Positions 1 to 64,000 of a stretch of 64,000 bases of DNA are shown here, one piece after another. Position numbers and translations under genes: made by a program. The notes under the pieces are model-generated. The model made no database searches. It saw nothing but the letters and a program-made list of their open reading frames with translations, and was not told the origin of the DNA. Source of the stretch: Dehalococcoidia bacterium (GTDB taxonomy: Bacteria > Chloroflexota > Dehalococcoidia > Lucifugimonadales > UBA3495); the NCBI GenBank assembly GCA_034428795.1, contig DAOUHF010000035.1, positions 131 to 64,130 on the forward strand, read 5' to 3'. Position 1 is the stretch's first letter; every line of letters begins with the position of its first letter.

Positions 1-172
1 GGTGGCCGGGCCGGTGACAATTCCGTGTGATTTGGTTACAGTCCGCCCAGGCCTCAGTACCCGTGGAGACTGCCTGTGGGGACTCATTGTCGGTAGCAGC
101 CCGGAATGCCGCGCGGGCCACAGCCGCCGGTTTGGCGGCGGCCTCAGGGAAGGTTAAGGAGGAAGTTCAAGA

Positions 173-1966
173 ATGAAACGTTGGTTTCTCACTCCAATCG
201 GTCTTCTACTTGCCTGCACCATACTGGGAGCCGGACTGTTGATGGCCTGCGGCGGCGCGGATGAACCCGAAGCGGCGCCGACCAGTGCTCCGCAGACCCA
301 ACCAACGGCCGCTTCCGCAGCTACTCAGGCCCCGGTCGCCACGGCGGCGCCCACCGCCGTACCGCCAACCTCGGCCCCGGCCATGATGGGACCAACAGGC
401 ACTTTGAACATCGGGTTCAAGGAACTTGGCCCCTACAGCACCAGCAACCGTCTGACGGAAAGCACCGTGTGGCTCTACGTGGGGACCGCCAGCCACGAAT
501 CGGCGCTGCGGATCACGCCGCAAGGGACGATCGCCGGCAAATTGATGGAGGAATGGAGCGTCAACGATGCCGGAACCGTCTGGACCTTCAAACTGAACGA
601 GGGTGTGCAGTTCCACAAGGGATGGGGTGAGGTGACCGCCGACGATTACATATTCGCGACGAATGACCACGTCGGCCAAGGCAGCATCTCGTCGCTGCTG
701 GGAACGGTCAAACGGATTTTCCACGCCGAGGGCGGCGGAACGACCAAGGTTGACCAGTACACGATCCAAGTCGACACCGTGACTCCCCAGTTCGATATGT
801 TGAGCTTCGGCACGGCCGTGCCGACCACCAACATGGTGGTCAGCAAAAAGCAGTTTGAGGAAGAAGGCGAAGCAGTAGCCAAGTTCTCCGGCGTAGGCAC
901 CGGCGCTTGGGAATTCATCGAATCGGTAACGGGACAGTCTTGGAGTTTCAAGGCCGTGGAAGACCATTATCGGAAGACCCCGGAATTCGCCGAACTGGTG
1001 ATGTGGGAAATCCCGGAGGAAGCCACCCGCGTCGCCAACTTCCAGACCGGGAAGTTGGACAGCTTCCAAATGGCGTTGGACTCCAAGGCCGCCATAGACC
1101 AGACCGAGGACATCCGGTATATGTCGGTGCCCAACGGCGCCACCGAACACTTGGGCTTTTACGGCAACTGGTACGTTGGCGTCGGCACCGACGCTCAGCG
1201 GGAGGGGTACGATCCGAGTCTGCCCTGGGTCTCCGGCAATCCCGACATCAATTCGCCGGAGTGGGAGCAGGCCCGCAAAGTCAGGGAAGCCCTCTCAATC
1301 GCCATCGACCGGGACCTGATCGTCGAAACCCTCCTCGGAGGAGAAGGGGCGGCCCAGCCGCTATGGACCTGGGAGAACCAGATCCATCGGCTGGATCCGG
1401 ACCTCCGGAGGATCGAATTCGACCCGGAGCGGGCCAAGCAGTTGCTGGAGGAGGCCGGGTACGGCGACGGCTTCTCCATAACCCTTACTCCCAGCATTCG
1501 GGGAGTCCCGGCTGAGGTCGAAGCTTGCGAGGCCATCTCCGAGATGTGGGAAGAGATCGGCCTCAATACCACCATCAACAGGGTCCCTTACCTGAGCATC
1601 GGCCCCCAGATTCAGGCCAGGACCTACAACCAAGCCAGTTGCCACGGGACCGACGGCCGTATTGACCCACTGGACCTTTACCCGGTCATCTTCGGCAGCG
1701 CCTCCGGCTGGTCGTCAGGCGCCGACCACCCCATTCTGGACCAGTTGATTGACGACGCCCTTGCGCAAATAGACGAAGAAGGGCACTTCGAAGCCATGAA
1801 CAAAGCCGCCAGATTCGTTTACGAGAACGTGCTGGAAACGGGGCTTTATAGTGTCAACATCCTGTGGCCCTTGGGTCCGAAAGTCGACTCTTGGGCCGAT
1901 GACCTGGAATACGGCGCCACCAGGGCCTTCGGGGCGTACGAATTCGCGCGGCATCGTACTCAATAA
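173..1966 (+). CDS. ABC transporter substrate-binding lipoprotein, family 5 (peptide/nickel/opine type)
   Basis: 597-aa ORF with an aaggagg RBS about 10 nt upstream of ATG 173. N-terminal signal peptide with a lipobox-like LLMAC-GG, then an Ala/Pro/Thr-rich linker. The body resembles DppA/OppA-type binding proteins, and two cognate permease genes follow. Confidence 0.85.
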   Translation: MKRWFLTPIGLLLACTILGAGLLMACGGADEPEAAPTSAPQTQPTAASAATQAPVATAAPTAVPPTSAPAMMGPTGTLNIGFKELGPYSTSNRLTESTVWLYVGTASHESALRITPQGTIAGKLMEEWSVNDAGTVWTFKLNEGVQFHKGWGEVTADDYIFATNDHVGQGSISSLLGTVKRIFHAEGGGTTKVDQYTIQVDTVTPQFDMLSFGTAVPTTNMVVSKKQFEEEGEAVAKFSGVGTGAWEFIESVTGQSWSFKAVEDHYRKTPEFAELVMWEIPEEATRVANFQTGKLDSFQMALDSKAAIDQTEDIRYMSVPNGATEHLGFYGNWYVGVGTDAQREGYDPSLPWVSGNPDINSPEWEQARKVREALSIAIDRDLIVETLLGGEGAAQPLWTWENQIHRLDPDLRRIEFDPERAKQLLEEAGYGDGFSITLTPSIRGVPAEVEACEAISEMWEEIGLNTTINRVPYLSIGPQIQARTYNQASCHGTDGRIDPLDLYPVIFGSASGWSSGADHPILDQLIDDALAQIDEEGHFEAMNKAARFVYENVLETGLYSVNILWPLGPKVDSWADDLEYGATRAFGAYEFARHRTQ

Positions 1967-1970
1967 AGAG

Positions 1971-2152
1971 GCCGCCCTCCCCCCTTCCTGACCTTCCCCC
2001 CAGTGCGCCGGGGGGAAGGCACTGCTGTCAGTGACGTACGCGCGGACTTCTCCCCTCCTCCGCCCACGGGGGAGGGTTAGGGCGGGGGCGTATTCTCACG
2101 GGTGAGGACAATCCCCTCCTCCGCGCACGGGGGAGGGTTAGGGCGGGGGCGC
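1971..2152. repeat. Cluster of GC-rich REP-like hairpins
   Basis: Hairpin ccttcccccc-N8-ggggggaagg at 1992-2019. Two 40-bp copies, tcccctcctccgc(c/g)cacgggggagggttagggcgggggcg, at 2051-2090 and 2112-2151 with 1 mismatch. Same architecture as repeats elsewhere in the window. Confidence 0.8.
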
Positions 2153-2269
2153 CGCCGCGCTTCAGTTTGACAGCCCCGTTGCCGTCTTTTATAATAAACC
2201 GTTTTCGCGACCGTCCCCGGCAACCCGTGTGCCCGTCATAAGCAACGTAATCGAGGGAACCCTCCCAGA

Positions 2270-3187
2270 ATGCAACGATTCCTAGTACGCCGCCTACTGA
2301 TAACGATCGTCACCCTGTTCGCGGTTTCGATCATAATCTTCGTCATGGCCCGTATCTCGGGCGACCCGCGCACCATGATGCTGGGGGACTTCTTCACCCA
2401 GGAGCAGTACGACCTGGTAGGGGTGAAGCTGGGCTTGGACAAGTCGTATTTCGAACAGTACTGGGTTTTCATCAAGGACTTGGTGCGGGGCGATTTCGGG
2501 CAGTCCATTAAAGAAGGCCGGCCAGCCCGTGACGTCATTGGGCAACGATTTCTGGCCACCTTTGAGCTGGGGGGAGCGGCGTTCATCTTCTCAATGATCG
2601 TTGGAGTGCCCCTGGGCATATTGTCGTCGATACGAAGGGGCGGTGTGATGGACACCGTCGGCAAGATGGTTGCCCTGATCGGCCAATCGGCGCCAGGGTT
2701 CTGGCTTGGAATCATGCTGATCTTCCTCTTCGCCGTGAGGCTGGATATGGTCCCGCCGTCAGGCCGCCAGGAGTGGAACAGCATCTTCCTTCCGGCCATC
2801 ACCCTGGGGTGGTTCTTCGTGGCGGCGAACATGCGGCTGGTGCGCTCCGCGATGCTGGACGTCCTTGACTCAGAGTACATCAAGCTGGCCCGGGCCAAGG
2901 GAGTATCCACAACCAGCCTCATCTGGAAGCATGCGTTGCGTAACGCCATGATTCCGCCCCTGACCTTCGCCGGAGTGACCCTGGGCAACCTGGTGGCCGG
3001 TTCCATAACCACCGAGTTGGTGTTCGCCTGGCCCGGGTTGGGACTGCTGGCGATCCAGTCCACTCTCGTGTCCGACTACCCGGTTTTGCAGGGAGTGGTC
3101 ATCATGTTCACCCTGCTGTACGTGGCGGCCGCCTTCTTGGTGGATGTCACGTACGCTTACATCGACCCCAGAATTCGATACGGATAA
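2270..3187 (+). CDS. ABC transporter permease (DppB/OppB-like)
   Basis: 305 aa, N-terminal MxRFLxRRLL motif typical of DppB/OppB, polytopic, sits directly after the binding protein. Confidence 0.9.
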   Translation: MQRFLVRRLLITIVTLFAVSIIIFVMARISGDPRTMMLGDFFTQEQYDLVGVKLGLDKSYFEQYWVFIKDLVRGDFGQSIKEGRPARDVIGQRFLATFELGGAAFIFSMIVGVPLGILSSIRRGGVMDTVGKMVALIGQSAPGFWLGIMLIFLFAVRLDMVPPSGRQEWNSIFLPAITLGWFFVAANMRLVRSAMLDVLDSEYIKLARAKGVSTTSLIWKHALRNAMIPPLTFAGVTLGNLVAGSITTELVFAWPGLGLLAIQSTLVSDYPVLQGVVIMFTLLYVAAAFLVDVTYAYIDPRIRYG

Positions 3188-3202
3188 AGGCGCTGGTATA
3201 AC

Positions 3203-4246
3203 GTGGCAGCAGACCTGGTAATCGGCCGTTCTTACAATCCCATCGCTAGGATCTCCGGAGCGTTGCAGACCGTCCGCCGTTTGCCCATCATCCCCATGTT
3301 CCTGCTGGGCGGGGTAATCTTCCTGGGCATCTTCGCCAACGTGGTGGCGCCCCACGACCCAACCGACGGCAATCTGCGCGAAAGGCTTCTACCTCCCGTC
3401 TGGGGCGGTCCCAGGATCGCCGAGAAGCTCGTCGTAGAGGTGCCGGTGAGCGGACAATTGCTGTACCAGGTCACGCTGGAAGAGGCCCAAGGCCAGGACC
3501 CCAACATCCAGATGGGCGAAACCATCCTGATGGAGACGGGTTCCGGCACCCGGGCCGCCGGCAGCACCAGGTTCCTGTTGGGCACCGACGTGCTGGGACG
3601 GGATATCCTGAGCCGCATTATTTTCGGCGCCCGCATATCCCTCATCGTGGCCGCGGTTACCCTGGGGGTTGGCGGCGGAATCGGCGTGGCCGTAGGGTTG
3701 CTGTCCGGCTACTACGGCGGTTGGATGGATGAGCTATTGATGCGGCTGGTGGACATCATCCTCTCATTGCCGCTCATTCTGGTGGCCTTGGTGCTGGTGG
3801 TAGCCGTCGGCCAGTCCTTTGAAATGATCATCGTGGTGCTGGCACTATGGATTTGGCCCAGGTTCGCCCGTATGGTCCGAGGGGAAGTCCTGCAGTTGAA
3901 AACGCTGGACTACGTGGCGCTCGCCCGGGTTTCCGGCGCCTCGACCGTCAGAATCCTTTTTGTGCATCTATTCCCCGGGACCATCAACACGCTGATAGTC
4001 GTGGCCACGTTGCAGGTGGGCATTGTTATCCTGGTCGAAGCCACCCTGAGCTTCCTGGGAGCCGGGGTACCGCCCCCGGACCCGGCCTGGGGATCGATGG
4101 TGGCCGACGGCAGGGACCGGTTGGTGGACGCCTGGTGGGTGGCAACCATGCCCGGGGTCGCCATCCTGATAACCGTGATGTCTCTAAACCTGTTCGGAGA
4201 CTGGCTGAGGGACACGCTGGATCCCAAGCTTCGCCAGATGGAGTAA
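3203..4246 (+). CDS. ABC transporter permease (DppC/OppC-like)
   Basis: 347 aa, GTG start, FLLGTDxLGRDILSRIIFGARISL motif typical of DppC/OppC, with an unusually long first periplasmic loop. No ATPase gene follows. Confidence 0.85.
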   Translation: MAADLVIGRSYNPIARISGALQTVRRLPIIPMFLLGGVIFLGIFANVVAPHDPTDGNLRERLLPPVWGGPRIAEKLVVEVPVSGQLLYQVTLEEAQGQDPNIQMGETILMETGSGTRAAGSTRFLLGTDVLGRDILSRIIFGARISLIVAAVTLGVGGGIGVAVGLLSGYYGGWMDELLMRLVDIILSLPLILVALVLVVAVGQSFEMIIVVLALWIWPRFARMVRGEVLQLKTLDYVALARVSGASTVRILFVHLFPGTINTLIVVATLQVGIVILVEATLSFLGAGVPPPDPAWGSMVADGRDRLVDAWWVATMPGVAILITVMSLNLFGDWLRDTLDPKLRQME

Positions 4247-4404
4247 TCCCACGGCTGCAAGCATCCGGGTCACGCCCTCCTCAGCACGGTACACGCTTGC
4301 GATCCTTCGTTCACGGTGTCCGGCCATGAGCGGGAGCACCGGTTACGGCATCCGGGCCGGCCCGCCGCAAGCGCCGATTCGGGCGGCCGGACGGACCCGA
4401 CCCG

Positions 4405-5433
4405 TTACTTGAACCGGGGCATTACTTCCTCAGCCAGCAACCGCAGAGAGTTCTTGACGCGGTCATAGGGGACCTGGCCGCCGTAGTTGACCTCCATGAC
4501 CACGCCGGTAGCGCCGAAGTTCTCCTGAAAATACCGGAAACGTTCGGCCACTTCGTCCGGCGTCCCAAAGACGACACGGTCCCGCAGCACGTCTTCGTAA
4601 GGAATGGAAGCGGACTGCCGCAGTCGCTCCGCAACCTCCTCGCTGGCCGCCGATTTGCTGAGTTCCGTGGCCGCGTAACGGATTGCCGCCATGGCGCTGG
4701 CCTCCGGTTCTCCGTGAGCCTTCCCGGTGGTCTCGGCCACGTAGACCGGCACCCGTACAGCGATGTCGGGGGGCCCGGCGTGGCCGGACTTCGACAACCC
4801 TTCGATGTACATCGCGACCCTCTCTTTCAAACTGGCGGCCGGGGTGTTGGCGCTGATGAAGATGGGGTGGCCCATCTTGCCGACGAGAGGGAAGGTCTCC
4901 TCCCCGGCCACGGCCACCCGGACCGGCGGGTAGGGCGACTGGTAAGGCCGGGGAACCACCGTAACGTCGTGAAACGAATGGTACTCGCCCTCGTGGGAGA
5001 AGCTGTCGCTCTGCCAGGCTTTCATGATGATATCCAGCGCCTCCAGGAACCGGGGACGGCTCTCGGCGTAGGGTACGTTGTAGCCTTGGTAGTAACGGGT
5101 CAGGCCGCTGCGGCCGATGCCGAAGTCGAAGCGGCCTTTGCTGATGTGGTCCACGGTGGCGGCTTCTTCCGCCACCCGCAACGGATTGGTGAGAGGAAGC
5201 ACCTGCACCGCCAGGCCCACGCGTATCCGTTGGGTCCGGGCAGCGATGGCGCTGGCAATGATCATGGGAGACGCCAACACAGCCCGCTCGGGGCTGAAGT
5301 GGTGCTCAGCCAGCCACACCGTATCGAAGCCCATCTCCTCGGCTTCCATGATCTGGGCAAAGGACTCGTCGAAGGCCTGGGCCTGGCTGTTCCCGCCGCG
5401 AACGTGAAAATCGGTAAACATTCCAAAGTTCAT
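4405..5433 (-). CDS. LLM-class (luciferase-like) flavin-dependent oxidoreductase
   Basis: 342 aa. N-terminus MNFGMFTDFH...AEEMGFDTVWLAEHHF is characteristic of luciferase-like monooxygenases. Confidence 0.85.
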   Translation of the reverse strand: MNFGMFTDFHVRGGNSQAQAFDESFAQIMEAEEMGFDTVWLAEHHFSPERAVLASPMIIASAIAARTQRIRVGLAVQVLPLTNPLRVAEEAATVDHISKGRFDFGIGRSGLTRYYQGYNVPYAESRPRFLEALDIIMKAWQSDSFSHEGEYHSFHDVTVVPRPYQSPYPPVRVAVAGEETFPLVGKMGHPIFISANTPAASLKERVAMYIEGLSKSGHAGPPDIAVRVPVYVAETTGKAHGEPEASAMAAIRYAATELSKSAASEEVAERLRQSASIPYEDVLRDRVVFGTPDEVAERFRYFQENFGATGVVMEVNYGGQVPYDRVKNSLRLLAEEVMPRFK

Positions 5434-5493
5434 GTCATTCTCCGTACGCCGTTCTTCCGGCGGTGCTTGTTTGGTCCCCGAATCAGGCTGCGT

Positions 5494-6486
5494 TCAATTG
5501 TCGTTCGACGCCGCGAGCGCCCTCGCGCCGTTCTTCCGCCCGCCGCTCACGGGCAGCTTACCGCTGGAAGGGAGCCGCAACACTCCGGCTAAGAAATGAT
5601 AGGCGGCGTAGGTCTCCAGGCCGAAGGGAAGGTACCCTCCGTAACCCAACAGCGGCATCTCGAATATGTAGACGAAATCGAAGAAACCGATATCGTACAC
5701 CCAGCTCACCGAGGCGCTGTTCCACATCTCCCAGAACCAACCGGTGAGCAGTGCGCCCAATGTGATGGCGACGAAGATGCGCCAGTCGCCCCGGCGGACT
5801 TGGCCGATTATGCTGGGCCGTCCTTGAAAGTAGTTAATCGGATCAAGAATAAGGAAAAGGAACACCCAGGTCATCGGGTAGAAATAGACCGGCCATAACA
5901 GCAGCGCGGCCAGGCACAGGAACCCCAGCAAGACCACGCCGTATAACTGCGTCCGGGATAACGCCAGGCGGGGACCGCGGGCGAACCGGCGGACGAATCC
6001 GAGGCTCCCTATGATTTCGGCGCTTTCGAAGATGGCCGGAACGACTATGGAAAAGTGCAGGGAGGTGATCAGCAAGCCCACGGCCTGGGGGTACTGGCGG
6101 TCTCCGATGTAACGCCAATTCTGGGTGGCCTGGTTAATCCATTCGAAGGACCACCAATATGGGATGGCGATGATGAACATACCCAACACCGCGAGCGGAC
6201 AGCGAACCAGCAGCGAAGAACCGGTCCGGCGAAGGACGAGGCTGTCCATCACCAGGATATAACCCAGCCAGAGGGGGAAGAAGGAATGACGGGCCAAGGG
6301 TTCGACGTCAAAGATGGACGCCGGCCAGAATACGGCGATCACCAGCAGTCCGGCCAACCCGCGGTAGGGGAGCAAGAAGCGTGGGAGGGGTTCGGTCCGC
6401 CAGGGGACCCTCCGCTGGGGCAGGCGCTCGTCCTGCACCACCATGATCCCGTAGAGGGACTCCCTAACGTCCAGCTTACTCAGCAA
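5494..6486 (-). CDS. Polytopic integral membrane protein, function unknown
   Basis: 330-aa ORF with about 8 hydrophobic segments. The start is uncertain (TTG at 6486, or ATG at 6444). Confidence 0.55.
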   Translation of the reverse strand: MLSKLDVRESLYGIMVVQDERLPQRRVPWRTEPLPRFLLPYRGLAGLLVIAVFWPASIFDVEPLARHSFFPLWLGYILVMDSLVLRRTGSSLLVRCPLAVLGMFIIAIPYWWSFEWINQATQNWRYIGDRQYPQAVGLLITSLHFSIVVPAIFESAEIIGSLGFVRRFARGPRLALSRTQLYGVVLLGFLCLAALLLWPVYFYPMTWVFLFLILDPINYFQGRPSIIGQVRRGDWRIFVAITLGALLTGWFWEMWNSASVSWVYDIGFFDFVYIFEMPLLGYGGYLPFGLETYAAYHFLAGVLRLPSSGKLPVSGGRKNGARALAASNDN

Positions 6487-6599
6487 AATTCAGGCTTCTC
6501 GAACCAGGATTGCAGTCCGGGGACTTCCCGCCAGCGGTTTTTTGCCCAGAGGTGTCCTAAAAGGGGTTGCATTTCAGGCCCGCCGGCGCCGCGGCAGCA

Positions 6600-8009
6600 T
6601 TACTCAGGGGGAGTGCTGGCGTGCCAGGGGGTGTTCTGCTCGTAGGCGTGTCCGGCCCGCAGCACCGTCTCTTCATCAAAGGGCCGCCCGGCGATCTGGA
6701 GCCCTATCGGCAACCCGTCGGCAGTGAAACCGCAGGGAACGGAAAGGGCGGGCACATTGGCCAGACTGAAGGCGGTAGTCAGCAGGTAGGGCGTGCGGTA
6801 GGAGTTTTCTTTCCCCTGGACCAACGGGTCCGGCTCGATCAACTGGGCCGCGACTCCGGCGGTGGGCGACAGCAACAGGTCGACGTCGGCCAAGGCTTCC
6901 GCGATTTCGTCGCGCAGCAACGTGCGCAAGCTCAGGGCCTTGTAGTAGGCCTGCGCCGGCAGGACTGTGCCAACCATGTAGCCAACACGGTTGTCGTGCC
7001 CAATCTCTTGGGGCCGGTTGCGCACCAAGTCAGCGTAGGTGATGGGGGCCTCCACCCGGATGCCGGTGGAAATCGTACCCGCGTGGGCGGCCAGCGGAAC
7101 CGACACCTCCTTTACCGTGGCGCCCAGTTCGCCTAACGCGTTGGCCGCGGCCAAGACCGATTCCCTGATCTCCTCATCCGTTACGTCGGTGTAAACCAAC
7201 TCCCGTACCACGCCGAACCTGAGTCCTTCCACGCTGCCGGTGAGGGCCGCCCGGAAGTCGGGGACCGGCGCGTTGCGCGTAATGCGGTCCTTGGGGTCGT
7301 ACCCGGCGATGGCCTGTATGGTGATGGCACAGTCCTCCACCGTCCGGCTCAAGGGGCCGATGGTGTCCATGGAGCGGACGCCGGGCATCACGCCGTAGCG
7401 GCTCACCAGGCCCCAGGTGGGCCTGAGGCCGGCCAGGCCGCACCAAGCGGCCGGGAAGCGTACCGAACCACCGGTGTCCTCTCCCAGGGACGTGGCGCAC
7501 ATGAACGCGGCGGTGGACGCTCCGGAACCGCTGCTGGAACCGCCGGTGGAGCGCTCCAGGTTCCAGGGATTGCGGGGAGGATCAAACTGATGGGACAGGC
7601 CCGAAGTGGCGAACTCTGTCATGTTCAGCTTCCCCAACAGGACCGCCCCGGCTTCATTCAACCGGGAAATGACCGTGGCGTCGTTTTCCGGAATGAAATC
7701 GTTGAACACCGGGGAGCCGCCGGTGGTGCGGATCCCCTTGGTGTAAATCTGGTCCTTTACGGCGTAGGGGACTCCGTGGAGCGGACCCCGGTACTGCCCT
7801 TGGGCGATTTCCCGCTCGGCTGCCCGTGCCGCCTCCAGCGCTTGGTCGCGGAGGATGGTGAGGTATGCTCCGATCTGGCCGTTCTTGGAGTCGATGCGGT
7901 CAAGGTAGGCTTCCGTGGCCTCGACCGGCGAGACCTGCCGGGTCCGGAGCAAGTCGGAAAGCTCGGCAACGCTCAAAAACGGAATCCGGGCTTTATCCAT
8001 CCGATCCAC
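6600..8009 (-). CDS. Amidase (amidase-signature family, GatA-like)
   Basis: 469 aa with the GGSSSGSGA amidase signature and a conserved KD...TTGGS region. GTG start at 8009, or ATG at 8000. Confidence 0.9.
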   Translation of the reverse strand: MDRMDKARIPFLSVAELSDLLRTRQVSPVEATEAYLDRIDSKNGQIGAYLTILRDQALEAARAAEREIAQGQYRGPLHGVPYAVKDQIYTKGIRTTGGSPVFNDFIPENDATVISRLNEAGAVLLGKLNMTEFATSGLSHQFDPPRNPWNLERSTGGSSSGSGASTAAFMCATSLGEDTGGSVRFPAAWCGLAGLRPTWGLVSRYGVMPGVRSMDTIGPLSRTVEDCAITIQAIAGYDPKDRITRNAPVPDFRAALTGSVEGLRFGVVRELVYTDVTDEEIRESVLAAANALGELGATVKEVSVPLAAHAGTISTGIRVEAPITYADLVRNRPQEIGHDNRVGYMVGTVLPAQAYYKALSLRTLLRDEIAEALADVDLLLSPTAGVAAQLIEPDPLVQGKENSYRTPYLLTTAFSLANVPALSVPCGFTADGLPIGLQIAGRPFDEETVLRAGHAYEQNTPWHASTPPE

Positions 8010-8189
8010 TCCCTACGTCCGTTTCGGCGTCGCCGCGCCAGCCCAAAATTTTCAGGACAGGCCGGACCCTGGCAGGCCAATAGAATCATAGGGGCGGCGC
8101 CGACTCCGGTCAACATCGGTCCCATCTTGGGCCCGGTCATTCACCGATCATTCACAGGGTCATTCAATATAGCATCCAGGGCAACCACA

Positions 8190-8520
8190 AGGGCCGGGAA
8201 GGGAGGCGGGCATACGGGCCCTACTCCGTCTCCCCGGCGAAAGCCGGGGTCCACGTCCCCTCCACGCTTCGGCCATCTCAGTAGTTGACCGCCGTCTGAA
8301 GTCGACGCGCTGTCCTTGGGGGTTGGGGAGCAGCGTAGGTTCCGGCTTTCGCCGGAATGACGGGTGAGGGGGGCGGCGTACGGGAAAGGAGGCGGCATAC
8401 GGGCACCGGGGAAGGGACGTGGGTTCCGGCTGTCGCCGGAAAGACGGGGGGGAGGCGGGCGGAATGACGGGAGGGGAGGCGGCATACGGGCGCCGGGGAA
8501 GCGACGTGGGCCGGCGGTCC
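8190..8520. repeat. Array of about 65-bp hairpin repeats in a 615-bp intergenic region
   Basis: Three to four related units of the form (g)gaagg(g)aggcgg(g)catacgggc...ggggaag(g/c)gacgtggg(t)tccggc-tNtc-gccggaa. Each carries a ttccggc/gccggaa palindrome. Confidence 0.7.
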
Positions 8521-8624
8521 GGGCGCAGGAGACCGCAGGCCTTTCCATGCCCACTATAATAGGGTTTACGCCGGACGGATTCCGGCGCCCGTCCGACAGC
8601 TCAATGACCCGGAGAATATTCGAA

Positions 8625-10004
8625 ATGAACGAATCCACACTCAAGGTGGAAGGCGCCCGCTACATCATTACCGTGGACCCCCAACGAAGAATCATCAAGG
8701 ACGGCACGATGTTGGTCCAAGGCCAGCGCATCGTCCAAATCGGCAAGAGGGATGAATTGGCCGAGGTTTCCGCCGACCGGGTCATCGATGCCCAAGGGAT
8801 GGTGGTAACCCCCGGATTCTGCAACGGTCACCTCCACGTGAGCTACGCCCACGCCACCCGGGGGATTTTCCCCGACGATTTGGGGCCGGATTACCTGCCC
8901 AACGTTTTCAAGTTGCAGGGGTCCATGACCGCCGAGGAAGAGTATTACACCTCCCTGCTGGGGATTACCGAATTACTCAAGTACGGCACGACCTGCTTCC
9001 TGGACCCCGGCAGCACCAAGCACGTCGACGAATGCCTGAGGGCCTACGAGGAATCGGGGTGCCGCATCATCACCGGGACCCACGTGGCCGACCGGCCCAA
9101 CCCCATCAACCTCCCCGAAACGTCCACCTCCGATGCCGTGGCGGCCATGGAGAGGGCCATCCTGGAGTACGACGGCAAGCTCGATGGGAGAGTCCGCGCG
9201 TGGGCGATGCCATTCGCTCCCGGGTATTCGACCCCCGCATTGCTTCAGGAGGCCAAGCGTTTGGCCGACTCCCATAACACCGGACTCACGCTGCATTTCT
9301 ACAACTCCGACTCCTACGTGAATTCGTGCCTGGAAGACCACGGGTCGCGGCCCACCCAATACCTGGAGAGCATAGGCGTCCTGGGCCCCAACGTCCTGTT
9401 GTCTCACACTATCGGCGTCGACATGAGCGAGGTCGAAATCATGGCCCGCACCGGGACCAAGGCGGTGGTCGTCCCCACGGCGGCGCTGAAGGGCGGCTAT
9501 GGAATGACCCGCAAGGGCCTGCTGCCGGAGATGCTGAAACGGGAAATGACCGTGGGCCTCGGTACCGACGCCGGCAACAACTCAAACTTGATCGAGACCA
9601 ACCGGTCCATGTACCTGATCGCGGTGCTTTACAAAGACGCCCGGCAGGCCACCAACGTAATAGCCGCCGAAACCGCCCTGGAAATGGCGACCATCGAAGG
9701 CGCCAGGGCATTGGGTCTGGACGCGGATATTGGCTCCCTGGAGCCCGGCAAGAAGGCCGACTTCGTCCTCTACGAAACCAACCGGGCCGAATGGGGCACA
9801 CTGTTCAATCCGGTTAACAATTTGGTCTACAATGCCGACGGCCGCAGCGTCCACACCGTGGTGATTGACGGCCGCGTTGTGGTGGAAGACCACGTCCCTC
9901 AATTTGTGGACGAAGAGGCGCTCATCGCCAGGGTGCAGGCCATCGGGGAGAGTATGCTGGCGAGGACGGGCGTCTCCTTCCCCCCGCGGTGGCCTGTCGT
10001 ATAA
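8625..10004 (+). CDS. Amidohydrolase-superfamily metallo-hydrolase (cytosine/guanine/chlorohydrolase-like deaminase class)
   Basis: Start moved to ATG 8625 (MNESTLKVEGARYIITVD...). PGFCNGHLH metal-binding motif and a C-terminal ADFVL...V..V.V.G motif. The track ORF from 8364 runs through the repeat array. Confidence 0.85.
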   Translation: MNESTLKVEGARYIITVDPQRRIIKDGTMLVQGQRIVQIGKRDELAEVSADRVIDAQGMVVTPGFCNGHLHVSYAHATRGIFPDDLGPDYLPNVFKLQGSMTAEEEYYTSLLGITELLKYGTTCFLDPGSTKHVDECLRAYEESGCRIITGTHVADRPNPINLPETSTSDAVAAMERAILEYDGKLDGRVRAWAMPFAPGYSTPALLQEAKRLADSHNTGLTLHFYNSDSYVNSCLEDHGSRPTQYLESIGVLGPNVLLSHTIGVDMSEVEIMARTGTKAVVVPTAALKGGYGMTRKGLLPEMLKREMTVGLGTDAGNNSNLIETNRSMYLIAVLYKDARQATNVIAAETALEMATIEGARALGLDADIGSLEPGKKADFVLYETNRAEWGTLFNPVNNLVYNADGRSVHTVVIDGRVVVEDHVPQFVDEEALIARVQAIGESMLARTGVSFPPRWPVV

Positions 10005-10097
10005 CCGGCCACTGACCACTATCCACCGGCCACCGGCCTGGAGTCTGAGTGACGCCCGGCAGCATCCAACCCATCGCGTCCCGGCCGTAGGTTACGC

Positions 10098-10991
10098 TTA
10101 GCCTCGCGCCGGCAAATACTCGCGGTACCATTCCAGCGTATGTTTCATCACCTCGCTGAACGCCGGTTCTGCGTATACTTCGTAGTGGCCAAACCCCTTC
10201 AATGTCACCAGCTTCTTCGGCTCTCCGGCATGGGCGTATAGCTGCTCCGACTCTTCCGGCGGGACCAGACGGTCGTCGCTGCTGGTGATGAACAGGATGG
10301 GCCGAGGGGATATCCGGCCCACGATCCACTCGGGGTTGAACCCGAGGGTATCGTCGACGTACTCCAAGGGAATGGTCCCGACGGCCGCCGGGTTCTTGGC
10401 CCGGGCCGCAGCTGCCAGAGCGGCTGACTGCCGGTCCGGCAGCAGGATGTCGCCGCGCTCCACCATCTCCGACTTCCCGGTAAGCGCACGCTGTGTGCGG
10501 TCCTCCGCCGAGCGTTCCAGGAGGTCGAACCATTCGTCCATCCGCCGGACTCGGCTCATCCAGCGGGCGCCATGGCCGATTCCGACGACGCTGACGACGC
10601 ACTTGGCCCGTGGATCGATGGCCCCGACCCAAGAGACCGTGGCCCCGCCGTAGCTGGTGCCGTAGATCCCGATACGCTCTTCGTCCACTTCGGGCTGGAC
10701 CCCCAGGAAAGTCATAGCCGCCTGAACGTCGGCTACCCTGCTGTATGGGGCGAGGCGGTGAGGGCTCTTGCCCTCGCTTTCCCCCCAGCCTTTGTAATCA
10801 AATGTCATAACGACGTAGCCGGCCTCGTTCAAGACACGGGCGTTATCCGGCAGGTAAAGGTCCTTGACGCCGGTGTAGCCGTGGCACAGCAACACCCCGG
10901 CACGCCGTTCGCCGGGCGCCAGGCTGTCGGGAGTGTAAACGTCACCGCAGAGCTTGAAACCCTCGCTGTAGAATTCAACCGCACGTTTCAT
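10098..10991 (-). CDS. Alpha/beta hydrolase (dienelactone-hydrolase/esterase-like)
   Basis: GTSYGG nucleophile elbow and a C-terminal GFGHYE motif. ATG at 10991 is preferred because an AGGAGA lies 8 nt upstream. The track ORF starts at TTG 11021. Confidence 0.8.
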   Translation of the reverse strand: MKRAVEFYSEGFKLCGDVYTPDSLAPGERRAGVLLCHGYTGVKDLYLPDNARVLNEAGYVVMTFDYKGWGESEGKSPHRLAPYSRVADVQAAMTFLGVQPEVDEERIGIYGTSYGGATVSWVGAIDPRAKCVVSVVGIGHGARWMSRVRRMDEWFDLLERSAEDRTQRALTGKSEMVERGDILLPDRQSAALAAAARAKNPAAVGTIPLEYVDDTLGFNPEWIVGRISPRPILFITSSDDRLVPPEESEQLYAHAGEPKKLVTLKGFGHYEVYAEPAFSEVMKHTLEWYREYLPARG

Positions 10992-11112
10992 CAGCCCCGT
11001 CTCCTGTGTGTACAGATCCAATCCCGGTCCAATCCCGGTGTTCTCTATGATCGACGCCTTATTTTAACCCTTATTTGAATCACAGGGGACGCAGAGAGCA
11101 CAGAGGTCCGTT

Positions 11113-11985
11113 TCAGGCCAGCCCGGTTGACCGGGCGCTGAGCTCCCACAGCCGGGCCGCCAGCGTTTCGTCGTGGGAAGCCGCCGAAGACCGGACGGCC
11201 TGCTTGTCTTCGAAGTACTGACCGCTGACCCCTTCGATTTCGGGAGACGACGCCAGGTAGACGGGCGTCTCAGCGCCCTGCTCCACGTCGATTCCACGGA
11301 ACCCCAGCAGGTAGTTGAGCGTACGGCCCACGATTCCGTTGTTGGCCATGATGTTGGTGTAGACCAGACCGGGGTGCAGGGCGTTGGCGGTGACGCCGGT
11401 CCCATCGAGCCTGCGGGCCAACTCGTTGGTGAAGAGCAGGTTGCAGAGCTTGGAACGGGCGTAGGCCCGGTACCCCAGGTACAGCCGGGGGTCCCGCAGC
11501 GCCTCCGGATTCATTCTGCCGGCGTTTCGGTGGGAGCTGGACGACACGTTGACCACCCGCGCCCCAGGGGTGGCGGTCAGCAGGTCGACGAGCAGGTTGG
11601 TCAGGAGGAAATAGGCCAGGTGGTTGACCGCGAAGGTCATCTCGATGCCGTCTACGGTGCGCCTTTTCCGAAAGTTGATGGCGCCGGCGTTGTTCACCAG
11701 AACGTCCAAACGCGGGAACCGGCCGGTGATTTCTTCGGCCAGCCGACGGACCTCCTGCTGGGAGGAGAGGTCGGCCACCAGGAAGTCCACTGAGGGATTG
11801 CCGGTCTGTTCTCGAATCACGCTTACGGCAGCCTGGCACCGGGCTGCATTGCGCCCGCCGACTATCACCTCGGCCCCGATGGCGGCCAGCTCCCGGGCGG
11901 TGACGTACCCGATGCCGGCCGTGGCCCCGGTTATCAGACAGGTCTTGCCTGCCATCGGGCCCGATATTTCAGGTCGATTCGCCAT
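11113..11985 (-). CDS. SDR-family oxidoreductase (retinol-dehydrogenase-like)
   Basis: TGATAGIG Rossmann motif, NNAG, and YxxSK catalytic motif (YARSK). Confidence 0.9.
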   Translation of the reverse strand: MANRPEISGPMAGKTCLITGATAGIGYVTARELAAIGAEVIVGGRNAARCQAAVSVIREQTGNPSVDFLVADLSSQQEVRRLAEEITGRFPRLDVLVNNAGAINFRKRRTVDGIEMTFAVNHLAYFLLTNLLVDLLTATPGARVVNVSSSSHRNAGRMNPEALRDPRLYLGYRAYARSKLCNLLFTNELARRLDGTGVTANALHPGLVYTNIMANNGIVGRTLNYLLGFRGIDVEQGAETPVYLASSPEIEGVSGQYFEDKQAVRSSAASHDETLAARLWELSARSTGLA

Positions 11986-12048
11986 TTGACCCCGCTCGCT
12001 GGACTAACCCTTAGAATGTTACTCGATTCAGCCCGCCCGGTCATGCCA

Positions 12049-12166
12049 GGGAACCTCTGAACAAGCTATGGTCATTGAGGCGAAAGCCGAAATCTCGGAG
12101 GAGAGCTTAACGACCCCCATCCTAACCTTCCCCCATCGGGGGGAAGGGACTTGTTCAGATGTTCCC
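12049..12166. mobile_element. Full-length 118-bp MITE-like repeat with 17-bp imperfect terminal inverted repeats
   Basis: gggaacCtctgaacaag ... cttgttcagaTgttccc termini. The interior carries the hairpin cccttcccccc-atcg/gatg-gggggaaggg. Related copies lie at 19427, 33614, 39224 and 42208. Confidence 0.7.
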
Positions 12167-12269
12167 GAGGACGGCCGGAGATGCTGCCGTTGTCCCGATC
12201 TCGTGAGGCATCTAGAATTCCGGCAGAGCGGGCCGTCGACGGTCCCGCCGCGACGCTATTGGAGGAACC

Positions 12270-13217
12270 ATGTCCATCACATTCGGTTGCAGCCTGGGTG
12301 TCGAAGACTATTGGGACGTGCCGGAGTTCGCCCGCCGCGCCGAGGACATGGGGTTTAAGAGAATTGCCATGGGCGAGCACGTTATGGACGGCAACCCGCC
12401 CCGCCCCACTCTGCTCAATATTCCGGCGATGGCGGCGGCGGCCGGGGCCACGCGAACCCTCAGGGTAATGACCGGCATCGTGATTGTGCCGCTGTACCAC
12501 CCGGTGGTGCTGTCCAAGCTGGTAACCAGCCTCGACTGCGTCTCCAACGGACGCCTGGACTTCGGCATCGGCATCAGCGGCCAGCGGGGCACCAAAGTGG
12601 AGTTCGACGCCCTTGGGATTTCGACCCGCACCCGGGGCCGGCGCACCAACGAGATGCTGGAGGTGATGCGGCGGCTCTGGACCGAAGACCACGTCAACCA
12701 CCACGGCGATTTCTTCGACTTCGAGGACGTGACGCTGCTGCCCAAGCCGGTGCAAAAGCCCTACCCGCCCATCTGGGTATCGGGCCGCAGCGAAGCCGCC
12801 ATGCGGCGGGCCGCGCTGTTGGGCGACGGCTGGTACCCCTACCTGTTCACCGTCCGGCGTATCCGGGCCAGCAATGAGACGATACGACAGTACGCCGCCG
12901 ATGCCGGACGCGACCTTGCGGCGTTCCACTGGGGGCTGAACCAGCCCACCGCGATATCGAACGACAGGGACGAGGCTGTCGGCATGGCCGTTTTCAACGT
13001 GGGAGAGCGGTACGTGACCGCGGAGCGGAGCGCCGAAGACATCGCCCGGGCCCTGTGCATCGCCGGGACACCGGACGAGTGCGCAAAGGCAGTGGAAGCC
13101 CGCATCGAGGCGGGGGTCGAGCACGTTAACCTGGGCTTCCTGGCCCCGGACCCGGACAGCCTCTACCGCCAGATGGAGCTCTTCGCTGCCGGCGTCATGC
13201 CGCGTTTCGTCTCTTAG
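12270..13217 (+). CDS. LLM-class F420/flavin-dependent oxidoreductase
   Basis: 315 aa with a GGAGG RBS at 12261-12265. AEDMGFKRIAMGEHV and RLDFGIG motifs of the luciferase-like family. Confidence 0.85.
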   Translation: MSITFGCSLGVEDYWDVPEFARRAEDMGFKRIAMGEHVMDGNPPRPTLLNIPAMAAAAGATRTLRVMTGIVIVPLYHPVVLSKLVTSLDCVSNGRLDFGIGISGQRGTKVEFDALGISTRTRGRRTNEMLEVMRRLWTEDHVNHHGDFFDFEDVTLLPKPVQKPYPPIWVSGRSEAAMRRAALLGDGWYPYLFTVRRIRASNETIRQYAADAGRDLAAFHWGLNQPTAISNDRDEAVGMAVFNVGERYVTAERSAEDIARALCIAGTPDECAKAVEARIEAGVEHVNLGFLAPDPDSLYRQMELFAAGVMPRFVS

Positions 13218-13318
13218 ACCCCGGGCGTTGGACCCCCGGCGTTTAATTTCTCCCCGCGCGGGGTTAGAATTGCGGCTGTGCCCGGGCTCACCAATTGCAC
13301 GATCAGGAGGCGTTAGCC

Positions 13319-15064
13319 ATGCCAGATTCGACATCTATCAAGGTCGAAACCAACCTTCCGGCGACTATGAGAGACGGTGTGGTCCTCTATGCCGACGTAT
13401 ACCGGCCGGACGGCCCCGGCCCCTTCCCGACGGTGCTCCAACGCACTCCCTACGATAAGTCGGGACCCTTGGCAACCCAGATGCTGGACCCCCTGAAGGT
13501 CGCCCAAAACGGGTTCGCGCTGGTCATCCAGGACACCCGCGGACGCTTCACCTCCGAGGGGGAGTTCTACTGTTTCGTGGACGACATTGAAGACGGCTAC
13601 GACTCGGTGGAGTGGGCGGCCTCCCAGCCTTGGTCCAACGGCAGGATCGGCATGGTCGGCGCTTCATACGTCGGCGCGACCCAGTGGCTGGCCGCCACCA
13701 CCCGGCCGCCCCACCTGGTGACCCTGGTCCCCAACGTCACAGCTTCCAACTACCACGACGGCTGGACCTATCAGGGCGGCGCTTTCGAGCTGGCGTTCAA
13801 CGTGTCATGGACTCTCAACCAGCTCGCGCTCGCCAACTTCCCGACCCAGTCAAAAGCCAAGGGTATTCCACAAGACCGCCAATCCGGCCTGCTCAAGGCA
13901 GTTGACGGCATGACCGACGCCTACCGGTCGCTGCCTCTCCAGGACCTGCCCTACCTGAAGGACGGCCTGGCTCCCTATTACTACGATTGGCTCGCCCATC
14001 CCGACTTCGACGACTACTGGAAGAAGCTGTGCATCGAAGACCAGCATTCCAACATTACCACGCCCGCCCTGCACATCGGCGGATGGTACGACATCTTCCT
14101 GGGCGGCACCATCCGTAATTTCCTGGGCATGCGGAAATCGGGGGCCACAGAGGACGCCCGGCGCGGCCAGAAGCTGATAATCGGTCCTTGGGAGCACAGC
14201 TCCCGGGGCGGCAGCATGGTCGGCAGCCACTACTTCGGCGTCGCGGCGGACGCCAACGCCCTGGGACTGGACGACATACACCTAAGGTGGTACGACTACT
14301 GGCTGAACGGAGTGGACAACGGCATCCTGAGCGAACCCCCGGTGAAGATTTTCGTCATGGGGGACGACGTTTGGCGCGACGAGCAGGACTGGCCTTTGGC
14401 CCGTGCTCAAGACACCAGGTTCTTCCTGCATAGCGGCGGCAAGGCCAACTCCCGCCACGGCGACGGCAGCCTGGGCGTGGAGGGTCCCGGAGACGAGCCG
14501 GCCGACGTTTTCCTCTACAACCCGGCGGACCCCGTGCCGACCGTGGGCGGGGCGCTCTGTTGCAATCCCTATTTTGCCGCCAACGGCGCTTTCGACCAGA
14601 ACGACATCGAGTCCAGGGCCGACGTCCTGGTCTATTCCACCCCGCCCCTCGAACGAGAGGTGGAGGTTACCGGACCGGTCACGGTCACCCTCTGGGCGGC
14701 CACCTCGGCCACCGACACCGACTTCACCGCCAAGCTGGTGGACGTGTGCGAAGACGGCTGCGCCCGCAACCTCACCGACGGGATCATCCGGGCCCGCTAC
14801 CGCAACTCCATGTCCCACCCGGAACCCGTAGAGCCCGGAACGCCCGTTTGCTACACCATCGACCTCTGGGCCACCAGCAACGTGTTCAAAGCGGGACACC
14901 GCATCCGCTTGGAGATCTCCAGCAGCAACTTCCCGCGGTTTGACCGCAACACCAACACCGGCAACCTGATAGCGGCCGACAGCGATCTCAAACCCGCTCT
15001 CCAGACGGTGCTGCACGCGGGACAGCACGCGTCCTGCGTCACGCTGCCCATCGTGCCCCGGTAA
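13319..15064 (+). CDS. CocE/NonD-family hydrolase (X-Pro dipeptidyl-peptidase S15-like)
   Basis: AGGAGG lies 8 nt upstream of ATG 13319. Motifs LYADVYRP...PTVLQRTPY and GMVGASYVG (GxSYxG nucleophile), with the C-terminal beta-sandwich motif HRIRLEISSSNFPRFDRN. Confidence 0.9.
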   Translation: MPDSTSIKVETNLPATMRDGVVLYADVYRPDGPGPFPTVLQRTPYDKSGPLATQMLDPLKVAQNGFALVIQDTRGRFTSEGEFYCFVDDIEDGYDSVEWAASQPWSNGRIGMVGASYVGATQWLAATTRPPHLVTLVPNVTASNYHDGWTYQGGAFELAFNVSWTLNQLALANFPTQSKAKGIPQDRQSGLLKAVDGMTDAYRSLPLQDLPYLKDGLAPYYYDWLAHPDFDDYWKKLCIEDQHSNITTPALHIGGWYDIFLGGTIRNFLGMRKSGATEDARRGQKLIIGPWEHSSRGGSMVGSHYFGVAADANALGLDDIHLRWYDYWLNGVDNGILSEPPVKIFVMGDDVWRDEQDWPLARAQDTRFFLHSGGKANSRHGDGSLGVEGPGDEPADVFLYNPADPVPTVGGALCCNPYFAANGAFDQNDIESRADVLVYSTPPLEREVEVTGPVTVTLWAATSATDTDFTAKLVDVCEDGCARNLTDGIIRARYRNSMSHPEPVEPGTPVCYTIDLWATSNVFKAGHRIRLEISSSNFPRFDRNTNTGNLIAADSDLKPALQTVLHAGQHASCVTLPIVPR

Positions 15065-15065
15065 C

Positions 15066-15275
15066 AGTGTCCCCTCCCCTTGGCAGGGGGAGGGTCAGGG
15101 AGGGGGTCGTCCCCTCCTCGCGTTTTCCTTCTCCAACTACAGCAGGGCGGGGCGGGGTGCCCCCTTCCTAACCTTCCCCCTCCGGGGGGAAGGGACTTAC
15201 AATCTTCCCTTCTCCTTGGGGAGAAGGGACTTACAATCTTCCCTTCTCCTTGGGGAGAAGGCCAGGATGAGGGGA
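15066..15275. repeat. REP-like hairpin cluster including a roughly 35-bp tandem duplication
   Basis: Hairpins cccctcccc-ttggca-ggggaggg and ccttccccc-tcc-ggggggaagg, then gggacttacaatcttcccttctccttggggagaag repeated twice. Confidence 0.75.
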
Positions 15276-15276
15276 T

Positions 15277-15792
15277 ATGCCCCACGAGTCGATTCCGGAC
15301 CCTTCGGCCCCAGCGGACCCGCTCCGGGACTGGTACCGCGACACCATCTGGGGCCGGCGCCTTGACGACGACGACGCCCTCTTCGAGGTGATGAGCCTTC
15401 AGGTCTTCCAGGCCGGGCTCACCTGGAAGATGGTGCTGGACAAGCGGGACGGGTTCAGGGACGCCTTCGCCGGCTGGAAAATCGACCTGGTGGCGGCCTT
15501 GGGACCCTTGGAGGTCGAGGGGCTGCGGGAGCACACAGGCATCATCCGCAACCGGCTCAAGATCGAGGCTGTCGTGGAGAACGCGCGGCGGATACAGGGG
15601 TTGCAGCGCGACCACGGCAGCTTTTGCCGGTGGTTCTACGAGGTGCTGCCCGGCTCGGACTATCCTTCGCTGCAGAAAGAGTTGCGGGGCCTCTTCAAGT
15701 TCATGGGCCCGGAAATCTCCCGTATGTGGCTCATGGCCGCCGGCCGCATCACCCGGGAAGAAGGCGACAAGTACCGGCCCAACGCCGGTTGA
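15277..15792 (+). CDS. tag: DNA-3-methyladenine glycosylase I
   Basis: 171 aa; FEVMSLQVFQAGLTWKMVLDKRDGFRDAF is the hallmark Tag motif. Confidence 0.85.
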   Translation: MPHESIPDPSAPADPLRDWYRDTIWGRRLDDDDALFEVMSLQVFQAGLTWKMVLDKRDGFRDAFAGWKIDLVAALGPLEVEGLREHTGIIRNRLKIEAVVENARRIQGLQRDHGSFCRWFYEVLPGSDYPSLQKELRGLFKFMGPEISRMWLMAAGRITREEGDKYRPNAG

Positions 15793-15797
15793 GCCAA

Positions 15798-16022
15798 TTA
15801 TCGGGAGAGACCGCCTGACGGACTGCGGTTGACCAGCGAGGCCAGTAGTTCCTTCGATGCCCCGGTGATATCGTCCACTGCCCTTTGGAACGCCGCGACG
15901 TTGGCTTGGGAAGGGTGGCGGTAGCCGCTGATCGTACGAACGAACTGCCGGGCCGCTTCCCGGATTTCCAGTTCCGATGGCTCCCCGTCGTTTTGCCGCA
16001 GTACCTTGATGCTTCGGCACAT
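15798..16022 (-). CDS. DUF2277-family small protein
   Basis: 74 aa beginning MCRSIKVLR...EIREAARQFVRTISG, the pattern I recall for DUF2277 proteins. Confidence 0.65.
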   Translation of the reverse strand: MCRSIKVLRQNDGEPSELEIREAARQFVRTISGYRHPSQANVAAFQRAVDDITGASKELLASLVNRSPSGGLSR

Positions 16023-16052
16023 CTGAAGCTCCCTGTCGACCGGGTTGAGCAG

Positions 16053-16955
16053 CTAGCGCACTCTGACGTACTTGGTCGCTATGCCGGAAGACCCGCCGGC
16101 CATTGCTCCGCTTACCAGGTAGATATCGCCGCGGGCGTCCGGCCAAATCTGGTGGCTGCGCGGGGTGGTCCAACTGGCCAATATGTTGCTTGACTCATCC
16201 CGGACGGTCAGCAGGTTCCGCGCGGCCTCGTTGCTCTCCCGTTCCGCCAGGTAGTAATGGCCGTCCCGCCCAATATGGAAGTCGGTTGGGAGCTGGACGT
16301 TGCTCCACTGGGAGACGAACTCGCCTTCCAGATCGAATATCTGGATGCGGTTATTCTTCCGGTCGCAAACGTATACTAGCCCATCGTCGCTTACCCAGAG
16401 GCTGTGCGGCGAGAAGAACGCGCCGGGCCCGTCCCCGCCGGGCCGTCCCCACGAAGCTATCAACCGGCCATCGGAGGAAAACCGGTGCACCCGGCAATTG
16501 CGGTAGCCGTCGGAGGCGTACAGGTCTCCCGACGGCGACGGTGACAAGCGGGTTGGGCGGTTGAACGGGCCGCCAGCCCGTGGCACCACACCCTCGTCTT
16601 CAAAGCAACCGGTGTCGGACGGCTGGCCCCGGTTGCCTATTTCCAACAACACTTCCCCTTCTACCGAGAGCTTGAGCGCCACGTGGTCGCCCCGGTCGGC
16701 CAGGTAGATAACGTCGTCGGGCCCGATGTACATGGTATGCGGCTCAACGATGTAGCCTGTTCCCCACGAGTCCAGAAACCGGCCGTCACGGTCGAACACC
16801 AAGACCGGCGGGTCTTGTTGCTGCTGGCAGACGTAGACTCGTTCTTGGGAGTCCGCAACTACCCCTGTCACCACGCCGGGGCTCCACCCCTCAGGCAACG
16901 CCCCCCATGAGTCGTGGACGTCGAACCGAAGATCACCTGCTTCTATCGTCGCCAT
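16053..16955 (-). CDS. NHL-repeat six-bladed beta-propeller protein (amidating-lyase-like)
   Basis: Repeated YVCD/YLAD/YASD blade motifs. ATG 16955 is preferred over the track start GTG 16964. The start codon lies inside a 41-bp tandem repeat. Confidence 0.75.
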   Translation of the reverse strand: MATIEAGDLRFDVHDSWGALPEGWSPGVVTGVVADSQERVYVCQQQQDPPVLVFDRDGRFLDSWGTGYIVEPHTMYIGPDDVIYLADRGDHVALKLSVEGEVLLEIGNRGQPSDTGCFEDEGVVPRAGGPFNRPTRLSPSPSGDLYASDGYRNCRVHRFSSDGRLIASWGRPGGDGPGAFFSPHSLWVSDDGLVYVCDRKNNRIQIFDLEGEFVSQWSNVQLPTDFHIGRDGHYYLAERESNEAARNLLTVRDESSNILASWTTPRSHQIWPDARGDIYLVSGAMAGGSSGIATKYVRVR

Positions 16956-17084
16956 GGAAGTCACCCCCGTCCGATATAGGGTATCGTCGTCGCCATTGGA
17001 ATCACCCCCGTCCGATATAGGGCGTCTTCGTCGCCATGGAAATCACCCCCGTCCGATATAGGGCATCTTCGTCGCCATGATGGT
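16948..17084. repeat. 41-bp tandem repeat (3 copies plus a partial) spanning the SDR 3' end and the NHL gene start
   Basis: gtcgcc anchors at 16948, 16989, 17030 and 17071, an exact 41-bp period. On the minus strand each copy reads ATGGCGACGA..CCCTATATCGGACGGGGGTGA. Confidence 0.9.
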
Positions 17085-17801
17085 CATGAACTGAATATTG
17101 GTGTCCAGCGGAAGGTTCGCGATGTAGACGATGGACTCCGCGACGTGGTTGACGTCGAACCTCGGTTCCGTAGCGACCTGACCGTGGGCTTGCAGGACGC
17201 CGGTTTCCATGGCCGCCGTCATATCGGTGTCGGCGTTGCCGATGTCGATCTGGCTGCAGGCGATGTTGTACTTCCGGCCGTCGAGCGACGTGGACTTGGT
17301 GAGTCCGGTTACGGCGTGCTTGGTGGACGTATAGGGGGCGCTGTTGGGCCGGGGCACGTAGGCCGAGATGGAGCCGTTGTTGATAACGCGCCCGCCCATC
17401 GGTTCCTGCCCCTTCATGACCTTGAAGGCTTCCTGGGTGCAGAGGAACGTACCGGTCAGGTTGGTGTCCACAACCCGCTGCCACTGCTCGAAGGTCAGGT
17501 CCTCCATGTTGGCCGGCGGCGTGCCGACGCCGGCGTTATTGAACAGCACGTCCAGCCGGCCGAAGGCTTCGACAGTCTTGGCGAACAGGGCTTGAACATC
17601 CTCGGGCCGTCCGACGTCGGTGGGCACGGCCAGGGCGCGTTCCCGGCATTCTTCCGCCTCGGCCAAAGTCGACTCCAGCGACTCGATGCGGCGGCCGGCC
17701 ACGGCCACGGAGTAACCGTCCCGCAACAGGGCCAAGGCGGCGTGTTTGCCGACTCCGGTGCCGGCGCCGGTGACAATGGCGACTCTGCCGTTGGAACTCA
17801 T
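17043..17801 (-). CDS. SDR-family oxidoreductase
   Basis: TGAGTGVG and NNAG motifs and YTSTK catalytic motif; 252 aa. Confidence 0.9.
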
Positions 17802-17905
17802 CAGCTAAACCTCAGATATTACCCCGGATATGGATCCGGGCTATAGATGTGGCGCTCGAAACGCCGACGGTGGCGTACCCCGATAATATGCCGACTGCTC
17901 CGGTC

Positions 17906-17951
17906 AATCAATAGACCGGCAATAGACCGGCAATAGACCGGCGATAACCGG
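17906..17951. repeat. 11-bp tandem repeat (aatagaccggc, about 4 copies)
   Basis: Read directly: caatcaatagaccggcaatagaccggcaatagaccggcgataaccgg. Confidence 0.85.
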
Positions 17952-18193
17952 GCGTTCGCGGGCTCTCCAGGAGCCTGTCTGAGCAACAACGTTCTAAACG
18001 ATAATCGTCTTCAGCGGAGCGAGTCATTCCGAATGTGGACACAATAGTGTGATAGCCACCAGGTCCAGGCGGCTTGGGTTTTTCGTGGCCAGACCGGTTG
18101 TATTCGTAGCCGGTCCAATCGATCAGATATCGGTCTTGGTAATCGGGTAGATTCCTTGTTTCAATTCAATTCCATTTGGATGGAGGCAAAAAG

Positions 18194-18223
18194 TTGCAGT
18201 GACCGCGCTTGTGAGTCTATATT
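18194..18223 (+). promoter_or_regulatory. Candidate sigma70-type promoter for glnII
   Basis: TTGCAG (18194-18199), 18-nt spacer, TATATT (18218-18223), in a locally AT-rich region about 75 nt upstream of ATG 18297. RBS aaaggag lies just before the ATG. Confidence 0.35.
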
Positions 18224-18296
18224 TTCTATACAGGCGCGAACCGGATCATCAGGCTCATGCTGAATTCACGAAGGCGGCTAGCTGAAAGGAGATGCG

Positions 18297-19322
18297 ATGG
18301 ATTTTTACAAGGCTGAATACATCTGGATAGACGGGACGGAGCCGGTGTCCAAGCTCCGGTCCAAGGGCAATGTTATCCCCAATGGGCATGAACCTCCGAT
18401 ATGGGGTTTCGACGGCTCAAGCACGAACCAGGCCGTCGGGACTTATTCCGACTGTGTATTGAGACCGGTTTACAGTTGCGCGGACCCGATTCGCGGAGAT
18501 GACAACAGGCTGGTGATGTGTGAGGTTTTGCTGCCTGACATGACGCCTCACCCCTCCAACACCAGGGCGGCGTGTGCCGCCGCGGCGGAAAAATACGCCG
18601 ATTTCGACACTTGGTTCGGTATTGAGCAGGAATACACTTTCTTCGACGGGACCAAGCCGTTGGGATGGCCTTCCAACGGCTTTCCCGCGCCGCAGGGCGG
18701 GTACTACTGCGGAGTGGGATCGGACGAGGTCTTTGGCCGTCCCGTGGTAGAAGCCCACCTGGACGCCTGTCTCCGGGCAGGGCTGATGATTGCCGGCATC
18801 AACGGGGAAGTAATGCCGGCCCAGTGGGAGTTCCAGATCGGCCCGGTGGGCACTCCTGAAGTAGCCGACCAACTATGGATCGCCCGGTGGCTCCTGTACC
18901 GCATTGGAGAGGATATCCATATCGGGGAGGACGGCAGAGGAGTCAGCGCAACGCTCGACCCCAAACCAGTCCAGGGTGACTGGAACGGCGCCGGCGCCCA
19001 CTGTAACTTCTCGACCATGCAGATGCGCGCCAGCTACGAGCCCTGCGTGGCCGCCGCCGTGGCCCTCGGGACCAACCACGACGAGCACATTGCCAACTAT
19101 GGCCATCGAATCGAAGAACGCTTGACCGGTCTCCACGAGACCTGCTCCTACAGGGAATTCAGGTATGGAGTGTCGGACAGGGGGGCGTCCGTTCGAATCC
19201 CCTGGCAGGTCCATCGGGACGGCAAAGGGTATGTTGAGGACAGGCGGCCCAACGCCAATTGCGACCCGTACAAGGTGACCCGGCTGATCCTGAACACCGT
19301 ATGCGGGGCAGCTTCGTCCTAG
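18297..19322 (+). CDS. glnII: Glutamine synthetase type II (eukaryote-like GSII)
   Basis: 341 aa. N-terminus FYKAEYIWIDGTEP..KLRSK and the motifs GIEQEYTFF, NGEVMPAQWEFQIGP and NGAGAHCNFS are typical of GSII. Confidence 0.9.
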   Translation: MDFYKAEYIWIDGTEPVSKLRSKGNVIPNGHEPPIWGFDGSSTNQAVGTYSDCVLRPVYSCADPIRGDDNRLVMCEVLLPDMTPHPSNTRAACAAAAEKYADFDTWFGIEQEYTFFDGTKPLGWPSNGFPAPQGGYYCGVGSDEVFGRPVVEAHLDACLRAGLMIAGINGEVMPAQWEFQIGPVGTPEVADQLWIARWLLYRIGEDIHIGEDGRGVSATLDPKPVQGDWNGAGAHCNFSTMQMRASYEPCVAAAVALGTNHDEHIANYGHRIEERLTGLHETCSYREFRYGVSDRGASVRIPWQVHRDGKGYVEDRRPNANCDPYKVTRLILNTVCGAASS

Positions 19323-19426
19323 CCGACCGTTTGACAGGCCGCCAGCTTCTCCCGCGGAGATAATCCGGATGCAGGCGACACAGACACGGACGCACAGACA
19401 CGGACACACAGATACGGATGTATCGA

Positions 19427-19571
19427 GGGAACCTCTGAACAAGTTATGATCATTGAGGCGAAAGCCGAAATCTCGGAGGAGAGCTTAACGGTATTAGCTA
19501 TCAAATGAGCGTCGGCGCCCCCATCCTAACCTTCCCCCATCGGGGGGAAGGGACTTGTTCGGATGTTTCCC
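19427..19571. mobile_element. 145-bp copy of the MITE-like repeat family
   Basis: gggaacctctgaacaag...cttgttcggatgtttccc with the same interior as 12049-12166 plus about 27 extra bp. A cacagacacgga-type low-complexity tract lies just before it, at about 19365-19420. Confidence 0.7.
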
Positions 19572-19633
19572 TGCTTCTTGAAGGCGGAGCCGGCCAGAGT
19601 CGGCCCGCCCGGAAGGCGATAGAGCGAGGGGAG

Positions 19634-19918
19634 CTAGCCGGGGAGGATGCCTTCTCCGACGAAGAGGACCTGGGCTTCTTCCAGGGTCAGGTCGGCTGCG
19701 GGCAGAATCAGGTCTGATTCCACCAGTTCGTCTACCGGCACCGGCGTGCCGTGCTCCCGGATCAAGGCCAGCATCCGGCCCAGCAGTTCGCTGAAGCCGG
19801 CGCGGTCACCGGCTTCCACCGCCTCCACCAATTCGTTGTCGACGTCGTTGAGCGGGTCGATGTAGGCGCCGGGCAGATTGAACTGCCCCTCGGTTGCGAT
19901 TCGGACGATCATGACCAA
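19634..19918 (-). CDS. PspA-associated protein PspAA
   Basis: 94 aa. IVRIATEGQFNLP...LNDVDNELVEAVEAGD...FSELL...GTPVPVDELVESDLILP..DLTLEEA..L...EGILPG matches the PspAA pattern I recall. It lies directly downstream of pspA. Confidence 0.7.
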   Translation of the reverse strand: MVMIVRIATEGQFNLPGAYIDPLNDVDNELVEAVEAGDRAGFSELLGRMLALIREHGTPVPVDELVESDLILPAADLTLEEAQVLFVGEGILPG

Positions 19919-19941
19919 CTCCCTGGATGCTAATGGGTGCG

Positions 19942-20661
19942 CTACTGGCCGTTTTTCGAGGACGCGCCGGACTTGAGCGCGGCCAGTTCGCTCTCCACGT
20001 TCTGCTCCGACGTGAGCTTATCCAGCTCCCGGCTGATGTCGTCCTTGGTGCTCCCGGTGAAATCGTCCAGCACGCCGATGGCGGCCAGTTCGTCGATGGC
20101 GCCGGCGCGGGCGCGCATCTGGTCGGTCTTGTTCTCCGCCCGCTCCACCGCCAGGCTGATGTCCCCCATCTCTTCCGAGACGCCCGACAGGGCCGCGCCG
20201 ATGCGCACCTGGGCTTGGGCGGCAGTGTACTGCGCCTTGATGACCTCTTTCTTGGTCTTGAACGCTTCCACCTTGGCCTGGAGCCGCCGCTCCGCGACGG
20301 TCAGCTTCTCCTGCTCCAACTCCATACCCTCGATCTGGTCGTCCAAGCCCTGAAGCTCGATCGTGGATGCCTGCTTGCGCTGCAGGGCCAGCCGGGCAAG
20401 GTCTTCCCGTTCCGCCTCCATGGCCTGACGCGCCTGCGAGTCCAGCTTGGCGATGTTTTCCCGGACCACGGTCGCCTGCTGTTGAATACGCCGCTTGGCG
20501 GTGACCATCTCGACGACGCCGCGCTTGACGTTGCGCAGCATCTCCAGCTGCTTCTCGTAGGAATAATCCAGGGTCTCCCGGGGGTCCTCGGCCTGGTCCA
20601 GGATGCGGTTCATCTTGGACTTAACGATGGTGGACATACGCGATAGCATTCCCATTTTCAA
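19942..20661 (-). CDS. pspA: PspA/IM30-family membrane-stress protein
   Basis: 239 aa, coiled-coil. The N-terminus ...RMSTIVKSKMNRILDQAEDPRETLDYSYEKQLEMLRNVKRGV is typical of PspA/IM30/Vipp1. Confidence 0.9.
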   Translation of the reverse strand: MKMGMLSRMSTIVKSKMNRILDQAEDPRETLDYSYEKQLEMLRNVKRGVVEMVTAKRRIQQQATVVRENIAKLDSQARQAMEAEREDLARLALQRKQASTIELQGLDDQIEGMELEQEKLTVAERRLQAKVEAFKTKKEVIKAQYTAAQAQVRIGAALSGVSEEMGDISLAVERAENKTDQMRARAGAIDELAAIGVLDDFTGSTKDDISRELDKLTSEQNVESELAALKSGASSKNGQ

Positions 20662-20840
20662 CCTCCTCTGTTTCTGCTATTGATGAGGCTCACCAAGCCG
20701 ATTATGATTACGACGATGCCGATTACGGCGATGATCCAGCCGAGTATGTTAAGCAGGCTCGCGAAAAAGTCGGACTGAACGAGGAGTCCAACCACCAGCA
20801 AAATAATCCCAACGACTATCCAGCCACCCTTTAGGCCCAT
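20658..20840 (-). CDS. Small two-TM membrane protein, function unknown
   Basis: 60 aa with two hydrophobic helices. Its stop overlaps the pspA start by 4 bp, so it is the first gene of the psp operon. Confidence 0.55.
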   Translation of the reverse strand: MGLKGGWIVVGIILLVVGLLVQSDFFASLLNILGWIIAVIGIVVIIIGLVSLINSRNRGG

Positions 20841-20914
20841 CCTCGAATTCTCCCTTGTCAGTCTGCAAATCGACCAGCGTCAAGTTTACCACGGCCCGGC
20901 AATTCAGACCCGTC

Positions 20915-20934
20915 ATTCCCGCGAAAACGGGAAT
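20915..20934. repeat. REP-type hairpin in the divergent psp / DUF4178 control region
   Basis: attcccg-cgaaaa-cgggaat: 7-bp stem, 6-nt loop. Confidence 0.6.
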
Positions 20935-20982
20935 CCAGGAAGGATAGCCCGCTTCACTGATTGGCTGTACAATTCTGAGCGT

Positions 20983-21606
20983 ATGCTGCGTTCGATTTTT
21001 GGCAGAAAAAAGCGGAAGCGGGACTCATCCGCCCCTCCGTCACGCGAGGATAGCATCAGGGACGCCCGGGTCGGCGACGTAGTGTCGATCGCCGGGTTCC
21101 GCCTGGAGTACGAAGATGTCTATTTTTACGTGGAGAGAATCCACCGGTACTCCAGCCACGGCGAAACGTGGCATGAGATGGTGTGTACCGACGGCCAGCA
21201 CCAGGTTTGGGTCGATTGGGTGGACGGCCACGATCTGGTCGTCACCGCCACCGACAACCCGGACCCGTCGGGCTTGGCCAGCGTGGGTCTGACCGAAGAG
21301 ACGTTGGTCGAGCTGGACGAGGAGAACTCCATCGATAACCACATCGAGGTCGAAGGGGAAGTCTACCGCTACCGGAACAGCTCCGAAACGCTCTTCTACC
21401 AGGACGGCCGCGGGCCGGGCCAGGGCTTCTATTCCTGGGACTTCATCCGAGAGCAGGGGGACCGGGTGATGTCGGTGGCCAAGTGGGAAGGCAGGCCCTT
21501 CGAAGTAGCCTTCAGCGAGGTCATTCCGCCGGAGAACATCACCCTTTACCCCGGAGACCGTGGTTTAGAAAACCCCAGCCGCCCCAGCGAGCAGGAATAC
21601 CGATGA
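20983..21606 (+). CDS. DUF4178-like protein
   Basis: 207 aa. The segment GDVVSIAGFRLEYEDVYFYVE..H.Y....ETWHEM.C.DGQHQVWVDWVDG fits the DUF4178 pattern as I recall it. Its stop overlaps the next start (ATGA). Confidence 0.6.
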   Translation: MLRSIFGRKKRKRDSSAPPSREDSIRDARVGDVVSIAGFRLEYEDVYFYVERIHRYSSHGETWHEMVCTDGQHQVWVDWVDGHDLVVTATDNPDPSGLASVGLTEETLVELDEENSIDNHIEVEGEVYRYRNSSETLFYQDGRGPGQGFYSWDFIREQGDRVMSVAKWEGRPFEVAFSEVIPPENITLYPGDRGLENPSRPSEQEYR

Positions 21607-22505
21607 TTGACTCCTTCGTAGACACGTTGCAGGCATTCCCCCGCGGGCTGGTGTTCGTCGCCGTCGGGCTGGCGGTGCTTGTGCTCGGCAAGCTGGCCAG
21701 AGACGTAACGACACGCTACAGCATCGATCAGGAAGTCACCAAGAAGCAGAACCTGGCGGTGGCCCTGCGATTGAGCGGCTACTTCGCGGGGCTGGTGCTG
21801 GTGCTTCTGGGAGCGCTGTACCAACCGTTACTGCTGCCGGGCGAAGGCGGGCTAGGCTTCGACCGGGACTACTGGCTGGAGGTGCTCCGGGTCTTCCTGT
21901 ACGCCCTGGCCGGCATCGTGGCGCTGAACCTGGTGCGGCCCCTGATGGACCGGGCGATCCTGTACAAGTTCCGTGTCGACGACGAAATAGTCGAGGGGCA
22001 AAACGTGGGGACCGCCGCCGCCGAGTTCGGGCTGTACATCGCGACCGGCCTGCTGATTGCCGGCGCCGTAGCCGGCGAAGGGGCGGGTTCGGAGCTGACG
22101 TCGGCCTTGGTGACGTTGGCGTTCCTCGGCATGGGGCTGGTGTTCCTGGTGGCGTACGCGGTCTTCTACCAGTTCACCACACCCTACGACATCCACTCGG
22201 AAATCGAAGGCAACAACAACGCGGTCGGCATCGCCTTTGGCGGCAACCTGATTGCCATCGGCCTGGTGATGTTCAAGGCGGTGTTCGGCGACTTCGTCGG
22301 CTGGGGAGAGAGCATCGCCGCGTTTCTGACCTTGGGAGTAATCGGGTTTGCCCTGCTCTACGTGCTCCGGGTGCTCATCGACCGGTTGCTGCTGCCCACC
22401 GTCCGGGTTTCCAGCGCTTTGGCCGAGGGCCGGAACACCGGCGTCGCCTTTGTAGAGGGCTCCGTGGTAATTGCTTCCGCCCTGATACTGTTCATGGCGA
22501 TTTAG
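21603..22505 (+). CDS. Membrane protein with two DUF350 repeats
   Basis: Start at ATG 21603 (MIDSFVDTLQ...). Two copies of the DUF350-like motif: DDEIVEGQNVGTAAAEFGLYIATGLLIAGAV and HSEIEGNNNAVGIAFGGNLIAIGLVMFKAV. Confidence 0.7.
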   Translation: MIDSFVDTLQAFPRGLVFVAVGLAVLVLGKLARDVTTRYSIDQEVTKKQNLAVALRLSGYFAGLVLVLLGALYQPLLLPGEGGLGFDRDYWLEVLRVFLYALAGIVALNLVRPLMDRAILYKFRVDDEIVEGQNVGTAAAEFGLYIATGLLIAGAVAGEGAGSELTSALVTLAFLGMGLVFLVAYAVFYQFTTPYDIHSEIEGNNNAVGIAFGGNLIAIGLVMFKAVFGDFVGWGESIAAFLTLGVIGFALLYVLRVLIDRLLLPTVRVSSALAEGRNTGVAFVEGSVVIASALILFMAI

Positions 22506-23485
22506 GATTGGGGCGGGTTGCTCCAGACTTGCCGTAGCACCCTTCTCTCGGCCGCCAACTGCCGGGACTGATCGTTCTTCTCTTCCAGGTAGCTGTACCC
22601 GCTCTCGACGATCCTGGCGATAAGTTCGTCATCGAGGTCGAACCTGTTGACCGCCGGCTCCAGCAGCCGGTCGAAGAAATCGTCATCCTCGATCAGGCCG
22701 GTCCATTCGCCCGAGAAGGCGTCCAGGCTGCCGTCGTAGAGGCGCAGCAGGAACACCGTCCTCACGGGGTCCAGCCCCTCGTACTCGTAGACTTGGGGCC
22801 GCAGGTCCACCCCGCGGCCCCGGCCGAAGCAGACGTCCTCGGCCTCGTCGTCGAAGTCGGCGTCCTTGAAGTGGTCGTAGGCGTCGATGTAGTCTTCGGT
22901 TTCCCGCAGCAGCGTGCCGATAAGTTCCCGGCCCCCTTCGGTGATCGTGAACGCGCCGGTCTCCTCCCACGCCTCTTCTGGGAACTCGACCAGGCCCTTG
23001 CGTTGCAGTCCAGTGGCCCCGGGAGCCGTCGCCGTGATTCCGCACTGGAATTTGTCGAGGAAATAGAGGACGGTCAACTCCCTGAGCCAGGCCAACAACC
23101 CACCTTTGCTATGCCAGAACCCTTGGCGCACGGCGTATTCCAGGGCGCTGTACTGTTGTTCGATCCGCAGGTTGGGACAGACCGGTCCCGCCAGATCCAA
23201 TGCCGTGCCGCCATCGGTAGACACGGCCAGAGCGCAGAGGCCCTTTCGCCACTGGGCGACGGCGTCGAGAATCACGTCGTAGATGTCCTGCAGGTCCGGG
23301 TTGGTCCCCGCGTCCAGCATGGACTCCACGTCGCATTGCTGCTGCGGGTCTGCGGGGAACACCAGGTCAAGGAGGCGTCCTACGGTCTCATCGGCATAGT
23401 CCGGGGGCAGCCCGACAAGGAGACAGTCGGCCGGGTCCATTCCGGCGAGGGACACCCTGAGCTCGAAAGGCGCTGGCGGGCGCAT
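22502..23485 (-). CDS. Acidic cytoplasmic protein, function unknown (central winged-helix-like segment)
   Basis: 327 aa. LQRKGLVEFPEEAWEETGAFTITEGGRELIGTLL resembles a MarR/PadR-type wing. It is the last gene of the minus-strand array: 1-bp overlap with the upstream gene and 4-bp convergent overlap with the DUF350 gene. Confidence 0.55.
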   Translation of the reverse strand: MRPPAPFELRVSLAGMDPADCLLVGLPPDYADETVGRLLDLVFPADPQQQCDVESMLDAGTNPDLQDIYDVILDAVAQWRKGLCALAVSTDGGTALDLAGPVCPNLRIEQQYSALEYAVRQGFWHSKGGLLAWLRELTVLYFLDKFQCGITATAPGATGLQRKGLVEFPEEAWEETGAFTITEGGRELIGTLLRETEDYIDAYDHFKDADFDDEAEDVCFGRGRGVDLRPQVYEYEGLDPVRTVFLLRLYDGSLDAFSGEWTGLIEDDDFFDRLLEPAVNRFDLDDELIARIVESGYSYLEEKNDQSRQLAAERRVLRQVWSNPPQS

Positions 23486-24285
23486 CAGAAGCGGCGGCGG
23501 TCCCGGACGGACATTGCCCCGCCGCCGCCATAGCCACCGGAGCTGCGCGAAGAGCGGAAGGCCCCGGAACGGCCGCGGCTCACGGAACTGCTGGACTTGA
23601 ACGCCCCGCTGGTCCTCTGGGTCTGCTGGTAGGTCGTGCGGTTGGAGCTTACGTTGCCTTTCGATTGCTGGTAGCGGGAACCGGCGAAGGACGACTGCTT
23701 GCTGCTGTATGAGTTGTTGCGTTGCACCTGGCCGTTGTAATTGGAGCTTTGCCGGTAGGTGGTGCGCTGGTTGCGCATCCCGGGGCCTCTTCCCACCGGC
23801 GTGTTGTAGTAATAACCGCGCGGCGATATAGCCGAGATGAGCATGTAAGTGAACAGGAAGTCCCCGGCGCCGAAGTGGCTGTTGTAGTAGCCGTTGCCGT
23901 GGTAGCCCCGCATGTCGTATTCATCTTTGTCGTCTTTTACGATGGAGAAGAGCTGGTCGTCGGTCATGTCGTCGATCTCGTAGTTGCCGTTCAGATCTTC
24001 CCATCCTTCGAGGGTCAACCCGCCGCCGTCCTGGCTGGCCCGTACGAGCACCAGTCCGTCGCCTTCGTATATCTCGTTGACGCGGTCCTCGAAGTCAGTC
24101 GCGCTCTTTGAGTCCTTGAACGCCTGCTGAACGTCGTCCAGGTTTATCCTGCCTGCCGCTCCGTCGGTGGCGGCCCAGTCCTCGTAGGACGGTCCCGTTC
24201 CGCAGGCGGCGATCAGGGGCGCCGCGGCGACTATGCCGCCAAGGGAGATGGCCGTGCCCAGCTTGAACCTTCTCAACTCGTTCAC
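23485..24285 (-). CDS. Lipoprotein with a Ser/Arg/Gln/Asn/Gly-rich low-complexity C-terminal tail
   Basis: 266 aa. Signal peptide plus lipobox (LIAAC-GT), an acidic globular part, then a tail of about 100 aa ending SRSSGGYGGGGA. Its start overlaps the SecA-like stop by 4 bp. Confidence 0.7.
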   Translation of the reverse strand: MNELRRFKLGTAISLGGIVAAAPLIAACGTGPSYEDWAATDGAAGRINLDDVQQAFKDSKSATDFEDRVNEIYEGDGLVLVRASQDGGGLTLEGWEDLNGNYEIDDMTDDQLFSIVKDDKDEYDMRGYHGNGYYNSHFGAGDFLFTYMLISAISPRGYYYNTPVGRGPGMRNQRTTYRQSSNYNGQVQRNNSYSSKQSSFAGSRYQQSKGNVSSNRTTYQQTQRTSGAFKSSSSVSRGRSGAFRSSRSSGGYGGGGAMSVRDRRRF

Positions 24286-27044
24286 TCCTTCGCCGCCGCC
24301 ATCAGCGCGCGGGCATCCTCATGCACTCGGACCGGGGCGCTGACACGGGGATGAAAACGGTCTACGGGGAAAGTCAGCAACTGCGACAGGTACTCCGTCT
24401 CCACCCGCTCCAGGAACTCATCCCATGCCCGGAAGCTCTCCCGGACGTAGGCTGCCACGGCGGACTTGTGGCTCTTGTAGGAGAGCGTCTGGTTCAAGAT
24501 GGAGCCCTGAAGGTCGCTGAGGTGGCCCTTCCATTGCTCGTCGCAGGTATTCAAGTAGAGGAGAACGGCTAGGTGATTGAAATTGGAGGACCCGACTTCC
24601 CTCTCCAACTCGTCCAGCCGGTCCAGGAACAGCCGGCCCAACTGCGCCGGAAGCAGCGTCAGGTCGCAGCCCCAAAGGGCCGAGCAATCGACCTGATAGT
24701 CCAGCCGCAGTTCGTCGGCAAACCGGACGAACCTGGCGGGGTAATGTTCCGGGGTCACTTCCGCGAAATAATCGGCGCTGAGGCGGCCCGCCAGGCTCCG
24801 CGCCAACTCGAGGCTCCGTTCCAACTCGAGGCCCGGTCCCAACTCGAGGCCCCGTCCCTTGAACGCTGGCGAACCCATTGCCTCGCGCCGGTGGCGGTAA
24901 AAGAGGTCGGTCTGCCGGTCGATCACTGCGGTATAGTCGCTCAACAGACTGCGTTGCTCCTCGGCTTCTCTCTCAAAGACCCTCTGCACCGACCGGACGT
25001 GGGCATCGACCGCCGGTCCAGCGAAGTACGTTCGCCCGGCTGAGTCGGTATTGCGGCACTGGACTAGCTTCAGAATGCCGTCGGCGTAGAGGTTGAGGAG
25101 GCGGTCCTCCAGGCTCAACAGCCCCTGGGCGACGCCGAAATTACCCTGCCGGCCGCTCCGGCCGCTCAGTTGGAGGTCGATGCGCGGAGAGTAGTTGGTC
25201 TCCGTGCCGATAACCCGCAGTCCCGAGGGGAAGTCCGGCCTGTCCCGCTCCGGCAGCAGGGCCCACTGCCCGGCTATCCGGTCGTCCAGGCCGGGTTCCA
25301 GCAGTATATCGGTGCCCCGGCCGGCCATGTTGGTCGCCACGGTTACCGCGCCGAACGCGCCGGCCTCCCGGACGGTTCGAGCCTCTTCATCGGAGTGGAC
25401 CGCGTTCAGCAGGTTGTGGGAAATGCCGCGCTCCGTCAGGAGTCCGCTCAAGGCCTGCGAGTCCTCGACGCTCAGGGTTCCCACCAAGACCGGCTGGCCA
25501 ATGCGGTGGGCCGCGGCCACCTCGTCCACGATGGCCAGGGCCTTGTCCCGCTTGTTGAGATACACCCGGCAGCCCAGGTCGGCCCGTTTCAGGGGGCGGG
25601 CCGGGAGAAGCTCCACGACCTTGAGCCCGTAACGCTGCCTGAACTCGTCGGCGGAGGAGGCGGCCGTCCCGGTCATGCCGGATATCCACCGGTACCGCGT
25701 GATGAATCCTTCGACCGAAATCTGCCCCAGGGTTTCCGTCTCGGGGCGGGGTGTAATACCTTCCGCGGCTTCCACCGCCGACTGCAGCCCATGCTGGTAA
25801 ACGCAGTCCGCCTTGGGCCTGCCGGTGGCCCGGTCGATTAGCACTATGCGCCCCTCGGTGACCAGGTAGTCCACGTCGCGGTGCAGGAGGAGGCAGGCCC
25901 GCAGCATCTGGTGTACCTGGTTGCCCAGCTCATACTGCCGGGCCAGCCGCCGTCGCACCTCCCGCGCACGCCTTCTGCGTTCGCCGGCGGCGAGATGCCC
26001 GTGGGTCTCCAAGGCCTCCAGTTGCTCTTCGAGCGGACGCCCGTCGTAGAAAGGGCCCAACTGCCGCACCAATATTTCCCGGCCCTCGTCGGTCAGCGTG
26101 ACATAACGCTTGTCGGGCGCAATTACGTAAAGCAGGCCGGAAGCCAGGCCGGCGCGGTCCAGTTCGGCCACCAGGCTGGCCTGCTTGAGCGCCCCCGGCT
26201 GTTCGGCCAAGAGCCGCTTCAATTCCGGGTTGTCCGGTTCAGCCAGCAACAGCCGGGCCATGAGCCGGGTCCTCTCGCCGGCGCTTCCGGCCCACCGGGC
26301 CAGTTGACCGGCGATGCCTTGGGCAACCTCGCGCTGCCGGTCGATGAGACGGGAGACGGCCTTCCGGACCTTGACTACCGGGGCCCGGCCCCCGACGCGA
26401 CCGCCGGAGATAATCATGGGAGTGAAGGCTTCGTCAATGAGGGCGTGGTCCACCTCGTCAATGATCACCGCTTCCAGCTTTCCCTGCACCAACTCGTCGC
26501 CGACGGTCTTGAGGTTGTCCCGGAGAAAATCGAACCCGAACTCCCGCATCGCGCCGTAGACGACGTCCTTCCCGTAGCTCTGCCGCCGCTCGTCGTCCTC
26601 CATGTAGCCCAGCACCGGGCTGACGCCGATGCCCAGGGAGCGGTAGACCGGCCCAAGCAGTTCGGCGTCCCTGGAAGCCAGATAATCGTTGGCGGTCACG
26701 ACGTGGACGGCCCTTCCCAGCAACGCGTGGGCCACCGCCGGGAAGGCCGCGGCGACGGTCTTGCCCTCCCCGGCGGCGAGTTGGGCGATGCTTCCATCGA
26801 AGAGATGCGCCCCGGCAAGCAACTGCTCGTCCGTAGGCCGGATGCCGAGCTGCCTGGTTACCGCTTCGGCTGTGATGCCGAAGGCTTGGGCCAGGAGGTC
26901 TTCGAGGAGGTCTTCGGTGTGCGACTGGCGCGCCTCGTACTTGAGGCGCATCAAGTCCGCTCTCAGGCCGCCGTTCTCGTGACCGGAGAAGTCAAGGCGG
27001 CGCGCCTTCGCCAGTATGCTTTGGGGCCGGTCTTTTGAAGTCAT
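24282..27044 (-). CDS. Divergent SecA-family ATPase (SecA2-like paralogue)
   Basis: 920 aa. Walker A AAGEGKT, VTANDYLASRDAE, Walker B IIDEVDHALIDEAFTPMIISG, GLQSAVEAAEG, SGMTGTA, VLVGT, ATNMAGRGTDI and RIDLQLSGRSGRQG all align with canonical SecA motifs but carry substitutions at normally invariant positions. There is no C-terminal zinc tail. Confidence 0.85.
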   Translation of the reverse strand: MTSKDRPQSILAKARRLDFSGHENGGLRADLMRLKYEARQSHTEDLLEDLLAQAFGITAEAVTRQLGIRPTDEQLLAGAHLFDGSIAQLAAGEGKTVAAAFPAVAHALLGRAVHVVTANDYLASRDAELLGPVYRSLGIGVSPVLGYMEDDERRQSYGKDVVYGAMREFGFDFLRDNLKTVGDELVQGKLEAVIIDEVDHALIDEAFTPMIISGGRVGGRAPVVKVRKAVSRLIDRQREVAQGIAGQLARWAGSAGERTRLMARLLLAEPDNPELKRLLAEQPGALKQASLVAELDRAGLASGLLYVIAPDKRYVTLTDEGREILVRQLGPFYDGRPLEEQLEALETHGHLAAGERRRRAREVRRRLARQYELGNQVHQMLRACLLLHRDVDYLVTEGRIVLIDRATGRPKADCVYQHGLQSAVEAAEGITPRPETETLGQISVEGFITRYRWISGMTGTAASSADEFRQRYGLKVVELLPARPLKRADLGCRVYLNKRDKALAIVDEVAAAHRIGQPVLVGTLSVEDSQALSGLLTERGISHNLLNAVHSDEEARTVREAGAFGAVTVATNMAGRGTDILLEPGLDDRIAGQWALLPERDRPDFPSGLRVIGTETNYSPRIDLQLSGRSGRQGNFGVAQGLLSLEDRLLNLYADGILKLVQCRNTDSAGRTYFAGPAVDAHVRSVQRVFEREAEEQRSLLSDYTAVIDRQTDLFYRHRREAMGSPAFKGRGLELGPGLELERSLELARSLAGRLSADYFAEVTPEHYPARFVRFADELRLDYQVDCSALWGCDLTLLPAQLGRLFLDRLDELEREVGSSNFNHLAVLLYLNTCDEQWKGHLSDLQGSILNQTLSYKSHKSAVAAYVRESFRAWDEFLERVETEYLSQLLTFPVDRFHPRVSAPVRVHEDARALMAAAKE

Positions 27045-27069
27045 GACGACGACAGCATCCGGAGGCTTC

Positions 27070-28164
27070 CTATCCGATCCTTTCTTGCCCGATCCTTTCC
27101 CGCAGGCCAGGCCAAGAATACCTGCTGGAGCTAATGTACACCAGAAGGTCGCCCGCGGTCAGGAATATGTCTCCAAACTTCAGGTACGCCTGCCGGTCGC
27201 GGATCATCCCAACGAGGTTGATATCCTGTTCAAGCAGCCTTGCGGCGACTTGAGTGTAGCCAAGGGGGCCGCCGCCGGCCTCAAAAGAGGGCGCGGACTC
27301 GACCTTCGTGCTGGCCAGCGTACCCTCTACCAGATTGCTGGTCATGGCCTGCGTGAGTAAGGTGACTCCGGGGTCCTGGGACTCCTGGATCAGAAGGTTG
27401 GTGGCCATGCGAAGGGTATACACCAGCGTGGTGTCGGGAGAGCCGGAGAAGAGACGCCGGTGATTCGGCGACATACATTCGGCGACGGTCCGGATACCGG
27501 GGTTGAGGCTGGCGATGACGGTGGCGGCGGCGGCAACCACGCTGTCGCTGTTGGGGTCGTCGTAGTTCGTGCTCAGGATAATAGCCTGGATGGCCTCGTC
27601 GACGCCGGCCCTGCGATAGGTCTCCTCGTCCAGGGGCGAACCGCGGACGAAGGACACGTTGGGATGGTCAAACGGCAGGGTGTTCACCGTGTCGGTAATA
27701 ATGACGAACTCGGTCCCGCGGTGCCCCCGGTCGGCCAGGAACTCGTCGACAACCTGGCGGACTCTGGTCTCGTTGGGGAAGTTTACGATCAGCAGGTGGC
27801 CCTTGGCATTCACGGTCGCCATTCCGGTCTGCTCCTTCATGCGCAGGTCCAGGACCCAGTCCACCAGGATCCCCGCCGTGGTGGTGAAGGCCACCAGCCC
27901 GACCAGGACGATGAACACTACCGTGCCGATGCGGGCGCCGGCGGCCGACGCCGACAGGTCGCCGTACCCGATCGTGCTGATGGATATTACGCTGTACCAC
28001 AGGCTGTCGCCGATGGTCAGGTCGGGCTGAACGCTCCGCTCGAAAACGAAGAAGGTCAGGGCGTTGCCGGCGATGCTTCCTCCCAGCACGACCAGTATAG
28101 CCAGAAGGCCCAGCTCCCGTCTGCGGCGCGCCCGGCGCATGATTCTTACTAGAGAAAGGTACAT
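27070..28164 (-). CDS. Two-TM K+ channel with cytoplasmic RCK/TrkA domains
   Basis: 364 aa. TIGYGD selectivity filter between two TM helices, followed by a TrkA-N-like domain (LLIVNFPNE...) and a TrkA-C-like domain. Confidence 0.85.
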   Translation of the reverse strand: MYLSLVRIMRRARRRRELGLLAILVVLGGSIAGNALTFFVFERSVQPDLTIGDSLWYSVISISTIGYGDLSASAAGARIGTVVFIVLVGLVAFTTTAGILVDWVLDLRMKEQTGMATVNAKGHLLIVNFPNETRVRQVVDEFLADRGHRGTEFVIITDTVNTLPFDHPNVSFVRGSPLDEETYRRAGVDEAIQAIILSTNYDDPNSDSVVAAAATVIASLNPGIRTVAECMSPNHRRLFSGSPDTTLVYTLRMATNLLIQESQDPGVTLLTQAMTSNLVEGTLASTKVESAPSFEAGGGPLGYTQVAARLLEQDINLVGMIRDRQAYLKFGDIFLTAGDLLVYISSSRYSWPGLRERIGQERIG

Positions 28165-28206
28165 ACGGCGGCGTTCTCTATCGGTTGGCTGAACGGAACG
28201 AGGCTG

Positions 28207-29595
28207 TCAACTCCCCAGCTTCATAATGACGAGCCCCGCTTCGTGGCCCGGGCCGTCGCACTCGTTGAGCCGGGCCAGCAGATGCTCTTCGGCCTCCAGG
28301 ATTCTCTGGCTGACCACCGGCTCGGCCTGTGAGAATTCGACGCCGAGCGGCGAGTCCAGGTCCCACCGCTCGGTGACGGAACATTCCAGACCAGCCCGGC
28401 GGCTCGCCGCCTCATACTCGCGGCGGACTCTGCCGAACTCCTGCTCGCTGCGGTAGGGAATGGGGATGACGTAATAATCGCTGGAAAGGTACAGTCCCAA
28501 CTCGTTGTCGAACACCTGCATCAGGTCGGTATAGGGCATCCAGCCCTCCAGGGCGAAAAAGAAGTTCTCCGGGATGTCCTGTGGCGCGCGGTGGTAGTAG
28601 AAGTCTTCCTCGGCCTCGATCATCTTGATCTTTACGGGCGTCTTGTCTTCGCAACCCAGGAGGCGCTCGGCCTCCGGGCCCCGTAGAAACAGGAAGGGAA
28701 TGTTGCCGTTGGTGGCGTCTACCAGCACCGGCTCCCCGCCGATATCATACAGCAGGGCGGTATGCTGCCAGAACCGGGTGTACCGCCGGGAGAAACGGAA
28801 GTCGAAGGTTACCAGAAGCTCTCGCAGCTTCTCCGCCGGCAGCGTTCCGGAGGCGTTGGGTCCGGCGACGAGGTACTCGGATTCGAGGCCGTAATGGTCG
28901 GTAAGGAACTTCAGCGCCTGCACCTTTTCCGAGCAGATCGCCCCGGCGCCCTCCATAATGTTGTCGATGGTCTCGTCCCCTGACTTGTAGACCAGCTTCC
29001 TGCCGACGAACCGGGAGTAGTTCTCGAATTGGGCGTTCCAGACCCTCTGGGCCAACGCCTCCAGCAGCTTGAGGCCCAACCCGGACGACGCGCCTTCGAG
29101 AATCCGCCCGGCTTCCGAGGGTCCGAAACGGTCCGTCAGCGTCTGATGCACAAAGGCGGAGTATTTCGCGTCGTCTCGCTGCCACTTGCGGGCGTGGAAG
29201 CCCGGCCAGTTCCGATGGTAGGCGCCGTTGGTGCGGTCGATGTTGATGTCAATGACAGGGACCGGCCGCCCCCCGATCAGCACCGGGTGACGGGCGGGAA
29301 TTCCGTCCAGTCCGATGTGCCGGTCCAGGTCTTTGAAAGTCATCTCCGGGACCAGGTCCAGGAGACGGCCGCTGTCGGAGCAGAGGTACAGCAGGTCCTG
29401 CAGGGCGTACAGGGCGCCGGCGGAGTCCGGGGTAATCCGGCCCTCCCGCAGCATCCGGTCTACGGGGGCGTGCTTGACATACCGGTCCAGCAAGTACCTC
29501 AAGGGCCGGGACCCCTCGCCGGCGTCGATCCGGAGGGCGCACTTTCTGGTGGAGACCAAGTCGGAGAACTGGAGTATCAAGTCACCGGACGGCAT
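28207..29595 (-). CDS. Uncharacterised protein with a putative transglutaminase/papain-like Cys-His-Asp core
   Basis: 462 aa. GAGAICSEKVQALKFLTDHYGLESEYLVAG (Cys221, codon 28935..28933) and about 57 aa later WQHTALLYDIGGEPVLVDATNG (His278, Asp293) follow the transglutaminase-like GxC...H...D pattern. The ORF is solid; the fold call is an inference. Confidence 0.45.
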   Translation of the reverse strand: MPSGDLILQFSDLVSTRKCALRIDAGEGSRPLRYLLDRYVKHAPVDRMLREGRITPDSAGALYALQDLLYLCSDSGRLLDLVPEMTFKDLDRHIGLDGIPARHPVLIGGRPVPVIDINIDRTNGAYHRNWPGFHARKWQRDDAKYSAFVHQTLTDRFGPSEAGRILEGASSGLGLKLLEALAQRVWNAQFENYSRFVGRKLVYKSGDETIDNIMEGAGAICSEKVQALKFLTDHYGLESEYLVAGPNASGTLPAEKLRELLVTFDFRFSRRYTRFWQHTALLYDIGGEPVLVDATNGNIPFLFLRGPEAERLLGCEDKTPVKIKMIEAEEDFYYHRAPQDIPENFFFALEGWMPYTDLMQVFDNELGLYLSSDYYVIPIPYRSEQEFGRVRREYEAASRRAGLECSVTERWDLDSPLGVEFSQAEPVVSQRILEAEEHLLARLNECDGPGHEAGLVIMKLGS

Positions 29596-30781
29596 GGGGC
29601 CCGGCCCCCCAGCGGGCGGCGAAGTGGTCGTAGGTGAACCGGCTCTTCAAGACCGGCGCGCCGGAAGGCGGCAGCGCGTAGACCGAAGGGAGTCCGATTC
29701 CGTTGAAGGAATGGGCCTTGGTCATGGTGTACGAACCGGCGTTGTTGAAGAACACCCTGTCCCCCACACCCAAGACGCGCTCGAACCGGTAGGAGCCGAA
29801 CAGGTCTCCGGCCAGGCAGGTGCTTCCCGCCAGCAGGTATTCGTGGGCTGCGTCGTCGTCGTGTCCGATCACGTCGGGCCGGAAGCCGTACTCGAGCACC
29901 TCGGGCATATGGTTCACCGTGGTGTCCAGCACTGCTATTTGCTTGCCGTCGCTGGGGAACACGTCCAGCACCGTGGACACGATGTATCCGGCGGAGCGCA
30001 CCAGGGCGGAGCCGGGTTCGAAGAACACGTCCAGCCGCGGCCCGGAGGCTCCGGCCTGTCGCCTGAGGAGGCTCACCGCCTCGATGAACGGCCTGTAGTC
30101 CGAGTCTTCGTCAAAAAGATACCCGCCGCCGAGGTTGATCCACCGGAGGCGCGCCAGCACCGGCGCGGCTTGAGCACAGACCAGCTTTACCGTTTCCAGC
30201 AGCTCCGTGAAATCGGTGGAGTCGCAGTTTGAATGGAACAGGACGCCCGTCAGCCCGTCGAACCGCTCCGGTTCCCGGTCGAACGCCGCAACCATGTCCA
30301 GCAGGGGGACGCCCAGCTTCGAGTGGGGCCGGCAGGGGTCGTAGCGTTCGTCGTCGGCAAAGGACATCTGAGGATTCACGCGCAGCCCGCAACTCGCCAT
30401 GCCTTTGATACGGTCCCGGTACCGGTCCCACTGGCCCAGTGAATTGAAGGAGACGAAGTCGCACAAGCCGCCGATCTCGTCGATTTCGCTTTCCTTGACG
30501 CCCGGCGTGGTAAGGTGGACCGCCCCACGGTGGCCGTTGGGCCGGTCTTTGAGGGAGGCCTGGGCCAAGCGCGCCTCAAAGAGCGAACTTACTGAGAACC
30601 CGTCAAGTTCCGGGGCCATCAGCTTGAGGGCGTCCAGGACCGAGAAGGACTTGATGGCAAACAGGAGCCGGCAATCTCCGTCCCGGCGCAGCTTCCGTCC
30701 GACTTGAAGCAGACGCCGGATAGCCGTCTCGTCGTAAACGAAGGCCGGCGTGTCGACGGCGTCAAGCCCGGCCGGATACAT
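29582..30781 (-). CDS. nspC: Carboxynorspermidine/carboxyspermidine decarboxylase-like PLP enzyme
   Basis: 399 aa. TPAFVYDE, LFAIKSF (PLP lysine), GFSVSSLFEARLA, VSFNSLGQW, GLRVNPQMSF and DPCRPHSKLG resemble NspC/CANSDC rather than LysA or SpeC. It overlaps both flanking genes. Confidence 0.75.
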   Translation of the reverse strand: MYPAGLDAVDTPAFVYDETAIRRLLQVGRKLRRDGDCRLLFAIKSFSVLDALKLMAPELDGFSVSSLFEARLAQASLKDRPNGHRGAVHLTTPGVKESEIDEIGGLCDFVSFNSLGQWDRYRDRIKGMASCGLRVNPQMSFADDERYDPCRPHSKLGVPLLDMVAAFDREPERFDGLTGVLFHSNCDSTDFTELLETVKLVCAQAAPVLARLRWINLGGGYLFDEDSDYRPFIEAVSLLRRQAGASGPRLDVFFEPGSALVRSAGYIVSTVLDVFPSDGKQIAVLDTTVNHMPEVLEYGFRPDVIGHDDDAAHEYLLAGSTCLAGDLFGSYRFERVLGVGDRVFFNNAGSYTMTKAHSFNGIGLPSVYALPPSGAPVLKSRFTYDHFAARWGAGPHAVR

Positions 30782-32225
30782 GCCCAGCCCTCTCGGCCGT
30801 CACTTGCCGGATGGGACGGCGGACGGCCCCGGGGTCGATACCCGCCCGCATCGCCGCCATGACGCCGGCTGCCTCCCAGTAATTGTCAACCAGATGGAAC
30901 TGACCGGCCCGCCACGGCAGTTGTGACAGGTCGTTCCTCATCAGGTTCTCGTTCTCCCGCACCGCGATGACCGGGATGCCCTGCTCCAGCGCCGCCGCGG
31001 TGGGCAGCCCCAGGCAGCCGTCGGGAATCACCAGGCAGGAAACGTCCTCCACGGACAGGACGTGGGGCGCGCCCATTTCGGCAGGCTCGGTGACTATCCT
31101 GGGACTTCGCTGCAGCCCCTTCAGCACCGACTGCAGGAAGGTGAGCGAGATGGCTTCGGCGGCCAGCCGGGGATCGACGACGCCCGTGTCAACCTCCATC
31201 GCGGCTTGGGACTCCAGCATTGGCGAGTGGGCCGAGGGCACGTCGTAGATGCTGGAGATGGTATGGGTCAGCATGGATTCGACTCCACCCCAAGGGTTGA
31301 CCATGCTGCCGTCGCTGCCGAAATAGTCGCCGTGGTAATGGAAGGGAACGGTGATGACCGAGGACATCGCCACCGCGTCGTATTCCCCCCGGTGTTGGTC
31401 CAGCACGTCCACGACGCGGCTCAGGCCCTCCACCTCCCCCGCCGCCCGCGCCGAGCCGGTGTACTGCGACCTCATGATCAGCGGCGGGTCCAGCTCTATC
31501 ACCTTGGGGCACGTCAGGCCGTAAGACGCACGGGCCGCGTTGACGGCGTTGACCGCCATCGCCGGAAAGAGCGGGTCGGGATGGGAGCTGATCAGCGCCA
31601 GAACCCGGTTGCTTCTGACCGGCTGCAGGCCCGCCGTGCCCATCAGCAGGCGCGAAATGACGCTTCCCTCGACGTAGAGGCCGTTTTCGGGCAGCTCGTT
31701 TATGTCGGAGGCGTTGACCACGTTCGGATGAGTGACCAGCCGGTCGCAGATGGAAGCCAGCAGGCGGGCGACCGGCGTCGCGTCCCCGGCGTGGCCTCCG
31801 ATGGCGGCCCCAATGCCGGTCGGGACCAGCAATACCGCGTTGAAGCTCCCGGTGTTCTCCGTCCGGCGTTGGCGGTACCGGAACATCAGCCCGCTGGGGA
31901 AACGCCGGCCATTTTCCAGACCCTCTTCCCGGACGGTGGTAACCTCGCAGCGGCAGGCGGCGCCGTCCGACTCGGTTACGACGAACCTGACCGGCGCGAG
32001 GCCCTCGGGCAGACACGCCATAGTCTGCCCGGCCCACCAATCGAGGACGGTGACGCCTGGGGGCGCGGCGGGAATGTCCAGCGTGATTTCCGACAAGAAC
32101 ACTGTTGGTTTCGTCTCCGGCGGAACTGCCAGTAGATTATAACCCCTGCCATCTACTCCCGTGATTCCAGTTTGCAATTGAGACTCCCAAGATCGCCGGC
32201 GTATCGGAAACGCCGGACTTGACAT
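30762..32225 (-). CDS. DUF3326-like protein with an extra N-terminal domain of about 125 aa
   Basis: 487 aa. LLVPTGIGAAIGGHAGDATPVARLLASICDRLVTHPNVVNASD matches the DUF3326 motif as I recall it (cyanobacteria and plastids). Its 3' end overlaps the nspC-like start by 20 bp. The 5' end is uncertain: the first ~30 codons are lower in GC and an internal GTG is possible. Confidence 0.5.
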   Translation of the reverse strand: MSSPAFPIRRRSWESQLQTGITGVDGRGYNLLAVPPETKPTVFLSEITLDIPAAPPGVTVLDWWAGQTMACLPEGLAPVRFVVTESDGAACRCEVTTVREEGLENGRRFPSGLMFRYRQRRTENTGSFNAVLLVPTGIGAAIGGHAGDATPVARLLASICDRLVTHPNVVNASDINELPENGLYVEGSVISRLLMGTAGLQPVRSNRVLALISSHPDPLFPAMAVNAVNAARASYGLTCPKVIELDPPLIMRSQYTGSARAAGEVEGLSRVVDVLDQHRGEYDAVAMSSVITVPFHYHGDYFGSDGSMVNPWGGVESMLTHTISSIYDVPSAHSPMLESQAAMEVDTGVVDPRLAAEAISLTFLQSVLKGLQRSPRIVTEPAEMGAPHVLSVEDVSCLVIPDGCLGLPTAAALEQGIPVIAVRENENLMRNDLSQLPWRAGQFHLVDNYWEAAGVMAAMRAGIDPGAVRRPIRQVTAERAGHVSGRA

Positions 32226-32358
32226 GGGCCCTGATGGCGCCGACCATCCGTGAGTTGCCGCCGGAGGTTATCGACGACACGTTGGGCTTAATGGTGAAGC
32301 ACCAGGACGACATTGAGGTAGTGAGTGTCGGGCCTCTTGGTGCAAAGAGAAGCAACTG

Positions 32359-33561
32359 ATGGTCAATCCCGGGAAAGCTCTAAACGTAGCCGTCATTGGC
32401 GCCGGCATCCTGGGCGCCGCCATCGCCTGGTGTCTGGCGCAGCGCGGCGTCCGCGTCGCCCTCATCGACAAGGGCGAGCCTGGGCACGGCGCGTCAAGCC
32501 ACAGCTTTGCCTGGATCAATGCCGGGGCGAAAGAGCCCATCGGGTATCACAACCTGAACCGCCGCTCCCTGGAGATGTGGCCCCGTTTCGCCGCCGGCAT
32601 CGGCGATCACGGAGACCCGGACAGCGTCGGCCTCCGTTGGGGCGGCAAGGTTTCTTGGCAGTCCGACCCGGTGGCCGCCGAGGGGTTGGCGGCCCGGGTG
32701 CGGCAACTCCAGTCCTGGGGCTACCCCACCCGTCTGATCGACGCCGACGAGCTGAAGCGTCTGGAACCGGCGCTGGACGTTGGCCCGGTGGCCGCCGCCG
32801 AGTACAGTCCCAACGAAGGACAGGTGGAGCCGCAAATGGTGGTCGATGCGTGCCTCCGTCGCCTTTGGGAAATGGGTTGTGAGATTCATGCCGGCACGGA
32901 AGTCAATGGATTCGAGCGGTATGATGACGGCCGGATCCACGGCCTGGCAACCTCCTCGGGCTCCAGGGGTGTGGATGCAGTGGTCATTGCCGCGGGCGCC
33001 GCAACCACTCGCCTGGCGGCCTTGGCCGGCGTCAACGTGCCCCAAGCGGAAAGTCCCGGCGTGGTGATACGAACAAACCCACTGCCGCCCTTGCTCCACA
33101 ACGTGCCGGTGGTGTACGCGCCGGCGTTGGGCAGTGGCCGCCGGGAGATTCATTTGCGACAGTGCGCCGACGGCCGCCTGATGATCGGCGAAGGCGACCA
33201 GGAAAGTCTGGCCGAAGACGACACCCAGGCCCACGCCGACGACCTGCTGGCCAGGGCATGCCGCTATCTGCCGGGACTCATCGGTGCGCAGGCCGTTCCG
33301 GTGCCGGTGGGCTGGCGTCCTATGCCCCTGGACGGCTATCCGGTGATGGGGTTTGCGTCCGAGGCGCCCAACCTGTACCTGGCCCTCACCCACAGCGGCG
33401 TTACTCTGGCTCCGGCGTTGAGTCAACTGGCCGCCCAGGAAATCTGCGACGGGACGCCGGCAGACGCGGTGCTGGGGCCCTATCGCCCGCAACGGTTCGC
33501 CGGTCTGACAGAGGAGGAAGCGGCGGCGGCCGCGCACCCCCGCGCCGCCAAAATACGCTGA
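32359..33561 (+). CDS. FAD-dependent oxidoreductase (DAO / glycine-D-amino-acid oxidase family)
   Basis: 400 aa; the N-terminus VAVIGAGILGAAIAWCLAQRGVRVALIDKG is a dinucleotide-binding fold. Confidence 0.85.
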   Translation: MVNPGKALNVAVIGAGILGAAIAWCLAQRGVRVALIDKGEPGHGASSHSFAWINAGAKEPIGYHNLNRRSLEMWPRFAAGIGDHGDPDSVGLRWGGKVSWQSDPVAAEGLAARVRQLQSWGYPTRLIDADELKRLEPALDVGPVAAAEYSPNEGQVEPQMVVDACLRRLWEMGCEIHAGTEVNGFERYDDGRIHGLATSSGSRGVDAVVIAAGAATTRLAALAGVNVPQAESPGVVIRTNPLPPLLHNVPVVYAPALGSGRREIHLRQCADGRLMIGEGDQESLAEDDTQAHADDLLARACRYLPGLIGAQAVPVPVGWRPMPLDGYPVMGFASEAPNLYLALTHSGVTLAPALSQLAAQEICDGTPADAVLGPYRPQRFAGLTEEEAAAAAHPRAAKIR

Positions 33562-33613
33562 CCCGCAAAGCAGCCCCGCCCCCAACTCGACGGGACTCCA
33601 GCCGATTCTGCTT

Positions 33614-33663
33614 GGGAACATCTGAACAAGTCCCTTCCCCCCGATGGGGGAAGGTTAGGATGG
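33614..33663. repeat. Half-copy of the MITE-like family (TIR plus hairpin)
   Basis: gggaacatctgaacaagtcccttccccccgatgggggaaggttaggatgg. Confidence 0.75.
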
Positions 33664-33838
33664 TTCCATAGCTCGAATGGGTAGGACGCGCCGTCTCGGC
33701 TGGTCAGGATGGGCTTGGAACTCATCTGCGGCATCCACTTTGAAGAAGTGGTTGTCTGCTTCCGGCGGTGTTAGGATGCTAACGTCTCCGGCTTGACCAA
33801 CGGGCGGGGACGCACCGATAAAATTGGAGGATCAGCCC

Positions 33839-35050
33839 ATGTCGGGGAAAGGCTTGGATTACTCTACTCTCTTCAACAGGGACCTCCCTCCTCCTCCTTC
33901 GGCTCCGTGGGAAGGTCACCCGAAATACAACTTCATCGGTGGTCACAGCGACCCCGATTTGGTGCCCACGGAAGCGTTCATCGAGTCCGCCGCCAATGTA
34001 TTCCGGGGAGACCCGAGAAACATCTCCATGTATAACTTCGACGGCGGCCCGCAGGGTATTGTCCCGCTGCGCCGGTTTCTGGTTGACAAACTTGCGGCCC
34101 ACCGGGGGATCAATACAACGATTGACGAAGTTCTGATTACTTCAGGGTCCGGCCTTGCGATCGAGTTGATTAACGAAATCCTGTTGGAGGAGGGCGATAC
34201 CGTAATCGTAGAAGCGTTCAGCTTCTCCGGCGCCTTGGGCAATCTGAGACGCCGCAAGGTCAAGATGATCGGTGTCGAGGTAGACCACGACGGCATGCGC
34301 ATGGACCAGTTGGCCCGGGTACTCGAAGACCTGCGGGCCAGGGGAGTGCGTCCCAAGTATATCTATACGATTCCGACTCTCCAGAACCCCACTGGCGCCG
34401 TGATGACCATGGAGCGCCGGTGGCGGATGCTGGAACTGAGCGAAGAATACGGAGTCCCGATATTCGAAGACGAATGCTACGCTGACCTCATATTTGAAGG
34501 CGAATATGAGAACGCGATTCGGTCGTTGGATGACACCAACCGGGTGCTGCACATAGGCTCTTTTTCAAAAACCCTGGGGCCCGGCACACGGCTTGGATAC
34601 GTTGTGGCGCCGTGGGAGGTGATGAGCCGGTTGCTGTCCCGCAAGAATGACGCCGGCACCGGCGTTATGGACCAGATGATTGTGGGCGACTATTTCACCA
34701 ACCACTATGAAGAACACATCCAGGAAGTGCGTTCGGCTTTGAGACGCAAATGCGAGGTGCTCGGCAGCGCCCTCCGTGAGTCGTTCGGACCGAATATCGA
34801 TTTTGAAATGCCCCGTGGCGGGATGTACTTGTGGGTCAAGCTCCCTTCGGGAGTTGATTCCCGCAAATTAGCCATGCCGGCGCTCCGGGAAGGCGTCGCC
34901 TTCAACCCGGGACCGGACTGGTCCGCCGACCCGGAGGAAGCCGCCAACTACATCCGACTTTGCTTTGCTCTCCCCTCCGAAAATGAAATATGGGAAGGGA
35001 TCGAAAAACTCGCGGACGTGTTCCGGAGGGAGGGCGCGCTGCCCGGCTAA
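33839..35050 (+). CDS. PLP-dependent aminotransferase, class I/II (aminoadipate/aromatic type)
   Basis: ATG 33839 has a GGAGG 8 nt upstream. The motifs YTIPTLQNPTG and SFSKTLGPGTRLGY (PLP lysine) are typical. Confidence 0.85.
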   Translation: MSGKGLDYSTLFNRDLPPPPSAPWEGHPKYNFIGGHSDPDLVPTEAFIESAANVFRGDPRNISMYNFDGGPQGIVPLRRFLVDKLAAHRGINTTIDEVLITSGSGLAIELINEILLEEGDTVIVEAFSFSGALGNLRRRKVKMIGVEVDHDGMRMDQLARVLEDLRARGVRPKYIYTIPTLQNPTGAVMTMERRWRMLELSEEYGVPIFEDECYADLIFEGEYENAIRSLDDTNRVLHIGSFSKTLGPGTRLGYVVAPWEVMSRLLSRKNDAGTGVMDQMIVGDYFTNHYEEHIQEVRSALRRKCEVLGSALRESFGPNIDFEMPRGGMYLWVKLPSGVDSRKLAMPALREGVAFNPGPDWSADPEEAANYIRLCFALPSENEIWEGIEKLADVFRREGALPG

Positions 35051-35092
35051 AATCCCCCCGGAGACTGGCAATCTGGAACTGAATATTGGCCA

Positions 35093-37114
35093 TTGGCGGA
35101 CGGCCGTTGGCCAACCGGAGGCGTCTTGGCTATTACGGAATTGGAAATCACCAATCGCACCAGTTTCGCGTCCGGCGAGCGCTTCGGCGAAGTGGGCGCG
35201 TATGAGCTTCTGGAAGGCACGGCCCGCTACGCGGTGGAACCGCTGCACGCCCGGAATCGGGAGATTACGGACCTGGACCTGGCGCCCCGCAATTCCGCCG
35301 GCAGGGTGGAGTTTTCGGCAGACTTCGCCATGCTCCAGCCGGTGAACATCGACAGAGGCAACCGCCGCATCCTGTTCGACGTGGTGAACCGGGGCCGGAA
35401 GACCGCCCTGACAATGAACAGCGTCCCCATCGCTACTGACCCCATCGCGCCCCTGGAAGCGGGCAACGGCTACCTGATGCGCCGGGGCTACACGGTGGTC
35501 TGGGGCGGCTGGCAGGCCGACGTGCCGCCCACTCCCGGACTCATCGGACTTCAGGGACCGGAAGCCATCGGGCCCCAAGGGCCCTTGACCGGCAAGATTC
35601 TCTGCCAGTTCCAGTGCAACGAACCCACCCATCTGTTCCTGCTCGCAGACCGGCAGCACCTGCCCAATCCCGCCGCCGACCCTGAAGAAGCGGAGGCCGC
35701 CCTGACGGTGCGAGACCTGCCCAACAGTCCCGCCACGCCCGTTGACCGGGGCCAGTGGTCCTTCGTCCGGGTCGAGGATGAGGACGTGGAGCCGCGGCAC
35801 AGCCACGTCTACATGCCCTCCGGGTTCGAGCCGGGAAAGATTTACCAGTTGGTCTACACCACAACCGGCAGCCGGATCGTGGGACTGGGGTTCGCTGCGA
35901 TGCGGGATGCGGTCTCCTTCCTGAAATATGCCCCGGCCTCGGCGGGAAACCCCTGCGCCGGGGCTGTCGACTACGCCTACGCCATGGGCCGTTCCCAGAG
36001 CGGACGCTTCCTGCGCCAGTACATCCACGTCGGCATCAACGAGGACGAAGAGGACCGGACGGCCCTGGACGGGATCATCCCTCACGTGGCGGGCGGGATG
36101 CGCGGCGAATTCAACCTGCGCTTCGGACAGCCCTCCAAGGACGTCTGTTACATCATCCCGGAGATGTTCCCCTTCACCGACACCTCGCAGACAGACCCGG
36201 TGACCGGCGCCCAGGGTTCCCTGCTAGACGCCATGGAGCGGCGGGGCAAGGCGCCCAAAATCATGTTCACCAACACCTCCGCCGAGTACTGGCGTGGTGA
36301 TGCCGCACTGATCCACACCGACCTTGAGAGCCTGACCGACGCTGCGGAGTCGCCGTCGGTCCGCCGCTACCACTTCGCCGGTTGCCAGCACGGCTCGGGC
36401 GAGTTTCCTCCGTTGGAATTCCGTGCGAGTGACGGGATCAAGGGACAGCTTCCCCTCAACAGCGTGGACTACGCTCCCCTGTTGCGGGCCGCGCTGGATA
36501 ACCTGGACCGCTGGGTCACTACGGGCGAAGAGCCTCCCGCCAGCCGTCATCCCAGCCTGAACGACGGCACGGCGGTGGAGTCCCATTCGCTGCTGGAACG
36601 ATTCGCCCAACTCCCGCGCGTGCGGGTCCCGGGCCACACCACCAGGGCGATCAGGCTGGACTACGGCCCGGAGTCGCACCTGGGGCGCACCACCAAGTTG
36701 CCCGCCGACGAGGGAGCGGAGTTCCCGGCGCTGGTGGCCGACCTTGACGAGTCCTTCAACGAGCGGGCCGGCATCCGCCTGCCGGACCTGACGGTCCCGG
36801 TGGCCACCTACACCGGCTGGAACCTGCGCGACGAGAGCATCGGCAACCCCGGCCTATTGATCGGCATCACCGGCGGCCTTGCCGGATGGACCCTCCCTCT
36901 GCCCGCTACCGAAGCCGGGCGCGAGTCCGCCGGCGACCCGCGAACATCCATCGAGGAACGCTACGCCAACCGTGAGGACTACCTGGAGCAGGTGACCCGC
37001 GCCGCAATGGACCTGGTGGCCGAGGGCTACCTGCTGGAGGAAGACGTGCCCGAAGTGGTTGACCTGGCGGGGCGGAAGTACGATTACTTTGCGGGAGACG
37101 GCGGGGAGCGCTGA
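35093..37114 (+). CDS. Large hypothetical protein, possibly with a C-terminal alpha/beta-hydrolase-type domain
   Basis: 673-aa ORF with coding-like composition and a TTG start (uncertain). GRSQSGRFLRQY resembles a GxSxG-type elbow. I recognise no firm family. Confidence 0.45.
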   Translation: MADGRWPTGGVLAITELEITNRTSFASGERFGEVGAYELLEGTARYAVEPLHARNREITDLDLAPRNSAGRVEFSADFAMLQPVNIDRGNRRILFDVVNRGRKTALTMNSVPIATDPIAPLEAGNGYLMRRGYTVVWGGWQADVPPTPGLIGLQGPEAIGPQGPLTGKILCQFQCNEPTHLFLLADRQHLPNPAADPEEAEAALTVRDLPNSPATPVDRGQWSFVRVEDEDVEPRHSHVYMPSGFEPGKIYQLVYTTTGSRIVGLGFAAMRDAVSFLKYAPASAGNPCAGAVDYAYAMGRSQSGRFLRQYIHVGINEDEEDRTALDGIIPHVAGGMRGEFNLRFGQPSKDVCYIIPEMFPFTDTSQTDPVTGAQGSLLDAMERRGKAPKIMFTNTSAEYWRGDAALIHTDLESLTDAAESPSVRRYHFAGCQHGSGEFPPLEFRASDGIKGQLPLNSVDYAPLLRAALDNLDRWVTTGEEPPASRHPSLNDGTAVESHSLLERFAQLPRVRVPGHTTRAIRLDYGPESHLGRTTKLPADEGAEFPALVADLDESFNERAGIRLPDLTVPVATYTGWNLRDESIGNPGLLIGITGGLAGWTLPLPATEAGRESAGDPRTSIEERYANREDYLEQVTRAAMDLVAEGYLLEEDVPEVVDLAGRKYDYFAGDGGER

Positions 37115-37236
37115 ATTTGCCCGGAATTGGGGTAATGCAGGCGTGGCCGCTGCCGTCCCCATCCGCCGCAGCTCCGGCAGCGTTGCCTCACCGGTGGTCT
37201 AATTGACTGATGGCGGGCCCCCTTGAGAAACATCTG

Positions 37237-38109
37237 TCATACCGGCGCCGCTGCCGGGCGTGACATCTGCCGCGCGATAAAGCCCTTCATCAACTCGATG
37301 GCCCGTTCGGATTCAGGCCCGGGCGTGTTTCCGAACTGGTGGGGCATCCCTGGGAACAACTCCAGCTCTATGTGGCCTCCGGCGGCCCGGTACGCGGCCT
37401 CGAACTTATGGGGAATGAACAGGGGGATGTTGGAGTCATTGGTCCCCTGGATGATTATCGCAGGAGGCAGTTCCACTGCCTCCCCTCGGTCCAGGGCCTC
37501 CTGGGGGTTTCCTTCGTGGAGGCTCTCGTGGTCCTGAAAATAGGACTCCGTGGGGCCTATAAACTGTTCTTTGCCAGTTTCGCGGGCCCAGGTGTATCTG
37601 GCGTGAGGATCGAGGACGGGCCAGCAACACAGCATGAATCGCAGTGAAGCGTCCAAGTCCTCTCCTCCGGGGAGCGGCAGCGCCGCATAGCGGGGGTCCT
37701 TGGGGCGCATGCCGTTCAGCGCCACGGTGTGGCCACCGCTGGAACAGCCCATTGCGCCCACCGATGCCGGTTCGATCTTGAACTCACCGGCTTGGGCCTT
37801 CATCCAGCGGGTGGCGTAGTTCGCGTCGACGATCTGGGCCGGGTAGGGGTGTTGCGGGGCCAACCTGAAGTCCACGGCGACGACTACTATGCCGCTGGCC
37901 GCCAGGGCCAGGTTCATGTGACGGTCACTGGAACGATCGTTCAGGAACCATCTGCCGCCGTGAACGTCGAGCAGACCCGGGAAGGGCCCTTCGCCCTGGG
38001 GCCGGTAGATGGTTGCTTCCAGGCCGCCGCCGCTTTGGTGTTCCAAGTAGACCCGATCGATCATCTCGACGTCGAATCGGGCTGCCGGGTTGTATCCAAC
38101 GGTGGTCAT
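37237..38109 (-). CDS. Alpha/beta hydrolase (esterase/lipase, HGG-type)
   Basis: 290 aa. The oxyanion motif HGGRW and the nucleophile elbow GCSSGGH are typical of the Abhydrolase_3 / HSL family. Confidence 0.85.
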   Translation of the reverse strand: MTTVGYNPAARFDVEMIDRVYLEHQSGGGLEATIYRPQGEGPFPGLLDVHGGRWFLNDRSSDRHMNLALAASGIVVVAVDFRLAPQHPYPAQIVDANYATRWMKAQAGEFKIEPASVGAMGCSSGGHTVALNGMRPKDPRYAALPLPGGEDLDASLRFMLCCWPVLDPHARYTWARETGKEQFIGPTESYFQDHESLHEGNPQEALDRGEAVELPPAIIIQGTNDSNIPLFIPHKFEAAYRAAGGHIELELFPGMPHQFGNTPGPESERAIELMKGFIARQMSRPAAAPV

Positions 38110-38465
38110 GGTCTCTCCTTCACAATTTACGGGCGCTCATTTCCAGAGAATGTATGGGGCTTCGGCCAGCGGACCAGAGGTCCGGACCAAGGCTATTGTC
38201 CATAATCCTAACATCGATTCTGGACCTGTTCCGGACCCGTTATCGAGGGGCAGGTCAACAAAATCGCTGTCTGCGACCTCCGGATACCGTGGCAGCAGTG
38301 CGTCAAGGTATCGTCGGGAAAGGTATCGTCGGGGGAGGCAGGAACTGATAGACTATCTTCAAGGTGCCCACCGTGGTCCCTTTCTCTCCGCCAGGTACAA
38401 GTTAGATCTCCTCCAGCGCCAAAACCCACCTGACTTCTACCTGAAGTCCACCTGAACGACGACGT

Positions 38466-39224
38466 ATGACGCAGGAACTGGGACGAATAAACCGGCCCTC
38501 GGCCGCGCAGTACCAGGGGCGGAGAAAGCTATTGCTGGTCCCTCTGGTATACGGACCGCCGTCCGATGATCAGGAAGCCGCCGCCGTTCTGCAGAACTAC
38601 TGGGAGCAGGTGCAGACCCAGGTGGCGGCCTTGGAAACGGCCTTGGGGTCCCTACAACACATTTACCACGAGAGCCTGACCGTCGGCGGCGACGAGGGCC
38701 TGGAACAACTGGGGGCCACCGATCAACGCAGCCACCGGTTCATTCGTGACAAATGCGAGGCCGGGGCAGCACTCGAAGCCACGGAGGACCTGGACGCCCT
38801 GTTGGAAACCCTGGACCTGCAACGGTGCATGATGATTCCGCTGGCCAGCCCTGCGGTGGCCGCAAGGCTCCAGGAATGGTACGCGGAGAGCAACCGGCGG
38901 CGGTACGAGCACATCGCCGGCCGGATCGACGGCACCCTGGAGGAAGACGCGGTCGGCTTGCTGATGATCAGCGACCGCCACCAGGTGCAGTTCCCTGGCG
39001 ACATTGAGGTATTCTACGTCGCGCCGCCGGCCTTGGACGACTTCCGCCGGTGGATGCAAAACTGGCTGGCCCGCCAGCAGAACAGTCCACCGCCCGCCGG
39101 TTTCGAAGCCGGCGACGGCTATCCGGTCGACTCCGGCGACCCTCCCGACTCCGGCGACCCTCCCGACTCCGGCGACCCTCCCGACTCCGGCGACCCTCCC
39201 GACCCCGGCGACGAAGACCCCTAG
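38466..39224 (+). CDS. Hypothetical protein with a C-terminal (DSGDPP)n repeat
   Basis: 252 aa. An 18-bp in-frame tandem repeat (about 39127-39212) encodes DSGDPP four times plus a variant copy. The last base of the stop codon TAG (39222-39224) is also the first base of a MITE-like copy. Confidence 0.5.
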   Translation: MTQELGRINRPSAAQYQGRRKLLLVPLVYGPPSDDQEAAAVLQNYWEQVQTQVAALETALGSLQHIYHESLTVGGDEGLEQLGATDQRSHRFIRDKCEAGAALEATEDLDALLETLDLQRCMMIPLASPAVAARLQEWYAESNRRRYEHIAGRIDGTLEEDAVGLLMISDRHQVQFPGDIEVFYVAPPALDDFRRWMQNWLARQQNSPPPAGFEAGDGYPVDSGDPPDSGDPPDSGDPPDSGDPPDPGDEDP

Positions 39225-39320
39225 GGAACATCTGAACAAGTCCCTTCCCCCCGATGGGGGAAGGTTAGGATGGGGGCCGTTAAGCTCTCCTCCGAGATTT
39301 CGGCGTTCGCCTCAATGACC
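39224..39320. mobile_element. Truncated MITE-like copy (reverse orientation, one TIR missing)
   Basis: The reverse complement matches 12070-12166. The far TIR is replaced by unrelated sequence. Confidence 0.7.
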
Positions 39321-39435
39321 GGCAGGGCCGGGAATTGCGACGGGTCCGTTTTCCATTGACACCCCAGGATAGCCAAACACATACTTATAATCGTTCAAGC
39401 TGCGGTCAATTGGCAATCGGGGCAAGAGGTGCCTG

Positions 39436-40611
39436 ATGGAACGGGAAGTATTCTTTTTCACCGAAATGGGCTACACCGACTATTCCCAGGACAAAGCCAG
39501 AGACCTCGGTTATAACAACCTGATGTTCCCCAACGAGTACTTCAGTCCCGAGAAGGCCAAAGACCTCTACGGCATGTATTTCGAAGAGTTGCAATACTGC
39601 ACCGAGGCGGGCTTCGACGGCGTCATGATCAACGAGCACCACAACAACCCGTTGTGCATGATGCCCTCCGTCAACGTCATCGGTTCGGTCCTGGCCAGCA
39701 CCACGACCAAGGGGAAGATAGTGTTTCTTGGCAACGTGCTGCCTATCCACGACAACCCCCTGAGGGTGGCCGAAGAAGTGGCTATGATCGACATCCTCTC
39801 CGGCGGCAGGGTGGTCTGCGGTTTCGTCCGGGGCATTGGGCAAGAGAGCATGGCCACCAACACCAACCCGGTTTACAACCGGGAGCGCTTCGACGAGGCG
39901 CACAACGTCATTGTTAAAGCATGGACCACTCCCGGCCCCTTCCGGTACGAGGGCAAGCACTACCACTACCGGGTGGTGAACCCCTGGGTGATGCCTTTGC
40001 AGAAACCACACCCACCCATCTGGATTCCCGGTGTCGCCTCCCCGGAATCCGTGATCTGGGCGGCCCGGCACAGATACCCCTACGTGGCTCTGGCACCTCC
40101 CTTGCAGTTGTTGTCCGACATCTTTGACCTGTACCAGAGAACGGCGGAGGAGGACGGTTGGACCCCCACCGCCGCCAACCGGGGCTACGCCGTGCGGGTA
40201 AACGTCGCCGACTCCGACGAGAAGGCCTACGAAGAAGGGAAGAACTTCTACTGGCAGTTGGGAACGTCGTTTGGGGTGACCCCCCAGCACTGGCTGGCCC
40301 CGCCCGGCTACCTGACTCGCGCCGCCGCCGGCGGCGCCCGGGAGCAGGCCCGGCGTGCCGTGCAGACCGTTGTTCCCGGCGGACCGGCCCTGCCCTACGA
40401 GGACGCCCAAGAGACCTGTCAGATTGTGACCGGGAACCCTGATACGGTGATCAAAAAGCTAAAGCGCCTGATCGACGTCATCGACCCCGGCTACCTCATC
40501 TTCTGGGGCCGGGAGGGCCCCATGTCCCACGACGTAGCCATGAGGAGCATCGACCTCATGGCCCAGGAAGTTATCCCCGCCGTCAAAGAGTACGAAGCGC
40601 AGCGGGAATGA
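39436..40611 (+). CDS. LLM-class flavin-dependent oxidoreductase
   Basis: 391 aa; FFFTEMGY...EAGFDGVMINEHH is a luciferase-like N-terminus. Confidence 0.85.
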   Translation: MEREVFFFTEMGYTDYSQDKARDLGYNNLMFPNEYFSPEKAKDLYGMYFEELQYCTEAGFDGVMINEHHNNPLCMMPSVNVIGSVLASTTTKGKIVFLGNVLPIHDNPLRVAEEVAMIDILSGGRVVCGFVRGIGQESMATNTNPVYNRERFDEAHNVIVKAWTTPGPFRYEGKHYHYRVVNPWVMPLQKPHPPIWIPGVASPESVIWAARHRYPYVALAPPLQLLSDIFDLYQRTAEEDGWTPTAANRGYAVRVNVADSDEKAYEEGKNFYWQLGTSFGVTPQHWLAPPGYLTRAAAGGAREQARRAVQTVVPGGPALPYEDAQETCQIVTGNPDTVIKKLKRLIDVIDPGYLIFWGREGPMSHDVAMRSIDLMAQEVIPAVKEYEAQRE

Positions 40612-40734
40612 GGGCGGCGACCGCCTACGACCCTTGTACGTGGCTGCGGCCGGGTCGCTCGGCTGCCCGTTCGTGACGGGGGACCGGAGGCCCAGCCGCG
40701 CCAATGGGCCGACCTGCGAGATAATAGCCTCACC

Positions 40735-40779
40735 GGAAACTTACGAACAGGAAACTTACGAACAGGAAACTTACGAACA
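40735..40779. repeat. Perfect 3 x 15-bp tandem repeat immediately 5' of the RBS
   Basis: ggaaacttacgaaca three times, followed by ggagcaacc and ATG 40789. Confidence 0.9.
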
Positions 40780-40788
40780 GGAGCAACC

Positions 40789-41286
40789 ATGCCAGAGAAG
40801 CTGCAACAAGGCGACCGCATTCCGAACGTCGTGCTGAATTTGCTGGACGGCGGCACACTGACCCTGCCGGACGACGCCCCCAGCCGCTACACCGCGATCT
40901 TGTTCTACCGGGGGCACTGGTGACCCTACTGCCTGCGGCAGTTGGCCGCTTGGGAGGAAGCCAAGGCCGGGTTGGACGAGCTCGGGCTCACCATCATCGC
41001 CGTCAGCGCCGACAGCCGGGAGCAGGCCCAGGAAGTGAAGGACAAGGGTCTCAGCTTCCCGGTGGCATATGGCGCCACTAAAGAAGATGGCGACCGGATC
41101 GGCGCGTGGTGGTCCGACGACCGCGGCGGGTACATCCAACCGTCGGAGTTCCTGCTTGGCCGGGGCGGGGTGGTGTTGGGAGCGATGTACGCGTCGGGCC
41201 CCATCGGACGCATGGCCCCGGAGGAAGCGACCCGGGCCATAAAAACCAGGGAGAACCGGCGGCGCGAAGAGGAAGGACATTCTTGA
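40789..41286 (+). CDS. Peroxiredoxin-like (PRX_like2 / AhpC-TSA redoxin) protein; candidate selenoprotein with TGA at 40921-40923 read as Sec
   Basis: ATG 40789 with a GGAG RBS. The reading frame continues through the in-frame TGA: ...YTAILFYRGHW-[TGA]-PYCLRQLAAW...IIAVSAD... The TGA replaces the first Cys of the conserved FYRGxWCPxC motif. Both halves are in the same frame and look like one redoxin domain. Confidence 0.6.
40946..40970 (+). promoter_or_regulatory. Candidate bacterial SECIS-like hairpin
   Basis: Upper stem cuugg/ccaag with apical loop GAGGAAG (40954-40960), plus a 3-bp lower stem, 26-50 nt after the UGA. A second small hairpin, acugcc-ugc-ggcagu, lies at 40928-40942. Folded by eye only. 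Confidence 0.3.
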
Positions 41287-42098
41287 CCACCAACCGGCAG
41301 CTCGTCGATATGATGGCGCACGTCTGGCGTTCAATCGACGGCCTGTGCTCCTCGCTCAGCGAACCGGAATGGAAGACCCCCACCGACTGCCCCGGCTGGA
41401 CGGTACAGGACCAGGTCGCCCATCTGGGCGGCGCGGAGTCCCGGATACTGGGCAACCCCGCCCCCGGCCACACTCCGGGCGAGACCGGCCACGTCAAGAG
41501 CGAAGGCGGGTTGAGCAACGAAGTGTTGGTCGACTGGCGCAGGTCCTGGACCGGCCGGCAGGTCCTCGACGAGTTCCGGGAGCTCACCGGGCAACGGGTA
41601 ACCGCGCTGCGTTCGATGACCGGCGAAGAGTTCGCGGCCGAGACCCAAACCCCATTGGGCCCGGCCCCGGTCTCGGAGTTCATCAGCATCCGGATCATGG
41701 ACGCCTGGGTGCACGAGCAGGACATGCGTCGAGCGCTGGGGCGTCCGGGCGAGATGGAGGGACCGGCGGCGGCGCACTCGTTGGGCCGGATCATTCGCGC
41801 CATGCCCTTCGTGGTGGCGCGGCGGGCCCAGGCGCCGGACGGCGCAACCGTGGTCTTCGACATTGCGGGTCCCGCCGGCCGGGTCTTGCCGGTGTTGGTC
41901 GAGGGCAATCGGGGCAGAGAGGCCGAAGAGGCTCCTGCCGAACCCATGGTCCGAATAAGCCTCGACACCGAGACTTTCGGCTGTTTGGGCTGCGGCCGTT
42001 GGGACCCCGAGGAGATGCTGCGGTCCGGCAGGGCGCTGGTCCAGGGAGACGTTGCCCTCGGCGAGGCCATCGTCCGCCAGATGAACATTATGCCTTGA
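41283..42098 (+). CDS. DinB-fold / maleylpyruvate-isomerase-family (mycothiol-dependent, TIGR03083-like) protein
   Basis: WKTPTDCPGWTVQDQVAHLGG is the hallmark motif. TTG 41283 overlaps the upstream stop; ATG 41310 is an alternative start. Confidence 0.7.
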   Translation: MTTNRQLVDMMAHVWRSIDGLCSSLSEPEWKTPTDCPGWTVQDQVAHLGGAESRILGNPAPGHTPGETGHVKSEGGLSNEVLVDWRRSWTGRQVLDEFRELTGQRVTALRSMTGEEFAAETQTPLGPAPVSEFISIRIMDAWVHEQDMRRALGRPGEMEGPAAAHSLGRIIRAMPFVVARRAQAPDGATVVFDIAGPAGRVLPVLVEGNRGREAEEAPAEPMVRISLDTETFGCLGCGRWDPEEMLRSGRALVQGDVALGEAIVRQMNIMP

Positions 42099-42207
42099 GA
42101 CCGAAAACCCGGCCCCATCGCGAATTGGATATTTCGTATTCGAAATATCAGGCTACCAACAGCATCAAAAGTCTATATACTGGCGCCGACACATCCTAGC
42201 GCTGGCG

Positions 42208-42259
42208 CCCCCATCCTAACCTTCCCCATCGGGGGGAAGGGACTTGTTTAGATGTTCCC
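42208..42259. repeat. Half-copy of the MITE-like family (hairpin plus TIR)
   Basis: cccccatcctaaccttccccatcggggggaagggacttgtttagatgttccc. Confidence 0.75.
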
Positions 42260-42304
42260 TGGTAACGTCAAACTCCGGGCCTATTCTTCAAGCCGCCGGT
42301 ATAC

Positions 42305-43600
42305 ATGCTTGTAAACCGCCTGCCCTTTCACTATAGCTGGGTCGTTATAGGAATTCTGGCGACCGTCCAGGTTTTCGCCATTTCTATTGCCATGGCAGCC
42401 GGGATCATGGTCCCACCGTTGAACGACCCGGAAGGCGATTTCCGGTGGGGGGAATTTACCATCAGCGCCGGCATCGCCTCCTACTTCTTTTTCGGCGCTG
42501 TCTACGCCCCCATGACCGGGTGGCTGGGCGACCGTTACGGTTCCCGCAAGATGCTGCTGGCTGCCGGCGTCATGTTCCTGGTCAGCATGATCCTCATGAG
42601 CCAGGTGAGAGAGGTCTGGCACTTCTTCCTGTTCTTCGGGGTCCTGATGTCCCTGACCGAGTCGTTGGCCATGGTGCCGCTGATGGCAGCGGCAGGCGAT
42701 TGGTTCCGCCGCCGCTTGGGGCTGGGAGTGGGCATCCTCTGGGCCGCCGGCGGCGTCGGCACGGCAATCCTGGCACCGGTCATCGGCTACCTCATCGACG
42801 ACGTAGGGTGGGAAGGTATGTTCATGATCGTCGGCTTGGTGGGCGGGATAACGATGTTGGTTTTGGTGCCGTTCATGCGCAACCAGCCGGCGGACCTGGG
42901 CATCGAGCCCTATGGCACCAGACCCGGGGATGCGCGGCTGGTCAGGCTGAGCGAAGATCTCAAGCGGCTGCGTCTGAAAGTGTTCAACCGGCACACCCGG
43001 CGTACCCGGCCCTTCTGGAACTTGCCCTTGGTGCATGGGATGGGCTGCGCCGGACACGCAATCATCTTGATTTTCGTCATCCCCCTGGCCTACGAGCGCG
43101 GGGTGTTCTCGAGCCTGGCGGAGGCGGGCATCATTCTCACGCTTCTCTCCCTGGTCAGCATCGTGAGCCGTTTCGTCACGCCGATACTGGCGGAATCGTA
43201 CGGTACGCGGCGCATGATGGCGTTGAGCCTCTCGATTCAGGGGATCACCGTGCTCATGCTGTTCTGGGCGCAAGACGCGTGGGTCTTTTATCTGTTCGCC
43301 GCCAGCTTTGGATTGGGGTTTGGGGGGGAGTGGACCGGCTACCTTATCATCAACCGCCAGTACTATGGCGAAGGGCCCATGGGCACCATCTATGGCTGGC
43401 AGACCACTGGAGCGCTGCTGGGCCACGCCACCGCCACGGTCTTGGCCGGCCTCGTCATCTTCGCCACCGGGTCCTACAACCTTGTCATGGCGCTGTCCAT
43501 CGCCTTCAGCCTCGGCGGCGTTCTGGTGATAGCGCTGCTGGACGACACGTCGCACGTGCTGATACCCAATTGGGAAGCCGACCTGCCCGCGGAAGCCTAG
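42305..43600 (+). CDS. MFS transporter
   Basis: 431 aa with about 12 TM segments and GWLGDRYGSRKML (MFS loop 2-3 motif). Confidence 0.85.
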   Translation: MLVNRLPFHYSWVVIGILATVQVFAISIAMAAGIMVPPLNDPEGDFRWGEFTISAGIASYFFFGAVYAPMTGWLGDRYGSRKMLLAAGVMFLVSMILMSQVREVWHFFLFFGVLMSLTESLAMVPLMAAAGDWFRRRLGLGVGILWAAGGVGTAILAPVIGYLIDDVGWEGMFMIVGLVGGITMLVLVPFMRNQPADLGIEPYGTRPGDARLVRLSEDLKRLRLKVFNRHTRRTRPFWNLPLVHGMGCAGHAIILIFVIPLAYERGVFSSLAEAGIILTLLSLVSIVSRFVTPILAESYGTRRMMALSLSIQGITVLMLFWAQDAWVFYLFAASFGLGFGGEWTGYLIINRQYYGEGPMGTIYGWQTTGALLGHATATVLAGLVIFATGSYNLVMALSIAFSLGGVLVIALLDDTSHVLIPNWEADLPAEA

Positions 43601-43619
43601 GCTCCTACCGCGAGACCGC

Positions 43620-43650
43620 GCCCGGCGCCGGCCGCCGGGCTTTCCTTTTT
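43620..43650 (+). terminator. Rho-independent terminator after the MFS gene
   Basis: gcccggcg-ccggc-cgccgggc stem-loop followed by tttccttttt. Confidence 0.6.
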
Positions 43651-43672
43651 GGGGCCCGGTTGGTGGTCGTAG

Positions 43673-45145
43673 TCACCCCTCGCGCTCCAGGAACTCCCTC
43701 ACGAACGCCGTGGCCGGCCCCTTGTCGTACACGCTGTTGAGCAGCACCACGTTGCGGTAGGAGTCCCCTTGGAAGAATCGTTCGTAGAGTATCTGCCGCG
43801 ACCCGAAGGCGCTGCAGCTTGCGTCCCAGGCCAGCCGGAATAGCCTGACCCGTTCCCCGGCGGATGCGGTATCGGTCTCCAGGTAACGTTCGATCTCGCT
43901 GGCCAGCGGACCGGACAAATCCGCCTCGGCCGGCAGCGCCATCAAACTGCTCGACCCCATCAGCTGCAGTATTTCGCCCATCCTGGGGTACATCCGGATG
44001 AACAGGTGGCGGGCGATCATCAACGGCGTTTCGGCCGGGCACATCACCCCCCACTCGTCGAGCCACGCGTCCGCTTCCGCCGCCCGGAGCAGCGCCTTGG
44101 TAGTCTCCAGGTTCTCGATGATCTCCGCGGTCATCTGGAGTACCTGCGGCTGCTGGGATGAGCCCAGGGTTTCCTGCATCAGGTTGGCGAGACCCAGCAT
44201 GAACTCGCACTTGACCACGTTCTTGGTTACGACCTGATGGCCGGAATGCAGGTATTGGTGAGTCCGGCGCGACATGTTGTTGCACCGTTCCGGGTCCCCC
44301 AGCAGGAACACACGCTCCCACGGCACGAACACGTCGTCGAAGAACGCGAGGGCGTCCATCTCTTCGAAGCGCGAGCCGAGGGGATGATCGAAGTGGGAGC
44401 GGCCCTGGTCGAAGCTCTCCCGGCATTGAAACTTCAACCCCGGCGCATCGCAGGGCAGGGCAAACGCGAATGAGGCGCGGCCCCCGTTCCCGGTGGTCCC
44501 TGGGCCGGTGGGCAGGCGGTGGGAACGGGCCGGGTACACCGCGATCTCGTCGGCGATGGGCAGCGTGGCCAACACCCGGGCCCCATTCACGACGATCCCC
44601 GCGTCTGTCTCCTTCGTCACGGACAGGGCGACGTCGGTGTGGTCGGCCAATGGAGCAGACTCTTGGGGCGCCCTGTTTCGCTGCAGGTTGACCAGGGTGT
44701 GGGTGAGCACCAGGTCGTTCTCCCGGACGTGCTCGTAATAGTCCTGGATGTTCTTCTTGAATTCGGGCCGGTCCTCACCGAAATAGTCGCCCGCGGCGGC
44801 CATCGCCATCATGCTTACGTTCAGGAAGTCCGGGGTCCGTCCCATCATGCCGCAACTCACCCTCGCCCAGTGGGTCATCATGCGGTGGCGGGCATCGAGG
44901 TCCTCCGTGGTCTTGGGGGTAATGAACGAAAGGCCCACGTCGTCGCCGGTGGTGGGGGAACGGTAGGTCATCTCTTGGCCCACCGACGGGTCGTGCTGCA
45001 GGTCGTACAGGGCGGCGATGGTCCCGATACCGCCCGTCAGGCCGGTGTGGGTGGTTGGGTCGGCCACCTTCTTTCCGTTCATGTACAGGGCCGGCGGCCG
45101 TTCTTTGAGCCGCTTGATATATTCCCCGCCCGTCCTGGCTGGCAT
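43673..45145 (-). CDS. 4-hydroxyphenylacetate 3-monooxygenase oxygenase-component family (HpaB-like)
   Basis: 490 aa. The N-terminus PARTGGEYIKRLKERPPALYMNGKKV is typical of the HpaB/4-HPA hydroxylase family. Confidence 0.85.
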   Translation of the reverse strand: MPARTGGEYIKRLKERPPALYMNGKKVADPTTHTGLTGGIGTIAALYDLQHDPSVGQEMTYRSPTTGDDVGLSFITPKTTEDLDARHRMMTHWARVSCGMMGRTPDFLNVSMMAMAAAGDYFGEDRPEFKKNIQDYYEHVRENDLVLTHTLVNLQRNRAPQESAPLADHTDVALSVTKETDAGIVVNGARVLATLPIADEIAVYPARSHRLPTGPGTTGNGGRASFAFALPCDAPGLKFQCRESFDQGRSHFDHPLGSRFEEMDALAFFDDVFVPWERVFLLGDPERCNNMSRRTHQYLHSGHQVVTKNVVKCEFMLGLANLMQETLGSSQQPQVLQMTAEIIENLETTKALLRAAEADAWLDEWGVMCPAETPLMIARHLFIRMYPRMGEILQLMGSSSLMALPAEADLSGPLASEIERYLETDTASAGERVRLFRLAWDASCSAFGSRQILYERFFQGDSYRNVVLLNSVYDKGPATAFVREFLEREG

Positions 45146-45274
45146 TGTTGGCGCTCCCGGAATTAGAATATGGGGTGCTGAATTTAGAATGCGGAGTTAA
45201 GAATTTTGAACGCAGTGCCCGGATTCCCTCATTCCTGACTCTTAATTCCGCATTCAAACGCGGAGGTCCGAATC

Positions 45275-46186
45275 GTGTCCGAAGCCCCCAGCCGGGTCGA
45301 TTATAGCCCAATTATCGAGCGGCCCCCCATCAGGTGGCCGGACGGCGCCAGGGTGGCGCTGTGGATCGCCCCCAACATCGAGCACTACGAATACATGCCC
45401 GATTACGATGGCGTAAGGGACCCGTGGCCCCGTACCCCATACCCCGACGTCCAGCAATACTCGTATCGGGACTACGGCAACCGGGTGGGTTTCTGGCGCA
45501 TGATCGAAGTATTGGACAAATACGACGTCAAGTGCTGCGTTTCACTGAACCTGGCAGTCCTGGAGCATTACCCGGAAATCGCCGAAGCCATGGTGGAACG
45601 CGACTACGATTTCATGAGCCACGGCATATACAATACTCGATACCTCAACACGTACACCGAGGAGCAGGAGAGGGAGTTCTATCGAGACTCCATCGAGACC
45701 TTGCGGAGGCACACCGGCAAGACCCTGAAGGGCATGCTGGGTCCGGCCATATCCGGCACCGACCGGACGCCCGACTTGATGGCCGAGGCCGGGCTGATCT
45801 ACCATACCGACTGGATCCACGACGACCAACCGGTGCCGATAAGGGTGAAGTCGGGCAAGTTGGTCTCTGTCCCTTATTCCTTCGAATTGAACGACGTTCC
45901 GGTGTTCCGCAGCAATTTCGAGGGCGAATATTTTGCCCGGATCTGCAAGGCCCAGTTCGACCAACTATACGCCGAGGGCGCCGATAGCGGCCGGGTGATG
46001 TGCATCGCTCTGCATCCCTTTCTCATCGGCCAGCCCCACCGTATCAACTACCTTGACGAAATCCTGGGCTATATCATGTCCCACGAGGGCGTTTGGCAGA
46101 CCACCGCCGACGAAATCGCGGAATACTACATTGCGAACCATTACGATGAGGTCGTGGCCCATTCCCGGCAGTACCGGCCGGCGTAG
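45275..46186 (+). CDS. Polysaccharide-deacetylase-fold protein (PuuE/allantoinase-like)
   Basis: 303 aa, GTG start with a GGAGG 9 nt upstream. Motifs RVALWIAPNIE, NLAVLEHYPE, MSHG and DDQP. Confidence 0.75.
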   Translation: MSEAPSRVDYSPIIERPPIRWPDGARVALWIAPNIEHYEYMPDYDGVRDPWPRTPYPDVQQYSYRDYGNRVGFWRMIEVLDKYDVKCCVSLNLAVLEHYPEIAEAMVERDYDFMSHGIYNTRYLNTYTEEQEREFYRDSIETLRRHTGKTLKGMLGPAISGTDRTPDLMAEAGLIYHTDWIHDDQPVPIRVKSGKLVSVPYSFELNDVPVFRSNFEGEYFARICKAQFDQLYAEGADSGRVMCIALHPFLIGQPHRINYLDEILGYIMSHEGVWQTTADEIAEYYIANHYDEVVAHSRQYRPA

Positions 46187-46286
46187 GGCCGTCCCAGTAG
46201 TCCCTTCCCAGCAGTCCCTTCTTCTTGGGAAGAGAGGACTTTATCCCCGGCGGACGCGATTAACGAACGACACAAGGGGGAATGCG

Positions 46287-47207
46287 ATGCCGGCTGAACG
46301 CCGTCCCGGAATGGACCACGAACATTACCAATGGTCCCCGATCAACCGGAGACCGCTTCTGCGCTGGCCCGGCGGCAGCCGGGTGGCCCTGTCCGTGATC
46401 GTTACGTTGGAGAAAATGGAGTGGGAGCCCCCCGCGGACAGTTTCACCGTTTCTTTGGCCGGCGGCATCGCCGACCGCCCCTTTCCCGATTACGCTCGGG
46501 TATCCCACCGGGAGTACGGACACCGGGTGGGGATCTTCCGAGTGTTGGACGTTTTGGAAAAGCACGGGATCCGGCCCACCGTGGCCATGGACGTGATGAC
46601 GGCGGAAGCCAATCCCTACCTCGTAGACCACTGTCTCCAACGGGGGGCCGAGATCATCGGCCACGGCATCTCGGTGAGCCGAATGATTACCGGCAGAATG
46701 ACGGAGGAGCAGGAACGCGAATATATCGACTCCAGCATCGAGGGCATCAGGCGGGCCACCGGGCTCCAGCCCAAGGGCTGGCTGGGCCCGGAATACGGCG
46801 AGTCGCCCCGTACCCCCGGCATCTTGGCGGCCGCCGGTGTAAGCTATGTGTGCGACTGGGTCAACGACGAGCAGCCATACGCGTTGAATCCCGAGGAGGG
46901 AGAGCTGTTCGCCCTGCCCCTCATGTGGGAGATGGATGACATCCACGCCCTCTGGGACCGCAAGGTGCCCATCGACCGCTATGCCGGGCTGCTGGAGGAG
47001 AGCTTCGACACCCTGTACCGGGAGTCCGCTGAAACGGGCAGCCTGATGGCGTTCAACCTGCATCCCTGGGTCATGGGCCAGCCCTTCCGAATCGGGTTCC
47101 TGGACCAAGCCCTGGGCCGTATGGTCCGCCGGAAGGGCGTGTGGGCGGCCACCGGCTCCGAGATTATCGATTGGTTCAAAGCCAACCCGCCGGTCCACCG
47201 GGCTTAA
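46287..47207 (+). CDS. Polysaccharide-deacetylase-fold protein (paralogue of the preceding gene)
   Basis: Start at ATG 46287 (MPAERRPGMDHEHYQWSP...). The architecture parallels 45275-46186 (RVALSVIVTLE, IGHG, NDEQP). Confidence 0.75.
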   Translation: MPAERRPGMDHEHYQWSPINRRPLLRWPGGSRVALSVIVTLEKMEWEPPADSFTVSLAGGIADRPFPDYARVSHREYGHRVGIFRVLDVLEKHGIRPTVAMDVMTAEANPYLVDHCLQRGAEIIGHGISVSRMITGRMTEEQEREYIDSSIEGIRRATGLQPKGWLGPEYGESPRTPGILAAAGVSYVCDWVNDEQPYALNPEEGELFALPLMWEMDDIHALWDRKVPIDRYAGLLEESFDTLYRESAETGSLMAFNLHPWVMGQPFRIGFLDQALGRMVRRKGVWAATGSEIIDWFKANPPVHRA

Positions 47208-47268
47208 CCGGGCGCCGGGGGAGCGGGCAACGCCGGCCGGGATGGGGTGTTCCCATAGCTAAATCCCC

Positions 47269-47297
47269 TTGACACTCAAAATGGGTTGTGATACTTT
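47269..47297 (+). promoter_or_regulatory. Candidate sigma70-type promoter upstream of the ACIII cluster
   Basis: TTGACA (47269-47274), 17-nt spacer, TACTTT (47292-47297). Confidence 0.35.
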
Positions 47298-47403
47298 TCC
47301 CGATGGTTTCCGGCCCCTTGGGTCTCGCGGAGGAACAAGGGGATTGGTGCATTATATGGCCCAGGCTGCGGCCAGCCACCGGACGGCTCACTGACGAACT
47401 CAT

Positions 47404-47700
47404 ATGTTTGATGACCCCAAAGCACTAACCAGCGCCGACTGGCAGAGCATCCACTTCTTCCTGCAGTGGTTTTGGATATATTTCCCGCTGGTTGTAATGT
47501 TCGCTGTGACCATGTTGACTGCTCACGCCTTGATACCCTCGTTGGTCATCACTGGGCACCTGTCGGCCAGCGCCAACCGGCTCAGGTTACCGTTGAATCT
47601 CTTCGCCCTGCTCGTCTTGGCGGCGGCGGTGGTGATCCTGGTTTTGGGAATCAACCAAACGCTGGACGTTAGGAATTTCTGGGACCGGCTGTTGATCTAA
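47404..47700 (+). CDS. Small membrane protein, unknown (possible ACIII accessory subunit)
   Basis: 98 aa with 2-3 hydrophobic helices, directly upstream of actA. Confidence 0.45.
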   Translation: MFDDPKALTSADWQSIHFFLQWFWIYFPLVVMFAVTMLTAHALIPSLVITGHLSASANRLRLPLNLFALLVLAAAVVILVLGINQTLDVRNFWDRLLI

Positions 47701-47811
47701 CCGGTGGGCGGCCCGGCCGCGGCCTTGCCGATGATGCGGTCGCACGGAAGTCTTTGTTCGCAACATGAACCATGAGGTTGACCAGCGCAAGATGAACGAG
47801 ACCTGCCAGGA

Positions 47812-48441
47812 ATGATGCCCCGAGGTAAAATGCTGCCATTGATGATGGCAGGGGGAATCGTAACCGTCATCATCGGGTTCATCCTGGTAGTGCTGTTCAT
47901 TTCGTGGTTTTCCAACCCGCCATTCGGTTTGGGCAACGCCGGCGCTCAACCAATTGCCTTCCCCCACTCGGTCCACGTGGCGGAAAACAACATTCAGTGC
48001 GAATTCTGTCACCGCAACGTGACCCGCGGAGCGGCGGCTACCGTACCCGCCGTGGAGATGTGCGTCTTTTGTCACAAGGACATCGACGGGGATACGGAAA
48101 CAGCCCAGGCCGAGATCAACAAGGTCCGGCAGAGTTTCGAGCAAGGGGAGCCCATTAACTGGGAACGAGTGCACCGGATGCCCGACCACGTGCGGTTCAT
48201 CCACGAAGCCCACATCCGGTTCTTTACCAGCAACGATCTGGAGGCGCCCCGTTTCGACATCGACGGCGACGAGGTCACCCGGGCCCTGGATGTCCAGGAG
48301 ACCTGCGCCATCTGCCACGGCGATATTCCGAATGCCGAGGTCGTCAAGCCCAAGGCGGGCCAGTCTCTCAAAATGGGCACCTGCCTCGACTGCCACCGCG
48401 TGAACAACGTCCCTACGGATTGCACGATCTGCCACAAGTGA
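47812..48441 (+). CDS. actA: Alternative Complex III pentahaem cytochrome c subunit
   Basis: N-terminal TM anchor and five CxxCH motifs (CEFCH, CVFCH, CAICH, CLDCH, CTICH). Confidence 0.85.
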   Translation: MMPRGKMLPLMMAGGIVTVIIGFILVVLFISWFSNPPFGLGNAGAQPIAFPHSVHVAENNIQCEFCHRNVTRGAAATVPAVEMCVFCHKDIDGDTETAQAEINKVRQSFEQGEPINWERVHRMPDHVRFIHEAHIRFFTSNDLEAPRFDIDGDEVTRALDVQETCAICHGDIPNAEVVKPKAGQSLKMGTCLDCHRVNNVPTDCTICHK

Positions 48442-48469
48442 AATTGCTGGACTAGAAATTGCTGGACTA

Positions 48470-50803
48470 ATGAAGCTTACTCGTAGAAATTTCTTGACTT
48501 GGGCCGGACTATCGGCAATGGGCGCCGTCGCCTGTGAGGGCTTCGGCATACGCGAAGGCGAGCTCGACATCCAGAGCCCGGTCAGCCTTCCCGAGGACCT
48601 GGTTAGGGGGAAGGACAACTGGTACGCGAGCCTGTGCCGCAATTGCCCTTCCTGCGAGGGGATCGTGGTACGGGTGATGGAGGGCAGGGCCAAAAAGATA
48701 CAGGGCAATCCCTACTATCCGACCAACCAGGGAAAGAGCCACGCCCGGTGCGAGGCCGGCCTGCAATCGCTGTACCATCCCGACCGGGTGCCCGCTCCAA
48801 TGGTGCGCAGCGGCGCCCGGGGCTCCGGCCAGTACACTCCCATCAATTGGCAGCCGGAAGCCATGGACCGTCTGCGGTCCGAGCTGGCCGCCAGGGCCCC
48901 CCAATCGGTTATTATCACCGAGCCTCTGCGGGGTCACATGGGCCTGCTGGTGGGCCGGTTCGCGGAGGCCATCGGCAGCGAGCACCTGGGATTCGAGGCC
49001 GTCGACAACAACACGTACCGGACCGCGGTCAAGAACGTTTACGATCAGGACCTTCTGCCCGATTTCGATGTGGAAAACACGAATTTCCTGTTGTCCTTCG
49101 GCGCGGATTTCCTCTCGACCTGGGTCTCACCGACCCGCTGGAACCGGGGTTACGGGGAATTTCGCCAAGGGCACGGCCGGGCCTCCTCCGGTCTGAAACG
49201 AGGGACCCTTTATCAGGTCGATTCCCGCTTCTCCATGACCGCGGCCAATGCCGACAAATGGGTCCCCATAAGGCCGGGATGGGATGGCCAACTGGCCATG
49301 AGCCTGGCCCAGGTAATCGTCTCGGAAGGACTGCAGGCCCCTGGCGTCGACACCGATGCCCTGCTGGGCGGGGAATCGGGGCGCCAGTTGCTGGAAAACT
49401 TCCGGCCCGAGGTCACGGCTCCCCTCATCGGCCTGACGCGGGAAAGAGCGGGCGGCGACCCTGTCGAGTTCATTAAACGCCTCGCCCGGGAGTTCGCCGG
49501 GAACCACCCCAGTCTGGCCATAGGCGGAGGCTCCGCCGGGGCCAGCAATAACGGCTTGTTCAACCTGGAAGCCATATACGCCCTTAACCACCTCGTCGGC
49601 AGCGTAGGGGTCCAGGGAGGGGTGAAATTCAATCCCGGCAGTCCTTGGGATGACGTACCCGCCGGGTCGCGCCCAGGCGGCCTGGAAGACTGGTCCCGGA
49701 TCGCCGACCAGATACGAAGCGGCGAAACGCGGCTGTTGATGCTCCATAACGCCGATCCGGTTCACGGCACGCCCGATTCACTGCGGCTGTATGACGCCAT
49801 CACCCAAGCCGACGACCTGGTCGTAGTCAGCTTCTCGCCGTTCTTCGACGACACCAGCGGCTTGGCCGACCTGGTCCTGCCCGACCGGGTCTACCTGGAG
49901 GATTGGGGAGACGATATCCCCGAACCGGGGCCCGGCTACCAGGTGGTCGGCTTTCAACAGCCGGTGGTCAACCCGTTGTACGACCTGGACCCCCGGAGCT
50001 TCCCGGACATACTCCTCACGATGGGACTGGAATTGGGCAGAGAGTCCCTGCTCCCCTGGCCGGACTACGGCGCCATGTTGAGGGACGCTTCCGACGAGCT
50101 ATTCGAAATGGGCCGCGGCTCCGTAACGGCAGCCGACGCCGAAGAGTTCTGGACGGCCCTGCTCCAACGCGGCGGCTGGTGGGACGAAGCCGCGACCGGA
50201 CCATCCCCGGCCTCGCCCCAAGCCGGGCTGTTGAGGCGCATTGTGGAGGCGGCATCCAACCCGGAATACTCCGGCGTCGGCGAAGGGGCCGGCAACTACC
50301 ACCTGGTTCCCTTCTCTCACAACACCCTGCAGGATGGCGTTCACGCCCACCTGCCCTGGCTGCAGGCCGCGCCCGACCCGCTTAGCACGGTGACCTGGCA
50401 GACCTGGGTGGAGATGCACGACGTCACCGCCGCCGCCCTGGGCGTCCGCGAGGGAGACATCGTTCGGATCGAATCGTCGCGGGAATCCATCCGCGCCGTG
50501 GTCTACCCGACCCCGGCGGTCCCTCCCGACGTGATCTCGATGCCCTTTGGCGGAGGCCGCCGGCAGGGCTCGCCCTATGCCACCGACAGGCTGGGCATCG
50601 AAAGCTCCAACGTCATGGACGTTCTGGAACCCGTCCGGGTTACGGGCACCGGGTCACTGGCCTGGGCGGCCACCCGGGTGCGGGTGACTAGTACCGGAGA
50701 AAGCGTTAATATCTCCAAGTTGGAAGGCAACGTCAGGGCCGTGGAGATCGGCATCACCCCGGCGGAAGAAATTATCAAGACGATCCACCCGGACAACGTC
50801 TAG
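48470..50803 (+). CDS. actB: ACIII molybdopterin-oxidoreductase-like subunit (ActB1 part, unfused)
   Basis: Tat signal RRNFLTWAGLSAMGAVA and an N-terminal Cys cluster (CRNCPSC...C). 777 aa with the fold of the Mo-bisPGD family. Confidence 0.8.
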   Translation: MKLTRRNFLTWAGLSAMGAVACEGFGIREGELDIQSPVSLPEDLVRGKDNWYASLCRNCPSCEGIVVRVMEGRAKKIQGNPYYPTNQGKSHARCEAGLQSLYHPDRVPAPMVRSGARGSGQYTPINWQPEAMDRLRSELAARAPQSVIITEPLRGHMGLLVGRFAEAIGSEHLGFEAVDNNTYRTAVKNVYDQDLLPDFDVENTNFLLSFGADFLSTWVSPTRWNRGYGEFRQGHGRASSGLKRGTLYQVDSRFSMTAANADKWVPIRPGWDGQLAMSLAQVIVSEGLQAPGVDTDALLGGESGRQLLENFRPEVTAPLIGLTRERAGGDPVEFIKRLAREFAGNHPSLAIGGGSAGASNNGLFNLEAIYALNHLVGSVGVQGGVKFNPGSPWDDVPAGSRPGGLEDWSRIADQIRSGETRLLMLHNADPVHGTPDSLRLYDAITQADDLVVVSFSPFFDDTSGLADLVLPDRVYLEDWGDDIPEPGPGYQVVGFQQPVVNPLYDLDPRSFPDILLTMGLELGRESLLPWPDYGAMLRDASDELFEMGRGSVTAADAEEFWTALLQRGGWWDEAATGPSPASPQAGLLRRIVEAASNPEYSGVGEGAGNYHLVPFSHNTLQDGVHAHLPWLQAAPDPLSTVTWQTWVEMHDVTAAALGVREGDIVRIESSRESIRAVVYPTPAVPPDVISMPFGGGRRQGSPYATDRLGIESSNVMDVLEPVRVTGTGSLAWAATRVRVTSTGESVNISKLEGNVRAVEIGITPAEEIIKTIHPDNV

Positions 50804-50872
50804 CCTGCCGGGCGGTCGATTAATGTCCACCCAGGCTGAGTTATAGGCTGAGTTAGAGGAATAGGCTGATAG

Positions 50873-51706
50873 ATGGTAACTAACCGGACTAACCACAAGT
50901 GGGGAATGGTTGTCGACCTGGACCGGTGCACCGGCTGCCAGTCGTGCGTCGTCGCCTGTCAAGCGGAGAACAACCTGCCCATCAACACCAAAGAGTTCTT
51001 CCAGCAACGGCGGGCTTACGAATGGATCCGCATCGAGCGTTACTGGGAGGGAGACTTCCCTGACGTAAAGGCCCGGTTCATACCTATCATGTGCCAGCAC
51101 TGCGAGAACGCGCCGTGCGAACCGGTGTGCCCCGTCTACGCCACCTACCACAACGACGAGGGCATGAACGTCCAGGTCTACAACCGGTGCGTCGGCACCA
51201 GGTACTGCGCCAACAACTGTCCTTACCAGGTGCGGTTTTTCAACTGGTGGGAGCCGACTTGGCCGGACCGCCTCAGGAACCACCTGAACCCGGACGTCAC
51301 CGTCCGCAGCCGGGGCTTGATGGAGCGTTGCTCCTTCTGCGTACAGCGCGTCCGCCGGGGTGAGATCAGGGTGGAACGCCAAGGCCGGGAGCCCCTGAGC
51401 GGTGAAAGGATCGAACCGTCGGACCGTTACCTCAACTACCAGCGGATGAAGGAAGGGAATTTCCTGCCGGCCTGTGTTCAGGCCTGCCCTACCAACGCGT
51501 TGATGTTCGGCGACCAGATGGATGACACCGGCCCGGTCTACGAACATTTCCGCGAGGCCAACGAACAGTACGACGCCCGGCATCACGGAGAGCACGTCGA
51601 CGAAGAGCACACCCGGGTGTACCGGTTGCTGGAAGAGATGGCTACGAAGCCCAACGTGATCTACCTGAAGAAGGTGGAAAAGTTCCCCGTCGGCGGCAAC
51701 GGCTGA
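50873..51706 (+). CDS. actB: ACIII 4Fe-4S ferredoxin subunit (ActB2 part, separate gene)
   Basis: CTGCQSCVVAC, CQHCENAPCEPVCP, CVGTRYCANNCPY and CVQACP cluster motifs. Confidence 0.85.
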   Translation: MVTNRTNHKWGMVVDLDRCTGCQSCVVACQAENNLPINTKEFFQQRRAYEWIRIERYWEGDFPDVKARFIPIMCQHCENAPCEPVCPVYATYHNDEGMNVQVYNRCVGTRYCANNCPYQVRFFNWWEPTWPDRLRNHLNPDVTVRSRGLMERCSFCVQRVRRGEIRVERQGREPLSGERIEPSDRYLNYQRMKEGNFLPACVQACPTNALMFGDQMDDTGPVYEHFREANEQYDARHHGEHVDEEHTRVYRLLEEMATKPNVIYLKKVEKFPVGGNG

Positions 51707-51710
51707 AAGC

Positions 51711-53177
51711 ATGGCAGCAACCGACAACGAACATCTGCACCACGGTGCAGTTCACGACGAGAGCCACGGGGGTATCTCCGGCGGCCACCACCCCGGCATG
51801 TGGGTTTTCCCCGACCCCCGGGTGATGACCCGCGACATGGCCGGCAAGATTGCCGCCATGCCGGCGATCTTCGTCATCCCCTTCATCCTCTCGTTCATCC
51901 TGCTGGCGTTGGGGGTGATAGGGTTCGTGGCCCGGGCAATCGGCGACGGATTCGACGACCGGGGGGCATGGGGCTACTACATGGCCTCCTTCTCCTTCGT
52001 TTTCATGGTGACCAGCGCCGCGCCGATCGCCGCCATCGCCTTCCGGTTCACCAAGAGCCACTGGCGGCGGCCCATGTCCCGGTTGTCGGAGTTGTTCGCG
52101 GTGGTCGGCATCTTCAACGTGATCGCCTTCATCCCCATGATGTTCGTGCTGCCGCCCATCGCCAATCCCGGCGGACACGTCGAGCACCAGTTGGACGTCC
52201 GCAGGACCATATGGTTCGAGGGTCCCATCGGCGCGCCACATGCCTGGGACCTGCTCGGAGTGGTCTTCCTGGCGGTGACCGCGTTGGTCATCTTGTGGAT
52301 TTCCGCAATGCCTGACATGGCGGAGGGCCGGGTCACGGCCACCGGCATCCGGCGTTGGATCTACCGGAGGCTGGCGGGCCACTGGTACGGCACCAAGCGG
52401 CAATGGAACGCTCAGAAGGCGGGCCTTGCCATGCTGGGCGCGTTCTACTTCATGCTCCTGATCTACGTGCACTTCATCATCAGTTCCGACTACGCCCAGA
52501 GCATGATTCCGGGTTGGAAGGACTCCATTTTCCCCGTCTTCTACAGCCTCACCGGCCTTCAGGTGGCCTTGGGGGTGGTCCTGGTCATCATGTACATCCT
52601 CCGCCGGTGGGGAGGCTACCAGGAATACCTGGGACGTTCGCCCTTCTGGTCGGCCAGCAAGGTGCAATTGGGACTGACCCTGCTCTGGGCCTACCACCTG
52701 TTCGCATTCTTCATCACCTACTGGTACGGCCGGTTGGTAGTGGAGCAGAACATCATCAAATATCTGTTCGTTCAGTCCTACGGGGGGGTGTTCGTCGCCA
52801 ACCTGATGCTGAGCTTCGTAATCCCCTTCGCCATTCTGCTTTGGAACCCGTTCCGCCGCAGTGCCTGGGGACCGGCGCTGGCGGGGCTCTCGGCGGCGGC
52901 GGGGGCGCTGATGTTCAACATCCGTGTCTTCGTCGGTGCGTCCAACTCGGGCGACATCTACGCCCATTTTTTGAATACGGTGCCCCCGGCGGTGTACCCT
53001 GACATTTTCGACATCTTCCTGGTTGTCGGCGGCATCGGCGGAGCTGTGTTCTTCTACATGCTGGCCACCAAGCTGTTGCCGGTAATGTCGGTCTGGGAAG
53101 TGAAGGAAGGCGCGTTGTACCAGCGCATGGGACGGTTCATGCGCGGCGAATACCTGGTCTTGGCCAAGCCGGAGTAA
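51711..53177 (+). CDS. actC: ACIII NrfD/PsrC-like quinol-interacting membrane subunit
   Basis: 488 aa, about 10 TM segments, position after the Fe-S subunit. Confidence 0.8.
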   Translation: MAATDNEHLHHGAVHDESHGGISGGHHPGMWVFPDPRVMTRDMAGKIAAMPAIFVIPFILSFILLALGVIGFVARAIGDGFDDRGAWGYYMASFSFVFMVTSAAPIAAIAFRFTKSHWRRPMSRLSELFAVVGIFNVIAFIPMMFVLPPIANPGGHVEHQLDVRRTIWFEGPIGAPHAWDLLGVVFLAVTALVILWISAMPDMAEGRVTATGIRRWIYRRLAGHWYGTKRQWNAQKAGLAMLGAFYFMLLIYVHFIISSDYAQSMIPGWKDSIFPVFYSLTGLQVALGVVLVIMYILRRWGGYQEYLGRSPFWSASKVQLGLTLLWAYHLFAFFITYWYGRLVVEQNIIKYLFVQSYGGVFVANLMLSFVIPFAILLWNPFRRSAWGPALAGLSAAAGALMFNIRVFVGASNSGDIYAHFLNTVPPAVYPDIFDIFLVVGGIGGAVFFYMLATKLLPVMSVWEVKEGALYQRMGRFMRGEYLVLAKPE

Positions 53178-53272
53178 GCGATTACGAATTAAGCAATACG
53201 AATTGAGAGTCGGGAAAATACCGATTCGCAATTCGTAACTGCTGATTCGTAATTGAAATTAGCGGAGCATCG

Positions 53273-54667
53273 ATGCAGGAAGGTAGGCCGCTAGCGGCCA
53301 GACAAATTAACGGAGAGCTACTGCGGTCGATCCTGAACTCGCCGAAGTGGTTCCCCATTACGGTGACCATCCTGGCCCTCATTGTGCTGGGAGGGTTCAG
53401 CGCGGCGGGTCTGCTGGTCAACAAGGGCTTCGGTGTAACGGGCCTGAACCGTCCGGTGATGTGGGGCTTCTTCATCACCAACTTCGTCTTCTGGATCGGC
53501 ATCAGCCACGCCGGGGTGATGCTCTCCGCCATCCTGCGCCTGTCCAAGGCCGAATGGCGCCGTCCGGCCACCAGGGCCGCCGAGATTTTGACGGTCTTCT
53601 CCCTGATGACGGCAATGATGATGCCGCTGATTCACACCGGGCGTCCCTGGCGCACGATTTATTGGATTTACACCATCCCCTTCGCACCCTACGACTACGC
53701 CCGGGGCATCTGGCCCAACGTGCGTTCCCCGCTGGTCTGGGACCCCAGCGCGGTCTACACTTACCTGACCTCCAGCATCCTGTTCGTGCTTGTCGCCCTG
53801 ATCCCCGACTTCGCGGTGCTCCGGGACCGCACCACCGGCCTCAACAGCCGGATTTACGGGTTGCTGGCCATGGGCTGGCAGGGAAACCCCCGCCAGTGGA
53901 AGCTGCAGATTATCGCCGGGGTGCTGCTGTCGGCGCTGATCCTGCCGGTGTTCGTCTCAGTGCACAGTATCGTCTCCTGGGACTTCGGTATGGCGGTGTC
54001 GGTCAAGTCGTGGCACTCCACCATCTTCGCCCCATATTTCGTGGTGGGCGCGGTGCACTCCGGCGTCTCCGCCGTAGCCTTCGTGATGATCATCCTGCGC
54101 TATATCTACGGCTGGCAGAATTACATTCGCCACGAGCATATCGACGCCTTGGGACGGCTGCTCATCGTGGTGGCGACCGGATGGTTCTACTTCTTCGTGA
54201 TGGAAGTCATCTTCGGCTTCTACGGGAGAGAGGCTGACGAAATCGCCGTCCGCGACCTCCAGTTCTTACAAACCCCCTGGAACATCTGGATGATGGTGTT
54301 CGTATTCGCCACCTACTTCCTGCCTGTGGCCCTGTGGCTGCCCCGGATGTTCCGGCGGAACCTGTGGATAATGTCGACGGCCTGCATCTCTGTAAACATC
54401 GGGATGTGGCTGGAGCGATTTATCATCATCGTGCCCGGCCTCCAGAACAAACAGGTGTTCACTTTTTCCTGGTACTCGGTCTATGCCCCCAGCGCGGTGG
54501 AGTGGACCATCATCGGCGCCACGTTCGCGCTGGTTTCCATTTTGATGCTGGTTATCGCCCGCGTGGCGCCGCTGATACCTCTGTACGACGTCAAGGAGGC
54601 TGAGATCCTCCGCACCGATATCAAGATCGGCCGGGTGACCATTCCGGCGGTAGTTAGAGAGGACTAG
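53273..54667 (+). CDS. actF: Second NrfD-like membrane subunit of ACIII (ActF-type)
   Basis: 464 aa. Polytopic NrfD-like membrane protein with architecture parallel to the preceding ActC gene, located before actD. Confidence 0.75.
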   Translation: MQEGRPLAARQINGELLRSILNSPKWFPITVTILALIVLGGFSAAGLLVNKGFGVTGLNRPVMWGFFITNFVFWIGISHAGVMLSAILRLSKAEWRRPATRAAEILTVFSLMTAMMMPLIHTGRPWRTIYWIYTIPFAPYDYARGIWPNVRSPLVWDPSAVYTYLTSSILFVLVALIPDFAVLRDRTTGLNSRIYGLLAMGWQGNPRQWKLQIIAGVLLSALILPVFVSVHSIVSWDFGMAVSVKSWHSTIFAPYFVVGAVHSGVSAVAFVMIILRYIYGWQNYIRHEHIDALGRLLIVVATGWFYFFVMEVIFGFYGREADEIAVRDLQFLQTPWNIWMMVFVFATYFLPVALWLPRMFRRNLWIMSTACISVNIGMWLERFIIIVPGLQNKQVFTFSWYSVYAPSAVEWTIIGATFALVSILMLVIARVAPLIPLYDVKEAEILRTDIKIGRVTIPAVVRED

Positions 54668-54697
54668 GCTTAACTATGTATTTCGAGGGAACGGGAA

Positions 54698-55216
54698 ATG
54701 GCTAAACGACCCATCCTGGGGCTGTTTGAAGATGCCAATTACGCCGCCGAGGCCGGCGACGCCCTGCAAAGGGCTGGCATCGAACCCACCGAGTACGACT
54801 TCCTGACCGACGCTCCTTACCCCGAGGGGGCGTTCGGCGAGAGGCACGAAGCTCATCGCCTCTATATCTTCCCGCTGTGCGGGGCCTTGGTGGGGCTGAC
54901 CATCGGCATCCTGCTGACGTCGATGACACAGATGGCCTACCCGTTGGTTCAGGCCGGCAAGCCCATCTTGTCCCTGCCGCCCATGGCCGTGGTCACCTAC
55001 GAGAGCACGATGCTCACGGCCATTATCTTCACCATTATCGGGATTATCTTCGAGTCGAGGTTGCCCAGCTTCAAGAAGGGACTCTACGACACCCGGATCA
55101 CCGAGGGGTACATCGGGGTACTGGTGAACGCCGAGGAGGAGCAGCACACCCAGTTGGCGGGCCTGCTCACCCAGGCCGGGGCGATAGACGTGGTGCGGGA
55201 AAGCGGGAGCCGGTAG
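54698..55216 (+). CDS. actD: ACIII membrane subunit ActD (DUF3341)
   Basis: 172 aa. GLFEDANYAAEAGDALQRAGI at the N-terminus, then two TM helices. Confidence 0.75.
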   Translation: MAKRPILGLFEDANYAAEAGDALQRAGIEPTEYDFLTDAPYPEGAFGERHEAHRLYIFPLCGALVGLTIGILLTSMTQMAYPLVQAGKPILSLPPMAVVTYESTMLTAIIFTIIGIIFESRLPSFKKGLYDTRITEGYIGVLVNAEEEQHTQLAGLLTQAGAIDVVRESGSR

Positions 55217-55220
55217 ACCA

Positions 55221-55769
55221 GTGCCAGTCATACAGCAAGCCAAAGCGATATCCTGGTTGCCCCGGGGCGGACGCCGCCAACCGTGTCGTTTGAAGGCCCT
55301 GCTACTGGGGCTGGGTCTGCTGGCCGCGCTGGCGGCCTCAGGCTGCACCTCGGGCGCCTACCCGGTGGACATCTTCTACGAGATGCACTACCAGCAATCG
55401 TACAAGTCTCACGAGCCGCCGCGGCTGGGCGGGGTGGAAAACGCGGTCGCTTTCTTCCCGGGACCGGTGTCCACCATGGGGGACACCGGCAATTCCGGCC
55501 CGCACCTGTTCAAGGTGAACTGCCAGATGTGCCACGGCGCGGGCGCCAAGGGCGACGGGCCGGTGCTGACCAAGCTGATCAACGAATACGGTTATCAAAC
55601 GTTGATAACCCCCGACCTTACCACCTTGGAGCCCGAGGCCATTGAGCCGTTCTTGCGCAACACGACGCGCCCCTTCGGGCCGACGTCGGTGATGCCGCCC
55701 TTCGGCAAGCTGCTCAGCTCCGAAGAGCGATGGGCCATTGCGGAGTACGTCGGCACCCTTCCCAAGTAG
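55221..55769 (+). CDS. actE: ACIII monohaem cytochrome c lipoprotein
   Basis: Lipobox LAASGC, a single CQMCHG haem motif and a distal Met (VMPPF). GTG start. Confidence 0.8.
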   Translation: MPVIQQAKAISWLPRGGRRQPCRLKALLLGLGLLAALAASGCTSGAYPVDIFYEMHYQQSYKSHEPPRLGGVENAVAFFPGPVSTMGDTGNSGPHLFKVNCQMCHGAGAKGDGPVLTKLINEYGYQTLITPDLTTLEPEAIEPFLRNTTRPFGPTSVMPPFGKLLSSEERWAIAEYVGTLPK

Positions 55770-55854
55770 GGTGTTTCTTGATTGGGTGAAATCCAACCCA
55801 CGCAGTGACGACTCCCACCCTCGGCTTTGTTCCAAAATCCTCATTCCTGAGCCG

Positions 55855-55887
55855 ATACTGGAACAGAGGCCCCCTCTGTTCCAGTAT
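55855..55887. repeat. Perfect 15-bp-stem hairpin inside the left end of the element
   Basis: atactggaacagagg-ccc-cctctgttccagtat. Confidence 0.85.
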
Positions 55888-56035
55888 TCCGGGCGCTTCG
55901 CTCCTGCGGTTGTATGATTGTGCCATGGCCCATAGAATGTAACGGGGGAGTTGCCTCCGGTCGATCCAACCAAGTGCTACGCGATGGTCGTCAGGCAGAC
56001 AACAAAGCACCCGCGAGATTAGATGGAGTTGAACA

Positions 56036-56266
56036 ATGGACGCGATGAACACTGATCGTGTCGCCTGCATCAACACCGAAGGCTACACAGTCTCTCTGGT
56101 GCTGAATGCTATCTACGAAACCCTGCCCGATGATGTTGCTGCGAAGCACAAGCTGGTCCGCGTCGTCGACGAATCAGGAGAGGACTACCTGTATCCCGAG
56201 TCCTACTTTGTTCCTGCCGAAGTGTTTGAGAAAGCGCCAGATCGGGAGTTCCACACACACGCCTGA
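56036..56266 (+). CDS. Small hypothetical protein carried by the element
   Basis: 76 aa. The segment KLVRVVDESGEDYLYPESYFVP resembles a widespread uncharacterised family of about 70-aa proteins (recalled from memory, no name). Confidence 0.4.
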   Translation: MDAMNTDRVACINTEGYTVSLVLNAIYETLPDDVAAKHKLVRVVDESGEDYLYPESYFVPAEVFEKAPDREFHTHA

Positions 56267-56653
56267 TTGGCTGGCCGGACACATCCAAAGCCGCGACATG
56301 GCCCGCAATTCCCAAGAAACGAGGGTTCCCGGCCCAAAATCCTTGATTCTCTTAGCACCACACACACCGGGGCCGGGTATGAGTTATCCCGAAATTATCG
56401 GTGATATAGAGCGAAGCGAAACCATAGCAAGAGGCTCCTCAGTCAGGAACCGCCATCGTTTGACTGAGCAGTACGGGGAGCACCGGCGGGGACAGTGGCG
56501 GAAGATGAAAGGCTGGGTCGGCCTTGTCTAAAGGGCCGAGACGTGGTGAGACTCGAGTATTGGAACAGAAACGCGATTACTGGAACAGCGGACGATTTTG
56601 GAACAAAGCCACCCTCTCCTTGGCCAAGGGGAGGGGACACTGAATTTCCGACT

Positions 56654-57262
56654 ATGCCAGGTTGGGTCATGGCCCGCACTCCTTCCCGAACTCCTTCCCG
56701 AGCTCCTTCGGTGAAGTCTTGGACCGCCGTGTTGGTCGGCCTTTTCGCCTGCCTGCTCATCGCCTCACCCGCTTCCGCCCAGTCCCCGTATTCCGAGAAA
56801 GAGGCCCAGGCCATCGACCGGATGTTGATGTGTCCGGTCTGCCCGGCCGAAACCATCGACCAGGCACAGGTCGAAATCTCCTTCCAGATGCGGGCGGTGG
56901 TGCGGGAGATGCTGGCAGAGGGCCGCTCCCGGCAGGAAATCCTGGACTTCTTTGTCGAGCGCTACGGCCCGGATATCTTGGCGGCTCCTCCCAAGTCAGG
57001 CGCAAACCTTCTGGCATGGGTTCTGCCCATCGCCGGTGTGGCTGCCGGGCTGGTGGGCGCTTATTTTGTCATACGCTCCATGACCGCCCGTAACCGCGGC
57101 CGCGGGACTCCGGGGAACAGTCCCGTCGCCGGCCATGATCCTCATCTGGGGCCCTACCTGGAAATGGTGGACCGGCGGCTGGCGGCAGAACGCATCTCCG
57201 GAGCAACTACGGCCCGCCGGCCCTCGGTTGCCCCAGGGGACGAAGAGTCTGATGCCCTGTAA
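56654..57262 (+). CDS. ccmH: Cytochrome c-type biogenesis protein CcmH/NrfF-like
   Basis: Signal peptide, then CPVCPAETIDQ (CxxC haem-handling motif), the ERYGPDILAAPP motif and a C-terminal TM helix. Start is ATG 56654 or 56669; the track start at 56495 lies inside the mobile element. Confidence 0.8.
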   Translation: MPGWVMARTPSRTPSRAPSVKSWTAVLVGLFACLLIASPASAQSPYSEKEAQAIDRMLMCPVCPAETIDQAQVEISFQMRAVVREMLAEGRSRQEILDFFVERYGPDILAAPPKSGANLLAWVLPIAGVAAGLVGAYFVIRSMTARNRGRGTPGNSPVAGHDPHLGPYLEMVDRRLAAERISGATTARRPSVAPGDEESDAL

Positions 57263-57271
57263 GGGTTCAAA

Positions 57272-57396
57272 GGCCGAAGTGTCCAATTGCCGAAGGGGTC
57301 GATGGCCGAAGTGTCAAATGGCCGAAGTGTTCAATTGCCGAAGGGGTCGATGGCTGAAGTGTCTAATGGCTGAAGTGTCTAATGGGTGAAGTAGGC
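57272..57396. repeat. 16-bp-unit tandem repeat array running into the ccmF start codon
   Basis: ggc(c/t)gaagtgt(c/t)NaaT units, alternating with a 16-bp insert (tgccgaaggggtcgat). The last, degenerate unit (gggtgaagtaggcgcc) carries the G of the ccmF ATG and its first five codons. Confidence 0.85.
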
Positions 57397-59376
57397 GCCA
57401 TCAGCCTCTGGATTGCCCTCGCCCTGACGGCCTACTCCACCGTCGGATCTTTCGCGGGCCGGTGGCGGGGGGCCCCGGCCTTGGTCGAGAGCGCGCAATC
57501 GGCGCTATACGCGGCGCTGGTGGCCCTGTTCATCGCCACCCTGAGCCTGGTCGTTTCCTTTATCAGCCGGGACTTCGAGATTGCCTACGTCGCCCAACAC
57601 AGCGACATAGCTATGCCGGACCGGTTTACCTGGGTAGCCTTCTACGCCGGCAACGAAGGCTCGTTGCTCTTCATCGCCATGGTGCTCTCGATAATGTCCG
57701 CCATAGCCGTCTGGCGGGCGCCCGAAAAGACTCGCGACAGCCTGCCCTATACCACCGGCGTGCTGATGCTGGTGCTGACCTTCTTCGTGGCCGTCACCGC
57801 CGTGATGGCAAACCCCTTTGAGAAGCTTCCTTTCGTGCCGCCGGACGGCGAGGGAATCAACCCTCTGTTGACCCACTTCGGCATGTTCGTACATCCGCCG
57901 GCGCTGATGTCGGGGCTCGTGGGCATCACCATCCCCTTCGCCTTCGCCATGGGGTCGTTATTGGCCCGGAAGACCGGCGACGAGTGGGTTGACGCGGGCC
58001 GCTCCTGGGGCATCGTGACCTGGGCGTTGCTGGCCGGCGGCCTGTTGCTGGGTTCGTGGTGGGCCTACACCATCCTGGGCTGGGGGGGCTACTGGTTCTG
58101 GGACCCCGTCGAAAACGCCGCTTTCATGCCTTGGCTGGCGTTGACCGCCTTCGTTCACTCCATCATGGTGCAGAAGCGCCGCGGCATGTTCCGTATGTGG
58201 AACATCGCCCTGATCAACGTGGCCTTCGGGCTGGCGCTGTACGGGATGTTCATGAACCGCGGCGGTTCCGTCCCGTCGGTGCATTCCTTTGGCGCGTCCA
58301 GCCTGGGCTGGGTGTTCCTGACCTTCCTCTGCGTCGGGGTGGTGGTCCCGTTCGCTGTCTTCTTCTGGCGCTATTCCTTGCTCAAGAGCGCCCGGAACCT
58401 GGACTCCATGCTGTCGAGGGAAGCCGCCTTCCTGGTCAACAACCTGCTGCTGTTGGCCATAGCCTTCGTCACCCTTTGGGGCACCGTGTATCCGTTAATC
58501 TCCCGTTTGATCAACGGCGAGGAGATAACGGTGGCCCGGCCCTTCTACGACCAGGTCAACGGCCCCTTGATGCTGGGCCTGGTGTTCCTGATGGGGGTCG
58601 GGCCTTTGCTGCCCTGGCGGAAAGCCAACCTGGCCAGCGTGCGCCGGGCGTTGACGGTCCCCGTGGTTGCCGCCGCGGCCGTCGTCATCGTCCTGGCGGT
58701 CCTCGGGCTTCAAAAAGAGTATGCCCTGGCAGGTTTCGGGCTGGCCGTCTTTGTTGGCGCCGGAATATTGATGGAATGGTACCGGGGCGTGCGTGCCCGG
58801 AGCCGCAACTCGGGAGAGAACTACGCTTGGGCGTTCCTGAGGTTGGTCTGGGCGAACCGTCCCCGGTACGGCGGGTATATCGTTCACCTCTCCGTCGTGA
58901 TGGTGGTCTTGGGGATTGTCGGCACGTCCTTCTTCAACACCCAGCAGGACGTCGTCTTGTCGCCCGGCGAACGAACGGTGGTCGACGACTACGAACTCGT
59001 GTACTTGGGCACGGTCGAAACGCCCTTGGGCAACCGTACCGAGTTTTCCTCGACGGTGGAGGTCTACCGGGACGGGCAATTGCTGGACACCATCAGGCCG
59101 AACCGGGCCTTCTACCCCAATTTCAACATGGCCTCAACCCGGGCCGCCATCCGGTCGACTCCGGTGGAGGACTTGTACGTGGTCCCCAGCGAAAACCGGG
59201 CCGACGGCAGTGTTGGGTTGAGGATTCTGGTGAATCCGCTCATTTGGTGGATGTGGGTAGCCGGTCCGGTCATGCTTTTGGGCACCCTGGTGGCCCTGTG
59301 GCCGGAGCCGAGCCGGGTTGCCGCCCCGGCTGTATCGCGGTCTCCGGTGGCCGGCCCCAGCCCAACTGCTGTTTGA
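57382..59376 (+). CDS. ccmF: Cytochrome c-type biogenesis haem lyase CcmF
   Basis: 664 aa, polytopic, with the WWD-type motif WGGYWFWDPVENAAFMPWL. Confidence 0.9.
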   Translation: MGEVGAISLWIALALTAYSTVGSFAGRWRGAPALVESAQSALYAALVALFIATLSLVVSFISRDFEIAYVAQHSDIAMPDRFTWVAFYAGNEGSLLFIAMVLSIMSAIAVWRAPEKTRDSLPYTTGVLMLVLTFFVAVTAVMANPFEKLPFVPPDGEGINPLLTHFGMFVHPPALMSGLVGITIPFAFAMGSLLARKTGDEWVDAGRSWGIVTWALLAGGLLLGSWWAYTILGWGGYWFWDPVENAAFMPWLALTAFVHSIMVQKRRGMFRMWNIALINVAFGLALYGMFMNRGGSVPSVHSFGASSLGWVFLTFLCVGVVVPFAVFFWRYSLLKSARNLDSMLSREAAFLVNNLLLLAIAFVTLWGTVYPLISRLINGEEITVARPFYDQVNGPLMLGLVFLMGVGPLLPWRKANLASVRRALTVPVVAAAAVVIVLAVLGLQKEYALAGFGLAVFVGAGILMEWYRGVRARSRNSGENYAWAFLRLVWANRPRYGGYIVHLSVVMVVLGIVGTSFFNTQQDVVLSPGERTVVDDYELVYLGTVETPLGNRTEFSSTVEVYRDGQLLDTIRPNRAFYPNFNMASTRAAIRSTPVEDLYVVPSENRADGSVGLRILVNPLIWWMWVAGPVMLLGTLVALWPEPSRVAAPAVSRSPVAGPSPTAV

Positions 59377-59495
59377 CGCCGGAGGTCCCGTTCCGTTCCC
59401 CAAGGCTCATATACCGCCTCGCCTGTTAAACTGTCCTGCAACCAAACCGGCCAAACCGGTCCTGCCGGCAAGGGCCTGGCGATAAAACGGGTCTC

Positions 59496-60020
59496 GTGGA
59501 CGGCGAAACAATACTCTCCATAATTCTGGGCGTGGGGCTCGCAGCCTTCAGCGTGATATTGGTGGGCTACTCCTTTCTTCGGAAAAGCGGCCGGGAAAGC
59601 ACGGTACAGGCGGCCCATTCGTCTCTTGAGGGGTCGCCGGTACCGGAGGCGGTGGAGGGTCCCGGCATAGACTCGGTGTTCGAAGCCATCAACACCCTGG
59701 AGTTGGAGTACCAACTCGGCAATATTCCGGAGGCCCAGTACCAGGAACAGTTGGAGGCCTACCGCATTGAAGCGGCCGCCGCTCTGAAGACCATGCTGGA
59801 GAGCGGCAACGCCGGGCCTGCCTGGGCCTTGGAGCGGGAAGTGCTGGAGGCCGGGGCGTCGGTCCGCCAAACGTCCCCTCGGTGTCCCGAGTGCGGCAGT
59901 CCCCTGCCCAGGTATGACGATACGTGCCCGGAATGCGGCGTAGAGGTCGCTCCCGGTCGTCCGGCCCGTAGTCCGGCTCGTGGTGCTCGGGATGATCGCG
60001 ACACTCCGGTGAGCGGTTGA
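59496..60020 (+). CDS. Membrane-anchored zinc-ribbon protein, function unknown
   Basis: 174 aa with a GTG start, one N-terminal TM helix, LELEYQLGNIPEAQYQEQL and CPECG...CPECG. Confidence 0.5.
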   Translation: MDGETILSIILGVGLAAFSVILVGYSFLRKSGRESTVQAAHSSLEGSPVPEAVEGPGIDSVFEAINTLELEYQLGNIPEAQYQEQLEAYRIEAAAALKTMLESGNAGPAWALEREVLEAGASVRQTSPRCPECGSPLPRYDDTCPECGVEVAPGRPARSPARGARDDRDTPVSG

Positions 60021-61276
60021 GCTTGGCAGCGGCTTCCTCGTTGCTCTTGGCGTTGCTCTTGGCGTTGCTCTTGATGGCGGCATTGGTTGCAATCAGCCCC
60101 GGTCGAATCGACGCCCAATCGGCGGAAGAGTTCTCTATCAACGGCCGCGTGGTAAACGGCACGGAGGGGGCCGAGTTGCCGGGGCAGCTATTGGTGTTGA
60201 TGTTGGTGACGGGCGCCGACGGGTCGTTGAGCGGGACCGGCCAGGCGGTCGCCGGAGCGGACGGACGTTTCACTCTGGAGAACGTGAAGTCGGTGGACGG
60301 CGGCAATTACACCCTGAGCGTGGACTACGGCGGCGTGTTCTATACCTCCACATTGGCGATGGACGATCTGCCGGATGAAGTCACCCTGACAGTGCATGAA
60401 CCCACTCAGGACTACACGTTGGTCGGGGTGGAACGCCAGGTGATGGTCCTGGCGGCTATCGACTCCGGCAGCCGGATGATCAACGCCATCGAATTCATCC
60501 GAGTTGAAAACGCTTCGGACCTCACCCTGATGCCCGACCTTACGCTACCGGCCCAGATCAGCTTCCTCCGGTTCGCCCTGCCGCCCAACGCGTCGGAGGT
60601 GAACGTCCAGTCCAGTCTTCGGGGCGGCGACGTGATATCCATCGGCACCGGATTCGCCCTGACTGCGGCGGTGCCTCCCGGAAATCACAGCGTCGATTTC
60701 TCGTACTCCTTCCCGTATGAAGGCAGCGAGATGTCCTACCGGCAGAGCCTGCCCCAAGGGGCCGGGGTCTTCCAGGTGCTGGTCCCGGAACGCTTTGGTG
60801 AAATCTCCGTGCCGGGGTTAATGCCGGTGGACTCAATCGACATTCAAGGCTCCCGCTACCGGGCTTGGGAAGGCCGTGATATCGCGCCAGGGCAGGGACT
60901 GGAGCTGGAGCTGGCCAATCTGCCTCAGCCCGGTTTAGCAGCGCGTATCGGACAAACTGTAACTGTGGGGACCTTCTGGCAGATCGCCATCCCCAGCGCG
61001 TTGGGCGCCGCGCTGGCCGCCCTGCTGGCGCTGGGGTTGGTGGGCCGCTCCGGCCATGTCCCCGCCAGCGCGACGGCGCCAGATGGGGACGTTGTTCCCA
61101 TAGACGGTCTCGACGGCGGCGGACGGGCGTCCCTGGTCCTGGAGATAGCGGAACTGGACGAACGACGGCGCCAAGGCGGTATACCGGAAGACCAATACCA
61201 ACGTCGACGGCGGGAGCTGGTGGCCCGAATTCTGAACGGCGGAGAGGAGGAACACCGGGAACCAACCGGGCTGTGA
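60017..61276 (+). CDS. Secreted/anchored protein with carboxypeptidase-regulatory-like beta-sandwich repeats, function unknown
   Basis: 419 aa. Signal peptide, INGRVVNGTEG... and ...DGRFTLENV motifs, a C-terminal TM helix and a cytoplasmic tail LDERRRQGGIPEDQYQRRRREL. 4-bp overlap with the upstream gene. Confidence 0.55.
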   Translation: MSLAAASSLLLALLLALLLMAALVAISPGRIDAQSAEEFSINGRVVNGTEGAELPGQLLVLMLVTGADGSLSGTGQAVAGADGRFTLENVKSVDGGNYTLSVDYGGVFYTSTLAMDDLPDEVTLTVHEPTQDYTLVGVERQVMVLAAIDSGSRMINAIEFIRVENASDLTLMPDLTLPAQISFLRFALPPNASEVNVQSSLRGGDVISIGTGFALTAAVPPGNHSVDFSYSFPYEGSEMSYRQSLPQGAGVFQVLVPERFGEISVPGLMPVDSIDIQGSRYRAWEGRDIAPGQGLELELANLPQPGLAARIGQTVTVGTFWQIAIPSALGAALAALLALGLVGRSGHVPASATAPDGDVVPIDGLDGGGRASLVLEIAELDERRRQGGIPEDQYQRRRRELVARILNGGEEEHREPTGL

Positions 61277-61306
61277 CCGGCGGTTCCCGGCGATTTGCCA
61301 TCCGGG

Positions 61307-61882
61307 ATGGGACGACTTCACTTCGGCAAGCGGACATTGATCATCGTCGGGGCCGGCATACCGGTCTTGGCGTTGCTGGCGTTGCTGGCTTGGGCGTCGG
61401 CCCGCTCCGGGGGTAACCCCGGGGGGCTGGCGGTCAACGCCGAATTCGGTCCGGCCAGAGTGGACCAGGAAGTGGCGGCGGACTTCGATTTGGAGCTATT
61501 CTCCGGCGGCTACATCAGGCTGTCCGATCTGCGGGGTCAGGTCGTTATGCTGGACTTCTGGGCTTCGTGGTGCCCGCCATGCCGGGAGGAGGCTCCGGTC
61601 TTGAACCAGGTCTACGACGAGTACCGGGACCGGGGAGTGGAATTCGTCGGCGTGGACATCTGGGACGAGCTAGAGGGAGCCCAGCGCTTCTTGGCCGAGG
61701 AGGGGCAGGTCTATCCCAGCGGCCCCGACACCGCGGGAGCAATCGTCATCGATTACGGTGTGCGCGGCATTCCCGAGAAATTTTTCATCGACCGAAACGG
61801 AATGGTTGCCAAGAAGTTCGTTGGGCCAATGGACGGTGAGTTCCTGCGTGACACCTTGAACGAGCTGTTGAGCCGAAACTGA
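61307..61882 (+). CDS. TlpA/ResA/CcmG-type thiol:disulfide oxidoreductase
   Basis: N-terminal TM anchor and the thioredoxin-fold motif FWASWCPPCREE. ATG 61307 (the track starts at TTG 61295). Confidence 0.85.
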   Translation: MGRLHFGKRTLIIVGAGIPVLALLALLAWASARSGGNPGGLAVNAEFGPARVDQEVAADFDLELFSGGYIRLSDLRGQVVMLDFWASWCPPCREEAPVLNQVYDEYRDRGVEFVGVDIWDELEGAQRFLAEEGQVYPSGPDTAGAIVIDYGVRGIPEKFFIDRNGMVAKKFVGPMDGEFLRDTLNELLSRN

Positions 61883-61916
61883 CGACCCATCCGGACCGCG
61901 TTATTCTATCTTTCAA

Positions 61917-62024
61917 GGCCCGGATTTCAGGCCCGGATTTCAGGCCCGGATTTCAGGCCCGGACTTCAGGCCCGGACTTCAGGCCCGGATTTCAGGCCCG
62001 GATTTCAGGCCCGAATTTTCCGGG
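61917..62024. repeat. 13-bp tandem repeat, 7 copies plus a partial
   Basis: ggcccgga(t/c)ttca repeated. Copies 4-5 carry c, the others t. Confidence 0.9.
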
Positions 62025-62044
62025 ACCCGGCGGAGAACGAGACG

Positions 62045-63043
62045 ATGACCGACGAACCTACAGCCATAGCAGTGGACTGGGGCGGCACCTGGAACCGGAC
62101 CGCCGTGATAAACCGCCAGGGGGATGTCCTGTGGCAGAACCGTTTGCCTAACCCCGCGAGCGGTTCCCAGAAGGACTACCTGGACTTGGCGGCCGGCTTG
62201 TTTCGCGAAGCCTTCGCGGCAGCCAAGGGGAGTGTGGCCGGCATCGGTGTGGCCGTGGCGGGGCCGGTGGAGCCGACCTCGGGCATTCTCTACCAACCGC
62301 CCAACCTGATGGCGTTGGACGGCCTCTCTTTGAAAGCGCTCTGGCGCGAAGCCTACGACTGCCCCGTGTGGATCGGCAATGACGCCGATCTGGCGGCCCT
62401 TGGCGAGTTCCGATTCGGGGCGGGACGGGACGCCGTCCAGCGGGGCGAGACGGTGAATACCCTGTTTTACATCACGGTCAGCACCGGCATCGGGGGAGGC
62501 GTGGTCTATCGGGGGCAGGTCTACCTGGGCGCGAACGGCCTGGCCGTCGAGGTGGGTCACACGACGGTCGACGCGACGGCGGGCGCTCTCCGTTGCAACT
62601 GCGGCAACACGGGCTGTATGGAGGCGCTGGCTTCGGGCTCCGGAATCGCCAGGAACGCACTGGGCTTGCTGGCCGCCGGGGAGCACCCTGACTCAGTCCT
62701 GACCCGCGAGGACGAGGTCACCTCGGAACGGGTGTTCGCCGGGGCTGCTCGGGGCGATGCCCTGTGCCGGCAGGTCATGGAACAGGCGATACACGGTCTG
62801 GTGGTGGGGTTGACCAACGCCGTCCATCTCTTCAACCCGGACCTCATCGTAATCGGCGGCGGAGTCACCGGCGGCCTGGTGGAATACGGCCTGTTGCCCC
62901 GCATCCATCAGGGCATTCTCGACCGGTCCATGAGCGAGTTGCACAAGGAATTTCGGCTGACGCCTTCGCGCCTGGGAGACGCCGCCGGTCTGTCCGGCGC
63001 GGCCGCCCTGGTGTGGAGCCAGTTGGAGGGGCCGGACGCCTGA
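62045..63043 (+). CDS. ROK-family sugar kinase (glucokinase-like)
   Basis: DWGGT ATP-binding start and the ROK zinc motif CNCGNTGCMEALASG. Confidence 0.85.
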   Translation: MTDEPTAIAVDWGGTWNRTAVINRQGDVLWQNRLPNPASGSQKDYLDLAAGLFREAFAAAKGSVAGIGVAVAGPVEPTSGILYQPPNLMALDGLSLKALWREAYDCPVWIGNDADLAALGEFRFGAGRDAVQRGETVNTLFYITVSTGIGGGVVYRGQVYLGANGLAVEVGHTTVDATAGALRCNCGNTGCMEALASGSGIARNALGLLAAGEHPDSVLTREDEVTSERVFAGAARGDALCRQVMEQAIHGLVVGLTNAVHLFNPDLIVIGGGVTGGLVEYGLLPRIHQGILDRSMSELHKEFRLTPSRLGDAAGLSGAAALVWSQLEGPDA

Positions 63044-63068
63044 AGCGCCTCTACGCCCTGGCACGGCT

Positions 63069-63839
63069 CTAAACGATGTAGCGGCCCCCCATAACGTTCA
63101 AGCGATCGCCGGTAATGTAGGCCGACTCGTCAGAGGCGAAGAAAAGGCAGGCGTTGGCAATGTCGGCCACGGTGGCCTGACGGCCCATGGGCAGGCTCTG
63201 CAGGTGCGAAGACGAATCGCGGTCCACTGTTCCCTGGAACTCCGGATACCATTCCGGGTGCTCCCTGCTGGTGTCCGTCGACCCTGGATTGACCATGTTG
63301 GCCCGTACGTTGTGCGGCGCCATCTCGGCGGCTATCGCCCGGATGAGGCCCAGCAGGCCGGTCTTGGCCGCGGTTACCGCCGCCGTGTCCGGCCGGCCGG
63401 TCACCGCGGACTGGCCGCCCAGCGCGATTATGCTTCCGCTTCTCCGTGCCACCATGCCGGGCAGCACCGCCTTGCACAGATAGAACGCGGAGTCGAGGTT
63501 CACTCCCATTACGTGGTCCCATTCGTCGTCGGAGACCTCGAGCACCGGCTTGTGAGGCCGGATGGCCACGTTGGACACCAGGATGTCTATCTTCCCCAAG
63601 GCTGTGACGCCTTCGGACACCATTCGGTACACGGCCGGAGCGTCGGAAACGTCGCAGATTGCCGTTTGAGTCCGCACTCCGAGCTCCCGGCACGCGGCCG
63701 CCACATCCTCCAGCTCGGCCTGGCTGCTGCGGGTGTTGAGCACCAGGTCCGCCCCTTCCCGGGCGAAGGTCAGGGCTACCTCTCTGCCAATGTTGCGGCT
63801 GGCGCCGGTAATCAGGGCGGTCTTGCCTTCGAGTCGCAT
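63069..63839 (-). CDS. SDR-family oxidoreductase (FabG-like)
   Basis: TGASRNIG, NVAI, and a catalytic region with AAKTG in place of the usual YxxxK. Confidence 0.85.
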   Translation of the reverse strand: MRLEGKTALITGASRNIGREVALTFAREGADLVLNTRSSQAELEDVAAACRELGVRTQTAICDVSDAPAVYRMVSEGVTALGKIDILVSNVAIRPHKPVLEVSDDEWDHVMGVNLDSAFYLCKAVLPGMVARRSGSIIALGGQSAVTGRPDTAAVTAAKTGLLGLIRAIAAEMAPHNVRANMVNPGSTDTSREHPEWYPEFQGTVDRDSSSHLQSLPMGRQATVADIANACLFFASDESAYITGDRLNVMGGRYIV

Positions 63840-63846
63840 TTCGGTC

Positions 63847-64000
63847 TACCTTTTCTCGTTGATGGCCTTGATGACGGCGTGAATTGTAACACCGCGGACG
63901 GCGGAGTCGACGGTGTGCTGAAGTTCTATCCCTTCCGAATGGGCAAGAATCCAAAGACGGATTACGCTATCGTCCAAGTCAAGGGCGGGAGCGTCACCGC
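63847..64000 (-). CDS. 3' end (about 50 codons) of a gene that continues beyond the window, function unknown
   Basis: The open frame on the minus strand reads ...GDAPALDLDDSVIRLWILAHSEGIELQHTVDSAVRGVTIHAVIKAINEKR-stop (TAG at 63849..63847), 7 bp upstream of the SDR start. Confidence 0.3.

Follow-up and report, generated by a model that had tools for sequence, protein, structure and literature searches.

A conserved PspA, DUF350 and polyamine-enzyme locus of Dehalococcoidia with a K+ channel and a putative SecA paralogue

Introduction

PspA, DUF350, DUF4178, a lipoprotein, a polyamine enzyme and a K+ channel make up a published theme (Ravi et al. 2024, mSystems, PMC11237479), one version of which has an ATP-grasp enzyme together with the K+ channel. 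In the 'second group' of that study, PspA operons carry an 8-TM DUF350 protein, DUF4178, a lipoprotein and a membrane spermidine synthase (e.g. Shewanella AAN56744-47), and a PspA-free actinobacterial variant with DUF4247/DUF2617 is also reported. The 'third group', exemplified by yjfIJKLMC of E. coli, includes YjfI, the PspA-like YjfJ, DUF2491 and DUF350 proteins, a DUF1190 lipoprotein and the ATP-grasp protein YjfC, and its relatives carry a K+ channel; the pair formed by PspA and PspAA is described in the same work (PMC11237479). YjfC of E. coli is a peptide-spermidine ligase. In the pavABC pavettamine cluster, PavB (DUF3326) and PavA (CANSDC-like) are both required for the triamine N-(5-aminopentyl)pentane-1,5-diamine (bioRxiv 10.64898/2026.06.12.731819).

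The locus described here occupies positions 19634 to 32225 of a 64,000 nt stretch of Dehalococcoidia DNA, referred to below as the window. It resembles the second group in uniting PspA, an 8-TM DUF350 protein, DUF4178, a surface lipoprotein and a polyamine-biosynthetic enzyme in one neighbourhood, but the partner of PspA is PspAA rather than a CesT/Tir (DUF2170) protein, a DUF3326 protein and an NspC-like decarboxylase replace the spermidine synthase, the lipoprotein (g6) has no detectable family, and the enzyme g3, the acidic protein g7, a putative paralogue of SecA and a K+ channel are extra. With the third group it shares PspA, DUF350, a low-complexity lipoprotein, a candidate polyamine-amide-forming enzyme and an RCK-type K+ channel, whereas DUF2170, DUF2491, DUF1190 and ATP-grasp proteins are all missing; no relationship between g6 and YjfM was detectable, and the candidate for amide formation is, instead of an ATP-grasp protein, a Cys-His-Asp enzyme (accompanied in relatives by an AMP-binding ligase). 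An earlier note on this DNA had recognised the recurrent theme of PspA, DUF350, DUF4178, a lipoprotein and a polyamine enzyme, and the locus does match the published one, although the K+ channel is not the addition that it was taken for, being already part of the theme and pairing with g3 relatives in other lineages. The note also knew of no described system with this composition, and none was found in the literature searched; the cluster is an undescribed variant of a general theme already published (Ravi et al. 2024).

Results

Gene Organization

All twelve ORFs of the earlier list were confirmed with their coordinates and overlaps, as were nearly all of the domain calls (Pfam). Seven genes lie on the minus strand: g1 (DUF3326 protein, 487 aa, 30762..32225), g2 (carboxynorspermidine-decarboxylase-like PLP enzyme, 399 aa, 29582..30781), g3 (cytoplasmic Cys-His-Asp enzyme, 462 aa, 28207..29595), g4 (2-TM K+ channel with RCK, 364 aa, 27070..28164), g5 (divergent SecA paralogue, 920 aa, 24282..27044), g6 (lipoprotein, 266 aa, 23485..24285) and g7 (acidic cytoplasmic protein, 327 aa, 22502..23485). 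Consecutive genes overlap by 20 bp (g1/g2), 14 bp (g2/g3), 4 bp (g5/g6) and 1 bp (g6/g7), or are separated by gaps of 42 bp (g3/g4) and 25 bp (g4/g5). On the plus strand, the genes for the DUF4178 protein (207 aa, 20983..21606) and the double-DUF350 membrane protein (300 aa, 21603..22505) have an ATGA in common (21603-21606), by which they appear to be translationally coupled, and the DUF350 gene is convergent with g7, overlapping it by 4 bp (22502-22505).

The remaining minus-strand genes encode a small 2-TM protein with two hydrophobic segments (60 aa, 20658..20840), a PspA/IM30 family protein (239 aa by longest ORF, 19942..20661) and PspAA (94 aa, 19634..19918). PspA probably starts at the ATG at 20655, six bases past a GGAGG, rather than at the TTG; the 4 bp overlap between the small TM gene and pspA that had been claimed is found with the longest ORF, and gives way to a 2 nt gap with the probable ATG start. 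A scan for promoters and terminators gave no signal over background.

Conservation in Dehalococcoidia

Synteny was surveyed in 80 species-level Dehalococcoidia genome loci centred on the 462 aa g3. The genes found most often around it encode the SecA-like g5, which adjoins g3 (74/80), lipoprotein g6 and acidic g7 (69/80 each), the double-DUF350 protein (65/80, its gene convergent on g7 in every one) and DUF4178 (60/80), followed by DUF3326 g1 (56/80), NspC-like g2 (53/80), PspA (43/80, divergent from the DUF4178 gene), PspAA (41/80) and K+ channel g4 (35/80). Genes flanking the block recur in just 0-4 of the 80 loci. When every ORF of these loci was clustered de novo, the cluster genes alone emerged as conserved, and their linkage far exceeds chance. 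The same synteny was seen in a second, independent metagenome set and with independent gene calls, and the linkage is maintained across more than 150 Dehalococcoidia species. Flanking synteny is gone by about 80% g3 identity, whereas the block itself holds down to 50%, and in rearranged loci the cluster genes are still together. The proposal that the three units form one neighbourhood is therefore borne out, and the linkage is not a peculiarity of this strain.

Composition varies within this framework. The full set of 11 genes, exactly as in the window, is rare (8/80 loci), PspA and the K+ channel occur together in just eight loci, and many related loci have a pair of adenylate-forming enzymes that is missing from the window. 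The small 2-TM gene upstream of pspA is present in nine of the 80 loci (tblastn), and an independently called 58 aa gene has the same position in locus L170. The importance given to PspA in the earlier note needs to be qualified: PspA/PspAA is a frequent accessory of the cluster and not its anchor, the deep core being the double-DUF350 protein, g6, g7 and g3.

Deeper Core in Distant Lineages

This core recurs in one marine lineage (L167), accompanied by an adenylating pair or the polyamine pair, and by a K+ channel, with the order DUF350x2, g6, g7, g3, c50-like, AMP-binding, K+ channel; the L167 protein cluster holds one Verrucomicrobiota-labelled member. A second distant lineage (L169) has the same gene set minus DUF350, in the order NspC, DUF3326, g6, g7, g3, and a K+ channel gene lies close by. 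Proteins g6, g7 and g3 are the trio co-conserved to the greatest depth. Homologues of g6 are found in both lineages (TM-anchored in L167), and alignment of g7 with the proteins adjoining g3 by hhalign gave probabilities of 96% (L167) and 93.6% (L169). DUF350x2 proteins occur in L167, L165 and L170, and K+ channels adjoin g3 relatives in L083, L087 (labelled Chitinivibrionales), L167 and L169. The SecA paralogue is missing from the L167 and L169 versions, and the putative paralogue g5 is a Chloroflexota-centred addition; in L085 it is present while g6 is not detectable. Variant operons include an AMP-binding enzyme, amidohydrolase genes also occur in variant loci, and L085 holds an Amidohydro_2 gene.

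Enzymes of the Cluster

Protein g1 matches PF11805 (DUF3326, 1.4e-91) over residues 129-468, behind a 128 aa N-terminal extension. Protein g2 has the Orn/DAP decarboxylase fold (Pfam Orn_DAP_Arg_deC, Orn_Arg_deC_N), and the earlier reading of it as NspC-like agrees with its best NCBIfam match, nspC (4.1e-81), at 272 bits under a cut-off of 409, and with its pairing with DUF3326. The two genes stay adjacent where the pair is inverted or relocated among the 80 loci, in several of which it lies on the far side of PspAA yet within the neighbourhood, and the pair is also found in L169. We infer that g1 is the reductive-condensation partner of decarboxylase g2 in polyamine synthesis. In pavABC, likewise, DUF3326 adjoins a carboxynorspermidine-decarboxylase-like enzyme and is linked to a triamine; the window decarboxylase differs in having no Rieske domain, there is no JmjC/cupin PavC, and the pair is embedded in a membrane-protein cluster.

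No Pfam or NCBIfam match was found for g3, although at least 825 proteins are homologous to it, with identities of roughly 60%. Residues Cys221, His278 and Asp293 are invariant in close and distant relatives, and in the predicted structure the Cys is at a helix N-terminus with the His and Asp on adjacent strands. Foldseek matches are weak but consistent (E about 1e-2, target TM 0.35-0.39) and are dominated by arylamine N-acetyltransferases (NATs), the others including Rad4, FXIIIa, vasohibin, a weak match to GdmF and the putative protease 3kd4; the model is of low confidence near the active site (pLDDT <50 at residues 190-207 and 249-277). Distant relatives have weak Acetyltransf_2 and Transglut_core matches (the latter in one), and some are fused to an arginase-family domain. 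Catalytic order and placement are those of the NAT/transglutaminase-like superfamily, with His and Asp 15 residues apart, but neither PF00797 nor PF01841 gives a significant sequence match, and g3 exceeds these enzymes in length by about 200 residues, having additional domains at both termini. The modelled structure thus resembles the arylamine N-acetyltransferase/transglutaminase-like class of Cys-His-Asp enzymes, in support of the putative transglutaminase-fold assignment made before.

Membrane and Export Proteins

The double-DUF350 protein has two copies of PF03994 (1.1e-50) and eight predicted TM segments, and DUF4178 matches PF13785 (5.8e-11). PspA was assigned by PF04012 (PspA_IM30, 1.4e-22) and PspAA, over its full length, by PF22743 (4.9e-33); the small 2-TM protein has a weak match to DUF6458 (1.4e-4, under cut-off). 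Channel g4 has Ion_trans_2 and RCK domains (Pfam Slo-like_RCK, TrkA_N) and a TIGYGD filter.

Protein g5 contains all four SecA domains, NBD1, PPXD, NBD2 and scaffold/wing (Pfam SecA_DEAD, SecA_PP_bind, P-loop_SecA, SecA_SW), while the C-terminal zinc-finger motif is absent. Among 73 sequences there is no variation in Walker A, Walker B or motifs V and VI, indicating an intact ATPase. It scores 506 bits against a SecA cut-off of 814, and four homologues likewise fall under the SecA and SecA2 cut-offs. The accessory SecA2 systems of mycobacteria, streptococci (SecA2/SecY2), Bacillus, Listeria and Clostridioides resemble it in having a full-motor SecA homologue without the zinc finger that adjoins a candidate dedicated substrate; however, g5 is below all four SecA2 models, has no SecY2 or Asp partner, and is linked to the g3 enzyme and polyamine genes. 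The label 'SecA2-like' is therefore apt as an analogy and not as a family assignment. The order SecA-g6-g7 is constant, with the 4 bp and 1 bp overlaps.

Lipoprotein g6 is the sole cluster protein with a signal peptide, and has no match in Pfam. After its lipobox Cys28 comes an acidic globular domain (pI 4.05), in which inspection of the sequence suggests an EF-hand-like EDLNGN loop, and then a basic tail (pI 12.0) rich in Ser, Arg, Gln, Tyr and Gly, with GGGG and about 10 residues at the end. In about 58 species both the lipobox and the make-up of the tail are conserved, the tail position by position at Gln, Tyr and Arg residues and at the GGGG before the variable end. Protein g7 is acidic (pI 4.2), as had been noted, whereas the winged-helix-like segment proposed for it is just weakly suggested. 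It has 353 homologues, no Pfam match and no known family, and its AlphaFold2 model (pLDDT 91), which gave weak matches only to ubiquitin-like domains, is predicted to comprise an N-terminal beta-grasp-like domain and then a helical region.

Discussion

The reading that we favour, at a probability of roughly 45%, is that the locus makes polyamines in the cytoplasm and conjugates them through amide bonds, and that this chemistry is coupled to a membrane module and to dedicated export of g6. Acting in the cytoplasm, the DUF3326 protein and the NspC-like decarboxylase would yield a polyamine of triamine type through reductive condensation and then decarboxylation, as proposed for PavB/PavA. A thioester at Cys221 of g3 could pass an acyl or peptidyl group to an amine of the polyamine, giving an amide conjugate; g3 would then be the counterpart, though not a homologue, of YjfC of E. 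coli, and it fits as a stand-in for that ATP-grasp peptide-spermidine ligase. In relatives, the activated acid would come from the PaaK-like adenylate-forming pair, and in the window, which is without it, a common acyl donor may be used. The SecA paralogue would export the adjacent lipoprotein, expected to be a poor general Sec substrate because its tail is very basic, with g7 as a possible cytoplasmic adaptor. Lastly, the 8-TM DUF350 protein and DUF4178, the RCK K+ channel and PspA/PspAA could tie the balance of polycations and K+ to the integrity of the membrane. Since L167 and L169 are without the SecA paralogue, and L085 has one without a detectable g6, g5 may instead serve g3 or the adenylating enzyme.

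A first alternative is protein polyaminylation, in which g3, helped in relatives by the adenylating enzymes, attaches a polyamine covalently to the conserved g6 tail or processed C-terminus (at either a Gln side chain or the carboxylate near the GGGG), and the dedicated SecA exports the modified protein, as accessory Sec systems do with pre-modified adhesins. The co-conservation of g6, g7 and g3 to the greatest depth, the Gln, Tyr, Arg and GGGG positions of the tail, the transglutaminase-type triad with one distant relative matching Transglut_core, the ligation of peptides to spermidine by YjfC and the location of the SecA paralogue between g3 and g6 all favour it. The best structural matches of g3, however, are small-molecule N-acyltransferases and not protein transglutaminases, the arginase-family fusion points to small-molecule chemistry, and lineages with g6 and g3 exist that have no SecA paralogue, which makes this route improbable, if the strongest of the alternatives.

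Somewhat less probable again is that the genes form a biosynthetic cluster whose product is a polyamine-derived metabolite, secreted or specialised (an acyl-polyamine like pavettamine, for instance), with the channel, DUF350 and PspA providing export or self-protection. The DUF3326 and CANSDC-like pair is the core of pavABC, NAT-fold enzymes include the ansamycin amide synthases (g3 weakly matches GdmF), and variant loci have AMP-binding and amidohydrolase genes. Secondary-metabolite clusters are patchy, though, while this one is inherited class-wide at high conservation along with structural membrane proteins (g6, g7); the 80 loci have no conserved PKS, NRPS or tailoring oxygenase, and the adenylating enzyme is lacking in the window. 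We consider it a little more doubtful still that g3 acts as a cysteine peptidase or amidase, of papain/transglutaminase fold, that processes g6 or hydrolyses polyamine conjugates: the fold class has many bacterial peptidases and the logic of glutathionylspermidine amidase, and both the 3kd4 match and the Amidohydro_2 gene of L085 would suit such a role, but the structural matches are mostly NATs, and co-occurrence with acid-activating enzymes suggests synthesis. Functional independence of the units (PspA-PspAA, DUF4178-DUF350, housekeeping polyamine synthesis, the K+ channel, and SecA with its neighbours) through shared ancestry only is the least likely explanation, for while every Dehalococcoidia locus is related by descent, PspA is adjacent in just 43/80, and the K+ channel with Psp genes, like the full set, is found in only 8/80, the block outlasts its flanking synteny (to 50% against about 80% g3 identity), stays together through rearrangements, recurs as subsets in distant lineages (one with a Verrucomicrobiota-labelled relative) and has domain themes that recur independently in Proteobacteria and Actinobacteria.

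Polyamine synthesis and conjugation coupled to a membrane module thus remains our preferred reading, and a function in envelope stress is suggested through guilt by association. We read the conserved locus as a single membrane system of Dehalococcoidia made up of several operons, a lineage-specific elaboration of the PspA, DUF350, DUF4178, lipoprotein, polyamine-enzyme and K+ channel theme.

Gene organization and domain content

The twelve open reading frames lie at the positions given in the earlier note, and the coordinates bear out the overlaps reported there. On the minus strand, a seven-gene array (32225 down to 22502) encodes a DUF3326 protein (g1), an NspC-like decarboxylase (g2), a 462-aa Cys-His-Asp protein (g3), an RCK K+ channel (g4), a putative SecA paralog (g5), a 266-aa lipoprotein (g6) and a 327-aa acidic protein (g7). 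Its genes overlap by 20, 14, 4 and 1 bp, with two gaps of 42 and 25 bp, and g7 at its end shares 4 bp with the convergent DUF350 gene. The junction between the DUF4178 and DUF350 genes on the plus strand is an ATGA common to both. All junctions of this three-unit layout held except the 4-bp overlap described between pspA and the small TM gene. At 20653-20661 of the window, within the pspA ORF annotated with a TTG start, a GGAGG is followed six bases on by an ATG; this ATG, not the TTG, is probably the real start, and its use turns the overlap into a 2-nt gap.

Profile searches agreed with the domains first proposed by reading the sequence (DUF3326, decarboxylase, K+ channel, SecA, PspA, PspAA, DUF4178 and DUF350). 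The g1 protein matched DUF3326 at 1.4e-91, g2 has an Orn/DAP-decarboxylase fold, g4 carries Ion_trans_2 plus RCK, and all four SecA Pfam domains were matched in g5. PspA_IM30 (PF04012) was found at 1.4e-22, DUF4178 (PF13785) at 5.8e-11, and DUF350 (PF03994) twice in a single gene, at 1.1e-50, with 8 TM segments. PspAA (PF22743, 4.9e-33) lies immediately downstream of pspA, starting 23 bp after it. The g3, g6 and g7 proteins had no NCBIfam match, and no Pfam match even at E up to 10. No Rfam RNA, riboswitches included, was detected in window positions 17000-35000, and a promoter and terminator scan was set aside because its counts were close to those of shuffled sequences. A role in anti-phage defense found no support, the sole PADLOC match being a negligible JetA fragment on the SecA protein.

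A 341-aa glutamine-synthetase-like ORF (18297-19322, plus strand) adjoins the PspAA gene. It has Gln-synt_N and a catalytic domain that lacks its second half, and may be truncated. Glutamine-synthetase-like enzymes include gamma-glutamyl-polyamine synthetases; this gene was excluded from the system, since none of the 80 related loci has it, not even the 94%-identical ones. At the other end, genes for a DAO-family FAD oxidoreductase (32359-33561, plus strand) and a class I/II aminotransferase (33824-35050, plus strand) flank the cluster, and their high-identity synteny is limited to the closest pair of relatives, L001 and L007. These two genes delimit the conserved block.

Conservation of the gene neighborhood

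At least 825 homologs of g3 were found at about 60% identity, none of them annotated. A species scan, with one genome per species, placed g3 relatives in 158 species; the best 80 of these were all Dehalococcoidia or Chloroflexota assemblies, the closest g3 being 94% identical to that of the window. Complete chromosomes that carry the locus include OZ240214.1, OZ241919.1 and OY761541.1. When the window proteins were mapped onto these 80 loci, covering 10 kb on each side of g3, the SecA-like gene was present in 74, g6 and g7 in 69 each, the double DUF350 gene in 65, DUF4178 in 60, DUF3326 in 56, the NspC-like gene in 53, PspA in 43, PspAA in 41 and the K+ channel in 35. Three flanking genes of the window occurred in 0, 2 and 4 of the 80. 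Clustering of all ORFs in the 80 loci, made independently of the window, returned the identical gene set as conserved and no others.

The six-gene core (g3, SecA, g6, g7, DUF350 and DUF4178) is complete in 60/80 loci, and the full window set, which includes the Psp genes as well as the K+ channel, in only 8. The channel occurs without Psp genes in 27 loci and the Psp genes without the channel in 33; within the fetched range the two are mostly alternatives, a pattern that may partly reflect the 10-kb flank limit. The DUF3326/NspC pair remains nearby even in the several loci where it has been inverted or has moved beyond PspAA.

The same pattern was seen in a second collection of metagenome contigs, many labelled marine or Tara. 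Independent gene calls with precomputed Pfam assignments gave g3, SecA, g6 and g7, followed on the opposite strand by DUF350 and DUF4178, then a 58-aa gene, PspA and PspAA, and finally, on the opposite strand, DUF3326 and NspC. Synteny in relatives therefore disposes of the objection that the proposed linkage is confined to one strain. The neighborhood is multi-operon and selectively maintained. Five loci (L018, L020, L029, L033 and L037) have g3 with an NspC-like gene beside it (tblastn) and, within 10 kb, no g6, g7, DUF350 or DUF4178; a SecA-like gene still adjoins g3 in L018 and L020.

Variant and distant loci

Some Dehalococcoidia loci carry extra genes inserted between g3 and the SecA gene: a PaaK-like AMP-binding enzyme (c31), a shorter protein that has neither annotation nor Pfam match (c50) and an unknown protein of 226-271 aa (c12). 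A tandem universal stress protein is inserted there in some loci. Insert-bearing loci include L046, L053, L054, L061, L068 and L069 (g3 to SecA gene), and L119, L121, L123, L130 and L156; some of these have PadR and DegV genes upstream.

More distant g3 contexts differ further. In L083 and L087 the K+ channel directly adjoins g3, and the L087 protein is labelled Chitinivibrionales. The order in L085 is g7-like, g3, c50-like, SecA-like, AMP-binding and amidohydrolase. In L167, a marine lineage whose protein cluster includes a Verrucomicrobiota-labelled member, it is double DUF350, a TM-anchored g6 homolog, a g7 homolog, g3, c50-like, AMP-binding and K+ channel. In L169 it is NspC-like, DUF3326, a g6 homolog, a g7 homolog and g3, with a K+ channel nearby. 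From these contexts, the oldest unit is therefore the double DUF350 gene with g6, g7 and g3, accompanied by one of two gene pairs, acid-activating or polyamine-synthesizing, and in most cases by a K+ channel. The SecA paralog was found in Chloroflexota and the L085 lineage, and DUF4178 and PspA/PspAA in Chloroflexota loci only. Versions without SecA (L167, L169) and a version without g6 (L085) both exist.

The putative SecA paralog

The g5 protein falls below the cut-offs of both housekeeping SecA models, with 500 bits against TIGR00963 (cut-off 800) and 507 bits against NF009538 (cut-off 814); its homologs score 394-573 bits against SecA models. Nor does it reach those of the SecA2 models TIGR03714, TIGR04221, TIGR04397 and NF012136 (336-441 bits, cut-offs 725-1100), so the label 'SecA2-like' attached to it previously serves as an analogy and not as a statement of family membership. 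The DEAD motor, PPXD and scaffold/wing architecture are present, as in housekeeping SecA. Across 73 sequences there is no variation in Walker A, Walker B or motifs V and VI, and by its sequence this SecA-type ATPase is intact. The C-terminal zinc-finger motif is absent from g5, and the tip region of the two-helix finger aligns poorly across the family. In many orthologs (L011, L022, L038, L048, L061 and others) an insertion of about 60-180 residues separates Walker A from the first helices of NBD1, placing the GEGKT motif at residue 175-275, compared with 92 in the window's copy. No second SecA was found in the window or in any of the related loci of about 20 kb.

The lipoprotein and the acidic protein

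The g6 lipoprotein is the only signal-peptide protein of the cluster. About 58 species share its lipobox Cys and its Ser/Arg/Gln/Gly-rich tail, which has no acidic residues. Conservation of the tail extends to single positions: Arg, Tyr and Gln stand at fixed places, and a GGGG lies about 10 residues before the end. The tail has a pI of 12.0 and the globular domain a pI of 4.05; the latter contains, from sequence only, an EF-hand-like EDLNGN loop. Identity with DUF1190/YjfM was rejected: 1 of 26 orthologs matched DUF1190, at E = 0.065, and hhalign against YjfM gave 0.5% probability. When the g6 domain from outside Chloroflexota was used as query, the homologs recovered were just 19 short proteins; two were examined, and both proved to be fragments, broken by frameshifts, of ordinary SecA-g6 loci on long-read contigs of low coverage. 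L058 encodes two tandem g6 paralogs (15199-16305 and 16425-17222), the first of 368 aa with a different, more acidic tail. The structural model of g7 is confident (pLDDT 91), and its matches are weak and confined to ubiquitin-like beta-grasp domains.

The Cys-His-Asp protein

Cys221, His278 and Asp293 of g3 show no variation among close relatives, nor among distant ones with as little as about 25% identity. In a structural model by AlphaFold2 (mean pLDDT 73), the Cys lies at a helix N-terminus and the His and Asp, 15 residues apart, lie on adjacent strands. Such a Cys/His/Asp arrangement is that of transglutaminase and arylamine-N-acetyltransferase enzymes. Foldseek matches were weak (E about 1e-2, probability up to 0.98) and dominated by arylamine N-acetyl/acyltransferases, with further weak matches to Rad4, vasohibin, FXIIIa and an ansamycin amide synthase. 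In 1.8 billion representative proteins, an exhaustive profile search recovered only 167 relatives of g3, among which one had a weak Acetyltransf_2 match (PF00797, 0.0097) and one a weak Transglut_core match (PF01841, 5e-4), both below cut-off. Of the transglutaminase fold suggested in the earlier note, the invariant triad and the fitting placement of helix and strands stand, and the family matches are weak and, in relatives, below cut-off. PDB sequence searches with g1, the g3 profile and the g7 profile gave nothing meaningful, and an N-terminal domain common to g3 and g7 was rejected (hhalign profile-profile, 0.2% probability).

Two g3 relatives have an N-terminal arginase-family (agmatinase-like) domain fused to the g3 domain, one being protein P0250 (L081, 1597-3912) and the other P0251, and this fusion ties g3 to guanidino-amine and polyamine chemistry. 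The g3 protein is an invariant Cys-His-Asp enzyme tied to polyamine genes by fusion and gene order.

The polyamine gene pair

The best NCBIfam match of g2 is nspC (TIGR01047), at full length and 272 bits, which misses the cut-off of 409; g2 is NspC-like by this comparison, and its substrate may differ from that of NspC. As in pavABC, the DUF3326 protein adjoins a CANSDC-like decarboxylase, and related loci retain the two genes as a unit; the window pair lacks the Rieske domain on the decarboxylase and the JmjC-like PavC. PavB (DUF3326) and PavA (CANSDC-like) are both required for a triamine (2026 preprint, bioRxiv 10.64898/2026.06.12.731819).

Comparison with described PspA/DUF350 systems

PspA operons with an 8-TM DUF350 protein, DUF4178, a lipoprotein and a membrane spermidine synthase were described by Ravi et al. 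2024 (PMC11237479). Other operons in that work combine DUF350, DUF1190 and DUF2491 with an ATP-grasp enzyme and a K+ channel, and actinobacterial variants without PspA are described as well. The authors proposed that polyamines are linked to membrane dynamics. The PspA-PspAA pair has also been described already (PMC11237479), and YjfC of E. coli now carries the annotation peptide-spermidine ligase, following Pederick et al. 2023.

The window shares PspA_IM30, the 8-TM YjfL-family (DUF350) protein and DUF4178 with group 2 of Ravi et al., and its g6 is a lipoprotein; in group 2 the lipoprotein carries the Ctha_1186 domain. In contrast to group 2, none of the 12 proteins matches a CesT/Tir-like (DUF2170) partner, PspA pairing instead with PspAA, and the spermidine/spermine synthase-7-TM fusion is missing from the cluster and from the conserved genes of the 80 loci. 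With relatives of E. coli yjfIJKLMC it shares a K+ channel with an intracellular ligand-sensing domain (Ion_trans_2 plus RCK). Unlike yjfIJKLMC itself, no cluster protein matches the ATP-grasp ligase (YjfC), DUF2170 (YjfI) or DUF2491 (YjfK), with g3, g6 and g7 searched to E 10.

The K+ channel, which the earlier note took for an addition to the theme of PspA, DUF350, DUF4178, lipoprotein and polyamine enzyme, belongs to it as published (PMC11237479). The earlier interpretation was largely upheld in architecture and conservation, with PspA an accessory and not its anchor, the core being DUF350, g6, g7 and g3. The words 'SecA' and 'transglutaminase' are absent from the main text of Ravi et al., and a literature search found no description of the SecA paralog, or of the window's composition, in these lineages, in agreement with the initial impression that no such system had been described. 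The cluster is an undescribed variant of a known theme.

Proposed function

The likeliest mechanism, tentatively put at a probability of about 0.45, combines triamine synthesis, acyl transfer by g3, export of g6 and a membrane/K+ module. DUF3326 and the NspC-like enzyme would make a triamine. The g3 protein would form an acyl-thioester and then transfer an acyl or peptidyl group onto a polyamine amine, a reaction for which YjfC uses an ATP-grasp fold; in relatives the activated acid may come from the AMP-binding pair. The SecA paralog would export g6, whose tail (pI 12) should be hard to translocate, with the acidic g7 as a candidate adaptor. DUF350/DUF4178, the RCK K+ channel and PspA/PspAA would couple polycation and K+ balance to membrane integrity. 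Its weak points are that the adenylating pair is missing from the window, that SecA-free and g6-free versions exist, and that the g3 model is poor around the active site.

A second, unlikely explanation is that g3 covalently attaches a polyamine to the conserved basic tail or C-terminus of g6, and that the dedicated SecA exports the modified protein. Dedicated polyamine synthesis, joined in relatives by the adenylating enzyme, would feed g3; modified g6 would tune the charge of the cell surface and membrane, with DUF350/DUF4178, the K+ channel and PspA acting on the membrane side. If true, this would be a previously unknown protein-modification-and-export pathway. Production of a specialized polyamine-derived metabolite is an improbable role for the cluster, made less likely because inheritance is class-wide and the structural proteins are conserved. 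That g3 is a peptidase or amidase seems quite improbable. That the genes are independent modules linked by descent alone is very improbable, given that flanking synteny is lost, that rearrangements preserve the linkage and that the association recurs in distant lineages.

The PspA/DUF350/polyamine theme recurs across bacteria, E. coli and M. tuberculosis included, and has no known function. To it are added here three conserved, annotation-free families (g3, g6 and g7), a new family of SecA paralogs, and more support for DUF3326 and a CANSDC-like enzyme as a polyamine-making pair. Several loci are from marine contigs, and SAR202 strains are available in culture. With soluble enzymes and concrete predictions (a triamine product, acyl transfer via Cys221 and export of g6 that depends on g5), a connection of polyamines and K+ to membrane integrity becomes directly testable, and this in Dehalococcoidia, many marine metagenome contigs included, an abundant and poorly understood lineage.

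What the first reader, a model, noticed from the sequence alone, without database searches (positions are those of the whole stretch)
40789..41286. In-frame TGA at the first Cys of a redoxin CxxC motif: candidate selenocysteine-containing Prx-like protein
SEEN: From ATG 40789 the frame reads MPEKLQQGDRIPNVVLNLLDGGTLTLPDDAPSRYTAILFYRGHW-TGA-PYCLRQLAAWEEAKAGLDELGLTIIAVSADSREQAQEVKDKGLSFPVAYG... The TGA (40921-40923) is exactly 44 codons from the ATG, and the downstream track ORF (40942-41286) is in the same frame. The codon falls where PRX_like2 / AhpC-TSA redoxins have FYRGxWCPxC. Two hairpins follow the TGA, at 40928-40942 and 40946-40970; the second has a G-rich apical loop about 33-39 nt downstream. 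ESTABLISHED: Prx-like, thioredoxin-like and AhpD-like UxxC proteins are recurrent bacterial selenoprotein families. Bacterial SECIS elements are hairpins immediately 3' of the UGA. TGA is used as an ordinary stop by many other genes in this window, so global recoding is unlikely. INFERENCE: This is a selenoprotein, not a pseudogene.
Basis: partly seen in the sequence, partly recalled or inferred. Interest (0 to 1): 0.7.

Follow-up and report, generated by a model that had tools for sequence, protein, structure and literature searches.

The report
Selenocysteine Prx-like redox protein gene
The in-frame TGA is almost certainly a real selenocysteine codon in a small thioredoxin-fold redox protein of a SAR202-type Dehalococcoidia bacterium, but this selenoprotein family has been described since 2004-2008, so the gene is an ordinary, mis-annotated member of a known family.

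Summary
ATG 40789, in-frame TGA 40921-40923 (codon 45) and stop 41284-41286 give one 165-residue AhpC/TSA-Redoxin protein whose CxxC motif reads U-P-Y-C. The selenoprotein reading is strongly supported. Of 80 related species, 53 have TGA at this codon and 27 have TGC/TGT. Every TGA form keeps a start codon 43-44 codons upstream and has no other in-frame stop. Both halves are under purifying selection (dN/dS 0.22 and 0.27). A hairpin at 40935-40949 (GCGGC-AGUUG-GCCGC) meets all four published bacterial SECIS criteria, shows compensatory changes and is absent from the Cys forms. Eleven genomes with the TGA form carry a tRNA-Sec gene. The window's own genome could not be searched for selA, selB, selC or selD. 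The family is known: 'Prx-like thiol:disulfide oxidoreductase', called 'Prx-like 1' in the GOS survey, whose dataset holds reads 46% identical with the same FYRGHWUPYC motif. Dehalococcoidia MAGs are already listed among the most selenoprotein-rich bacteria. Public records split this gene into 44-aa and 114-aa ORFs. Low novelty; a correct call.

The parts
40789..41286 (+). Full coding sequence of the Prx-like UxxC selenoprotein: 165 residues, Sec at position 45, stop TGA 41284-41286
   Evidence: The same architecture is present in all 53 TGA-form loci. dN/dS is 0.22 before and 0.27 after the TGA.
40780..40783 (+). Shine-Dalgarno-like GGAG, 5 nt upstream of the ATG
   Evidence: Read directly from the sequence. 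L001 and L002 have the same AGGAGCAAC(C/T)ATG. Its function is inferred.
40921..40923 (+). Sec-encoding UGA, the first position of the U-P-Y-C redox motif
   Evidence: At this codon 53 loci have TGA, 20 have TGC and 7 have TGT. It aligns with the first Cys of the WCxxC motif of ResA. In the model of a Cys homologue it lies at the N-cap of helix 46-57.
40930..40932 (+). TGC codon for Cys48, the second (resolving) residue of the UxxC motif
   Evidence: Invariant in the protein alignment (C48); its first two bases (T10, G11) are invariant in the DNA alignment, the third being C or T.
40935..40949 (+). SECIS-like upper stem-loop: stem GCGGC (40935-40939) with GCCGC (40945-40949), apical loop AGUUG (40940-40944)
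   Evidence: It meets the four bSECIS constraints (criteria from PMC13188914). Compensatory changes occur at 4 of the 6 upper-stem pairs. It is absent from the Cys forms. Synonymous sites are conserved at +15 to +27.
40929..40956 (+). Extended SECIS helix including the weaker lower stem: C9-G36, U10-A35, C12-G33 and C13-G32, numbered from the U of UGA as 1
   Evidence: Energy is -15.1 kcal/mol for the whole helix against -15.3 for the unconstrained fold. Lower-stem pairs are kept in only about 40-95% of sequences, depending on the pair, so this part is less certain.
41283..42098 (+). Downstream gene of the MDMPI_N/DinB_2 (TIGR03083) family. Its TTG start overlaps the Prx stop as TTGA, so it is probably co-transcribed.
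   Evidence: Pfam and NCBIfam matches. The gene abuts or follows the Prx gene in L001, L002, L003 and L063, and lies about 100 nt downstream in L005-L007, L012 and L024. The operon link and the choice of TTG as start are inferred.

Best explanation
The region 40789-41286 is one gene for a 165-residue peroxiredoxin-fold thiol:disulfide oxidoreductase whose active-site motif is U-P-Y-C. During translation, the UGA at 40921 is read as selenocysteine. A hairpin 11 nt downstream of the UGA (stem 40935-40939 with 40945-40949, loop AGUUG) is presumed to recruit SelB carrying Sec-tRNA(Sec) to the ribosome in competition with release factor 2. In the protein, Sec45 sits at the N-terminal cap of the first helix of the thioredoxin fold. 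There it would act as the exposed nucleophile, forming a selenenylsulfide with Cys48 or with a substrate thiol. The protein lacks the Pro and Thr of the PxxxTxxC peroxidase motif (Arg and Sec occupy those positions), so a CxxC-type disulfide reductase or isomerase activity is more likely than classical peroxidase activity. Shown here: conservation of the UGA, integrity of and selection on both halves of the frame, the covarying hairpin, the fold, and tRNA-Sec genes in related genomes that carry the same gene. Inferred: SelB binding, actual selenium insertion, the catalytic roles of the two residues, the substrate, and co-transcription with the downstream DinB/MDMPI gene.
For: (1): the codon is TGA in 53 of 80 related loci (one genome per species) and TGC/TGT in the other 27. 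TGA forms occur in Dehalococcoidia/SAR202 and also in Gamma- and Alphaproteobacteria and Myxococcota MAGs. (2): all 53 TGA forms have a start codon 44 codons upstream (43 in one), no other in-frame stop, and 111-122 codons downstream. (3): median pairwise dN/dS is 0.22 for the 44 codons before the TGA (595 pairs) and 0.27 for the 40 codons after it (982 pairs). (4): one AhpC-TSA/Redoxin domain spans the TGA. (5): third-codon positions +15 to +27 carry 1.15-1.6 bits in the TGA forms, against 0.2-0.5 bits at most of the upstream third positions in the same sequences and 0.06-0.63 bits in the Cys forms. (6): the hairpin pairs in 78.6% of cells, 0 of 500 shuffles reach this, and slid controls give 28-54%. 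Pair types are 14-30 CG25/GC9/GU4/UA1, 15-29 GC34/CG7, and 18-26 and 19-25 also change on both sides; the same columns in the Cys forms pair in 47.2% of cells, no better than the slid controls. (7) with criteria: loop 5 nt, upper stem 5 bp, G at loop position 2 followed by U, 16 nt between UGA and loop, and -9.4 kcal/mol (upper stem) or -15.1 kcal/mol (full helix). The loop is AGUUG in 47 of 54 sequences. [quoted passage not shown] (10): GOS 'Prx-like 1' selenoprotein reads share FYRGHWUPYC...IQPSEF...PIGRM and are 46% identical (E 6e-42). (11): the model (pLDDT 92.9) has a Prx fold, with TM about 0.8 to Bcp4, Bcp1, BcpB and AhpE.
Against: The window's own genome could not be searched. No selA, selB, selD or tRNA-Sec lies in the 64 kb window. 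The four closest relatives (L001, L002, L003, L063) were not among the 120 rows of the truncated tRNA-Sec scan. In the window itself, the first pair of the 6-bp stem is a U-U mismatch. The unconstrained fold prefers competing hairpins by 0.2 kcal/mol, and the region folds no better than shuffled sequence. The UGA-to-loop spacing of 16 nt is at the lower limit of the model. Much of the hairpin conservation comes from closely related SAR202 sequences, so the shuffle statistics overstate independence. Five divergent TGA forms (L043, L047, L048, L049, L061) do not form the hairpin in this register. No experimental evidence for selenium insertion exists for this family, which the reviews list as 'predicted with high confidence', not verified.
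Confidence: 0.9

Rival explanations
1. The TGA is a nonsense mutation and the gene is a decaying pseudogene.
For: Gene callers stop at the TGA. Public records-aa and 114-aa pieces, and most database entries are C-terminal fragments of 113-119 aa.
Against: The TGA is at the same codon in 53 species down to 47% protein identity. No second stop or frameshift occurs in any of them. dN/dS is 0.22 upstream and 0.27 downstream of the TGA. Cys orthologues have the codon exactly at the catalytic position.
Confidence: 0.01
2. There are two separate genes, as annotated in public records: a 44-residue peptide ending at the TGA and a 114-residue protein starting at TTG 40942.
For: List of ORFs and the gene calls in GCA_964513815.1 (L083).
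Against: A single Pfam domain spans residues 8-129. The split would cut the CxxC motif and remove strands beta1-beta3 of the fold. The spacing from start codon to TGA is fixed at 43-44 codons in all 53 species. No Shine-Dalgarno-like sequence precedes TTG 40942, which lies inside the conserved hairpin.
Confidence: 0.02
3. The UGA is read through, but with a standard amino acid (Trp or Cys from a near-cognate tRNA) rather than selenocysteine, or it serves mainly as a selenium-dependent attenuator that usually terminates.
For: Sec insertion was not measured. Recoding is reported as only 30-40% efficient in E. coli (abstract of PMC4513850), so a truncated product is expected some of the time. One contig has TCA (Ser) at the site with the hairpin sequence intact.
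Against: A SECIS-type hairpin at the canonical distance covaries with the TGA and is absent from the Cys forms. tRNA-Sec genes are present in genomes that carry the gene. TGA ends 25 of 53 reading frames in the window, so general readthrough is unlikely. Sec/Cys pairs at a redox-active position are the hallmark of true selenoproteins.
Confidence: 0.05
4. The TGA is a sequencing or assembly error for TGC or TGT.
For: None specific.
Against: Two independent records carrying this locus, both read here, have the same sequence and the same split gene calls (L083 and L084). 53 other species also have TGA.
Confidence: 0.005

Closest known systems
Prx-like thiol:disulfide oxidoreductase selenoprotein (pfam00578, UxxC/UxxU), called 'Prx-like 1' in the GOS selenoproteome (Kryukov & Gladyshev 2004; Zhang & Gladyshev 2008, PMC2398784)
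   Same: Same Pfam domain, same UxxC motif with Sec first, and the same sequence blocks (FYRGHWUPYCRR.L, IQPSEF, GPIGRM). It is 46% identical (E 6e-42) to the published read JCVI_READ_1161201. Many Cys homologues exist (2,740 Cys against 225 Sec in GOS).
   Different: The host is a high-GC SAR202-type Dehalococcoidia rather than the organisms behind the GOS reads, which were not identified here. The SECIS loop AGUUG is nearly invariant in this lineage. The gene is linked to a DinB/MDMPI gene in its subclade. I saw no published function or experimental verification for any member.
Canonical selenocysteine peroxiredoxin (Prx, TxxU; PrxU of Eubacterium acidaminophilum)
   Same: Peroxiredoxin-type thioredoxin fold, and a selenoprotein.
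   Different: In Prx/PrxU the Sec replaces the peroxidatic Cys of PxxxTxxC. Here Sec occupies the Thr position, Arg occupies the Pro position, and the peroxidatic position stays Cys. The NCBIfam PrxU model scores 20.8 bits against a cutoff of 270.
ResA/TlpA-type CxxC thiol-disulfide oxidoreductases (PDB 4nmu, 3c71)
   Same: Closest solved structures by sequence (E 5e-7). The WCxxC motif aligns with WUPYC, with Sec at the N-terminal, nucleophilic Cys position.
   Different: About 25-30% identity over the N-terminal 95 residues only. ResA proteins are membrane-anchored and extracytoplasmic. This protein shows no N-terminal hydrophobic segment in its sequence, and it has a C-terminal charged helix.
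E. coli fdhF/fdnG SECIS elements and the bSECIS consensus model
   Same: A hairpin inside the coding sequence that starts about 11 nt after the UGA, with a small apical loop carrying G-U and a GC-rich upper stem. All four model constraints are met.
   Different: The loop sequence AGUUG and stem sequences differ from the E. coli elements as I recall them (E. coli SECIS sequences were not retrieved or compared here). No bulged U can be assigned. Binding by the SAR202 SelB is untested.

Membership tests
Bacterial selenoprotein gene (Sec-UGA recoding) | The in-frame UGA aligns with Cys in homologues at a functional residue | tested here: met
   53 TGA, 20 TGC and 7 TGT at the first position of the CxxC motif.
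Bacterial selenoprotein gene (Sec-UGA recoding) | Coding sequence is conserved and under purifying selection on both sides of the UGA | tested here: met
   Intact frames in all 53 TGA forms. dN/dS is 0.22 upstream and 0.27 downstream. The Pfam domain spans the UGA.
Bacterial selenoprotein gene (Sec-UGA recoding) | bSECIS: 3-9 nt apical loop on a 4-16 bp upper stem | tested here: met
   The loop is AGUUG (5 nt). The stem is 5 bp in the window and 6-8 bp in most relatives.
Bacterial selenoprotein gene (Sec-UGA recoding) | bSECIS: G in the first two loop positions, usually followed by G or U | tested here: met
   G at loop position 2 followed by U. 51 of 54 sequences have the G.
Bacterial selenoprotein gene (Sec-UGA recoding) | bSECIS: 16-37 nt between the UGA and the apical loop; MFE of -7.5 kcal/mol or lower | tested here: met
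   The spacing is 16 nt, at the lower limit. The energy is -9.4 kcal/mol for the upper stem and -15.1 kcal/mol for the full helix. 52 of 54 sequences reach -7.5 kcal/mol.
Bacterial selenoprotein gene (Sec-UGA recoding) | The hairpin is maintained by compensatory changes and is specific to the UGA forms | tested here: met
   Caveat: many of the sequences are closely related.
Bacterial selenoprotein gene (Sec-UGA recoding) | tRNA-Sec (selC) in the same genome | tested here: inconclusive
tRNA-Sec is present in 11 other genomes that carry the TGA form. The four closest relatives were not in the truncated scan.
Bacterial selenoprotein gene (Sec-UGA recoding) | selA, selB and selD in the same genome | not testable with these tools
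   None in the window or in about 1.4 Mb of related DNA held. The literature lists Dehalococcoidia MAGs as possessing the pathway. A Dehalococcoidia-like SelD that is itself Sec-containing was found in L090.
Bacterial selenoprotein gene (Sec-UGA recoding) | Selenium is actually incorporated at the UGA | not testable with these tools
   This needs 75Se labelling or mass spectrometry.
Prx-like thiol:disulfide oxidoreductase selenoprotein (pfam00578, UxxC) | AhpC-TSA (PF00578) domain above the curated cutoff | tested here: met
   59.7 bits against a cutoff of 26.
Prx-like thiol:disulfide oxidoreductase selenoprotein (pfam00578, UxxC) | UxxC motif with Sec as the first residue | tested here: met
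   W-U-P-Y-C.
Prx-like thiol:disulfide oxidoreductase selenoprotein (pfam00578, UxxC) | Sequence similarity to published members | tested here: met
   46% identity (E 6e-42) to a GOS 'Prx-like 1' read. The motif WUPYC occurs 67 times in that dataset.
Canonical peroxiredoxin / PrxU | PxxxTxxC(U) active-site motif | tested here: not met
   The sequence is R-G-H-W-U-P-Y-C. Arg is at the Pro position and Sec at the Thr position.
Canonical peroxiredoxin / PrxU | NCBIfam equivalog NF040737 (PrxU) reaches its cutoff | tested here: not met
   20.8 bits against 270.
SelL-related redox protein (NF040769) | The NCBIfam model reaches its cutoff | tested here: not met
   20.7 bits against 120.
   No CDD library was available. 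The 2026 review lists a cd02970 selenoprotein with UxxS, not UxxC.

The most novel reading that the evidence does not exclude
The UxxC selenoprotein is the dedicated redox partner of the overlapping DinB/MDMPI-family thiol-dependent enzyme, and perhaps of the upstream luciferase-like monooxygenase. Together they would form a selenium-dependent module in SAR202's oxidation of recalcitrant organic matter. That would give a first physiological role to a widespread but functionally uncharacterised selenoprotein family.
Probability: 0.1. Interest if true: 0.4.

Novelty: new member of a known kind. Interest (0 to 1): 0.2.

Why it matters
The practical value is in annotation. The gene is split into two meaningless ORFs in public records, and most of its relatives in protein databases are truncated fragments or carry a false Trp at the Sec site. 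As a result, the selenoproteome of SAR202/Dehalococcoidia is under-counted by standard pipelines. SAR202 is an abundant marine and sponge-associated lineage. The finding also adds to evidence that this lineage uses selenium widely. It does not change what is known about Sec decoding or about this protein family, whose biochemical function remains unknown.

Tried and rejected
(1) Rfam and ARAGORN found no tRNA or RNA family in the window.

(2) tblastn with E. coli SelA, SelB and SelD found nothing in the window, the 80 Prx loci or the SAR202 tRNA-Sec loci.

(3) A GC-rich back-translation of the SelD motif TDVTGFG found 120 genuine SelD genes, but none was from a SAR202-type MAG.

(4) A protein-database search with a Chloroflexota SelD (from L090) returned only Dehalococcoidales-type SelDs, none on my contigs. 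So selD, selA and selB remain unlocated in the relevant genomes.

(5) Supplements of BSepDB and of the tRNA paper are not held, so I could not check whether the related MAGs are listed there.

His first hairpin is rejected as the SECIS because its loop lies only 10 nt after the UGA and it shows mostly one-sided variation.

(7) The idea that the intergenic stretch 40612-40788 is a PIN/VapC remnant got no Pfam support and was dropped.

(8) A search for other in-frame TGA candidates in the window found none that were convincing.

(9) The Sec-form and Cys-form genomes could not be compared for presence or absence of tRNA-Sec, because the scans were cut at 120 rows.

Full report
**Observation.** An ATG at 40789 opens a frame that reads 44 sense codons, then TGA at 40921-40923, then 120 more sense codons to the stop TGA at 41284-41286. 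The peptide around the internal TGA is FYRGHW-*-PYCLRQL. With Cys put in for the stop, Pfam AhpC-TSA (E 3.5e-16, 59.7 bits, cutoff 26) and Redoxin (E 9e-14) match residues 8-129, straight across the TGA. The window has 62.8% G+C, and real genes have G+C at third codon positions (GC3) of about 0.7-0.88. 25 of 53 such frames end in TGA, so TGA is a normal stop in this organism. A scan of every in-frame TGA for coding-type GC3 on both sides found only this one with a strong signal (0.88 and 0.93) together with a redox motif.

**Comparative test of the codon.** A scan of one genome per species returned 80 related loci. At the aligned codon, 53 have TGA, 20 have TGC and 7 have TGT.
- The TGA forms are mostly Dehalococcoidia/SAR202 MAGs at 59-93% protein identity to the window. 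They also include Gamma- and Alphaproteobacteria and a Myxococcota MAG at 47-50% identity.
- The Cys forms include Ktedonobacter, Actinoallomurus, Gemmatimonadota and some Dehalococcoidia.
- All 53 TGA forms keep a start codon 44 codons upstream (43 in one), no other in-frame stop, and 111-122 codons downstream.
- Median pairwise dN/dS is 0.22 for the 44 codons before the TGA and 0.27 for the 40 codons after it.

These results rule out a pseudogene, a sequencing error and the two-gene annotation. In the protein database most relatives appear as fragments of 113-119 aa. Some JGI entries show Trp at the site, and in the one I checked the DNA has TGA. The public record GCA_964513815.1 calls this very gene as a 44-aa piece and a 114-aa piece.

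**The SECIS element.** Folding all 54 TGA-form sequences showed a different, recurring hairpin at a fixed register.
- Numbering from the U of UGA as 1, the stem pairs columns 14-19 with 25-30, and the 5-nt loop at 20-24 reads AGUUG in 47 of 54 sequences.
- In the window this is GCGGC (40935-40939), AGUUG (40940-40944) and GCCGC (40945-40949). The outermost pair is a U-U mismatch.
- On the alignment, the 12-pair structure (upper stem plus the lower stem, columns 8-13 with 32-37) pairs in 78.6% of cells. None of 500 shuffles reaches that, and slid controls give 28-54%.
- Four of the six upper-stem pairs show changes on both sides. Examples are 14-30 with CG 25, GC 9, GU 4 and UA 1, and 15-29 with GC 34 and CG 7.
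- The same columns in the 27 Cys forms pair in 47.2% of cells, no better than their slid controls.
- Third-codon positions +15 to +27 carry 1.15-1.6 bits of conservation in the TGA forms. Most upstream third positions in the same sequences carry 0.2-0.5 bits, and the same positions in the Cys forms carry 0.06-0.63 bits.

His first pairs in 91% but varies mostly on one side only, has its loop 10 nt after the UGA, and competes with the conserved stem.

The published bSECIS model (PMC13188914) sets four constraints: a 3-9 nt loop on a 4-16 bp upper stem, a G in the first two loop positions, 16-37 nt from UGA to loop, and an MFE of -7.5 kcal/mol or lower. The window's hairpin has a 5-nt loop, a 5-bp stem, G at loop position 2 followed by U, a 16-nt spacing, and -9.4 kcal/mol for the upper stem or -15.1 kcal/mol with the lower stem.

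Caveats: many of the sequences are closely related, the spacing is at the lower limit, the unconstrained fold of the window is 0.2 kcal/mol better, and five divergent TGA forms do not fit this register.

**Sec machinery.** The window holds no tRNA, no Rfam family and no selA, selB or selD. The rest of its genome could not be read, so I looked in relatives.
- A scan for the near-universal SelD motif TDVTGFG found 120 genuine SelD genes. One is a Sec-containing SelD in Chloroflexi bacterium RBG_16_60_22. None came from SAR202-type MAGs, and a protein search seeded with that SelD stayed within Dehalococcoidales-type sequences.
- A generic tRNA-Sec pattern then found two Dehalococcoidia MAGs of the same UUID-named series as my loci.
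- Their shared and distinctive 3' end, GGTTCGACTCCCTCGCACTCCC, matched only those two among 108 tRNA-Sec genes already held. I used it for the last genome scan.
ARAGORN calls a tRNA-Sec with anticodon TCA in 110 of the 120 loci.
- Eleven of these lie on the same contig, assembly or isolate as a TGA-form Prx locus: L004, L005, L011, L017, L020, L021, L026, L031, L034, L039 and L072.
- The scan also hit Dehalococcoidia bacterium UBA1141 and isolate 10f4566d. [quoted passage not shown] It lists these two MAGs with 49 and 46 selenoprotein genes, placing them among the ten richest bacteria.
- The window's four closest relatives (L001, L002, L003, L063) were not in the truncated sample.

So machinery in this exact genome is inferred, not shown.

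**What the protein is.**
- By sequence, the closest solved structures are ResA-type thiol-disulfide oxidoreductases (4nmu, E 5e-7). The Sec aligns with the first Cys of their WCxxC motif.
- An AlphaFold model of a genuine Cys-form homologue (P0007, 57% identical to the window protein) is confident, with pLDDT 92.9 and pTM 0.88. It has a peroxiredoxin-type thioredoxin fold, and the residue at the Sec position lies at the N-cap of helix 46-57.
- The best structural matches are BCP/PrxQ proteins, AhpC2 and AhpE, with TM about 0.8 at roughly 20% identity.
- The PxxxTxxC peroxidase motif is not present. Arg replaces Pro, Sec replaces Thr, and the peroxidatic position keeps Cys.
- The curated NCBIfam models for PrxU and for SelL-related proteins are far below their cutoffs.

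The most likely chemistry is that of a CxxC-type oxidoreductase, with Sec45 as the attacking residue and Cys48 as the resolving residue. This is inference from the fold and the motif.

**Context.** The genes in order are a luciferase-like monooxygenase (39436-40611), this gene, an MDMPI_N/DinB_2 (TIGR03083) gene, an MFS transporter and an HpaB-type hydroxylase. The TTG start of the MDMPI/DinB gene overlaps the Prx stop as TTGA (41283-42098). The order is kept in the four closest relatives. The DinB/MDMPI gene follows the Prx gene in nine related loci of the FYRGHW subclade, but not in the larger FYRGVW clade. A functional link is possible but unproven.

[quoted passage not shown] The GOS study counts 225 'Prx-like 1' selenoproteins and 2,740 Cys homologues. 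Its Dataset S1 contains reads with FYRGHWUPYCRR(Q/L)L, IQPSEF and PIGRM, and one of them is 46% identical to the window protein (E 6e-42). So this is the same subfamily in a different host. No paper in the library combines SAR202 with 'selenoprotein', but BSepDB already covers Dehalococcoidia MAGs of this kind.

**Verdict.** The finding is a new, mis-annotated member of a known selenoprotein family. Confidence that the UGA encodes selenocysteine is 0.9. Interest is 0.2.

Noticed in passing
window 40735-40782: A perfect 15-nt tandem repeat (GGAAACTTACGAACA, 3.2 copies) lies immediately upstream of the Shine-Dalgarno sequence and ATG of the selenoprotein gene. L001 and L002 have a single diverged copy at that position, so it is a recent expansion specific to this lineage. 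Each unit ends in an AGGA-like sequence. Any effect on translation or regulation is unknown.
   Followed up: partly
window 40928-40942: A competing hairpin (ACUGCC/GGCAGU with a 3-nt loop) is mutually exclusive with the SECIS stem. It pairs in 91% of cells across the TGA forms, mostly through one-sided changes. It could be a by-product of the Y-C...R-Q-L codons or an alternative conformer. This was not resolved.
   Followed up: partly
L319, L364, L369, L382, L388, L389, L409, L411, L412, L422, L377: Ten SAR202/Dehalococcoidia-type loci hold only the 3' half of tRNA-Sec, about 55-60 nt from the anticodon loop to CCA, joined to unrelated 5' sequence. Some of these MAGs also have a complete selC (for example L325 full with L319 and L389 partial; L333 with L422; L352 with L382). 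L377 has a full gene plus a second copy with a foreign 5' half 1.9 kb away. This looks like att-site duplication from mobile elements integrated at selC.
   Followed up: partly
L090:1245-2288: The SelD of Chloroflexi bacterium RBG_16_60_22 is itself a selenoprotein (HGAG-TGA-ACKIGP). Most of its closest database relatives are N-terminally truncated, at 304-328 aa, as would happen if they were Sec forms cut short by gene callers.
   Followed up: partly
L436:162-656; L437:203-205: JGI protein entries for this family show Trp at the Sec site. In the one I checked, the DNA has TGA, probably translated under code 4. One ENA contig has TCA (Ser) at the site with the SECIS-like sequence GCGGCAGTTGGCCGC still intact, so it is either a very recent substitution or a read error.
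   Followed up: yes
L083:11491-11988 (GCA_964513815.1, CAZEOV010000060.1): The public record that carries this same locus annotates the selenoprotein gene as two ORFs of 114 aa and 44 aa, with no Pfam hit recorded for either.
   Followed up: yes
window 47800-55800: A gene cluster for a molybdopterin oxidoreductase (48470-50803), a 4Fe-4S protein (50873-51706), an NrfD-type membrane subunit (53273-54667) and, from the related records, a multihaem cytochrome and an ActD-like protein. It resembles an alternative complex III or a related Mo/W oxidoreductase module. No in-frame TGA was seen in the catalytic subunit.
   Followed up: no
window 57261-57385, 61911-62018, 16946-17079, 8334-8510, 39128-39212: The window has many short tandem repeats, most of them apparently between genes: 16/32/48-nt units (2.5-7.4 copies, depending on the period), a 13-nt unit x8.2, a 41-nt unit x3.3 and an 87-nt unit x2.1. 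An in-frame 18-nt x4.7 repeat lies inside the unannotated ORF 38466-39224.
   Followed up: no
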